From: Gracilinanus agilis
Taxonomy: Eukaryota
NCBI RefSeq assembly: GCF_016433145.1
Contig: NC_058132.1
Coordinates: forward strand, 165,123,025 to 165,187,024
Direction of reading: 5' to 3'
Length of the DNA: 64,000 nt
This document shows, piece after piece, positions 1 through 64,000 of the stretch; the first letter of the stretch is position 1, and the number at the start of each line of letters is the position of its first letter. The notes under the pieces were generated by a model, which worked only from the letters and a program-made list of their open reading frames with translations, made no database searches and was not told where the DNA came from. A program made the translations under genes and the position numbers.

Positions 1-1419
1 ATACAAATACAAAAGATATCTTCCCTCAGAGAATTTCAATCCTATAAGAGATAGCATGTGCATATACAACTATATAGAATACATATGCACACCCCATAAA
101 TACAAAAAATATACATGTACATACAGAATACAAGAAAAAATACAAGGTAATTAAGGATAGACGGAAGGCACTAACATATGGGAGGTTAGGAAAGACTTTT
201 TATAGAAGTGGTGTTTGAGCTGAGTTTTGAGAAATAAAGTCTATGAGGTAAAAGTGAGAAGGAAAGGTAATATATGTAAGGAGGACAGGCAGAAGAAAAG
301 CATGGTGACAGGAGATGAAATGCCATATGTGAGGAACAACTTAGCCCCAATGTATCTTTCCAGTTTTATTAGTCCCCTTTCCACACTCTCAAAACCAAAT
401 TACTTTTGATTCACCTCATAAAATACCTGCCATTAAGGAATATGTGTGCAAATAGGGATGAGCAGGAAATGGAAAAGAACATAAATGTCACCAGGATTTA
501 TATCACAAAAAATAAAAGATGAGGTGACAATTCTAAAAAATTGTCACCCAATCTGGAACCACCCCCCTACATCATTTTTAGCTCCTCACTTTCCCACCAG
601 ATCCAACAAGTCAATAAGTTCTATTAATTCTTCCTAAATTCTCCAAATGTATAAGATCAAAGAATGAAGAACTATCAGGGGCCTTAAAGATTTCATTTGA
701 CCCACTCATTTTGTGGATGATAAAGCTGCAATCTAGAGAAATAAGGGACTTGCCTAATAAGGTCACATGTATAATACAAAATTTCAGATTTATAAAGCAA
801 TTTAGAAGCCATCTAATCCAATCCAAACCTAAAAAAGAATTCTCTCAAACCCAGACAAATGGTCATTCAATGCCTTTGAAGACCTCTCATGAGGGAAATC
901 CACTATTATACTATGTCCTAATAGCAGTCAGTTCCACTTTTGGATAGCTCTAATTGTTAAGATTTTTTTTCTTCTTACATACTTCTCTTAGACTTTCAAC
1001 TATTGATAGTTCTGCCCTTTCTGGAGCCAAGGGTTTTGGTTTTCCCCTGAACTTTAGTGCTTACTGATTCTATCACATGGGATAAGATTTAAAGCTATTA
1101 GAGATCTTTGAGATTCCAGCATCTTCATTGTACAAATGAAAAAACTGAGACTGTGAAAGGTTGGGTAATTTCCCTAAGGTCACAAAGGTATTAATTAGCA
1201 GACCCTGGACTTACAGATTGGTCTTTTTAGATTCTCCTCCTCCTCCCATCTTAGTGTTATTTAAAGCTTTATATATTTTGCCCATTGGTGAGATTATAAA
1301 CTGAAATAAACAAGTTTAGCGGTTTTTCAAATAACAGTTGAACTCATTTGTTGCAGAACCCTTCTCAAGAAACATATAAATGTGAATTGCATTTACCTGT
1401 GTTAAAAACACAAGAATAT

Positions 1420-1690
1420 ATCCTAAAATTTTCAGAGCAACATTATTTGTCATAGCAAAGAAATGGAAACAAAGTAGATGTCCACTGATTTGAGGAACAG
1501 CTAAACAAACTGTAGCCCATAAATGTGATGTTCTATTACTGTGTTGTCAAAACAACCTGAAGAATATAATCAAGGGGAAAATGGCAAAATTAAGAAAAGC
1601 AGTCAGGAAAAGAATTGATATAACTACAATGAAATAGCAACAACAAAAATAGAAACTGAATATTGTGTGATTATAATGATCAGTGAACTT
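1420..1690 (+). mobile_element. LINE-1 3' fragment (approximate bounds)
   Basis: Resembles the L1 ORF2 end (agcaacattatttgtcatagcaaagaaatggaaacaaagtagatgtcc); recognised by pattern only. Confidence 0.5.
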
Positions 1691-2112
1691 GGAAAGAAGC
1701 CACTATTATGGTTTCGAAGTATCTACATGGAGATTCAAACTTCAGGCAGCTTCTGAGGTTCTAAGATCCTTTGATTTTATGTGGAAACATTATTTAGCTT
1801 ATTGATTGTGCTTGTTTCCTCAAGTTTATTATTTGAGGGGCAGGAATGATATTGTCTTAAGTGTGGCTTGGGCTCATTCTAGAAAGTGGTCCATTACCTT
1901 GCATTCAGGAGGTGCTCAACAACGGTTAACATTTCGCAAATGATACGACCCAGAAGTTCAGAACTCCTTCTACAAAAACATCCTTATTTACATAAACCTT
2001 GAGTGGAGACCCTGGAAGCCCACGCTGTTCAATTGGTGGCTTAGCACAGGTTTAGAGAAGGTAAAAGGGTATACCCTCCCCCATGCCCATTTTAGATAAA
2101 AGTGGCACTCAC

Positions 2113-2290
2113 AGATGCGGGGGCTTCCTCACCACACCGTGAGGGACACTCCACCCAAGCCCCAATAGGCGCCACTGCCTCATTTCTCTCAGCCAGCACT
2201 GCTAGCAGGGCCCGGTTCTTCTCAAAAGTTTGTTCCACCCAGGGGGCACATCGAGACTTTCTGGTCGGTGCTGGTTTTTGAGACGTCCAT
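2113..2290 (-). CDS. CCDC15: CCDC15 first coding exon (exon 2113-2295, ATG at 2290), with an apparent 1-nt frameshift at 2224-2227
   Basis: Minus strand encodes LLAVLAERNEAVAPIGAWVE, matching recalled human VLAVLAERNEAIVPVGAWVE. Acceptor ttttcctcctgagcag|G at 2295, Kozak atcATGG, phase-0 donor GTGAGT after 2113. Head-to-head with HEPACAM as in eutherians. Confidence 0.88.
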
Positions 2291-2359
2291 GATTCCTGCT
2301 CAGGAGGAAAACATCAGCATCTTTAAGAGGCTGCTTCAAACTCATCACCTACAAAACCA

Positions 2360-3250
2360 CGCGAGGGCTGGGCCCCTGGGGAAAAGGGGCAAGGCCCCGG
2401 GGGTTGGAGGAAGAGTGGGGGAAGATGGGCTGGGAATGGAGGGCCCAGGGGCTCCGAAGTGGGAGGGGGGAGGGACAAGTGAAGAGGTAGAGGCGCCGGG
2501 GGCAGGAAATTTAAGAGAACCTGGACGCGGGCAAAGACAGCCGAGTGTTGGGTTAAGGCAGGATGGCGGTGTCCGGAAGGCCGGGGACATAAGACAGCCC
2601 GACCTGGCGGCGGCGCCTGGATCCCGCTCTTGCTTAGGGAACGCTGCTGCAGGCCCGGGACCGCCATCGGGATCCCAGACCCAAAAATGAAAACACAGTT
2701 AAGTAACTACAACGTCTAAACCGCCACTTTCTATTTCGGCGCTCCGCCCACCCCACATTTTTTTACTCCCGCCCCTTCCGGGCCCCACCCTCTCTCTGGG
2801 CATCCGAGGCGGAATGTAGAAGAGACTTGAACTCTGCCTCCAGTTACATTGTTTCCGGTTCCTGCAGCCTCGGAATCTATACTTCCCGAGGGGGTGGGGC
2901 AGTTTCTAGTTCTTTGTCTGTCGTTGTGTGCGTTGGGGGGCGCTGCTGTCCGATCTCGCCGGTAGTGAACCTTATCCTCACGAGTCTTTGTCTCTGAAAT
3001 GTTCTTTTCTTCTCTAGCGAGAAAAGAACCCTTCATTAAGAAGGAACCGAACTCTTTACTTTAGAACCGCCTGCCTTTTAGGAAAAGAAGTACCCCATAA
3101 ATTAGGAAGATCAGCACGGCTAGGGCGAAATGCCGCGCATCAGAGGACTGGAGGATCAAATCCTTCCTCTCTACCTGCCCTTCTCTTCTCTCTCTTTCAC
3201 CTTCTATTTCTGTTTCTGGGTCAGATAGGTTTCACTTAGAGCCACGGGAA
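2360..3250 (-). promoter_or_regulatory. CpG-island promoter of CCDC15
   Basis: Sharp rise in GC and CpG just upstream of the coding exon; GC boxes (ccgccc near 2744 and 2768) and an ETS-like ccggaag near 2573. Non-coding exon 1 not located. Confidence 0.7.
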
Positions 3251-3618
3251 GTTCTCTAAATTCCGGCTCCTTTCCTTTAGTGGTCCAGATATCCCATCAT
3301 AACATAACATAACATCCTTACCCTGTGCTGGACCATTCTACTCTTAGGACCTATTTGGGGCCATTCCAATGTGACATTTCACTTCAACCCCGTTTCTGCC
3401 AGTGCTGTAAGAGCTCTAATCGGACTTCCAAGCTAGGACTCTTGAAAGGATGTTTAGAAGGCACATAAAAGCTTATCTTCCAATATTTTGAGAGCTCTTA
3501 TGAGGCAGTGAGCCATGATCCAATAGGCATGATAGATTTTGGAAGAGATTTCAAAGTTTTAACAGACTCCTGTTTAGGAGCTCTACAAATATGAACCTTG
3601 GGAGGTAGGTGTACTATT

Positions 3619-3817
3619 TTTTTTTAACCCTTACCTTCCGTCTTGGGGTCAATACTATGTATTGGCTCCAAGGCAGAAGAGTGGTAAGGGTAGGCAATGG
3701 GGGTCAAGTGACTTGCCCAGGGTCACACAGCTGGGAAGTGTCTGAGGTCAGATTTGAACCTAGGACCTCCTGTCTCTAGGCCTGGCTCTCAATCCACTGA
3801 GCTACCCAGCTTCCCCC
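3619..3817 (-). mobile_element. SINE1_Mdo-type tRNA-derived SINE inserted into a MIR-like element
   Basis: Full head-to-tail match to other copies; TSD gtgtactatt at 3609-3618 and 3821-3830. Confidence 0.9.
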
Positions 3818-4109
3818 TACGTGTACTATTATTATCCTCATTTGACCCTTAAGAAACTGTTGCATATAGGTTAACGACTTGCCAAGAGCTGCACAGCTAA
3901 TGTGTGCTTGAATCAGTACTTGAGGTGACAAAGCTCCAGAACCTAATGCTCAATCTACTGTACCACCCAAATGCCTTTCAGATATGTCTAAAAAAAAAAA
4001 AGGTTCCACAACTGAAAAGAGGAAATAACTATCCAAAGAATCAATGTAGTTCACAACCAACTTGTGGGAATTCATTGATGAACATAGTTGGTGTTTTTTT
4101 TTAAGATTT

Positions 4110-4290
4110 TAGTAAACTTGCTGTTCATTTGTCTGACTCTTCACTGACCCCATTTGCCATTTCCTTCTCCAGCTCATTTTACAGATGAGGAACTGAAACA
4201 AACAGGGTTAAGTGACTTGCCTAGGGTCACACAGTTAATAAGTGTCTAAGAGTTGAGCTCAGGAAAGATGAGTCTTCCTTGGCAAGTATG
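4110..4290 (-). mobile_element. MAR1-type CORE-SINE fragment
   Basis: ttgccatttccttctccagctcattttacagatgaggaactg signature. Confidence 0.7.
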
Positions 4291-4779
4291 GAAAATGGAA
4301 ACGAGCAAAGTAACTAGATGAATATAAAAGAATAGTTCCGTAAGAATAAAGTCAAGTGTTCAGTTTGAAAGTTCAGAATAAGATAAAGTTGGCCATGAAT
4401 ACTAAGGAAAATAAACAGCTTTTTAAGCCACTTGGGGGGAGAAGGAACCAAGAAGCAACAGGATAATATTTGGTGTAGATGCTTACAGACAACAGAACTC
4501 AACTCTTGGCCACTGAGAACAATATTTGGACCAGGAAAGAGAGAATAAAAATAGTTAATAAGGAATTGAAACACTGGATAAATGAAGAGATAGTAGGTGA
4601 GCAAGTACCTCCTAAACCCATTGAGTTCTGGCCAGCAGTACTGCATGAACACAATCTAGTATATTGGGGGGGGGGGGGGGGGAAGCTGTCAATATAATTT
4701 CAAAGCATAGACATTTAAAACACTGGGGATGAAAAGTGGAGGGGAAAGGGTGGAGGGAGATGGAGGGTCAGGAAGGATA

Positions 4780-4970
4780 TTGTAAGACAAGCTGTATAAA
4801 TGTTATCCCAATTTTCAAAGAAAGGGGGAAAAATAGAGTCTGCAAACTATTGGCCAATGAGCTTTTTTCTAGCAAAATTATAAAGCTCATTATTAATATA
4901 TTTGTAAGCATTTAGAAAAGGAAGCATAATTTCATCAATAACAAGTTGTACAAAACCAGATTTCTCTTAT
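4780..4970 (+). mobile_element. CR1/L3 LINE fragment
   Basis: Resembles the CR1 RT region (cccaattttcaaagaaaggg...gcaaactattggccaatgagc); pattern recognition only. Confidence 0.5.
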
Positions 4971-5134
4971 TTCCTTTTTTGCCATGCCACTGAATGTATA
5001 CCCTTCTTCCTTCTTTTCCTTTCCCCAACTTTGGGATCAGCTATCATGAAAACCAGCATCATTCTAAGAAAAACATAGGAGTCATCTAGTTCAGCCTTTA
5101 TATATTCTACATGAAGAAATTGAAACCCATAGAG

Positions 5135-5327
5135 CAGTGGTTCCCAAACTTTTTTGGCCTACCACCCCCTTTCCAGAAAAATTTTTACTTAGCGCCCCCT
5201 AGAAATTATGAAACTATTTATTGAACTCAGAATAGAATGTAATACAAAAAAAGTGTGGCCATCACCGCTTTCCTGGATCGCTGCAGCACCCACCAGGGGG
5301 CGGTAGCACCCACTTTGGGAATCACTG
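5135..5327 (+). mobile_element. hAT (Charlie-like) MITE, 193 bp
   Basis: TIRs cagtggttcccaaa / tttgggaatcactg; perfect 8-bp TSD ccatagag at 5127-5134 and 5328-5335. Confidence 0.92.
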
Positions 5328-8300
5328 CCATAGAGGATAATTGGCTTGCTCAAAGTCACATGGGCTATAAGTGGTAGTCAGAATTTGAACTTACGTGCAA
5401 CAATTAAATTCATGAGTGTCAGAGTCTGAAAGCATCCTTTCAGCACCAGATCTGCAAAACATTCAAATCTTACAGCCATGGTTTTTCAGATTAAAAAATG
5501 CCTGGGAAGATGTGCAGATTTTTCCTCTCCTTTAAAAAAGTACAAATCCTTACCAACTATCAATTCTAAGGTAGAAGAGCAATGAGAGCTAGGCTATATA
5601 GATTAAGTTCTGGTCCCCCTTATATGTTGTTTTCTTCTACTGGAATATAAGCTCCTTAAGGGCAGGGTCATCTTGTTTTTCATTTATTTTGTTTTTTTAA
5701 ATCCTCAGGGGTAGACACATAGTCAGAACTTAATAAATTATTTTTTCATTAATTTAACTAATTCCAACACACAGACAAAAGGCTTCTTTTAGCAACAATA
5801 GTTAGATAGAGCTGTGAGGACATTCCCTACCTTTGCATGCATTTTCTTTTTCCTTCTTTTCCATTGGCCTGTTGGATTCTTCTTATATCTTGTCTCTCTC
5901 ACAAGAGATTGTCCTCAATTTCTTACTATGTACCTTATAAATGCTTCCCTCCAACTAGAGGTTGCACTGGGGTAGTATGAACACCAGGTATTTGCCACAC
6001 ATACCTATAAAGGATGTTGTTCCCAATAGACACATGTTCTACATCCCCTTTCAACCAGATTCCATACTGGGGTAGCATCATTACCTATCAAGGTCTGCAT
6101 TGGCTTGGAAGGAATATAGTTCCAAAGGAGAATATGTCCCTTCATATGTATAAATCTTTCTTATCCCTTTCTATCCAGAACCTAATATGTAAAGTACTGA
6201 TAGAGGTGGCCAGTGATAGAAGCAGGGCCCTCATGTTCTGAAATCTAGTGAGCATACATTGCAAAATATGTACTAGTCATTTGTATTAGTCTTATACTGT
6301 TCTGTATTTTTCTTTTACAGTTCTATACCATCCCAAAGTCCCCAACTGATAAGAGCATCTCCTATACTGGCAAATGATGGCAGGTGGAATAGCAGAGGGA
6401 ACATAAGGCATGTACACTGAAGATTCTCACAGTCCAGGGGAATCCCCCCAAACCTCTATGTGCCCTTTATTTTCTTTTTCATTTCCTTAAGTTCACCTGT
6501 GACATGTCAGACTGAAAAATACCCCTCTACCTGGATCCATACCTTCCTCCTCTACTCCCATTTTCCAGGGTTTTCTTCCTGGAACACTCCAAAATGCCCA
6601 GAGGTGAGCTATTCTGGGAAAAGATGGCAAATTCCCTGGAATGGGAATCAGATGAATGGCTTGGGCCATTCCATCAGTTCTAAGGCCATTTCATCAGCAT
6701 AGGGCTATTTCACTGCACTAACCCTCTTCTTTAAATAAACACTTTCATGCCTCTAGATAGAACAGAGTTTTGAGCCTCTGATTCTTTGGGCAAGATTCTG
6801 CTACAAGCTTTGCTATATCTCCTGTACCCCAATTCTTGGAAGGAGACCTAGTTTAATGGATTGGTGATATGTCCTTCCATATGTCCTATTTAGTAGAATA
6901 GGATGGAAACACTTTTAAGATCTAAAAGAAAATTAATGAGGAAAGTTTGGTAATTTTCCCCGTGATTTTTTAACTTATTTGTCTTTGGGCAATGAAGCTT
7001 TACAAGCACTCTAGAGATATTCTTCAGAATGTCCTTACTGCATCTTAAATAGGTCAGTTGTGCCACTGCAATGCTTAAAAAGCAATTAATTTCTTTCTTT
7101 TTGTTCCTCTGAAGAGTTGCTGAATAGGGCACTTTTAAAAACCATGGACACAAGCTGAAATCACACTCAGCATCTGAACGAGAGATAACTCTTTTCAGAA
7201 ATCAAATATTTACTCTCAGTTTTCTTGTGCTGAAGTAAATGTTCCTCACCCACTTTCTAACACAAAGATCTCATAACTGCCCTTATTTCACCTGAAATTC
7301 ATGCCTTATCTGAGACTCCCATGCTTCTTCTTTGGCCCCTATCCTTTTAGGGAATCCATACCTCTCTCTAAGCCTCATATCTGTTCCAACTACACTCATT
7401 TCTTTCATATCCTCAGGACACCATGCTTCTCCAGTGTTCTGTTGGCAGCAAAACCTGGGAGATGATAAGAAGGGTGGCTTTGAAAGAGAGGCAAAATGAA
7501 GGGGCCTTTTGAGATTTGTTTTAGTTTTGATCTCATCTCCATTTTCTTTGATTTGGTATCTTTTACAAAGAATAACCTGAAGTTTAAAAAACTCTTCGAA
7601 GAGGGTCATTCTTCCCAGTCCATTCTCACTCAAAAACATACAAACAAAAAATATCCATATTCATTTTGCTTCAAAAAGAAGCCAGCAAATCTGACCCTTG
7701 TTTGGTGGTTGCTGGAGCAGCATAGCCCTGCCCACTCTCTATACAAAGCCGCACACAAATTCCTTGTTTCCTAGGCAGGGCTCTGTAGCTCTGCAAAAGC
7801 TCTGGCTGGTATTTGCCTCTCATTTTATTTCTCTCTGTTCTGATAAATCAAACCCACGGTAGGACCCTATTACTACCAGTTCACTAAAGCAAAATTTTAT
7901 GAAGCTGGATGAAGGGAAAATGCCCCAAGGTACCTTTGTGGGAAGGTGGGAGGAAAAGGAGTAACCCTTGGAGTTAAAGAATGATTATGCACCATGTGCT
8001 ATAGATCTCTGAAAGTGTGCTGGAGGTGAGGTGATAAGGGAGGTGTTTAGATTTCTGTAGCCAGGGATGGAACTCTCCATTTAAGCAACAGGAATTACAA
8101 GGTTTGGGGAAAGGGTAAGAGAGTTTGGGGGAGACTAAGGTAGCAGATCACAGTTCTGCTTTCTCCTGAATGTCACCTGGCCCCTTCATGTCCTCAACAT
8201 CACCTTCCTCTTATGTCCACAATTTCTTTTCCTCACATCTTTCCTATGACTCTGAGATAGGAATTCAAAAAGCTGGTACCATCTTATCATGAATGCTATT

Positions 8301-8340
8301 AGCATGGAGGTTTTCTGAAGCCCATAACTCATTTGGCTTT

Positions 8341-8536
8341 TTTTAAACCCTTATCTTCTGCCTTAAAATTAACACTAAATATACCTTTCAAAGCAGAAGA
8401 TCAGTAAGGGATAGGTAATCGAGGTTAAGTGACTTGCTCAGGGTCACACAGCTAGAAAGTATTTGAGGTCAGATTTGAACCCAGGCCCTCCTGTCTCCAG
8501 GCCTGAAACTATTCATTGAGCCACCTAGCTGCCTCC
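8341..8536 (-). mobile_element. Older SINE1_Mdo-type SINE
   Basis: Diverged full-length match to other copies. Confidence 0.8.
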
Positions 8537-9280
8537 AGTAACTAATTTCTAACACCATTCTTGTTTAATTAGAATCTAAAACTATGATTCCCAGCACCCC
8601 ACTCTTCTTCTTATATTACATGCTAATGTAGGGAAGTTACAAATGTTGTGTAGCCCTGCCTCTCACTCTCTTGATCTGGTAGGTTTGGTGAAGGGAGTGT
8701 TAGGTAAGAGCCAGGAGACTATTGCTCATGTGGTCTTAATTTTGTTAGATATAACTTTTTTTTTTTTACTTCTATTTCCTTTTTATTCCTTCTACTTCAA
8801 GTAATAAACTTTACAAAGTATAATTCTTGGCATGTTAGATATTACTTACTTCTATTTCATTTTTATTCCTTCTTCTATTTCCTTTTTATTCCTTCTACTT
8901 CAAGTAATAAACTTTACAAAATATAATTCTTGGCATGTTGGATATTAATTTAAATCTTACATTCATAGCAACCAGAAGTCTGGAATTTTAGACCCTTACT
9001 AAGTGAGTAGATTAGTTTGAAAAAAACACATTTCTCTCCTCCCTTAGCCTTCTTGCCCTCCCCCCTATCCAGGGAACTCCGCCTGTTGCTGCCACTCCTA
9101 CCTCCCTCACTAACTGCCTTAGGGGTCCTTACTGAGCCTGCAGCCACCTTCTGACACTTCCTACTGTTCATTGCCCACCCAAGAGTCATTTGGAAGCAAA
9201 AAGGTGAGATCTAAATCCCATTTTCTTCTCTTATACTGAAAGCAACTGAATAGCCATTGCTTGCTGTGACCTAATAAGCC

Positions 9281-9282
<2 letters not shown>

Positions 9283-9332
<50 letters not shown>

Positions 9333-9359
9333 TATGTGTGTGTGTGTGTGTGTGTGTGT
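9283..9359. repeat. (GT)n microsatellite
   Basis: Seen directly. Confidence 0.95.
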
Positions 9360-10964
9360 TTAGCAAAAATTAGCCTCTAACCCTCCTGACTCTTTTACCT
9401 GGAGGAAACAACCCTGCTGCCCCACAAGATACCATCTTGCAGCCCAGAATCCCAGAGTGTTGGAGAAAGTTAATAATTTCAGCTCAGTTTTTTTTTATTA
9501 TTATAAGGTATTAATTATTGGGCTAAATTGAGAAAGTTTAACCTTATCTTACTCCTAGAAGTTTACTCTCTCTTTAAGGTCTTTCCTAAACCCCAATGTG
9601 GGTCTCAAGCATAGTAGCCATTTAAACCCTTTTTGTTCTCCCAAACCAGCTCAACTAAGGGACTCTCAGGAGTTTTTACCTTCACAGTTCCTAAAATAGA
9701 AAGCTTTTGTTTTCCCTCACTAACTTAGCCTTGGGCTAAAGCCTTTTTGCAGCCCTCCATTCAAAGGCTGATTGGCGCATGTCTCCATTTACTAGCATTA
9801 TGAAATCTTTACTCCTAGCCAGTACATAAGTAGGTTAGCACTACCTACAGTTAGGAAATAGATTTGCAACCAATTTAATAAGTAGAATTGCAAGCATGGC
9901 CCAGTTATCTGCCTATCTCAAATAGCTCCCATTCTGAGAGAGCAATACAGAGCTTACACTGCTCAAACTTTTGGGGTGGGGTGTCTTTTCTGACTACTAT
10001 TTCTGGATGCATTTGTCCTTGCAATTAGCTTGAGTAATCCTGAGATTTGGGGGGTGGGAGAGGTTCATCTCCCTATGCCCCCTTGCCATTTTGGCCTGCC
10101 CAGTCTCTGTAACATACACAATATGGGGTTTGTCCACACTGTGGGTATGGGGAACCCCAGAGGTGTGACCAAAGGAACCTAGATGGATGATGATACTGGG
10201 GAGGGGAAGGAACCTTAAAGAGTCTGGATATGAATTTTTAGCTTTTCAGACTCCATTGCTAACTATTCTAGATTTTTCCCCTCTAAATCGTGAAGAAGTC
10301 TCTGAAATGCAGCTACTGGAATTGGAGAAAAGGACTCTTGAATTCAGTGTCTATAATCCTGTCACATATATTGTATTTGCTAATTGTTTTAAAATTTAAT
10401 TTTGTTTTTTTTTAGTCATATCAATCTAATCTAATATAGTCTGTTATACTGAATCATTTAAAGTTACTATGTTTTGGCCATTAGCTATGTGTGCTGTTAC
10501 ATTGTCTTTATTTGTACTGCCCCCTATGATTGGACTGGAGAAAATACCATTGTAAAAGTCTATAAACAACTTGCACAAACCCTTTTCTGTGGCAAAACCA
10601 TAGGACCTTATGGATGCTGGGTTTGTTACCAGATCCATTGAGGTCACATGTTGCCTAAATAGCCTTTTGTTTCTTTTTGCCTTTGTTAATTGTCACATAG
10701 ATGATGATAGATGGACTCCATCAAACTGGTTACAACCTATAAACAACTTTTGGAGAATTTAATGATCTAAAATTTTTAATTGATTTTAAGGGGTCTTCAT
10801 AAGTGATTTTTCAGGATACCTAGGAGCACCACTACCTCTGACATCATTTGTCTACCTTTAAGTTGTTTGTAACAAAAGGTAAGGGTTCATTTAGTAGTTG
10901 AAGTGCAGTGCAATAGCACTATTGTATTCCCCACCTCCACATTTATTAAAAATGTAATGATGAG

Positions 10965-11158
10965 GGGCAGCTGGGTAGCTCAGTGGATTGAGAGCCAGGC
11001 CTAGAGATGGGAGGTCCTAGGTTCAAATCTGACCTCAGACACTTCCCAGCTGTGTGACCCTGGGCAAGTCACTTGACCCCAATTGCCTACCCTTACCACA
11101 ATTCTGCCTTGGAGCCAATACACAGTATTGACTCCAAGATGGAAGGTAAAGGTTTAAA
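10965..11158 (+). mobile_element. SINE1_Mdo-type SINE inserted into the ERV env region
   Basis: TSD aaaaatgtaatgatgag at 10948-10964 and 11159-11175. Confidence 0.92.
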
Positions 11159-13547
11159 AAAAATGTAATGATGAGATATCAGAAGTGATTTTCACTATTG
11201 TAGTCCTCACCTTCACATTGCAATGGATGGGACATATAAAGATATGCCTTTTATGGCCATTACAGTCTCATACCAGAGGAGGGAGGTTTCCCAAGGGGCT
11301 TGGTTACCCCATGATGGGTTATAATCTCATTCAGGAGGTGGAAAGGTTTCCACAGGGAACTTTGTAACAACTAGATTTTTTTTTATTTGTAACTCTTTAG
11401 CTTACTCTACCCTTCCACCAGAATGATCTAGATTCTTGGTGACATTTTAGACCCAAAAGGTTTTCATCATCAGTACAAAAGTTGTTTTTTGGTATTTTTT
11501 TTTCTGGGCTCCTCTGCCAAATTTTGGAATGATGGCAGTAATAGACTTTGTTAAAAAATATCTCAGCCAAAGTTGAAAGATTGGCTAGATCTGGAGAACT
11601 TGTGACAAGTATCCATGAGCTTCAAAGGTTGTTGTTGGTTTTTTTTTTCAGTGTCACACAGCAACTCATGTGAATCCTATATGATAGCAATATGCTAGTG
11701 GGTTTGTTTGCTATTGTCATTAAATGGACTCTTGTGATTTGGGGATTTTGGTATTTCTTTGAATGCGCATTACCTGTTATATTACTGTTTTATAAAGCTG
11801 TTACTTAGTGAAAATCATTTGCACTCACATTATGGATCATAGCCAAGTTAAAAAGGAAATGGATCTCATTTTGGGGTGAGAAACATTTGTATTGTGCCTC
11901 TCCTTGGGCAAACATAGTGTGTCACTGATTGTGAACTATATACTTTTGATTTTTTTATTTTATCATTGTTTTTCCTTGTATGTATGATAGAGTATTTGGC
12001 ATTAAAATAGTTTACAATATTCATTAGCCCTAATATTAATGCATACCCAAAATCTTTAGACTATGAAAGCTTTCCATTAATTGTTAAATGTTATGGGACT
12101 TTGATTAAAGATCGTGTCTGATTCCAGGAGAAGGGACCATAAAAGAGCCATTATATAGTGCCAAGAAGCACAAGGTCAGGGAGACCAACCAATCCCAATG
12201 GGATTGATGAGCATCTGCACCAAGACAGAGGACTTGTTTTGAGGTTCAAGGAAGCAGCTGTTTGACAATGTCAGATGCAGGATTTCCCCATGCCAGACTC
12301 AGACAAAGTACCTCAGTTTGGTTGGGTCCCCTATCCCTGAGAGCTAAGGTAAAATCAGACCAGGGAATGGTATTTCCCATTTGCTGCTAAAATCTAGTCC
12401 TTTTTTCTGTCTCTCATAAGTGTGGCAATTTTCTGTAGTGGATACTGATTGGATAAGTACATATTGCTTCAGTGGTCCTATAGGCATGTGGGACATAAAT
12501 CACTATATTGGGCCCTGATTCTAGGACCTGTTATAAGCTTATTCTTGCTTACTCAGAATTTTTATATACCATTTAATTTTTTTTCTTTTCTTCTATTTGG
12601 TTTTTCTTTATGTTCTTGACTTCCTTTTAATGATTGATTCATATACCTCATAACTCAGCTATGTATTTCAGGGTGATCCCTGTGTTTGTCAACACCCTCC
12701 TTGGAAGGATTGTATAATTGTCACAAAATTCTAGTTTTATAAATAATGTTTTCTTGTTTGAGAATAATTTTAGGATAAGAAACTTGCTACCTCCCTGAAT
12801 CTAGAAAGTGAACTGTTTGGAGAAGGCACCATGGAGATGCCTGCAGAAACCTCAAACTGCACCAAAGGATCCAGAATGAACTTTGGGATGTAGTAAAATT
12901 GAACTGTGGGGGATTGAACATATTTATTTTGACTGTACACTCTTATACCAATTAGGGACTGCCCCCTAATTGGCTTTTTGTCAAAGTGCCTAGCAATCAT
13001 TGGTTTTGTTCTCTTTCTTTTTTATTTTCCTCTTATCCCCAAATTATTGTAATTTCCCCTTAGAAAGTGCAATATTGTATGTACCTCTAGTTATAGATCT
13101 TTAGAAATGTAAGTTGGTCATGTGTACTGATTCCATGGGGAAACTAGGCATGTAAATCTGGGAGATTTCTACATGCTCGTTTTCCATGGGAATCACAGGG
13201 GGGATTGTGTAATTAGAATCTGTTACCCTAAAAGCTCTGATTCCCAGCACCCTACTCTCCTTCTCACATTATGTGCTGATGTAGAGAGGTTCCAAATTTA
13301 GTATAGTCCCACTGATTGCTCTCTTGATCTGATTGGTTTGGTGGAGGGGGCATGAGGTGAGAACCAGGAGACTATTGCACACATAGTCTTAATTTTGTTA
13401 GATAATGAGGGTTTTTTTACTTCTATTTCCTTTTTATTCCTTCTACTTCAAGCTATTACTAATAAACTTTATAAAATATAATTCTTTAAATGTTGGATAT
13501 TAATTTAAATCCTACATTCTGTTTTCTCTATGTGAAACTTCCTCTTT

Positions 13548-13830
13548 CAATCAATCAATCAATAAACCTTTATTAAAATGCCTACTATGTGACAATCACT
13601 GTGTTATGTGCTGGGGATAGAAAAGGAAGGAAATTCAGTCCCTGTCCTCACAGTGCTTACAATCTTATTGTAAGCTTACAAGCTAGAATGGAGTAGACAA
13701 TGTGCAAACAAAAAGCAAACTATATAAGTAGGAAATAATTAAAAGAGAAGGTACTGGAATTAAGAAGGATTTAGTAATCTTCCTTTAGAAGGAGAGATTT
13801 TAGTTAGTACTTAAAGAAAACTGACATGGA
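13548..13830 (-). mobile_element. L2 LINE 3' end
   Basis: caatcaatcaatcaataaacctttattaaaatgcctactatgtg is the antisense L2 tail. Confidence 0.65.
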
Positions 13831-14290
13831 ATGACAGGATTCAAAAAGTCTTGACAAGGGCAAATGTCATCTGACCTTTGCTAATCTGACCGACATTTCA
13901 CCCTTACTCAAATACAAAAATAGATTTTTGATCTTTTATTCATTTCTATGTTACCTCCAGTTATGCAAACCAGAACCTATTCCTGCCTTTCTATCTTGTG
14001 TTGATATCCTCTCATAAATTTATCACAGGGATCACTTGATGAGATGGGTGGTGGGGCCTTTCTTTTTCTTGACGTAGCAAAGATTCTACTGGAGCACACT
14101 TTGTACAGGTCTCATTTTTCTACTTCTCTTTTTATGATCATACTTTTTTTTTTTTGATGATCTCCTTTACTCTAGTTCTTTACTGCTCTTTTTATGATCA
14201 CACATTTTTTAAAGAACTCCTTTACTCCAATTCTTTATAGTCTTTATTTTATATACTGCAAATTCCTCTTATCTTTCATGAACCTCTATT

Positions 14291-14563
14291 TGTTGTTTAG
14301 TCATTTCAGCCATGTCCAACTCTTTGTGACCTCCTTTGGGTTTGGTTTTGGTTTTTTGTTTTGACAAAGATACTAGAGTAGCTTGCCATTTTCTTCTCCA
14401 GCTCATTTTACAGATAAGAAAACTGAGGCAAATAGGTTAAGTGACTTGCCCAGGGTAATACAGCTAGTAACTGCCTTGAGACCAGATTTGAATTCCAGAA
14501 GAAAAGTCTTCCTGGCTTCAGGCCCAGCATTTTCTTTATCAACAATACCACCTAGTTGCCCTA
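14291..14563 (-). mobile_element. MAR1-type CORE-SINE
   Basis: ttgttgtttagtcatttcagcc...ccacctagttgccc, full-length structure. Confidence 0.8.
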
Positions 14564-15268
14564 TCTGTCTTTAGATACTTTGTCAATGAATTCCTCAGTG
14601 CCTCACAATTGTGTTGCCTCCAGCACACTCAATCTAATCTAGTGACTTCTCTCATTTTTTATTTCTTTAATGTCTTTCCTACCTCCTCTCTAAATCTGGG
14701 ACTATAATGATAGAATCCAAGAGCAATAGTTCCACTAACATGGCAAAAGGAGTTGGTTACTTTAAAAGAATCTTTGATGATCTTTTTCATTTTTCTTCTA
14801 TTTATTGGTCTTCCATTTTCATCTTTAATATCCTGGGGACAAATATCTTTGCTTAGTTGGGTCTGTTGCCAAGCTTTCTTTAAACTGATTTTATCCTCCA
14901 CAGCTTTGCTCTGTTTTATAAAGTGATATTACTTGCAATCCTTCCATGAACTTTCCATGATCCATAAAATTTTACAGATGGATGTTGTTTTCCAAACTGG
15001 TTGATTCTCAGATTTCTGTGTACGACAAGTAAAATAAACATTTGCTGTTAAAATGCCTTTTAGGTTCTTCTGGTCTTCTTGTTATAGCAATTTATATACA
15101 TTGTTTAAATCTCTATATGAAATTTTGTAGTTGTACATGTTTTTTCTTTTTTTTTACATTATCAGTAACTCACTAAAATAGGTCAAGATGAAGTTGTTTT
15201 AATTACATGCCATATCTTTCTCTCATTTTTATTCTTCTATTTCTGTACTAATTTTGATATTTACTCTT

Positions 15269-15451
15269 TTTTTTTAAACCCTTGTATTTCGGTATATTGT
15301 CTCATAGGTGGAAGATTGGTAAGGGTGGGCAATGGGGGTCAAGTGACTTGCCCAGGGTCACACAGCTGGGAAGTGGCTGAGGCCGGGTTTGAACCTAGGA
15401 CCTCCTGTCTCTAGGCCTGACTCTCACTCCACTGAGCTACCCAGCTGCCCC
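15269..15451 (-). mobile_element. Young SINE1-type copy
   Basis: 15-bp TSD ttgatatttactctt at 15254-15268 and 15452-15466. Confidence 0.93.
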
Positions 15452-17600
15452 TTGATATTTACTCTTAACAGGACAGAGGGTTGATTATACATAGGCAGTT
15501 TGCACAAGTCTTAGAGCCATTTTGCATTTTTCTTTGTTTCATGGGTTGCCTTGGCCAAAGAATTAATCACTATGGCAAGTCTACTTGTGATGAACCTCTT
15601 TGTATTTAGTTAGGCTGGCACTCAGAAAACTGATTTAGTCTGCTGTTAGTATTGTTGTCAGCATCTCTCTAGCAGGATAGAATCTGCTGCTTCAATATTG
15701 TCCTCCACTAACATAGCTTTTGAGAATCCAGGGCCATTTCCACACCAAATAGACAATGGATTAGGACTTGATGAAGCCCTATGCAAGGGAAGTTTTAGTA
15801 GAAATGTAAAAATCTCAAAAACCAATTCATGCTTAAAATGTTCAAAAGAAATGAAAATGAATTAGATGGTTCAAAATAAATTCCTTTGTATACTATTCAC
15901 GCAAGTCTAGAAGCTCTAAACCACAAAGCTAAGCAGCCCCAATGGAATCTGCATTTTCTTATTGCAGAACACACCTTTCTTACAGTAAGAGGGGAGAAGA
16001 AGAGAGAAAGGAAAGATAGTGAAGCGCAAAGGTTGCATTTTTGCATCAAATGTTGGCTTCTGAATCAGAGATCACAATCCTTCTCTTATTCAGATACTCT
16101 GGAGTTTGGGAAGTAGGCTGTAATCCCACTAAGTACATCAGTGTTCCTTTTGGATGGATCCATTGTACCTCCCTCCCCTACCTTCTGTTTCTCAAGATGG
16201 CAGAGACTAGAGATATCCTGCCTTGTGGTTTACAGAAAATCATATCTCTAATGTAGTCACAACATTTAAAGAACACCTTCTTGCAACCTCTATTCTCTTT
16301 AGGCTATCTCTCCTTGACCCACCCCCACAAAAATTCTAACCCCCCAGGCAACTGGAATATAACAAGTTATCAACTATGGAAACTCAGGCTACCTAATAGG
16401 CATGTTGCCATTATGAAAAGATGAAATTAAAATAGGATGTAACCCCCTTCAATCTACAGCTGTTTAAAGTAGTCGAAGGTTTAAGACTGGCAAGCAAAAG
16501 AGGAATTGGTCACAGTAATGACTGACACCTGATGGTGAAAAGGTATGGAACTTGGCGTTGGAAAGACAGATTCTTCCTATGGCTAGCTGTTGGATTTACC
16601 CATCCTGAATTCTACGCTGATGAGCTAGCTTCAACCAGAGGACTTTGAGTTCCCTGCACAGAATAGGACAGTCATAACTGGGAAAAGATGTTTTCTTCTC
16701 AGGACAATCAGATTACTAAATCTATTCCCAATGCTATAAATTATAATAACTGCTGTGATCTGCTATTCTGGTGCCACCACCAGGACATTATTCTTATTCT
16801 TGCTTTGACTTGTTTTTAAAAACTAATAACTGTATTCTGTCTGAAGGCAAGAAGTTATACAAGTTGACTTTTTTCTAGGTTATACATATATTATCATGCA
16901 AAACATTTCCATATCGTTCATTTTTGTAAGTGAATAATCTTATAAAACCAAAAGCCTAAAACATAAACCCATATAAACAATTGAAAAATCTTTTGCTTTC
17001 ATCTACATTCTGACTCCAAAGGTTCTTTCTCTGGAGGTGGATAGCATTCTTTGTCAAAAACAAGATGACTTTTGAGAGGAGCACATAAGCACTTTGATTC
17101 TGTAATAGTAGAAATAATCAAACAGGAAAAGAAGAAGAAAGATGTAAAAATAACAGAATTGGAAGTGTCAGCATGGATTTCTGGATGACTCAGTTTACCC
17201 TTACTTTTGAGAAACCCCAGTACTAAGCACACCTATTTTGATTTGAATGTTAAGCACCTTTTTGTTTTGGAGGCTTCTCTATAGGATAAAAGTTTTCTCT
17301 CCGGAAGCCCAGCTCCTGAGTTTGACCTTTGTCTTTACTTTGTTACAGCTAACCATTCTCTAATGCCATAGCTGCTGAATGTTAGGAGGTCTACACACCT
17401 GTTTGTGGTTGGTCTTTGTAAGCTTCCTAAAAAGGCATAAGAGACTCTCAGGCTCAGTATCTCTTCAGAGTTGGCATCTAGAATGGTGTCTTCTCCCAGG
17501 GATATGGTTCCCAGAGTCTCAGAGCCTTTAGTTCTGTATGGAATTTCATTTATGACTCTGTGTGGTGGCCGGATTAGTGAGCCTAGCCCTTTTTCTAGAT

Positions 17601-17793
17601 CAGTGATTCCCAAAGTGGGTGCTACCGCCCCCTGGTGGGTGCTAGAGGGATCCAGGAGAGGCGGTTATAGCCACAGGTGCATTTATCTTTCCTATTAATT
17701 GCTATTAAGATTTTTAAAAATTAATTTCCAGGGGGCTAAGTAATATTTTTTCTGGAAAGGGGGCAGTAGGCCAAAAATGTTTGGGAATCACTG
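17601..17793 (-). mobile_element. hAT (Charlie-like) MITE, same family as 5135-5327
   Basis: TIRs cagtgattcccaaa / tttgggaatcactg; internal homology to the 5135 copy; TSD not clearly retained. Confidence 0.88.
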
Positions 17794-18461
17794 TTTAAAG
17801 AGTGGGTTTTCTAACTACGTGGAAGTTCTGTATTTGTTTCCAAGTTAACAGAAGTTTTTTCCTTTCCTTGGGAGTTGAAGGGGAGATTTCATTTCTTTAC
17901 TAGTTACTTGCTTCTTCAGATTCTGGCTGCTCAGGAACTCCACCCCTTTCTCCCATCAGAGCCCATTGGAGGCATTTCCTTGGCATGGTCAGCCCCCACC
18001 CCCTTAAAAACAAGGAAAGTGGACTGGTGACTGCCTAAGACTGGGACACAGAGTCTAATTTCTTTGTATAACTCCAACTTGGTTCCCTGCATTATTCTCA
18101 ACTTCAAATCCCCACGGGGGAAATTACCCCTTGGCACACCATCTTCCTATTCAGCACAGGTGAGTCTGGAAGCAACTAGCATTTGTGCTTTGCATCCTGC
18201 TTGGACCTGTCCCGGTGGCTTTTCAGCAGCTCCTAATTCCACCTTTTGGAAATTGAGGATGTAGGGCTCAGGAAACCAGAAAATGTCAGATCCGAGGGAG
18301 AGAAAAGAGCAAGCTGAGCAACACACAGAGCTCTGTGTATTCAGAGGCAAGTTGGCAGGGTTGTACTGGAACAGAGAAACTCCAAGTGGTACAAAGGGAC
18401 GTGCCCAGAGTGGAGAAATCATGCTAATTGTCTGCACCAGAGCCCAAGAACTCAACCCAAA

Positions 18462-37046
<18,585 letters not shown>

Positions 37047-39364
37047 GCCCTCGTGGGGCCCTGCCTCCGCCTGATGGGACTTTAGTCTCCCGTTTGGGGT
37101 GAGGCCCACATGGCCTCTCAGGGGGCGGTCCCGTGCTCGGGAGAGCTGGGCGCCGGTGAGGGCGGCTGGAGGGGTGTGTCCCTGCTTCCCATTTAACAGC
37201 TTGGTTCCGGGTTGATGGCAACAGGTGGGCGTGGAGTGTGTCCTCTTAGGACCCGCCTATAGATGATTAAATTCCAGGTCTGCCCCTACAGGAGCCTCTT
37301 GGAGACTAACAGTAACCCTAATCCTCCGGACTTGGTTTGTGCCCTTCCTCCAGGCTCCCAGGGCTTTACCCATCACCCCGCCTTGCCCAGCCCTGGAAGC
37401 TCCTTTTTACTAAGCAGGACATTGAAACAGAAGAGAGATGAGTTTGCCCAGGATCACAGCAATTTAGGACTGGAGAAAATGACAAGAGCTTTAGTCAAGA
37501 CAGGAACGCTATGTCCAGCCCGTGAGGAGGCCAGAGGCAGCTCCCATCTGGGGAGAATCCATGGGTGGGTCTTTTATATCAGCCCATACCAGCCCTCCCC
37601 GGGAAGCTGGGCACCGTGAATATCTCCCTTTTGCGACTGTCAGTGCAGGCTGGGGGGTTTGCATGAGAGGAGGCATATCCCCTAGAAGAGTAGAACTGTG
37701 AGGTCTGCTTTAGGGTAGAGAGAATGACTTTTCCCTGTGCCTCAGTCAGGGGGCCTTGGGCAAGTTTCTTCATCTTTGTAGGCTCTGGTTTCCTCCCTTG
37801 TATGTAAACCTATCCCTGGAGGTTACATATAAGAGGAGGAGGTTGGATGAGATTAACTGTAAGGTTTCTTTAGGTTCTAACAACCCCTTAGACTATAAAT
37901 TTATGGTAGGTGAAGAGGGGGGAAGCTCATTGGCTCATGTTTGATCCCTGTTTGCCAAGTACAGCCTCCCAGGAAACTGATGGGGGTCCAACCAATCTGC
38001 AGACCCTTACTTCCTCAGCATCACACAGGGCAGTCCTGCCATCCCTATTTAAGGGGACACCAGACCTGAGGAGAAGAGGCAAAGGGGTTTTTGCTTTGGA
38101 AGCAAAGATTCTACCCTACTCCAGGAGAACTGTATCCATCCCCATTGAACCTTCCTCTTTCCCCCTTCCTCTTTCCCCCTTCCCCAACTTCCATATCTTC
38201 CCTCTCCCAACAAAACTTGCAAACAATCAGAATTCCTCAGAAAGAAACTAGAGGCCCCTATTGGACAAACCTTGCTAACTCTTTTTCTCATATTTGGATA
38301 GAGAGAACAAAGGTTCCAGTCTTTGGAGTGGATTCCCAATGATCAAAACTACTGAGAGGTCGGGAAGTCATGTTCCGACTCTTGACCCTCTGCCACTTCA
38401 ATCTCCTTCTCTCAGACACCCGGGTCCTTGGGAAGCAGGACAAGGGTAGCTTCCCTAATTGAACTAACAACTTAGTAGAGAGGGACTAGGCTAGGCCCTC
38501 TGGTAGTCGGCCTTTTGTTTCTGCCACCCATACTGTCCATAGAGAGGCAATAATCTGTGTGTGGAGAGAATGCAATTAAAAAGCTGAAAGTGAGGGAGGC
38601 CCCCTCAAGGGAGCCAGGCTCTGTGCACTCTGTCTGTCCCTCATACATTTCCAGTACACTTCCAGGAGCTGGAACATTGCCCTGGTGCCCTCCCTATCAA
38701 AGCCTCCTGGAAAGAAAGCAGCCTTGCCCTTCCACAAACTACCTCTCAGGGCCCTCTTCCTCCAAGGACTGATTCAAAGGGCTTAAGCCCTTTGACCCTA
38801 GACCTTTCACTTTTTACTACTTTTATTGTTACTACATCCTAACCCCAATTTCAGGCACCAATATTCCTACATCTTGACCCTTGAGCCTGCCTGGCTCCTT
38901 GGATTCAGAAATTCCCTGTGCCCCAAATTTAATAACCCTGGGGTGTTCTGGGTAAATCTCAAAGCATTCCTATCATGTAAAATAGAGTGTAATTACCCTA
39001 GATACAGGTTATCTTTAAAGTTAAGAACAATCATTTTCTCCTTTATAATCCCTAACCTCAGCCATATGTTTTGGAGCTAGAGTCCTAGTCTGTTGCAACC
39101 TTTTCCCCTCCTCCTCTACTACTACTATACTGGGTAATTCCCTCAAGTTTGTTGCTTCCCAAAGGCTGCCTGCACCCTTATTTACAACCCTGCCCATGTC
39201 CACCATTGAGTTAGGCCAGAGGGTTTTTGCTCCAAAGCCTGTGGGCAGCAATAATAGAATATGGGGTAGCATCCTGCTTTATACCTATCTTAAATGTCAC
39301 TATTCCAGACTTTTATTCCTTTCCTTTAAACTTAATCTAATTATATCTCAGACAAGTAAAAAAA

Positions 39365-39440
39365 ATATATGTATACATATATATTTGAGAGGTATATACA
39401 TATATATATATGTACACACACACACACACACATATATATA
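39365..39440. repeat. (TA)n/(CA)n compound microsatellite; (CCAT)n nearby at about 39533-39557
   Basis: Seen directly. Confidence 0.9.
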
Positions 39441-42400
39441 TATGATAAGGGAAAAAAGATCCAAGAAGGCTTTTAACAGCTTTACTTCCGCTTACTTCTG
39501 GAAGCCAGAGAGGAGCAAACATGAGATCACCTTCCATCCATCCATCCATCCATCCATCCTTTAAATCTATCCTTTTTTCCTCCTTCCTTCCTCTTCCTAT
39601 ATAGAGGCAGCTGTGATAAAAGGGAAAGAAACTGGACTTGGAAGACCCCAGTTCAAATCCTAGCATTGCCACATATCTATATGACCTTGGGCAAATAATT
39701 TAACTTTTTGGGTCCTTAGCTTCCTCATATATAAAAAAATTGGGATGTTAATACTTGTATTATGCAGGCATAGCACCTGACACCCTACCCCCTTCTGTCT
39801 CAATCTGGGCTCAGGCACCGAACCTGAATGCACGAAGGCAGGCTGAAGGATTTATAGCTGGAGTGGCCACTTCTAGATCTTACTCAGGGTTCTAGGAGTA
39901 ATCCTGATGGCCAAGAATATACTTCTGATGTAGCTCTTGAACCACCAGTGTGGTTCCCATTTAACAAATCACCCAGTTCAATTCTATTAACTGCTAATTA
40001 GAAATACTAAACAGAAGGTAAAACAAGAATAATGAAGAATAACATCATGCTACCCATCGATCAGAGACATATTTTCCCACCAATGCACAATATCCATGGG
40101 AGTAGAATAGGCACAAAATTATAGAACCACAGCAGATAAGTAAATGTGTAGAAAACACATGGCTGGGACAACTCACAAATTTCTGCTGTGGAACTTGCTG
40201 TCCTTTTGTCTTCCTCAGGAACAGTCTGTACAATTCATTGCTCAGTAGGGCTGCTTCTTTGCTAGCTGTTTCACTTGGGCAGCAACACTTCCTATAACCA
40301 AGGTAATGTTATATCATTTCAGCAAAAGCAAAAAACCTAAGCCTGGAATCTGCAGGATTTTTCCAGTACTGCTTCATTGTTTGGGCTCTAAGAGATTTCT
40401 ACCTCTCAATCCCTGAGTGGCAATTCAGGGAAAAGCAAAGGCAAAAGCCCTTTTCATCCTCCAGTCAGTTCTACCAAGAAGCAGATGTCAGTACAAAGAT
40501 GACAGTATTAGGGAAATACAAGTCTTTCTAGAGGGCTCCACTCCACTGCTCCAAAACATGGTCTCTTCAATGAAATCACTCACTACCATCTAGACAATAT
40601 ATATTGTCTTATAGTCACCAATTAATTCTAAGAATCAGAGTTCCCTAGTTAGTTCCAAACCTGTCACATACAAGTTAGATACTGAGAAAAAGGAAGCTTT
40701 GGCCATATTTAACATGAGTAAGTACCTTTTCAGGGGGGAGAGGGGATGCCTTTAAAAAACAAAAAGAAAAACTTTCACAACTGTCCTTGTTTATGTCCCT
40801 TGTCCACATCCAAAAGGGGTATTCTCGTATACTTTCGTTACCTACCTCACAGGGATGTTGTGAGGATCAAATGAGATACTGTGTATAAAGCGCTTTATAA
40901 CAGAAAGCGCTATATAGATGTGAGCTATTATCCCCTTTTTATCTCCTGCCCATTTTCTTCCATTTCTTTTGCCCTTTTTCCTAAGCACACAATTGCCATG
41001 CATGGTCTGGATCGGGGAAATCCAAGGGCATTGGGGAAGTTAAGAAGAGAATCATTGCTACTTCCCCCCCCCTTCTGCCCCTCCTCCCCAACTTTGCCCC
41101 TCACTTCTAGTTTTGCCCCACTTACCAAAAGCCTAGTCTTCAGAAACACCAGTTTAGGAAACTGTTCTTCCTGCTGGTTTGGCTAATACCCAGAGAGCTG
41201 ACAAACATGAAAAGAAGAAACTGAGTGGGAAGAACCTCCAGTCAAGGAAGGCAGTTGACTATTCCAACCAGGGAGATAAAACCCTGGCTTATTATTGAGA
41301 CAGAGTGTAAGAGACAAAAACTTCAAGGAACCTCTCTTCCTGCTTACCTCTTAGAAAGACCTAAATTCTCTACCCCCTACCTGCCTAGCTTGTCAAAAAA
41401 AAATACCCTCCAATCAAACCTAGTTGAGGTGAATATCACCCAAAGAAGAAAGCATGATGTTAGAAAATGCATTGGATTGGGGTAGGGGGGAAGGTCCTAT
41501 ATTCAAGTCCTAGTTCTGCTCCTTACTAGATTTAGCAAGTGACCTTTTGTAAGTCAATCTTCTTACATCTGTTTCTTCCCCTGCAAAATAAGGAGGTTGA
41601 GAAAGAAGAGGAGAGAACATTTATTAAACGCATCCTATGTGCCAGACACTGTTTTAAGCACTTTACAAATGTTAGCTCATTTGATTCTCACAACTACCCT
41701 CTGAGATACATGCTATTATTATTTCCACTTTGCAGCTGAGGAAACTGAGGCAAATAGATGATTTACTAGCTATGTGACCCTGGGCAAGTAACTTAAGTTT
41801 TCCTTCCCAGCTCTAGGCCTAATGCTTTATCCACATTGCCACCAAGCTGCTTGAGAGATGATCTCTATGGTTGTTTCTAGCTATAAATAATGTAAATCCC
41901 ATGAAAACAATGTTCCCTAATGGAGTCTCAGGAAAGGACTTTGATCTTAGCCCCTTCCTCCCTTGTGCAAGTAAGTAAGAAAGAAAAGCACAGAAAATCG
42001 ATTTGCAGCATCAGGGATTGGGATAGAACCTACATCTTGGGTAGAATTTTTGAAGGTTACACATCCCTAATACTCCAATGATTCAGGACAAGCTTTCATC
42101 TTTGGTAGGGTAATATCAGTCCAAAGCTCAGAAGTTCCTCAAGGAATACCATCACCATGAGTCATACAACTGGCCCTTCCTCTATTTGTGCAAAATGAGA
42201 CAATTAGACCCTGGAGGGTTGCTGGAAATGAATACAGCTGCACCTGGGATTTAGCCAAATGAACATCACTGCTGGAAGTTCCCTTGACCTTCCTGACACA
42301 AGCTCCAAATCATGTGCACCCAGCCTAAGATGTTAGGAGTAGGTGATCCTGGAGCAGGTGTCCTGAAGTCCTAAGGAGAAGCAATATGATAGAGGCTAAA

Positions 42401-44619
42401 GTGTGAGAGATGTCAGTCCTGTCTTTGAACACCCCAGACATAGGAAGGGGAACAAGCAATGCTGAAGGAAGGTCTTTAAAAATGGTGCCTATTTTTAGTG
42501 GTTAGGATCTTTCTTAGAATTGAAGTTATCTCCTAGGTCTTCACTGTTCTCCCACTCTGCTCGTTTTAGGAAGAATTTGATCTCATACCTGAAACTCCAG
42601 AATATTTGCCCTTATCTTATTTTCTTCGAAGGAGTCTTTAGCTTCCTTTCCAGGATATAAAGGAGAATAGGACAGGGCCCTAGAAGCCCAAACATCATCA
42701 AATCAATTAAAAGCTTGCCTCACTGAAGGTAACCTAGGACAACCTTAATTTCTCAGTATCCCAGACAACTTCCCAAGACCATCAACTGGAGAGTAGATGC
42801 TGATCAGTTTTGGTATGTAGGAGTAAAAATGAATGAGTACTCCTAGTGTTTTAAAATATATATATATATATGTATATATATATAATATGTACATATGCAC
42901 ACACACACAGATATATATATATATAATTTAATAATAAACAAAAAGAGGAGAAAAAGAAAAGGAAAAGAATTTTTTTAGGAAAGTGAGCAAAGCAAAGAGA
43001 GCCAGAGACTCACACCTGCAGCACTTTACTAAAGCAAAGCCCAAAAAGAGCCCCATAGTGTGGGTTTCAGCCAAATTTATCTACGAAGCCTCTGTACATC
43101 AAATGAGGATGTACTTAAAAGGATGCTGAAAATGTAGCTCAGGTGTGGCAAATTTTTCACCTGCACACATATCTATAGTTCTTTATTGAGAGTTCCCCAT
43201 ATCAATGATGTTGGAGGAAGAGAAGGGGAGAGAGACAGAGACAGAGACAGAGGGATAGTGATGCTCATATGAACTCTTCTCCTAAGCCCCTCCTTACCTT
43301 GTAATGTGGTGGTGGAAAAAACTAAACTTTAATTAAGGAGGTGGCAACAACAAAATTTGCAACGGACAGGCAATGGAGTTTTCAATAAAATTAGCAGCAT
43401 ACTTAAGGATTCCAAAATGAAGAATTTGGAAGACCCTTGTATCTCTTTTGTTGATCCAATTTAGCTATCCCTTTGTATTTCTTCTTTCTGTCTCTGTTCC
43501 TTTTATTCTTGCTCTGAGTCTAAGGTTCAGGGATGTCTTGTCTGTGGTTAAGAAAAGAGGAATGCCAGCCAGGTGTACAGATCCTGTAAAAGAGGTATAA
43601 GAGAATAATGAGTAACAAGTTGTTAGAAACTCTTCTGCCAAGACCCCAGAAATTAGCCTTGGCCTCCCCACAGCAAACTCCAGGAAATGACTGAGATTCC
43701 AGACCTGGGAGGAAAAGAGTCATAAGCAAAAGTTCTGTTTATTTCTAGGAGAAAAAATAGTCTCCGTGAAGAGGGATAGAAGTGAAGAAGGGTATAGGGG
43801 TCTTTAGGAGCTATTTCACTCTCAGGCAAAGACATAAGGCATTAAACTATAACTATATAGCTTGTACTCCACCCAAGTCAATGGATCTCCCCACTCAACA
43901 TATCTACCTATTCCTGGTCTTTCCCTAGAAACTTGGAGTCTGGAAGTCACACAAAAACATACCCATGTGCCCCTTCCCTAACCCAACTCCCATAGCTCCA
44001 CCAAATTTGTCACATTTTGATGTTATGTCCCTACCAATCTCCCTGCTATGGCACCATGAGGCCATGCTTCTGATCCCTCCCTCCCTTCTGCCTCCTAAAG
44101 AGGTCCCATAGGGAACAATGGGATGTGGTTTATGATTCAAGGACTTCAAGAAGAATACTTTTTAGAGGACTACGGTTAAAAGATGACTAATCACAGAATT
44201 ACAGAATTTCAGAATGGGAGGGGACATTAGTTTCCAATAAACCATACCCAGAAGAGTCCCCATTACCAAATGTACAACAAGTGATCAACCATTCTCCTTA
44301 AAGACCTTCAGTGAATTCCTTATTTCTTAAAGCAGCTTGTTCTGTTTTTATATAATTTTAACCAGGTTTTTTTTTTTCCTTGACATCAAACCTATTTGTC
44401 TTTTTGCAATTTCCACTCATTATTCTTAATTCTGCCCTTTCAGAGTTAAGGTTAGCATTAGTATTGGCAGATTTGAATTGGGGGTTTGGGGGGAGGCAGG
44501 CAAGTCAAGACAAAGACCAGGGCCAGGTACAAGGGCAAGTCTAAAGGATCAAGGTTAGAGAATTTGACTCCTGTCTCTTTCTTTAGTACTTCCAAGGAGA
44601 TTAGTCCCTGTAACTGGGC

Positions 44620-44831
44620 CAGGCAGGAAGCAACGATTTCCTCAATGCTGCTTCCCTCTTAGGACAGGATTTATGGTTACAAACAACCGGTGCCCCGCCC
44701 AGCCATCCTCCTCCCTTTCCTCTTCCCCCCTCCCTCAATGAGCTCAGAGCAGCCGAACGCATTGCATGGGATAGAAGGGTCTAATAGACCCAGGGGTCCT
44801 TTGGGCCTTGTATGGAGAACTGAGACCAGGA
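44620..44831 (+). promoter_or_regulatory. ROBO4 proximal promoter / 5'UTR
   Basis: ETS core CAGGAAGC at 44624-44631 and GC box GCCCCGCCC at 44692-44700, just upstream of exon 1. Eutherian ROBO4 promoters are known to use ETS and SP1 sites. Confidence 0.5.
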
Positions 44832-44901
44832 ATGAACCCAGAAAGAATGAAAGTCCCAGAGACCTGTTTGTCCTTGTCTCTCCTGCTCCTGTTTATCACA
44901 G
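44832..44901 (+). CDS. ROBO4: ROBO4 exon 1 (signal peptide)
   Basis: [23 protein letters not shown], 70 nt, donor CAG|GTGAGT, phase 1. Confidence 0.85.
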
Positions 44902-47218
44902 GTGAGTCTAGATTGATGGAAAGGGTCCCCTCTTCACCTTTCTTCCCTTTCTTTGTTCTATCTAGTATACTTGCCTTTTGATTAAACCCTACTGAAGAAG
45001 AGAGGTGAAGGATTCTACTGCTCTGCTTGGGGATATGAAGAAGAATATATGGCCTACTTGGCTCTCTGACAACATGAGGGAGATGGGGTAGAAAGGTTTA
45101 TAACTCAGGGATTTGGGGACTTGATGTATCCTGAGTAAAAGCACATAGATGAAGCTAACATTCAAATGAGAACTATAGTCGTTGTAACATCTTAGGAGTC
45201 CTCAAATGAAGGACCCTGAGCTAGACTCTATGGCCAAGGACTTCCCATCCCAAATCCTTCTCCATCCTGAGGGCCTGTCCATCAGATGTTTGACCCTAGC
45301 TAGGCTAAGCTGCCATGTTTCAGACCAATCTCCTTCCACCTCTTCCAAGGGCTTGGAAATGAGAAGTCGTTGAGCATTCCATCTCCCTTCCAACCTCCTT
45401 GGCCCAGACCACCTTCCTTCCTCTTGCATCTCACAGCCAAGAGCCAGAACTGCCCTGACCAAGACTTTAAATCAGGCCTGGGATCTCTACCTGTGAGTCT
45501 AGTAACCCATAGCTATTAACAAGTATTCTAGGATCTCTAGAATACTTTTTTGTTTGTGAGGGCCAATGCAAGAAAGATACCTCAGGGAGAGAGGATCTTG
45601 AGAGTAGGGGAGAGTCTGGAAATCAAAGGATTGCTAAAGGGGGGGGGACATGGAGGTCTATTTGGTGGGGACCCTACATTTGGAAACAAGGCGGTTTGAC
45701 TGAATGAATGAAAAGGTTAAATGATAAATAGGGAATTTTTCAATAGCATTTGGAGGGAATAACAGCTAATATAGAATCTTGTGGGAGTAGGAATGATTCC
45801 AGAGTAGGAAGGTAAGTTGGGAGTCCTATCTTTTCCCATATCTTCTACCACCTTTTCCCACAGCCTTTCATACTAGTTTCCAGCTTCAAGGCCAGGATGT
45901 GGTAGCAGTGGTAGGGGAGCAAGTAGTTTGAGAATTTGGATCACTCTAGGCCCAAGGTCTCCCAGAGAAAGGATGGATAGCCTTTGGTGCCAGAGTCATG
46001 ATATTATTGGTAATTTAGGTCACAGACTCTGAAGGAATTCTGATGGATTCACAGCAGTGCAAGGAATCTGCCCCCCCCCCAGTCCCTCTTCATTTTTGCC
46101 AATTAAACCAGATAAGCACCCCATTATACTATCATCCCTTAAATATACACTGGATTTTTATTTCTGCTCTAAATGTCTCCTATCTCACACATCTGCCTTT
46201 CTATCCCCTCCTTAGCTGTCAAGCATAGTTCAACTTTATTCAAAGATTTACTGACAAGGAAAGTATAAAATTTAGAATGTGAATAGTAGGGTTCAAGAAT
46301 GATCACATTGCTCAAAAGTCAACTGGCTGGCAAAAATTTCCCAACACTAAATTTCCTAATAAAATCTAGTCTCCTGATCATTTTATTCAGGTCTTGGTGC
46401 TAGTATATTCATGGCTTCTGTTATATTGGAATAAAAAACCTTCATCCTTTGAGGCAGTGCAATAAAATGGAAAGCATGCTAGAGCTACCATCAGGGAACC
46501 TGGACTCAAATCTTGCCAAATTCCAAGTCTTTGGAAAAGTCACTTATCCTCTCTGGCTTCAGATTTTGTTTTCATTTATACAGTGAAAGGGTTGGACTAT
46601 ACAATCTCTAGTATCTCTTTCCATTCCAAATCGTTGAGCCCATAAGGCAAGGAAGTATTCTCCCATTCTCAAACTTAGAAAGACCTACCATAAAACTCAG
46701 ACCAATCCCTTAGCTCCTTGTGCCATCTGGCCTGCCTCACCATGACAGCACGTTAGTGTTATAATAAGCTGTATGCCCCCAATGAAAGGGTATGGGACGC
46801 TGATATGCGGTTCAACTCCAGCAAACCATCTATACTTACACCATCCTCTTTCAATGTAAATGAAATCATAACAAAGACTATCATTATACCTCTTCCCTAC
46901 AAAGTATCAGAAAAATTTACATAGCCAACAACTTATTACAGAAAATATTAATTACCATTTCTCTCTAAAATTCATAACAAAGTAAAACTATATATATATA
47001 TACATATATATACATATATATATATAGAGAGAGATAAGTATATATAGCTATCATTTCATCCTTATTAACTTCTTGCACTTAGTAACCATTTCACAGCTAC
47101 ACTGAGGACTTTAAAGAGTAGATTAGTTAGCAGACAAATATAGGAACAGTAGACACACATTTTAGAATATCCCCAAACCTTCTCAAGCCAGTTTCTTTTA
47201 GTCTTAGGCTCTCCCTTC

Positions 47219-47272
<54 letters not shown>

Positions 47273-50200
47273 ATTTTGGGGAGCAGACACTGGAGGGGAA
47301 AATGGAAGGGAAGTCCCAGAGGCTGGACTTTCAAAATTGCTCCTTAAAACTAAAGATGTAACTCCCACAGACTCATGTTCAAATGTATATGGCACCTCCT
47401 CTGTACTATCTCCCCTACTTATACTCACACTTTGGTATTAGATACCCAAGTTGATGTTCAGCATCCCTACTGGACATATTGTTTAATTGGGCTTTCTTGG
47501 GTTGTTCCACTCTGCAGTTTAACTCTACATTGCCAGAACTAGTCATTTCTTATAGGAAAATAGTATTCCATCACAATAATATACCTCAATTTGTTCAGCC
47601 ATTCCCCAGCTGATGGATATTCCCTTCAATTTCCAAATCTGTGCCACCACAAAAAGAGCCTCTATAAATATTTTGTACAGATAGGTCTTTCCCCCTTTTC
47701 TTTCATCTCTTTTTGGATCTCTCTAATGCTAGGTTAAAGGGTTTTATAGTTCTTTGGGTATAATTACAAATTATTGTCCAGAATGGCTGGACCAACTTAC
47801 AACTCCATCAACAATGCATTATTAAGAACAACTAGGTGGCTAGTGGATTGAGAGCTGTGGCCAGAGATAGGAGGTTCTGGGTTCAAATCTAGCTTCGAAT
47901 ATTTCCTAGCTGTGTGATTCTGGACAAGTTGATTAATCACCATTGCCTAGGTTTTACCACTCTTCTGCCTTGGAACTAAAATTGAAAGTTAGATTTTAAA
48001 ACAACAACAACAACAACAAAAATCCAATGCATTAGGGTCTCTATTTTTTCACAGCCCCTCCAGCATTTTTTCCCTTTTTTCTGTCATATCATCTAATAGC
48101 AGTGTGAAGTGGCACTTCAGAGTTGTTTTAATGAGCCTTTTTCTGATCAATAGTGATTTGGAGCATTTTTTCATATTATCATTAATAGTTTTGATTTCTT
48201 CTGTCAAAAACTGCCTATTTGTATCCTTTGACCATTTTGTAATTTGGGGAATAAATGGCTCTTATTTGTGTAAATTTGACTTAGTTCCCTAAATAGTTGA
48301 GAAATGAGGCCTTTATAAAAAATTTACTATATATAAAATATTTTAAAATATTACTTTATTGTCTATAGCACCTTTTAGCAAAATACAGTTTCCCTGGCTA
48401 TCCCTTAATTAGGCCCATTTTTGCTTTTGCTATGTCTGAGATCAAAATGGTGCCTTTTTAACTTGCCTTTTTAACTTCAGCTAAAAGCATAATAGATTCT
48501 ATTCTAGCCCTTTATTTTAACTCTGTGTATGTCTTTCTGTTTTAAGTGTGTTTCTTCTAAATATGTTATTGGATTCTGGTTTCTAATTCATTCTGCTATT
48601 GGCTTCCATTTAATGGATGAGTTTATTCATTCGCATTCATAGTTGTGATTAATAACTATGCATTTCCCATCATTCTATTTTCTTTGTTTCTGATTGCTGC
48701 CTCCTTTAACCTGTTCTGCCTTTTATCACAGCCTGTTTTTTTATCTCCTTCTCCTCCTGCTTCTCTGTTGGGTAAGATAGATTTCTATACACAATTAATT
48801 ACATATACACATATATGTATATATATTCTTCCTCTTTGAACCAATTCTGATAAGATTGAGACTCAAGCATTGCCTATCAATCCCACTTCTCCCCTCCACT
48901 GTAAAAGCTTTCCCTTCCATGGCTCTTTTACATGAGATTATTTTCTCCATTCTTCCTCTCCCTTCTCTCAATGCATTTTTCTTTCTCATCTCTTTTTTTA
49001 TATCATTCCAACATAACTGATTCACAACCATGCCCTCTATGTGTTGTTGTTTGGTCATTTCAGTCATGCCCACTTTTCATTACTCTATTTGAGTTTTCTT
49101 GGCAAAGATACTGGAATAGTTTACCATTTCCTTCTACAGCTCATTTTTACAGATGAGGAACTGAAGCAAACAGGATTAAGTGACTTGTCCAGGTCACATA
49201 ACTAGGAAATATTTGAGGATAGATTTGAACTCAAGTCTTTCTGGAAAGACTCCAGGCCTGGCACTCTATCCACTCTACCACCTGGTTGCCCTATCTATGT
49301 AGATTCCTTATAACTGCCCTAATAATAATAAAATTCTTAGGAGTTACATGTATCATCTTCTCACATGGAATGTAAACAGTTTAACCTTAATTGAATCCTT
49401 TATGATTTCTCTTTCATGTTTGTTTTCTTATGCTTCTCTTGAGGTTTGTCTTTGAATGTCAAATCTTCTATTTAGCTCTGGTTTGGGGGGAATTTTTTTT
49501 GAGGGGGGAGTCAGGAATGCTTGAAAGTGCTCTATTTCATTAAGTATCCATTTTTCATCCAGAAGGATCATATTAAGGTTTGATGAGTAGGTTATTCTTG
49601 GTTGTAATCCAAGTTTCTTTGCCTTTCAGAATATCATATTCCAAGCCCTCCACTTTAATATGCAAGCTGACAAGTATTGTGTGATCCTGATTATGGCTCC
49701 ACAATATTTGAACTGTTTCTTTCTGGATACTTGCAAGGCTCTTTGGCCTGGGAGCTTTGGAATTTGGCTAAATAGTTTTTATTTGGGGATCTTTTTCAAG
49801 AGGTAATTGGTGGATTCTTTCCATTTTTCTTTTACCCTCTGGAACTAACATATCGTGGAAGTTTTCCTTTATAACTTCTTGAAATGTGATACCTAGGATC
49901 TTTTTTTTGGGACATGGTTTTAAGGAGTCCAATAATTTTAAAATTATTTTTCCTCAATCTATTTTCCAGATCACTTGTTTGATGAGATGATATTTCATAT
50001 TTTCTTCTGTTTCATCATTTTTTGGACTTTCCCCACTAAAACCCTTACCTTCTGTCTTGGAATTAATACTGTATATTGGTGCCAAGGCAGAAGAGTACTA
50101 AGGGCACGGAAATTGGAGTTAGGTGACTTGCCCAGGGTCACATAGCTAGCAAGTGTCTGAGGTCAGTTTTGATCCCAGGATCTCCCATCTCAAGGCCTGG

Positions 50201-53200
50201 CTTTTTTATCCACTGAACCACTTAGCTCTCCCCATTCTTTTGACTTTTAAAAAATTGTTCTTGATGTCTCATAGAGGCATTGGCTTCTACTTCCTCGATT
50301 CTAATTTTAAAAAAATATTTGCATCAGTGAATTTTTGTCTCTTTTACCATTTGGCCAATTCTGTTGTTTTTTTAATTGTTATTTTCTTTAGTATTTTTAT
50401 GCCTCTTTTATCAAACTGTTAATTTTCATAATTTCTTTTTGCATCACTCTCATTTCCTTTCCTAATTTTTCCTCTACCACTCTTATCTCTTTAACTCTTC
50501 CAAGAATTCTCATTGGGTTTGTATCTGATTTGCTTTTTTTCCTTTGAGGTCTTGCTTACAGCTATTTTCACATTGTTGTCTTTTTCTGAGTTTTATTGGT
50601 CTTCCCTGCCACAATAGTACCTTTTTCTGGTCAAGTTTGTTAGTTGGTTGGTTGGTTGCTCATTTCCCCATCCTATTTCCTGGCTTTGACCTTTTTTGTT
50701 AAAGTTGGGCTCTGCTCACCTGAGAATGTGGAGAAACATCATCCCAAGCTTCAGGCTTTTTTATGTTGCTACTTTCAGAGCTCATTCTGGAGGACTGCAA
50801 GTTTTTGGTGCTTCCAAGGTGATGTGAGCTGAGGAAAGGTATATGTTCTGGTTTTTGCTCTCATCTTTACCAAGGAATAGTCCCTAACTGACTGCAGCAG
50901 CAAGTGCTAGCACTCTTCTTGACCCTGGAATTTTGACCAGATCTCCTGCTCTCCTATGGCTTTAAGATAGTGCTCCTCTCCAATCTGAATCTATTACCCA
51001 GAACTAGGTATGGGTACTAGAGTTGCCAAATAGTATCAGGTCCTCCATCCAGTGCCAGCAAAGGGATTTCTATACATTTCTTTCTGACAAATTGTCTGAC
51101 CCCCTTACCATCTCTGAGATGAGAGCTCCCAAAATCGCTACTGCTTTTGCTTTAGCAAAAGGACTATGTGCTTCAGGTTGACTCCCACCTTGGTGTCAAA
51201 ATTTCTCCTGCTGGTACCCTAAGTTGTCTTAAGCTGGAAAGCTATCTTACTGGTTCTTCCACTACAAAATTTGATTTGAGCCATAATTTTAAAGTTATTT
51301 GGAGGAGAACATTAGGAGAGTTTAGCTAGGTTGCTACCTCTACTCCACCATCTTGGCTCCATCCCACTTCATAAAGTTATGACTTTGTACTTTGTTGGTA
51401 TATTAATACCTTGTATATTTGGTTATTCTTCCTTTACTTTCTCTGATTCTTTCAAGCTGGAGGAGGGAAAAGGGAAACACCAAATCCTCTTCCCCTCTAA
51501 ACATATACATGCACACAAATTTGTAACACAACCAAAGAGAGCCTCCTTTGGTGAATCTTCATCCAAGTCATACCTCCTAACCATGGGTATCCCTTTTCTT
51601 CTGGGTCCTCTTTTCTTCCCACTTTATACCATTTCATTTGGTGATCTCATCAGGTCTCACAGATTCATTTCTAATCTCTATGCTGACGATTCCTACACTT
51701 TCTTAACCAACCTTGACCTTATTCCTAACCTCCAATCACAAATCTCTGTCTATTAGATATCTAGAAGTGGAAGTCTCATAGACATCTTAAAAATCAATTT
51801 ATTCAAAACAAAACTCATTATCTTCCCCACCCCATCCCCCAATGCTTCCTCTCTCCCTAACTTTCCTATTACTGTCAAAGGCACCAACATCTATCTTCCT
51901 AGTCACTTAGGCTCAAACCCCAACTGTTATTTCCTCACTCTCTAACCCCTTCCCCAAGCCAATGTATTCTTTCTTCATAACATCTCTCCTATATGGCTCT
52001 TTCTCTCCTCTGACACTGCCACCTTTGGGCAGGCTCTCATCATCTCATACCTGGATTATTGCAATAGTTTTCTATTTTCTCTGTTTCAGGCCTTTGCCAG
52101 CTCTAGTCCATCCCTTATGTAAGTGTCAAGTTCGCCCTCCGAAAGTGAAGATCCAGGATCAAATAAAAAATTGTCTTTCATTCAAGGCCTTTCATAATTT
52201 GGCTCCTTTATAACTTGGTTCCATTCTTTCTACATCAAACTCCTACTTCCTATCCCCCATGTACTAGTGACATTGACTTCTTTGATGTTCCTTGCTCAAA
52301 ACATTCTGTCTCCAGACTGGATGTTTTCCCTGGCTATACCCATGTTTGGAATTCTCTTCCTATTCATCTTCATCTCCTGTTCTCCCTCTGAGGCCTTGAT
52401 AAAATACAATCTTCTACAAGAAGCATGTTCTGATCCCCCTTAATGCGAATGTCATTATTTTGTTGATTTTCTCCAACTTGTCTTTGACAGAGTTTGTTTC
52501 TACTTTGTTGTTTGCATATTCTCTCCTCTATTAGGCTGTGAGCTCCTTATGAATAGAGACTAATTTTTTGTTTAATTTGTGTTGTTGTTATTTTGCCTTT
52601 ATTTCTATTTTTAGTGTTTAACACAGTACTTGGCACATAGTAGCATAGTTCTTGGCACACGATTAAATGCTTATTGACTGTCAGACCCCATTCCCACCTT
52701 TGTCCACAGAGATTACTAGAGGATTAAACAAAGAGGAGCAATGCAGTGATTCCTGTGTATGTATGTGTGTATGCGCGTGCAAGAGTGTGCACCTGCTTGT
52801 GCTCCATGCACATAGCAACCAAGTCAGTAGGACAGAGGGAAAGCTGAGCAGTTTGGTGGTTGTTTGAGGTGAAGGGATGGGTGAAAAGGTCTATGGAGAA
52901 TAAGAAGCTGAGATAGCAATTGTGTGAAATCAGAGGTTAAGGTCAGGATGAATGGGGAAAGGGGGTCAAGGGTTAAATTGAATGGAGTGAGGATCTNNNN
53001 NNNNNNNNNNNNNNNNNNNNNNNNNNNNNNNNNNNNNNNNNNNNNNNNNNNNNNNNNNNNNNNNNNNNNNNNNNNNNNNNNNNNNNNNNNNNNNNNNNNN
53101 NNNNNNNNNNNNNNNNNNNNNNNNNNNNNNNNNNNNNNNNNNNNNNNNNNNNNNNNNNNNNNNNNNNNNNNNNNNNNNNNNNNNNNNNNNNNNNNNNNNN

Positions 53201-56200
53201 NNNNNNNNNNNNNNNNNNNNNNNNNNNNNNNNNNNNNNNNNNAGATAGACTGATACAGAGCTTCTGGGTATATGAGGACTCAGAACATGTGTATGAGATG
53301 AAGGATTGAGATTGGGATGTATGTGAGGTGAGGGGCTGAGTTTGTATGTGAGAGGGAGCATCTCTGTAATCAGCGAGTCTTTGTGGAACAATTGTCTAGG
53401 TGAGAAATGTGGGAAGTTGAAATCTCTTGGGTCCCAATATATGGAGAATGAAGAATGATGATGAAAGAAAAAGATTTCTGTAGGGTTAAGGCTTTAGGCT
53501 AAAAGCAAAAAAGGGGTTGGGAGGGAGGCCAAGAAGTTGAGAGGGTAGTTGTAGTTTCTTCAAATGACTGCTCCCTCTTCTCTCCCATTTGGGCTCCATT
53601 CCATCTCTTCTCCCCCTATAGAATCTCTGGTCCTGGCTGAGCCCCTGGAGCTGCTGGCTATGCATGTCCAACTGGAAAATGTGACTCTTTTCTCTACTGA
53701 CCAAACGCCTGGCCCAGTTGTATGGCTAACTTGGAAGGTAAAAAGGGTGATGAAATTAAGCAATGTTTTTGGAAAAATAAAGAAAAGCAATGCAATGAGA
53801 CCTTAAAATCTTTAATACCAGGGTTTTCCTGTGGCTTCTTAATTCCTTACCTTTTTCTATAGGCAAGTGGCCCTGCTGCTCCTGCAAAGGTCTATAAAGC
53901 CCTGTTCCGGGCCCGGCAATCTGCAGCAGGGGAGGTAGCAGGGCAGCCAGATGGCCAATGGAGTGAGTCCTTGCTGATGGGTAGACAGAGTGCAGAACTT
54001 CGGGGCCTTAGCTGGGGCTATGATTATGAATTTAAGGTGAGGCCATCTTCTGGTTCAGCCCAAGGCCCTGACAGCAACGTTCTCATCTTGAGGTTGCCAG
54101 AGCAAGGTAAGTTCCACATCTCCCAATGACAACACCCTTTTGACATCACGTAGGGACCCTCCAGCTCCTGACCTGGAATCTTTCCTAGCTTGCTCTAGAA
54201 CAGTGGTTCCCAAACTTTTTTGGCCTACTGCTCCCTTTCAAGAAAAAATATTACTTAGCGCCCCCTGTCACATACTATCACTGCCCCCTTACAGTTATTC
54301 ACCGCCCCCAAATGCACCTGTGGCATCACCGCCCTCCTGGATCACTGCAGCACCCACCAGGGGGTGGTGGCACCCACTTTGGGAATCACTGCTCTAGAAC
54401 CTCCCATGCTATTCCCTGTATGCCCATCCCTCTCAGGTTGCCAGAATGTTAGGTTCTACTCTTGAGGTGGCTTTTTCCCAGGACAAAGTCACTGTGGAAG
54501 AAGCCTCTGCTCCTGCCCAATGTGCTCAGGACCTCGTGCCAGCTTCTTTGGAGTTCTCTGCTCTTCAAATTTTTTTAATTCTGTTCCATTTTCCACAGCC
54601 CCAGATACCTCTCACAATATCCCTCAATGACTCACTTCTTTTCCTTCAGTGCCCAGTGCCCCACCTCAGGCTGTTACCCTGAACCCTGGAAATGGCAGTG
54701 TCCTGGTCAGCTGGGATCCACCTCCACCTGAGACTCACAATGGCATTATCCGTGGCTACCAGGTACACATTTCCCCTACCCTCATTCCGCAAGTCCCCAC
54801 ACTCCTTGATTCACATTGCCCCAGCTAGCCAGGCCATGCCTAGAGTTCTCCAAACTTATGGTGGGGGATGTGGAGAAGAAAGAAGGGCTATCAGAGATGG
54901 CACCTAGAAACAGATACAGATCCATGATTTCATAGATGTCAACATTTCCTCCATTGGTGAAGACTAATCAATTACTTTAGATCTTAAAGGGACCTTAGAG
55001 AGCCTCTACTCCAGTCCCCTCATTATTCAATGAGGAAATTGAAGCCAAGAAACATGGAGCAACATTCCCAAAGTCACATAGCTAGCTAGTGGCAGAGCCA
55101 AGACCAGGACTCAGGTCTCCTGCCTCCAAAGTTGGTGATCTTTCCAACTAACTACTCCAGGCAGTCTCTGTATGGAACAGGAAGAAAACATGGCTAGAAA
55201 TAAGGATTCTAGCCATGTTTTTGAAGCCCCCCAAACACCTTAGGCAGTGGCCTTCCTCCTCTCCTATCCTTCCCATCCTATGCTATGTATGGTTAACATG
55301 GGGGAAGTCTCTGTTGGCAGGAGAATCATAGGGTTGGCATCAGAGAAGTTGGAAGAGATTTCTCAGGATAATAAACAGCTAGGTTGATCCCGAGTATACA
55401 ATCTGACTTCAGAGTGTAGGACTCAGACCCTTGAAGATTTGAGAAGGGCACTTTGCCTACTGCTACACTGTATCCTTAGGTCTGGACCTTGGGCAATGCC
55501 TCACTGCCCCGTGCCAACTGGAGCGTGGTTGGTGGTCGCACTCAGCTGGAGATTGTAACTGGAATGCCTGGTTCCTATTGCATTCAGGTGGCAGCGGTCA
55601 CTGGAGCTGGGGCTGGGGAGCCCAGCAGTCCTGTCTGCCTCTCCTTAGGTCAGAGCAATATCTATCTTCTGGTAGACATCCCTCTACCTCCCCAAGCCTC
55701 CTTCCTTCCTTCCTTCCCTACTCTCACCTTCTTTTCTCTGTGTCCCAGCAGGCCCTTTTTGCCAGTCTTCCACATACCCTACATCCTTTCCTCTCCAGAC
55801 CTTTCCTTTCCTTGCCATATAACCCCTCCCTCACCCCAAATCCTCCCCCAATGAACTCCTATATTCTCTAGAGAAGGCCAACCGAGCCGCACGAGATTCT
55901 GTGGGCCTGGGTCCCCCAACCCTGGAGCGGCTTCAAGAAGCACTGCGCCGGCCAGAGGTGATCGCTAGTGGCGGGGCTGTGCTCTGGTTGCTGCTGTTGG
56001 GGGCTGCAGTTTGTATTCACCGCCGGCGCAAGGCCAGAGCCCACCTAGGCATGGGTGAGTGAGAAGTTGGGAGCTGAGTGGCACAATGGCATGTAGAGAA
56101 TGGACTAAATAAAGATAGGAAAGCTGGGTTGTGAGGAGCCAGTGGGCAGGAGGCAGGGGCTAGACAGGGATGTCCAGCCATCGGGTCCCTGGAATGCAGG

Positions 56201-59038
56201 ATGAAGCTTTAGGAGAGCCACTAGAATTCAGTTTCTGTTTTCCCCTTCCTCAGGTCTATACAGATACACCAGTGAAGATGCCATCCTTAAGCACAGGTGA
56301 GAGAAGGGACCTGTGGGGAACTGATGGGGCAGAGAGTATATGCAACAGAAGAGTGGATGGGGTGTACCCTTCTTGCCCTGGATTTTCTCTGTCTGGCTAC
56401 CAGTGAGTTTCAGATCCAGAAGACTGAATCTCACTATTTTTTACCATCCTGAGTACCAGCAGGGAAAACTGGGCCTCAGGTTCCTAGCTTCTCTACTGCT
56501 TCCAGAAAGCAGACTGGCATATGCTCAAATTAACTGCATTTGGGGTATAATGTCTGAAGTTTGAAATGGAAATTATGTTACAGAGTATCATTTCCCCCTC
56601 TGAAGTCTTTAAGTCAAGTAGCTTACGCTACATGTGCTATATTAAATATATGGCTAAGCCCTTTGGGCTCTATCTCCAGTGTATGAAAGTGGTCTAGGGT
56701 GAAGGTCCATCCCTGCCCATGATTCATGGAAACCTCACAGACCCCAGGCCAGAAGATCAGGGAGGCACCTCTAATTTCCCCCATTACATTACCATGTCCC
56801 AATCTATGCATTATTTAGGTTATCCGGGCCATGGTTAACTTGGCTAAGAGATTTCCAAGAGCACTGGATGTGGAATTAGAAAGACCTGAGTTCATATCCA
56901 GCCTCAGACATGTAATAGCTGAGTAATTATGGATAAGTCACTTTTCCTTTGCCTCAGTTTCTTCATCTGTAGCACCTCACATCCTTTATAAATCTTAAGA
57001 TGCCATGTAAATTCTATTATTATTATCTCAATCTTTCCTAAGACTTTTAAGTCCTCATCCTGTCTTCCATCTAGCTTGTGATATTTTCAGTTCTTGTAAA
57101 TGTATTCATCTCTGCTTCTCTTGCTCATCCTTACCTTCATTCTTGTGCTGATACTAGGACTTTTTCTTAAGGGATTTTTTTAATGCCTCCTAGATCTGGA
57201 GATTCTACTGTAGAAGGTAAGAGAATTCAGAACTGGAGGGGAGGTTTAGATATCATCTAATAATGAGATCACAGGAGCATAGCCTACAGATGAGGAATAA
57301 GGCCCAGAGGGATGAGTGACAAGATCACACAGGTAGTATAAGGAGCAGAGATGACTCAGATTCTCCCAATATCAAGAATGGTGAGGGGCAATGGAGAAGG
57401 AACTGAGCCTTGTGGTTAAGAACAGTCAAAAACATCCTTCCACAAATGTATCTTCTGGCTCTTAGAACTGGAGCCGTGAACTGAAGCCTTGGTTAGCTGG
57501 GACCTAACCCCATTTTGTGTTTCTGATTTCTCTAGGCTAGACAGAAGTGACTCTCCCTGGCTGGCAACCACATGGCGATCCACCTCTGGCTCTCGGGATC
57601 TCAGCAGCAGCAGCAGCCTTAGCAGCCAACTGGGAGGAGACACTAGGGATACGTTAGACTGTCGGCGTTCCTGTAAGCTCCCCCTCTCTAGACTGGGACC
57701 CTCTATTCCCAAAGCAAGGGCTTGGGTGATAGAATCAAAGCTTCAAGGAAAATTGAACTGGAGGAATGGGGGTAGGGGAGCTAACCTTAATGCTTACCTC
57801 TTCTCATTGCAGTGATTTCCTGGGATCCTCGAAGCCCTGGTGTCCCTCTTCTCCCAGACACCAGCACCTTTTATGGCTCTCTTATGACTGAGATTTCCAA
57901 TGGCCCTCTAATCCCCCCAGGCCCCAGGGCCCCACCTATCAGGCGGTTTCCACCTCAGCTGGCTAGGCTCTCTAATCCCTGGCCTAGTTTGGACAGTCTC
58001 TGCAATGCTCCAAGAATACCTTCTCCCCATCTCTCCTTGACTCCTACAGAAGCCTGGAGAATAGTAAAGAAGCAGGGTAAATTGTGTTCAAAGACAATGG
58101 CCTAAAGAAATAAATAGGGAAGAAGGGGGCTAATACAACAATTTTCACCAACTCTCTATCTTATCCAAAGACAAAAGTGGAGGGAATTGAGGTTTTTCTA
58201 GTTGTTAATGTCTAACTAAAGAAGAAGAAGAACACTAAGGGAAAAGTTTCCATTGAAGAGTCTCTAGTGCATGGAAAGAAGTTTACACAGATATCAAATG
58301 AAGTCCCCTGTTTCAATCAAGTCACTCTAGTCACAGGTTTTATTCTTATAAGAGACTGAGCGACATCTCAGGTCTGAAGATTGTCCTGACACAGATGATC
58401 CTCCTTACTGGTGTCAGTTGACCCATTATCTTGGTTGACTCTAACCTTGACTCTGCTTCCAAAGTCCCCTTAGACTTACCTAACATACATGGTCATTAGA
58501 GATTAAAAGCATTTTTTTTTTTTTGCATCGTGTGTGTGTATGTGGGGGGGGGAAGATATCGACAAGGGGAAGAGAATCAAGTAGGGAGTAGAGAGAAAGT
58601 GAGGATTAAAGACTTCTCAGGGTGGGCATGGGGACAATGTCTCTTTCTTTTCCTCTGATCCTTGATCCTTTGGAGATCATTTGGGATGAGTCCCAAGCTC
58701 CTCACATTCCCCAAACAGCTTCTCTGACCACTCCTTCTTTTTGCAGAGCTGCATCAGGCTAATAGTTCTCCTCTGCTCCGTGCCAATCACCCCGCAGGGC
58801 ACTGGGCCTGGGAGCTGGCTGGTGCAAAGGACTTCAAGAACACTTCCCAAGTCCCAGGTAAGACCCTTTAATGTGATCTGAGAGGGGACAGAAATCATGG
58901 GTTTGGGCACCCACTATCCCACATCATGTGTTTCTCAGTTTACGATCCTTCCCTTTGAGCTTCAATACCCCAGTTATTGAGTAGGATCTGGTTTGGATTG
59001 TAGACATTTTAGGGAATCCCTACTCAAATACATGGAGG

Positions 59039-59083
<45 letters not shown>

Positions 59084-61789
59084 CAGATTTATGGTGCTTC
59101 CACTCTGCTCCTGTGTTAAGAAAGGCCCTGCTACAGTATTCTAGTCTCCTATCCTCCAAACTCCTGATAACATTTTGATGCTTTTGGCTTCAAATTGCCA
59201 TGCCCCTTTCTCCTTTATCTTACCTTAGAACAGTGTGAATTTCTTACGCAAGGACAATTTTCAAGGAGAAGCATAAGATCAGAAATTATGTATAGGCAGG
59301 GTTGCCAAAAATATATGCCCCATGGTGAGCTGTACTTTCTTCAAGTCTTATAAATGTGCCTTAATTAGTTGCTCAGTCCCTCTTGTGCTGCCAGAAGTGG
59401 GGCATCACCTTGCTAAGACCATAGATCTGCCTCCTAGCTGCCTTACCTCTCCTTTGTCTTCTCTGCTCCAAAGGACCATTCTCCCATCCAGAATGCCAAG
59501 AGTGAATAGGTGGCTCAGCTCAGCTTCTGCATGATGGGTTTGGCCTACTGGTTTGTTTCTAACCATAGCCACAGCCTATGCTGAAGTTCCTATGTACCCT
59601 GTGCACCCTGACACCAGGGCTCCTCTAATATTGTACTGGGTGACCTCAGCAACAATGTCTTCACCCTCTGACTTGTTCTAGAACAGGTACACGTCAAACT
59701 GATAATAAATATCCCAGAACCAAAAACACTCCCAAAGTTCATGAAGACACCTTATTTCTTCACAGGCTAGGGCCAGGGGCTGCTGGGGGCCCCAATGTCC
59801 CTCACACCCTGGCTTGTGCTCTCCAGGAGCTGTACCCCGTACTCTGGCTGCCTGGCGTGCCATTGGACCCCAGCTTCTCAACCCCAGGAATGAGCTGGCT
59901 TCGAGGCCCCTTCCCCCAGCACCCCCTTCTCCCATCCGAGGGGCTTCCACTAAAGGCCAACAGAATCAGTAAGAGAGAATGGGGGAAAAGATATCCGGAG
60001 CTTTAGCTCCTTGGGAAGTCAGGAGTAAGATGGAATTACCAGAGATCCTGAGGTGGGAAGGGACTAAAGCCATTGAGGGCAGAGAAGTAAAAGGGGGCCA
60101 CGCTGACAAATCCATCTTCTTTCACTGACTAGATCCGGTAAAGACTTCATAGAGCCTCAGATTCCATCCTCCCTGCCCCTAGTGGCAGCCATCTCTCCCA
60201 GCCCCTTGGCCTCCTCCCTTTCTGGCCCCAGCCCAACCTCTAGCCGCCTGTCTAGCTCTTCACTGTCCTCCTTGGGAGATGAAAGGGATAATGTGTTGAC
60301 CCCTGAAGATGTGGCCCTGTGCCTGGAGCTCAGTGAGGATGATGATGAGACCCCCAGGTGAGTGACTAGGGGAAGGTTGAGGACGGGGTAGTGGGCTGGG
60401 GGAGGTAAACAACAAAACTGGATTCCTTCTGAAACTCGCAGGCCCCTAACCGGTCATTTCATGGTTGTAATGTAATGAAATGGAGACTTTTGAACCCTCC
60501 TCTAAAGTCTGTTTGCTACCCTAACACTTTATCCCCTTCCAGGAACAGTGGGACTCCTGTCCGAAGGGCCCCATCACCACCTACCAGCTATGGCTATATC
60601 AGCATCCCATCAGCCTCTGGATTAGGGGAGGTGGAGGGGAATGCAGGTGGAGCGGGACCAGAGGGAGGCATTCTGCTATGTCCACCTCGCCCCTGCCATA
60701 CCCCTACACCCAGTGAAGGCTCTCTGGCAAACGGTTGGGGTTCAGCCTCAGAGGACAATGCCTTCAGTGCCAGGGCCAGCCTTGTCAGCTCCTCAGATGG
60801 TTCTTTTCTTGCCGATGCCAACTTTGCTCATGCCTTGGCTGTGGCTGTGGATAGCTTTGGCTTTGGCCTGGAGTCCAAGGATCATGACTGTGTCTTCAGT
60901 GGTATGTTCCTCTGCCCTTTAAGTATCTTCAAAGTGATACCTCTTCTTCTTCTGATCATCTTCTAACTCCACTGGGAGGGTAACAAGCAAAGAATTCCAG
61001 ATTCTTGAACCTAGTTGTTATTCTATCTCCCTATCTCCAGGTCTTTGAACTCAGACAAATGTGGACAGTGGTTTCTTTTCTCAAAGATCTGCAAGAAAAT
61101 TATTCTAAAGTCTTCCGTTAGTTACTTTCTTCTAATGTTTCATACCTTTTCATTGCCAGCATGTTCTGTTTTCTTTCTAACTTCAGTTTCTCCAGCTGAA
61201 GTGTCTAGTATTTCCTCTTTTTCTGAACTCAAGGAAGACGGAATTGGCCCATGATATACCAAACAAGATGTAGATAATTCTTTCCATGTCACTATCAGAC
61301 AACTCAGGATTCTTTATATCCACCCACCCAAGGTCTCTTATTCCATCCATTCTGACACTGAGACCTTCGGCAGAGTGCCAAGTACTAACTGAGGGACACC
61401 TTTCTAATATCTTGTTCATTCCCATCAGATTTCTCTCCACCTCCTTCACCTCAAGATGACTTTGCCCTTACTTCTACCCTGACCCTGCCAGTGTGGGAGT
61501 GGAGTTCAAATTGGATTGAAGAGATGGAGAATAAATACAGTCATCGGCTATGTAGGGGGCTACCTTCTTCTTCCCCTGAGATGGAGAAGGGTCCATCCAG
61601 AGGGAGGCAGAAGACTGGCCCTTTTGTCCCTAAAACCCATGGTGAGTGTCTTTGTGGAATAGGGGAAGAAAGTAGTCGAGGCAGGGAGAAAGTATTACTC
61701 TTTGAGCGCAAAGTGGGTACCCCCTGGAAGTGAACAAATAGCAATGCCAACCCCATTTTAATTCAACTTCTTCATCTCTAGACTCTTGA
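44832..61789 (+). CDS. ROBO4: ROBO4, predicted Ig-less form: join(44832-44901,53622-53737,53863-54106,54650-54762,55480-55648,55872-56054,56254-56296,57536-57672,57813-58076,58747-58857,59827-59968,60133-60357,60543-60901,61429-61641,61782-61789), 2397 nt, 798 aa
   Basis: Every listed exon was translated by hand: open frame, GT-AG, compatible phases, homologous to recalled ROBO4 (two FNIII domains, [25 protein letters not shown]). The exon 1 to exon 5 junction and the last exon are inferred. Confidence 0.88.
45225..45550 (+). pseudogene. ROBO4: Decayed ROBO4 exon 2 (Ig1) remnant; 3' bound approximate
   Basis: [15 protein letters not shown]...[14 protein letters not shown] vs recalled MAQDSPPQILVHPQD...ARMSCQASGQPPPT. 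In-frame TGA at 45371-45373, frameshifts, TCESSNP* at 45489-45512 (vs TCEASNR). Confidence 0.9.
45864..46009 (+). pseudogene. ROBO4: Decayed ROBO4 exon 3 (Ig2, first half) remnant
   Basis: [22 protein letters not shown] then, after a frameshift, [11 protein letters not shown], vs recalled [24 protein letters not shown]...PTVSWWKDGKPL. Stops at 45929, 45947, 45978 and 45999. Confidence 0.92.
47221..47268. repeat. (CT)n microsatellite
   Basis: Seen directly. Confidence 0.95.
47500..51370 (-). mobile_element. Fragmented antisense LINE-1, interrupted by SINEs (about 47825-48000 and 50037-50235) and a MAR1 (49043-49291)
   Basis: T-rich L1-like 3' and 5' segments with nested SINE signatures; bounds approximate. 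Confidence 0.6.
51600..52683 (+). mobile_element. L2 LINE 3' portion
   Basis: ctctatgctgacgattcc (YADD-like RT motif) and L2-type tail cttggcacatagtag...ttaaatgcttattgactg. Confidence 0.7.
52710..52868 (+). pseudogene. ROBO4: Decayed ROBO4 exon 4 (Ig2, second half) remnant
   Basis: [16 protein letters not shown] at 52806-52856 vs recalled MCVATNSAGHRESRAAR; acceptor ctttgtccacag retained; TGA at 52845; internal GT-rich expansion. Confidence 0.8.
52997..53242. other. Assembly gap (246 N)
   Basis: Seen directly. Confidence 1.
53622..53737 (+). CDS. ROBO4: ROBO4 exon 5
   Basis: [23 protein letters not shown]...VVWLTWK, phase 1 to phase 0. Confidence 0.93.
53863..54106 (+). CDS. ROBO4: ROBO4 exon 6 (FNIII-1)
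   Basis: ASGPAAPAK...[14 protein letters not shown]...[12 protein letters not shown]. Confidence 0.95.
54201..54391 (+). mobile_element. hAT (Charlie-like) MITE in a ROBO4 intron, related to 5135-5327
   Basis: Same TIRs; perfect 8-bp TSD ctctagaa at 54193-54200 and 54392-54399. Confidence 0.92.
54650..54762 (+). CDS. ROBO4: ROBO4 exon 7 (FNIII-2)
   Basis: [38 protein letters not shown]. Confidence 0.95.
55480..55648 (+). CDS. ROBO4: ROBO4 exon 8 (FNIII-2)
   Basis: [18 protein letters not shown]...[13 protein letters not shown]. Confidence 0.95.
55872..56054 (+). CDS. ROBO4: ROBO4 exon 9 (transmembrane)
   Basis: [30 protein letters not shown]. Confidence 0.95.
56254..56296 (+). CDS. ROBO4: ROBO4 exon 10
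   Basis: [15 protein letters not shown]. Confidence 0.93.
56845..57010 (+). mobile_element. MIR
   Basis: gaaagacctgagttcatatccagcctcagac...gcctcagtttcttcatctgta core. Confidence 0.7.
57536..57672 (+). CDS. ROBO4: ROBO4 exon 11
   Basis: [30 protein letters not shown]...LDCRRS. Confidence 0.95.
57813..58076 (+). CDS. ROBO4: ROBO4 exon 12
   Basis: [23 protein letters not shown]...EAWRIVKKQ. Confidence 0.95.
58747..58857 (+). CDS. ROBO4: ROBO4 exon 13
   Basis: [12 protein letters not shown]...KNTSQVP. Confidence 0.92.
59039..59081. repeat. (GT)n microsatellite
   Basis: Seen directly. Confidence 0.95.
59827..59968 (+). CDS. ROBO4: ROBO4 exon 14
   Basis: [18 protein letters not shown]... Confidence 0.92.
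60133..60357 (+). CDS. ROBO4: ROBO4 exon 15
   Basis: [13 protein letters not shown]...[15 protein letters not shown]...TPR; acceptor position slightly uncertain. Confidence 0.88.
60543..60901 (+). CDS. ROBO4: ROBO4 exon 16
   Basis: [13 protein letters not shown]...[25 protein letters not shown]...DCVFS. Confidence 0.95.
61429..61641 (+). CDS. ROBO4: ROBO4 exon 17
   Basis: [11 protein letters not shown]...[15 protein letters not shown]..., donor G|GTGAGT. Confidence 0.92.
61782..61789 (+). CDS. ROBO4: ROBO4 exon 18 coding part (DS*)
   Basis: Strong acceptor ttcaacttcttcatctctag|AC TCT TGA; short terminal peptide as in eutherian ROBO4. Confidence 0.6.
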
Positions 61790-62334
61790 TTGGGAAAATG
61801 AAAGTCCCTAGAAATGGTGTGGAAGCTGCTGCCTATCTGCCTTCAAATATGGGGACATGGATATTTGAAGTCTCTCCAGTGTTCTTCCACTTTCTGTGAC
61901 TCAAGATGCAACCCCTTTTCAGAGGTTCAACAGAGTTTCTCCCCTCCTGGGACTAAGGAAATAGAAACACACAACTGGAGACCCTTAGGGGTCAGGAACA
62001 AACTCTGCATTCCTAACCATGCTTTCTAGTCTGGTCCCTGAATCTAGACATCTCTTCTGGAGGAATAGACTCTCCTATATTTGCCCTTGGGATCAGAGTA
62101 GTGAGTAAAATGAGTTTCTTTTGTGGAACACAATGAAGGGCTATTAGGATAGAGGGAAGAATGGATCATCTCAGGCCTTCACTTCATTCCCATAGATCCT
62201 CACTGCCTCCTTCCTACTGGGACTACAGGTAACATTGTTTTTCCTTCCCAGGGCCGGCCATCCTCCCAGGTCAAACCATGTTCTCCCTCCCTTCCCTTTC
62301 AAACTCGCCTCCCATCTCACCCACCCCAAGTGTA

Positions 62335-62340
62335 AATAAA
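62335..62340 (+). terminator. Candidate ROBO4 polyadenylation signal
   Basis: AATAAA about 550 nt after the predicted stop. Confidence 0.5.
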
Positions 62341-62392
62341 GAGAAATGTTGCTTGAACCATTGAAATTCTATGCTAGTGATAAGGGCTAGAG

Positions 62393-62582
62393 CTGGGGTA
62401 GGCAAGTATGGCTCTGGAGCCATATCAGGTTCCACCTCCTGACCAGCCAGTCTAGACAGAGCCCCAGGATGTGCCCCAGGGGGCCCTTCAGCCCCGACCC
62501 ATATTCCAGTGCCTTCCACCTCCATCCTCCTCCTTCTGCAGGCGTTTATGGCTCTCACAGCCAAAAAGGTTGCCGACCATTG
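62393..62582 (+). mobile_element. hAT MITE with termini related to 32286-32492 but a different interior
   Basis: Perfect 8-bp TSD ggctagag at 62385-62392 and 62583-62590; right end ggttgccgaccattg. Confidence 0.8.
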
Positions 62583-62819
62583 GGCTAGAGCATGGGGACC
62601 AAGATCAGGAAAATGTGGAATGAAGAGGTGGAAAGCAAAACTCTGGGAAAGATGGAGAAGAGCTTGACTTAGCCCTTAGAAAATGGGACAGATTTCCATA
62701 AATCAGTATTATCTAAGTCTGGGTTGTAGGAAAGGATTGGGAGTGGGGACATAGCTTTAACACTTTGGTAAAGATGAGTCACAATCTGGAAGAAGCAGCA
62801 TTCTTACCCTTGTCCTCAC

Positions 62820-63263
62820 TCAATTAGAAGTCCAACAGGAAGCCAATGCTAGATAGGACATAGTATAGAGATCAAGTTCTTTTATTGGCTTATTTACATA
62901 AAAAATCTCAGCTGGAAAGTGGGAGAAGAGGTATAAGGGAAAAAGGATTGGAGGCAAGGAAGCACAACTAGCCTCCTTGGCCTCAAACCAACCAACCAGA
63001 TCATGTTCAGAGATCCATCTTTTTTCTTTATCCCTTTCTACCAGATTAAGGGTCTTTCCCACTTTACATAGCATCATAGAATCACAGAACAGGGAGAGAA
63101 CTTCTTGGTCAGCTACCCTAACCCTACCGGAAGCACAAACCCCTTTTATAGATCCTTTCCCTGGGACTCCAAAAGGTCTTTTCTTTTGGCCCAAGACCAC
63201 CCTTCCCACCCCCATAGATAAGGCTCTTAATATTTCTGTTGTCATGAATAATGGTCTTATTTC
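62820..63263 (-). CDS. ROBO3: ROBO3 terminal exon; open frame of 147 codons from the acceptor (stop apparently lost)
   Basis: Acceptor ctttctccag|GAA ATA AGA (EIR, vs recalled eutherian EPR*); frame stays open to TGA at 62820-62822. Confidence 0.5.
   Translation of the reverse strand, partial: EIRPLFMTTEILRALSMGVGRVVLGQKKRPFGVPGKGSIKGVCASGRVRVADQEVLSLFCDSMMLCKVGKTLNLVERDKEKRWISEHDLVGWFEAKEASCASLPPILFPLYLFSHFPAEIFYVNKPIKELDLYTMSYLALASCWTSN
62881..62886 (-). terminator. Candidate ROBO3 polyadenylation signal
   Basis: AATAAA on the minus strand in an AT-rich context (tatgtaaataagccAATAAAag). Confidence 0.65.
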
Positions 63264-63608
63264 CTGGAGAAAGCTAGACATAGAGGTGTTTGGAGCTTTG
63301 CTAGCTGGGGGATTGGGGGGGGGGGTGCAGTGAGACATAGAAGGGTTAGGGGAAGATGAATGGGGAGAGCAAGCCTCTGTTTTAAACTGTCTGCTCCACT
63401 TTGCACATCTGCCCTTCTCAGAGCTGCCCACTTAATTGGGAGCATTGTCAATGCTTTATTCTGCTTCATTCATTTAGGAAACTTCCACCTCTTCTTTCTG
63501 GGTTTCCTTTTTCCATCTCACCCCTTCCAGTCAAGATATTAGAGTGCCAGGCAGAAACTGGAAGTTGGGCACTTACAATTATGGAACAAACCCATGAGTA
63601 TCAGGGTT

Positions 63609-63611
<3 letters not shown>

Positions 63612-63646
<35 letters not shown>
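63612..63646. repeat. (GT)n microsatellite
   Basis: Seen directly. Confidence 0.95.
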
Positions 63647-63648
<2 letters not shown>

Positions 63649-63864
63649 GAGTGGAGAGGAGTATGATGAAAGATGATAAAAAAAAATCTGAGGTCACAGA
63701 CTGTAGTAGCTTATTTTTTCTTTCTCAAAACTTTCCTCTATTCTTTTTCACTCTACTAATTATTCACTTTCTTCTCCATCCTCCTCCTATCCCCCTGACC
63801 TCCATCACCTCTTGGTATTTACCTCCCCCAGGCCTTTTCCTCCTTTTTCTGTCCCCAACTTCAC

Positions 63865-64000
63865 TTCTCGATGGTCCCCTCCAGGGCGACGGCTCCGACC
63901 AGGACCTCTTGAGCCCCGGGAACTACTGGAGCCTCTGGAGGAGTTGCTACCAGCAGTGGAGCAGGCACTAGCCCCCTGGCTTCGGGGCAAAAAACTGGGT
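63865..64000 (-). CDS. ROBO3: ROBO3 penultimate exon (partial; continues beyond the window)
   Basis: [45 protein letters not shown] matches the recalled ROBO3 C-terminus; tail-to-tail with ROBO4 as in eutherians. Confidence 0.9.

Follow-up and report, generated by a model that had tools for sequence, protein, structure and literature searches.

The stretch of Gracilinanus agilis DNA analysed here, a window of 64 kb, carries a ROBO4 gene in which exon 1 and 14 downstream exons are intact and in which exons 2 to 4, those encoding the Ig domains, persist as fossils in intron 1 (Table 1). Once spliced, the retained exons form an open reading frame of 798 amino acids that runs from the ATG at 44832 to a single terminal stop at 61787-61789, with canonical AG/GT splice sites in all 15 of the 15 retained exons. 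Exon 1 ends in phase 1 (TCACAG/gtgagt) and exon 5 begins in phase 1 at 53622; the frame of the upstream ATG annotated in Monodelphis meets a TAG at codon 3 in Gracilinanus. An earlier sequence-only reading of this DNA had proposed this exon set, the phase-1 join and the 798-residue product, and all of them were reproduced from the splice sites and the spliced reading frame. The product has the layout of a type I membrane protein, with an N-terminal hydrophobic leader, two FN3 domains, a transmembrane helix and a full cytoplasmic tail. It contains no Ig domain, exons 2-4 being frameshifted, interrupted by stop codons and skipped in RNA. A scan against Rfam gave no RNA family match in the interval 44000-62500.

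Table 1. Features of the ROBO4 locus of Gracilinanus agilis (positions are those of the window; projections are from the Monodelphis model)
Feature	Positions	Strand	Evidence and remarks
ROBO4 exon 1	44766..44901	+	Projected from Monodelphis model; usable ATG at 44832; donor CAG/gtgagt
Fossil exon 2 (Ig1)	45225..45555	+	HMM E 2.6e-5; blastn to horse exon 2 E 2e-4; alignment
Fossil exon 3 (first half of Ig2)	45864..46009	+	HMM and alignment to horse exon
Fossil exon 4 (second half of Ig2)	52712..52868	+	HMM and alignment to horse exon
Assembly gap	52997..53242	.	Intronic, between fossil exon 4 and exon 5
Exon 5 (second of the retained coding exons), beginning of first FN3 domain	53622..53737	+	Projection; RNA junction to exon 1
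Exon 6, first FN3 domain	53863..54106	+	Projection; RNA junction 54106/54650
Exon 7, beginning of second FN3 domain	54650..54762	+	Projection; RNA contigs
Exon 8, second FN3 domain	55480..55648	+	Projection; RNA junction 54762/55480
Exon 9, juxtamembrane region and transmembrane helix	55872..56054	+	Projection; RNA junction 56054/56254
Exon 10	56254..56296	+	Projection; RNA junctions at both ends
Exon 11, cytoplasmic	57536..57672	+	Projection; RNA contigs
Exon 12, cytoplasmic	57813..58076	+	Projection; RNA contigs
Exon 13, cytoplasmic	58747..58857	+	Projection; junction 58857/59827 from a loose end in three RNA runs
Exon 14, cytoplasmic, proline-rich	59827..59968	+	Projection; RNA junction
Exon 15, cytoplasmic	60133..60357	+	Projection
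Exon 16, conserved C-terminal block	60543..60901	+	Projection
Exon 17	61429..61641	+	Projection
Exon 18, final two codons (one base of the first lies in exon 17) and TGA	61782..61789	+	Projection

The gene is a ROBO4 orthologue with a derived architecture. Indeed, its closest proteins are marsupial and eutherian ROBO4, a query with exon 16 has the ROBO4 of wallaby (93%) and gorilla (76%) as top matches, and gorilla ROBO4 covers all of exons 5-17 in colinear order by tblastn, with 78% identity in exon 16. Furthermore, the gene occupies the conserved position downstream of HEPACAM, an Ig exon of which lies at 34948-35193, and tail-to-tail with a ROBO3-like gene: in the Monodelphis and wallaby loci a multi-Ig gene of 1394-1397 aa follows on the minus strand, which we take to be ROBO3 from the layout of the human locus. 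Eutherian ROBO4 (gorilla P0002, horse P0082) is found at the orthologous locus between HEPACAM and ROBO3, has the same exon structure from exon 5 onwards and shares 68-70% protein identity with marsupial ROBO4 over the FN3 pair, the transmembrane helix and the tail. While the eutherian ectodomain is made of two Ig and two FN3 domains, that of the marsupials, with exons 2-4 dead, consists of two FN3 domains only, and the first five residues past the exon 5 boundary change from PQDYK in eutherians to SLVLA in Gracilinanus. The AlphaFold model of the N-terminal 300 aa of the Monodelphis protein contains a leader helix and two FN3 domains (pLDDT 72-93), and the best PDB matches of the retained ectodomain are ROBO1 (4HLJ) and FN2-3 of ROBO3 (6POK), with Foldseek E-values of 7e-16 and 2e-15 and 31-33% identity. 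The FN2-FN3 tandem of ROBO1 and ROBO3 is structurally the nearest to the FN3 pair retained in marsupial ROBO4; in the former it sits beneath five Ig domains and FN1, whereas in the latter it is the entire ectodomain.

A profile HMM built on Ig1-Ig2 of eutherian ROBO4 gives colinear matches in intron 1 at 45230-45340 (E 2.6e-5), 45480-45506, 45866-45928 (E 0.014) and 52773-52844, and at that strength the 64 kb contain just one further match, the genuine Ig exon of HEPACAM, the gene upstream. In DNA alignment the corresponding remnants are full-length and 50-53% identical to horse exons 2-4, and all three carry frameshifting indels and stops. Fossil exon 2 (52% identity to horse exon 2) has accumulated indels of +2, -3, -1, -7 and +10 nt, meets its first stop after 49 codons and has lost the Ig1 Trp codon. 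Fossil exon 3 bears deletions of 11 nt and 1 nt, four stops in the ancestral frame and a Cys codon changed from TGT to TTT, and fossil exon 4 combines a 14-nt deletion, a 51-nt (TG)n-rich insertion and three stops in the ancestral frame; the Trp-Trp of Ig2 is lost as well. Both the three colinear ROBO4 Ig1/Ig2 remnants with stops and frameshifts and the loss of conserved Ig Trp and Cys residues, as described in the sequence-only reading, are confirmed by this combination of HMM search and alignment. The sequence-only reading had put the remnants at 45225-45550, 45864-46009 and 52710-52868. The ROBO4-specific profile and the DNA alignment to horse exons were the only means by which the fossils were recovered, and Pfam scans of the raw fossil ORFs found no domain.

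The sequence-only reading had named intact Ig exons in the assembly gap as a finding that would overturn it. The gap begins 129 nt past fossil exon 4, the assembly does not give its true length, and two of the four HMM matches in the window are individually weak, all of which would suit an assembly artefact, with intact Ig exons hidden in the gap or misassembled and the fossils reduced to chance similarity. We give this explanation practically no credence, for none of the three exons is missing: each has left a remnant outside the gap, and the remnants are in order. The sequences flanking the gap are colinear with Monodelphis on the same strand, the left one aligning up to position 9953 of L001 and the right one from 10061, and the gap is unlikely to hide an Ig exon because the 107 nt that separate these points in Monodelphis are too short for one. 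Furthermore, in three gapless chromosome-level loci of other marsupials intron 1 contains these fossils again and is otherwise free of Ig-like ORFs, and an RNA contig passes from exon 1 to exon 5; the presence of intact exons in the gap is thus contradicted. The gap being intronic, its reading frame is irrelevant.

This RNA-derived contig (run X22, same species) joins 44901 directly to 53622, the very junction that had been put forward for verification. Its exon 1 part corresponds to 44870-44899, matched exactly and uniquely, plus AG, and a single contig from a single run shows the junction, the source tissues being coded. The loose end of this contig, 132 nt long, stops at 44899/44901, and seven further ROBO4 junctions were confirmed in RNA contigs. 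By a run search with exon 1 alone, this exon was found in the same-species runs X22, X24 and X43, the search otherwise returning mostly other organisms with few shared words; the RNA runs of "organism A", probably a related species, shared only about 10% of words and were left out. Low-depth unspliced contigs span the exon 5 acceptor (53523-53691), and alternative transcript starts are possible.

Intron 1 holds the same fossils, identically ordered, in Gracilinanus, Monodelphis, tammar wallaby and Tasmanian devil. Common to all four are the 7-nt deletion of exon 2; in exon 3, the 11-nt deletion, the change of Cys to Phe and the TGA at codon 49; and, in exon 4, a TGA as the last codon. RefSeq models produced by automatic annotation already show an Ig-less ROBO4 in nine other marsupial species, with exon 1-to-exon 5 models in Monodelphis, Dromiciops, Trichosurus, Petaurus, tammar wallaby, koala, wombat, bilby and devil. 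On the other hand, Ig1-Ig2 is kept in the ROBO4 of echidna, kiwi, lungfish, skate and eutherians. Kiwi has three Ig domains according to Pfam, and echidna and eutherians have two. Since didelphid and Australian marsupials share frameshifting deletions, the loss predates the marsupial radiation, and the distribution of lesions and intact exons places it after the therian split. The comparison with other marsupials called for earlier has returned the same fossils in Monodelphis, tammar wallaby and devil. A molecular-clock date was dropped, dS-based rates within and between mammalian groups being inconsistent, and the loss is given as a bracket only.

Selection acts very differently on the two parts of the locus. 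Exons 5-18 display a dN/dS of 0.18-0.22 among marsupials, as compared with 0.176 between horse and manatee, the FN3 ectodomain ranging over 0.18-0.30 and the tail over 0.14-0.20. Purifying selection on the retained ROBO4 product matches in strength that seen in eutherians. In contrast, the fossil exons diverge at the synonymous, neutral rate, their K80 distances of 0.11, 0.26 and 0.35 standing against dS values of 0.12, 0.30 and 0.34 for the same species pairs. The death of three consecutive exons and an annotated start codon that varies among marsupial species could suggest that the whole gene is dead, a transcribed unitary pseudogene with a residual frame in exons 5-18. This is very improbable: ten marsupial species, separated by dS of up to 0.34, retain an intact ORF of about 800 aa (koala being represented by protein only and the devil exons being projected from wallaby), ectodomain and tail are as constrained as in eutherians next to neutral fossils of the same locus, and the splice sites are all canonical and used. 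Lesions and neutrality are confined to exons 2-4, which departs from the pattern of a unitary pseudogene. Neutral dN/dS in exons 5-18, named beforehand as an outcome that would overturn the sequence-only reading, did not occur; its claim that an Ig-less ROBO4 is expressed and under purifying selection is supported by the junction contig and the eutherian-level dN/dS, and its claim of an old, domain-specific loss by the shared frameshifting deletions and the neutral evolution of the fossils. With remnants in place, clade-wide lesions, intact outgroup exons and an expressed, frame-keeping bypass, this is a lineage-specific domain loss by exon decay, that is, pseudoexons inside a live gene.

It is highly probable, in our view, that the Ig exons decayed on the marsupial stem and that a live Ig-less ROBO4 receptor remains. 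The three Ig1/Ig2 exons would have fallen out of use and then decayed neutrally, and because all three are phase 1-1, joining exon 1 to exon 5 would have kept the frame. The leader would be a composite signal peptide, taking its hydrophobic core from exon 1 and its polar end and cleavage site from the altered first codons of exon 5 (ESLVLA versus EPQDYK in eutherians). It would function as a signal peptide; the motif at the start of exon 5, although hydrophobic throughout the marsupials, differs among them, so that a single cleavage site conserved across them is doubtful. An Ig-less mRNA could also be conserved without its product being a surface receptor, the leader acting as an uncleaved anchor or failing and the function being intracellular or exerted at the RNA level. 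The end of the eutherian signal peptide (GGMA/QD) is indeed encoded by exon 2, dead here, and the motif that replaces it varies among marsupials. However, all marsupials retain the hydrophobic core, it is in marsupials alone that exon 5 opens with codons for hydrophobic residues, and purifying selection on the FN3 domains is hard to explain without exposure in the lumen or at the surface; we regard a non-surface product as unlikely.

A supply of Ig domains in trans or by fusion could be read from models of a dasyurid HEPACAM-ROBO4 read-through, which places the two Ig domains of HEPACAM before exon 5 and is annotated in devil, Antechinus and Sminthopsis (RefSeq) and in devil (Ensembl), the devil model opening with HEPACAM sequence. 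In such a fusion, however, the HEPACAM transmembrane helix and part of its tail are retained before the FN3 domains, which makes a two-pass protein with intracellular FN3 domains. Furthermore, devil has an intact exon 1-exon 5 ORF, with models of 802/804 aa, and no fusion is seen in Gracilinanus, where the single contig reported to extend beyond exon 5 in the upstream direction contains sequence of exon 1. A contribution of HEPACAM is accordingly most improbable, and we flag as annotation errors the dasyurid fusions, together with wombat models of Ensembl in which pieces of the fossils are translated.

ROBO4, an endothelial receptor that has been studied extensively, is a drug or vaccine target, and its ligands and the way it acts are still disputed. 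In eutherians, binding of both UNC5B (PMC5123080, citing Koch 2011) and SLIT3 (PMC8921330) has been placed on the Ig domains. Since these interactions map there, ligand binding by marsupial ROBO4 is probably altered or absent: the Ig-less receptor would lack these contacts, and the FN3 pair, the part next to the membrane and the cytoplasmic tail would have to carry its conserved role. We can offer only tentatively, at somewhat less than even confidence, the idea that ROBO4 has a conserved core function for which the Ig domains are not needed, exerted through cis-signalling or scaffolding by the FN3 domains and tail or through a hitherto unrecognized FN3 ligand; if true, the ROBO4-UNC5B axis would be confined to eutherians, or marsupials would have replaced it. 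The cytoplasmic domain has been reported to be dispensable for the control of vascular permeability in mice (PMC5123080), and the marsupial pattern is the opposite, the Ig domains having gone before the radiation and the tail and FN3 domains being conserved. This natural deletion mutant makes the question of which ROBO4 functions need Ig domains directly testable. A literature search, the scope of which did not extend to Xu et al. 2021, found no paper describing an Ig-less marsupial ROBO4; the sequence is already in databases as automatic models, with no published description found.

In the account of PMC10084454, which cites Xu et al. 2021, ROBO1-3 have five Ig and three FN3 domains, ROBO4 has fewer, and Ig domains were lost stepwise. 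The marsupial case extends this vertebrate trend of N-terminal Ig loss and represents its end point, with zero Ig domains, a marsupial-specific distribution and the dead exons still visible in place; it offers a clean example of how a living gene can lose a domain through the death of its exons, with fossils that can be read and dated. Among eutherians, predicted isoforms skip single Ig domains, as in Mus caroli X2 without Ig1 (P0145) and Urocitellus X3 without Ig2 (P0100). Their Ig exons are phase 1-1 and skipping keeps the frame, and the marsupial mRNA is equivalent to a joint skipping of exons 2, 3 and 4. While the eutherian skipped forms are optional minor models beside the full-length protein, the marsupial short form is the only one possible, because the Ig exons are destroyed.

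ROBO4 lies on the plus strand between 44.8 and 61.8 kb of the window. Its largest cytoplasmic exon, used as query against 1.8 billion representative proteins, retrieved proteins of 833 aa (93% identity) and 1007 aa (76%), which a later search named as tammar wallaby and gorilla ROBO4, respectively. By tblastn, both cover the window colinearly from exon 5 (eutherian numbering) to the last large exon, and weak extra matches upstream come from the Ig1 and Ig2 parts of the gorilla protein only. The Monodelphis RefSeq protein, resolved exactly into exons on its own locus and then projected onto the window, gives 15 exons with AG acceptors and GT donors throughout; at the end of exon 1, TCACAG/gtgagt forms a phase-1 donor, and exon 5 starts in phase 1. 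As a TAG comes after the Monodelphis start codon in the window, the first usable ATG lies downstream of it, and the spliced ORF from there has 798 aa and a single terminal stop, exactly the product predicted by the sequence-only reading. Pfam detects an FN3 signal in the ectodomain exons, and an AlphaFold model of the 300 N-terminal residues of the Monodelphis protein has a leader helix and, with confidence, two FN3 domains; among solved structures, the FN2-FN3 pairs in ROBO1 (4HLJ) and ROBO3 (6POK) come nearest. The wallaby, koala and Tasmanian devil models use start sites other than the upstream one of Monodelphis and Dromiciops; since the marsupial models have in common only what follows from MNPE(R/G)M, the extension upstream of it is probably not translated.

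The exon 1 to exon 5 splice is present in RNA of the window's species. Four runs from one study of this organism (X22, X23, X24 and X43), whose contigs were placed on 53243-59242, are RNA-derived because these contigs are spliced. In one X22 contig, 132 additional letters precede 53620, the last of them being GTCCTTGTCTCTCCTGCTCCTGTTTATCAC; this string occurs once in the window (44870-44899), and the two letters after it, AG, are shared by the exon 1 end and the acceptor. This contig is the 44901/53622 junction, and its being a single contig is the main limit.

Decayed Ig exons lie within the intron thus spliced out. A profile of 23 Ig1-Ig2 sequences of eutherian ROBO4, run against ORF pieces from all six frames of the window and of three other marsupial loci, matched two to four ordered pieces within intron 1 in all four species, and the only other comparably strong match, in the window and in the devil locus alike, is HEPACAM's genuine Ig exon. 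DNA alignment with horse exons 2, 3 and 4 (330, 158 and 121 nt, lengths identical in manatee) recovered full-length remnants of all three, from which the Ig1 Trp, the first Ig2 Cys (TGT to TTT) and the Ig2 Trp-Trp are gone. Together with the indels and stops listed below, this bears out the earlier identification of exons 2-4 as Ig1/Ig2 fossils. Exons 3 and 4, fossil in marsupials, are separated there by an intron of about 4-7 kb versus about 160 nt in horse and manatee, which points to large insertions after exon death, and fossil exon 4 is invaded by (TG)n and (AG)n microsatellites. In wombat, Ig1 still has an open first half with its Cys and Trp in place; the homology-based Ensembl models P0223 and P0224 translate fossil pieces, and the Pfam Ig_3 score, covering half a domain, is 23 bits, below the 30-bit cut-off.

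Features of the ROBO4 locus in window coordinates
Feature	Position	Remark
Upstream start of Monodelphis/Dromiciops	44766-44831	MGQKGL...; in the window, ends at a TAG (codon 3)
First usable ATG	44832	
tblastn, gorilla Ig parts	45221-45340; 45878-45976	weak
Profile matches	45230-45340; 45480-45506; 45866-45928; 52773-52844	first, E 2.6e-5; third, E 0.014
Fossil exon 2	45225-45555	indels +2, -3, -1, -7, +10; 49 codons precede first stop
Fossil exon 3	45864-46009	deletions -11, -1; four stops in ancestral frame
Fossil exon 4	52712-52868	-14 deletion, +51 insertion, three stops
All three fossils		50-53% identity to horse
Expanded intron	46010-52711	
Assembly gap	52997-53242	246 N, between fossil exon 4 and exon 5
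Exon 5 start	53622	
Junctions in contigs	54106/54650; 54762/55480; 56054/56254; 56296/57536; 57672/57813; 58076/58747	
Junction	58857/59827	loose end in three runs
Terminal stop	61787-61789	

An intact Ig exon hidden in the gap would offer another account of the locus. However, in Monodelphis the alignment of the left flank of the gap stops at 9953 and that of the right flank resumes, strand unchanged, at 10061, so the two sides are continuous there and 107 nt apart, which leaves no room for an Ig exon of 121-330 nt. This alternative is contradicted; all exons are accounted for and the frame is not at issue.

The Ig exons died early. Monodelphis, devil, tammar wallaby and the window's species all share the 7-nt deletion in fossil exon 2, the 11-nt deletion, the Cys to Phe change and the TGA at codon 49 in fossil exon 3, and the TGA at the last codon of fossil exon 4. 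As these species span didelphids and Australian orders, the exons were dead in their common ancestor. Furthermore, echidna ROBO4 keeps Ig1 and Ig2, a probable platypus protein (best match, echidna) keeps Ig2, kiwi ROBO4 has three Pfam Ig domains, and lungfish and skate proteins show three Ig-like repeats as read from their sequences. Shared lesions and outgroup domains place the loss, on this comparative sequence evidence, on the marsupial stem. Between marsupials, the fossils have diverged (K80 0.11, 0.26, 0.35, 0.30) as far as the live exons of the same pairs have at synonymous sites (0.12, 0.30, 0.34, 0.28), which indicates neutral evolution of the fossils throughout the radiation.

On the other hand, the live exons are constrained. 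Pairwise dN/dS of exons 5-18 among the four marsupials (about 775 shared codons) is 0.18-0.22, at the level of horse-manatee (0.176), with 0.18-0.30 for the FN3 ectodomain and 0.14-0.20 for the tail. The claims of an old, domain-specific loss and of a gene otherwise alive under purifying selection are thus both upheld. The exon 1 to exon 5 ORF is also intact in the devil locus, and RefSeq has Ig-less models joined in this way in Monodelphis, Dromiciops, Trichosurus, Petaurus, tammar wallaby, koala, wombat, bilby and devil. HEPACAM-ROBO4 read-through fusions account for the dasyurid 'ROBO4' models of about 1100 aa and for an Ensembl 'HEPACAM' model (P0081, P0230, P0227, P0231, P0232); the join (devil locus L003, 1001-41776) is at exon 5 itself or at an acceptor that precedes it by 27 nt. 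These models have two transmembrane helices, their Pfam Ig matches are those of HEPACAM, and they are probably annotation or read-through artefacts.

The gene therefore has a transcript and an ORF, under selection, for a leader, FN3-FN3, a transmembrane helix and the tail. The end of the eutherian signal peptide is encoded in exon 2, and marsupial ROBO4 may form a composite signal peptide across exons 1 and 5. The first exon 5 residues are hydrophobic in marsupials, whereas they read EPQDYK in eutherians and ETPASARD in echidna; because the marsupial motif is not uniform, a single conserved cleavage site is uncertain. Since the contacts with UNC5B (PMC5123080) and SLIT3 (PMC8921330) are reported to map to the Ig domains in eutherians, marsupial ROBO4 should, by analogy, lack them. 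The cytoplasmic domain, reported as dispensable for permeability control in mice (PMC5123080), is by contrast the best conserved part in marsupials. The original observation is confirmed and its interpretation supported, the functional consequences being inferred. Stepwise loss of Ig domains in vertebrate ROBO4 is covered by a review (PMC10084454, citing Xu et al. 2021). A full-text literature search, outside which the primary source Xu et al. 2021 lay, found no description of a marsupial Ig-less ROBO4; as Ig-less models are already public, the marsupial protein counts as an undescribed form of a known receptor and not as a new kind of thing.

The RNA runs hold further signals. A ~200-nt element in the intron after exon 6 (54193-54397), with terminal inverted repeats (CAGTGGTTCCCAAAC and its near-complement), has contig depth in the thousands and many divergent loose ends in all four runs, which suggests a MITE-like repeat of high copy number. 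In every one of the four runs, contigs that match exactly extend over 53243-53520 and continue into the gap, even in X43, which has scant coverage of ROBO4 exons, and two low-depth contigs (53523-53677, 53533-53691) pass unspliced through the exon 5 acceptor; possible sources of this RNA (53243-53691) are pre-mRNA, a repeat and a separate transcript start. About 55 nt before exon 5 there is an ATG in frame (MTAPSS...). Intronic 56865-57077 reaches depth 15-44 in the four runs, with none in the neighbouring intron, a repeat or an embedded transcript being possibilities. At 57947, in exon 12, X23 and X43 carry C versus T in the window, X22 and X24, probably a polymorphism between individuals.

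What the first reader, a model, noticed from the sequence alone, without database searches (positions are those of the whole stretch)
53622..53645. Start of ROBO4 exon 5 appears remodelled to complete the signal peptide
Seen: the joined product reads [35 protein letters not shown]. Recalled human exon 5 starts with the polar linker EPQDYTEPVELL. Here QDYT is replaced by LVLA, giving a V(-3)/A(-1) signal-peptidase site just before EP. In the ancestral gene the cleavage region (GMA|QD) lay in the now-dead exon 2. Inference: compensatory evolution after exon skipping, and independent support for the exon 1-5 junction being the functional one.
Basis: partly seen in the sequence, partly recalled or inferred. 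Interest (0 to 1): 0.7.

Follow-up and report, generated by a model that had tools for sequence, protein, structure and literature searches.

The report
Marsupial ROBO4 signal-peptide end rebuilt from linker
In this opossum, as in every marsupial checked, the blood-vessel receptor gene ROBO4 has lost its two Ig domains, and the first residues of the next exon have changed from a polar linker to a hydrophobic stretch that probably now forms the cleaved end of the signal peptide; that role is plausible but unproven.

Summary
Window 53622-53645 is the 5' end of the first FN3 exon of an opossum ROBO4. It reads (G|AA)E-S-L-V-L-A-E-P and joins exon 1 (ATG 44832, donor 44901|44902) in phase.

- **Fossil exons:** the three Ig exons lie between them as decayed fossils with stop codons. 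One fossil still carries the old cleavage region, SMA|KD.
- **Species comparison:** RefSeq models of eight other marsupial species make the same exon 1-to-FN3 join. In three dasyurids the same exon, with ESLVLAET, follows HEPACAM read-through sequence. All carry [SP]-L-[VIA]-[LP]-[ADV] here. About 100 eutherian sequences, echidna, turtle, birds, frogs, lungfish and coelacanth keep their Ig domains and have polar residues here.
- **Cleavage score:** a von Heijne weight matrix, recalled from memory and not SignalP, makes VLA|EP the top site in 7 of 9 marsupials.
- **Limits on "compensatory":** an ancestral-type start still scores above threshold (6.1-7.6 against 10.3). About 4-9% of random peptides score as well. 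Ala(-1) is lost in Dromiciops and Petaurus. All marsupials share one evolutionary event.

Verdict: a real marsupial-specific remodelling that is probably the new signal-peptide c-region. Adaptive compensation is unproven. The earlier scan note s1-153770, on this same window, reports the Ig loss.

The parts
44772..44774 (+). In-frame TAG that closes the upstream reading frame. Monodelphis has Q here, and its RefSeq model starts further upstream.
   Evidence: Sequence. tblastn of P0079 shows one stop in 44766-44927. ATG 44832 is therefore the first usable start in this species.
44832..44901 (+). ROBO4 exon 1 coding part. It encodes the signal-peptide n-region ([11 protein letters not shown]) and h-region ([12 protein letters not shown]) plus the first base (G) of a split codon. 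The donor is ACAG|gtgagt.
   Evidence: It is 21/23 identical to Monodelphis P0079.
45221..45370 (+). Fossil of exon 2 (first half of Ig1). It includes the old signal-peptidase region SMA|KD, has a weak purine-rich acceptor, and the frame ends at a stop at 45371.
   Evidence: tblastn with five eutherian N-termini, E 8e-6 to 6e-5. No Pfam Ig hit.
45480..45512 (+). Fossil of the Ig1 Y-x-C region. It reads [10 protein letters not shown] followed by a stop, and the conserved Tyr is lost.
   Evidence: tblastn against Choloepus GVYTCEASNP, 70% over 10 residues. Weak on its own (E 0.18) but in the expected position.
45878..45986 (+). Fossil of exon 3 (first half of Ig2). It reads [22 protein letters not shown]..., with two in-frame stops and a frameshift.
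   Evidence: tblastn E 4e-5 to 1e-3. Sequence.
52709..52867 (+). Fossil of exon 4 (second half of Ig2). It is 159 nt and keeps its acceptor (tccacag|) and donor (GAG|gtgaag). It reads ...[12 protein letters not shown], and the phase-1 frame ends in TGA at its last codon.
   Evidence: tblastn E about 0.5, weak but correctly placed. Sequence and splice sites read.
53600..53621 (+). Polypyrimidine tract and AG acceptor of the first FN3 exon.
   Evidence: tccatctcttctccccctatag.
53622..53645 (+). The finding itself: codons (G)AA TCT CTG GTC CTG GCT GAG CCC, giving E-S-L-V-L-A-E-P. It is the former Ig2-FN3 linker and is proposed to be the new signal-peptide c-region, with V at -3 and A at -1.
53622..53737 (+). 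It is 116 nt and ends ...TGGAAG|gtaaaa.
   Evidence: In the AlphaFold2 model of the Monodelphis orthologue the first FN3 strand starts 8 residues after the proposed cut.
53863..61640 (+). The rest of ROBO4: 12 further tblastn blocks covering FN3-1/2, the transmembrane segment and the cytoplasmic tail. All are open and 83-100% identical to Monodelphis ROBO4.
   Evidence: no stops in any block. Pfam fn3 hits.

Best explanation
The 24 bases are the start of the first FN3-coding exon of a marsupial ROBO4 that has lost both Ig domains. Exon 1 still encodes the start codon and the charged and hydrophobic parts of the signal peptide. It splices in phase (1-1) straight onto this exon.

The residues that once formed the polar Ig2-FN3 linker (E-P-Q/L-D-Y/H-K/T) are [S/P]-L-[V/I/A]-[L/P]-[A/D/V] in marsupials. 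They now sit where the signal peptide's c-region must be. The most likely reading is that signal peptidase cuts after this stretch, at VLA|EP in this opossum. That would leave a mature receptor beginning about 8 residues before the first FN3 strand.

Shown here: the sequence, the phase, the fossil exons, the restriction to marsupials, and the same join in other species' gene models. Inferred: that cleavage happens at this site, and, more weakly, that the substitutions were selected to restore a good site after the old one in exon 2 was lost.
For: - **Phase and sequence:**
- **Fossil Ig exons with stops, including the old SMA|KD site:**
- **Rest of the gene intact:**
- **Same join in other marsupials:** Monodelphis, tammar, Trichosurus, Macrotis, wombat, koala, Dromiciops, Petaurus and Sarcophilus. 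Pfam finds fn3 only in Monodelphis P0079, and the precomputed Pfam lists give fn3 only for the tammar and koala models.
- **Species with Ig domains are polar here:** echidna VETPASARDEP, eutherians EP[QH]D[YH][KT]EP, turtle and frog DPLDTGQ.
- **Weight matrix:** VLA|EP scores 10.29 in the segment identical to the window's and is the top site in 7 of 9 marsupials. The same matrix recovers GMA|QD-type sites in 6 eutherian controls.
- **Chance level:** only 4% of random 5-mers (9% with S fixed) score as high.
- **Possible site turnover:** in the two species that lose Ala(-1), a new Ala appears upstream in the same short stretch. These are Dromiciops SLA|LD, scoring 9.99, and Petaurus ISA|SL.
- **Structure:** the AlphaFold2 model puts LVLA outside the FN3 fold, in a low-confidence helix continuous with the signal peptide. 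The first strand starts at residue 38.
Against: - No SignalP, no RNA reads and no protein N-terminus data.
Column sums check at 161 except for column +1.
- Glu at -6 is absent from the 161 training sites.
- A second site, TES|LV, scores 6.3, so LVLA could instead be the mature N-terminus.
- An ancestral-type start already scores 6.1-7.6, and 67% of random 5-mers pass threshold 3.5. The remodelling was therefore not obviously necessary.
- Ala(-1) is not conserved in Dromiciops or Petaurus, and Petaurus has no site above 4.
- All marsupials share both traits, so the association rests on one event.
Confidence: 0.55

Rival explanations
1. Relaxed constraint. Once the Ig domains were gone, the linker had nothing to link and drifted. 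The signal peptide is cut upstream (TES|LV or similar) or at any of several adequate sites. LVLA is then just a floppy mature N-terminus with no selected role.
For: TES|LV scores 5.6-6.8 in five species. Ancestral-type starts already score 6.1-7.6. Of random 5-mers, 67% pass threshold. By my count, the hexapeptide has about 7 changes over 6 sites across marsupials, against about 8 over the next 12 sites.
Against: Four hydrophobic residues in a row have about a 2% chance from background composition. Hydrophobicity has been kept across all five marsupial orders sampled. Koala and wombat have Pro at the -1 position of the upstream site, which makes that site poor, yet they keep V-x-A.
Confidence: 0.25
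2. Uncleaved signal anchor. LVLA lengthens the hydrophobic segment so that the N-terminus stays in the membrane as a second helix.
For: AlphaFold2 draws one continuous helix over residues 15-35.
Against: The helix has pLDDT of only about 50. Two Glu residues interrupt it. A canonical -3/-1 site is present. The h-region from exon 1 is only 11-12 residues, typical of cleaved signals.
Confidence: 0.07
3. Selection at the RNA level. The first bases of the exon changed to strengthen exon definition across the new 8.7 kb intron, and the amino-acid change is a by-product.
For: None directly. The intron is long, and the fossil exon 4 keeps good splice sites that must be outcompeted.
Against: The acceptor already has a strong polypyrimidine tract. 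The changes are coherent at the protein level, all moving towards hydrophobic or small residues, in species with different residues.
Confidence: 0.05
4. The exon 1-5 join is an annotation artefact, and the real protein starts elsewhere, for example as a HEPACAM read-through or from an unseen first exon.
For: Dasyurid RefSeq isoforms are HEPACAM-ROBO4 chimeras. No reads were laid here. A 246-base N run lies 380 bases upstream.
Against: Nine species' models from NCBI and other pipelines make the same join. The phases match. Exon 1 is conserved as an open signal-peptide-like sequence. Sarcophilus also has exon-1-initiated models (P0226/P0227).
Confidence: 0.05

Closest known systems
Eutherian ROBO4 signal peptide (for example gorilla G3RGN3, P0002)
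   Same: Homologous exon 1 with the same length and type of n- and h-regions (LPLLLLLIMG against [11 protein letters not shown]). Ala at -1. The same phase-1 donor.
   Different: In eutherians the c-region and cut site (GGMA|QD) are encoded by exon 2 ahead of Ig1. Here they are encoded by the former Ig2-FN3 linker, four exons downstream in the ancestral gene.
Annotated marsupial ROBO4 proteins (XP_007495122.2 Monodelphis, XP_072467545.1 tammar, XP_020856243.1 koala, XP_027691063.1 wombat and others)
   Same: The same exon 1-to-FN3 join and the same [SP]L[VIA][LP][ADV] start. Pfam finds fn3 only where it was checked.
   Different: Several models begin at an upstream ATG that is closed by a stop in this window. 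The databases record the models, but I found no paper on the Ig loss or the remodelled start.
Stepwise domain loss in vertebrate Robo4 (review PMC10084454)
   Same: [quoted passage not shown] Pfam here gives 3 Ig in turtle, frog and lungfish and 2 in eutherians and echidna.
   Different: Marsupials take this to zero Ig domains, which the review does not mention. That forces the signal peptide to be completed by a different exon.
In-frame skipping of phase 1-1 Ig exons (eutherian ROBO4 isoforms lacking Ig2, for example Urocitellus X3 P0099)
   Same: The same symmetric exon phases allow clean removal of Ig modules and use the same acceptor.
   Different: Those are predicted alternative isoforms that keep exon 2 and its cleavage site. 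Here the skipped exons are dead, so the skip is constitutive.

Membership tests
Cleavable eukaryotic (Sec/SPase I) signal peptide | Lies at the extreme N-terminus, directly after a usable start codon | tested here: met
   ATG 44832 is the first ATG after the in-frame TAG at 44772. Trichosurus and Macrotis models start at the same Met.
Cleavable eukaryotic (Sec/SPase I) signal peptide | Hydrophobic h-region of about 7-15 residues preceded by a short n-region with positive charge | tested here: met
   [11 protein letters not shown] (one R, one K) followed by [12 protein letters not shown].
Cleavable eukaryotic (Sec/SPase I) signal peptide | c-region of 3-7 residues with small neutral residues at -1 and -3 and no Pro at +1 | tested here: met
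   E-S-L-V-L-A|E-P has V at -3, A at -1 and E at +1. Weight-matrix score is 10.29 against a 3.5 threshold, with the matrix recalled from memory. The feature is not met at the homologous position in Dromiciops (D at -1) or Petaurus (V at -1).
Cleavable eukaryotic (Sec/SPase I) signal peptide | Actual cleavage by signal peptidase at the predicted bond | not testable with these tools
   This needs SignalP-class predictors at the least, and N-terminal sequencing or mass spectrometry for proof.
ROBO4 orthologue | High identity to annotated ROBO4 over the FN3, transmembrane and cytoplasmic exons, in conserved HEPACAM-ROBO4-ROBO3 order | tested here: met
Identity to Monodelphis ROBO4 is 83-100% over 12 exon blocks with no stops. 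The exhaustive search gave ROBO4 as the top hits. HEPACAM lies at 18.4-36.6 kb on the same strand.
ROBO4 orthologue | Two N-terminal Ig domains, as in eutherian ROBO4 | tested here: not met
   Only decayed fossils with stops remain. There are no Pfam Ig hits in the window fossil or in marsupial proteins. This is an orthologue with a reduced architecture.
Compensatory (adaptive) substitution after exon loss | The derived state improves function over the ancestral state in the new context and is maintained by selection | tested here: inconclusive
   The score rises from 6.1-7.6 to 10.3 and sits in the top 4-9% of random peptides. Hydrophobicity is kept in all marsupials. Against that, this is a single evolutionary event, no codon-level test was possible, and the ancestral state already scores above threshold.

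The most novel reading that the evidence does not exclude
In the marsupial stem lineage ROBO4 lost both Ig domains, and selection rebuilt a signal-peptidase site out of the former inter-domain linker. That site has since turned over. Dromiciops (V to A plus A to D, new SLA| site) and Petaurus (E to A plus A to V, new ISA| site) each lost the original Ala(-1) and gained a new Ala a few residues upstream. This would be a dated natural example of a signal-peptide c-region arising de novo and drifting under stabilising selection.
Probability: 0.3. Interest if true: 0.55.

Novelty: new variant of a known kind. Interest (0 to 1): 0.4.

Why it matters
ROBO4 is a vascular-endothelial receptor, and what its ectodomain binds is debated. 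Marsupials appear to run it with no Ig domains at all, which is a natural deletion experiment.

For such a protein to reach the membrane correctly, its signal peptide must still be processed. This finding points to the exact residues that probably took over that job after the original cleavage site died with exon 2.

It is a small, testable case of how a secretory signal is repaired after exon loss. It also gives a concrete prediction for the mature N-terminus (EPLELL...), which proteomics can check. On its own it is a modest evolutionary detail. Its value depends mostly on the larger Ig-loss observation, and those gene models are already in public annotation.

Tried and rejected
**RNA evidence**
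- The look-up of sequencing runs listed no run on record as RNA. Three small runs of the same organism (X22-X24, holding 0.25-0.36 of the words) might be RNA.
No reads were laid.
- The later local BLAST subjects left them out.

**DNA of other marsupial loci**
- The look-up of encoding contigs for Monodelphis and wombat returned gene tables but no DNA because the files were too large.
- As a result I could not run a codon-level dN/dS test, check for shared disabling mutations, or compare nucleotides at the acceptor.

**Marsupial transcript fragments**
- A search with the N-terminal 178 residues of P0079 found only eutherian-level hits of 66% identity or less.

**Other checks**
- Pfam on single exons gave nothing useful.
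- Three literature searches found no paper on marsupial ROBO4.
- I first read Tasmanian devil isoform X1 (1099 aa, with Ig domains) as a marsupial that keeps ROBO4 Ig exons. I rejected that reading. Its N-terminal 320 residues are HEPACAM, which lies upstream in this window, fused to the same FN3 exon.
- The wombat Ensembl models of 935 and 944 aa thread through the fossils but match only half an Ig profile, below Pfam's cut-off.

- The window's exon 1 + exon 5 model was never sent to a search. Scoring used the Monodelphis protein P0079, whose -13..+2 window around both candidate sites is identical to what the window's two exons encode.
- The N run at 52997-53242 was left unfilled.

Full report
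**What is at the coordinates**

The window carries a ROBO4 orthologue on the + strand. An earlier scan note calls the genome an opossum's. The sequence is 83-100% identical, exon by exon, to Monodelphis domestica ROBO4 (P0079) and has no stop in any of 12 downstream blocks. It is not identical to that model: 2 of 23 exon-1 residues and 5 of 39 exon-5 residues differ.

- At 53621|53622 a strong polypyrimidine tract ends in tatag, and the exon opens AA TCT CTG GTC CTG GCT GAG CCC.
- Exon 1 starts at ATG 44832 and ends ATC ACA G|gtgagt at 44901. That is 70 nt, so it ends in phase 1.
- G plus AA gives Glu, and the reading continues [11 protein letters not shown].

**The Ig exons are dead**

tblastn of five eutherian N-termini against 44902-53621, leaving out 50116-50157, finds four fossil pieces:

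- 45221-45340: [16 protein letters not shown]..., matching GMAQDSPPQILVHP at E 8e-6. The frame is closed at 45371.
- 45480-45512: [10 protein letters not shown] followed by a stop.
- 45878-45976: [22 protein letters not shown], at E 4e-5 to 1e-3.
- 52709-52867: a 159-nt remnant of the second Ig2 exon. It keeps its acceptor and donor but has a stop.

The first fossil still shows the old signal-peptidase region (SMA|KD).

**Comparison across species**

An exhaustive protein search with the C-terminal exon, followed by word searches, returned ROBO4 from many vertebrates.

Nine marsupial species' models join exon 1 directly to this exon. Pfam finds fn3 only where it was checked. The species are Monodelphis, tammar, Trichosurus, Macrotis, wombat, koala, Dromiciops, Petaurus and Sarcophilus. 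Their junctions read:

| Species | Junction |
|---|---|
| Monodelphis (and the window) | [11 protein letters not shown] |
| tammar | [11 protein letters not shown] |
| Trichosurus | [11 protein letters not shown] |
| Macrotis | FIR-ESLILAEP |
| koala | FIT-EPLVLAEP |
| wombat | FIT-EPLVPAEP |
| Dromiciops | FIT-ESLALDEP |
| Petaurus | FIS-ASLVLVEP |
| Sarcophilus | FIT-ESLVLAET |

The apparent exception was Tasmanian devil isoform X1, which has Ig domains. It is a HEPACAM-ROBO4 read-through chimera: its first ~320 residues map to HEPACAM at 18.4-36.6 kb of this window.

Species that keep ROBO4 Ig domains have polar or small residues at this position:

- Echidna: VETPASARDEP, with two intact Ig domains.
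- Eutherians: EP[QH]D[YH][KT]EP.
- Turtle and frogs: DPLDTGQ.
- Coelacanth: DVADAGQ.
- Lungfish: DDLDTGQ.

Over about 100 non-marsupial entries the four residues average -1.1 to -4.1 on the Kyte-Doolittle scale. In marsupials they average +1.5 to +4.0. The Leu at the third position may be ancestral, since turtle, frog and elephant have it. The clearly derived changes are D to V, Y/H/T to L and K/T/G to A.

**Is it a signal-peptidase site?**

SignalP is not among the tools. Fourteen of its 15 columns sum to the expected 161; the +1 column sums to 167.

- The matrix recovers the expected GMA|QD-type site in six eutherian controls, with scores of 8-16.
- I used Monodelphis P0079 as a proxy. Its -13..+2 windows are identical to what the window's exons encode.
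- VLA|EP scores 10.29 and TES|LV scores 6.26.
- The homologous V/I-x-A|E site is the best site in 7 of 9 marsupials.
- Dromiciops has its best site two residues earlier (SLA|LD, 9.99).
- Petaurus has nothing above 4.

An AlphaFold2 model of residues 1-250 has mean pLDDT 79.5. It places LVLA in a low-confidence helix continuous with the signal peptide, and the first FN3 strand starts at residue 38. Cutting at 29|30 would therefore leave the domain intact.

**Was it compensatory?**

The evidence here is weaker.

- Placing eutherian or outgroup linker starts behind the same exon 1 still gives above-threshold sites: TEP|QD 6.1, TES|QD 7.56, and up to 8.4 with the coelacanth start.
- Replacing the five residues with random ones drawn from background composition gives a best site of 3.5 or more in 67% of trials. 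It reaches the observed 10.29 in 4% of trials, or 9% if Ser is kept.
- The marsupial sequence is thus a better-than-typical site, but a workable site was likely available without it.
- Ig loss and LVLA are shared by all marsupial orders sampled, so they represent one co-occurrence, not replicated evidence.

Two observations lean towards selection:

- Hydrophobicity is kept in all sampled marsupial orders.
- The two species that lose Ala(-1) each gain a new Ala a few residues upstream, giving an alternative -3/-1 motif.

**What could not be done**

- No run is on record as RNA.
I worked beside those places afterwards.
- No marsupial transcript fragments were found.
- Three literature searches found no paper on marsupial ROBO4.
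[quoted passage not shown] Pfam here counts 3 Ig in turtle, frog and lungfish, 2 in eutherians and echidna, and 0 in marsupials.

**Verdict**

The best reading, at about 0.55, is that these residues now form the c-region and cut site of the ROBO4 signal peptide. That they were selected as compensation is plausible, at about 0.3, but unproven. The main rival is drift of a linker freed from constraint, with cleavage upstream or nearby.

The Ig-less gene models are already in public annotation. The remodelled start seems not to have been described.

Noticed in passing
window 18462-36588 (+); proteins P0080, P0225, P0228, P0229: HEPACAM lies upstream of ROBO4 on the same strand. RefSeq 'ROBO4' isoforms of Sarcophilus, Sminthopsis and Antechinus are HEPACAM-ROBO4 read-through chimeras. 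They join at the same FN3-exon acceptor, or at a site about 9 codons (27 nt) upstream of it ([17 protein letters not shown]), so their Ig domains are not ROBO4's.
   Followed up: partly
window 44766-44774: ATG GGA TAG: the upstream ATG that several marsupial RefSeq models use as the start is followed here by a stop two codons later. It is a 2-codon upstream ORF in this species, which suggests the N-terminal extensions in those models are not conserved coding sequence.
   Followed up: partly
window 52709-52867: The fossil of the last Ig2 exon keeps a consensus acceptor and donor and a symmetric 159-nt length. In the phase-1 frame its only stop is the final codon. If spliced in, it would act as a poison exon. 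Its inclusion level is unknown.
   Followed up: no
window 53564-53621: An ATG in the intron is in frame with the FN3 exon ([25 protein letters not shown]...). It covers the same intronic stretch that the Sminthopsis and Antechinus models translate. It has no signal peptide.
   Followed up: no
window 52997-53242: A 246-base N run sits in the last fossil intron, 380 bases upstream of the exon.
   Followed up: no
proteins P0221, P0222 (wombat Ensembl models): The wombat exon-2 fossil is better preserved than the opossum's (DSMAKDSPPQVLFHPEDP...[22 protein letters not shown]). It still matches the first half of an Ig profile (E 1.5e-5, below the cut-off), so decay has gone further in this opossum than in the wombat.
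   Followed up: partly
window 47200-47280: A (GA/TC)n microsatellite lies in the 6.7 kb of repeat-rich sequence that now separates the two Ig2 fossil exons.
   Followed up: no
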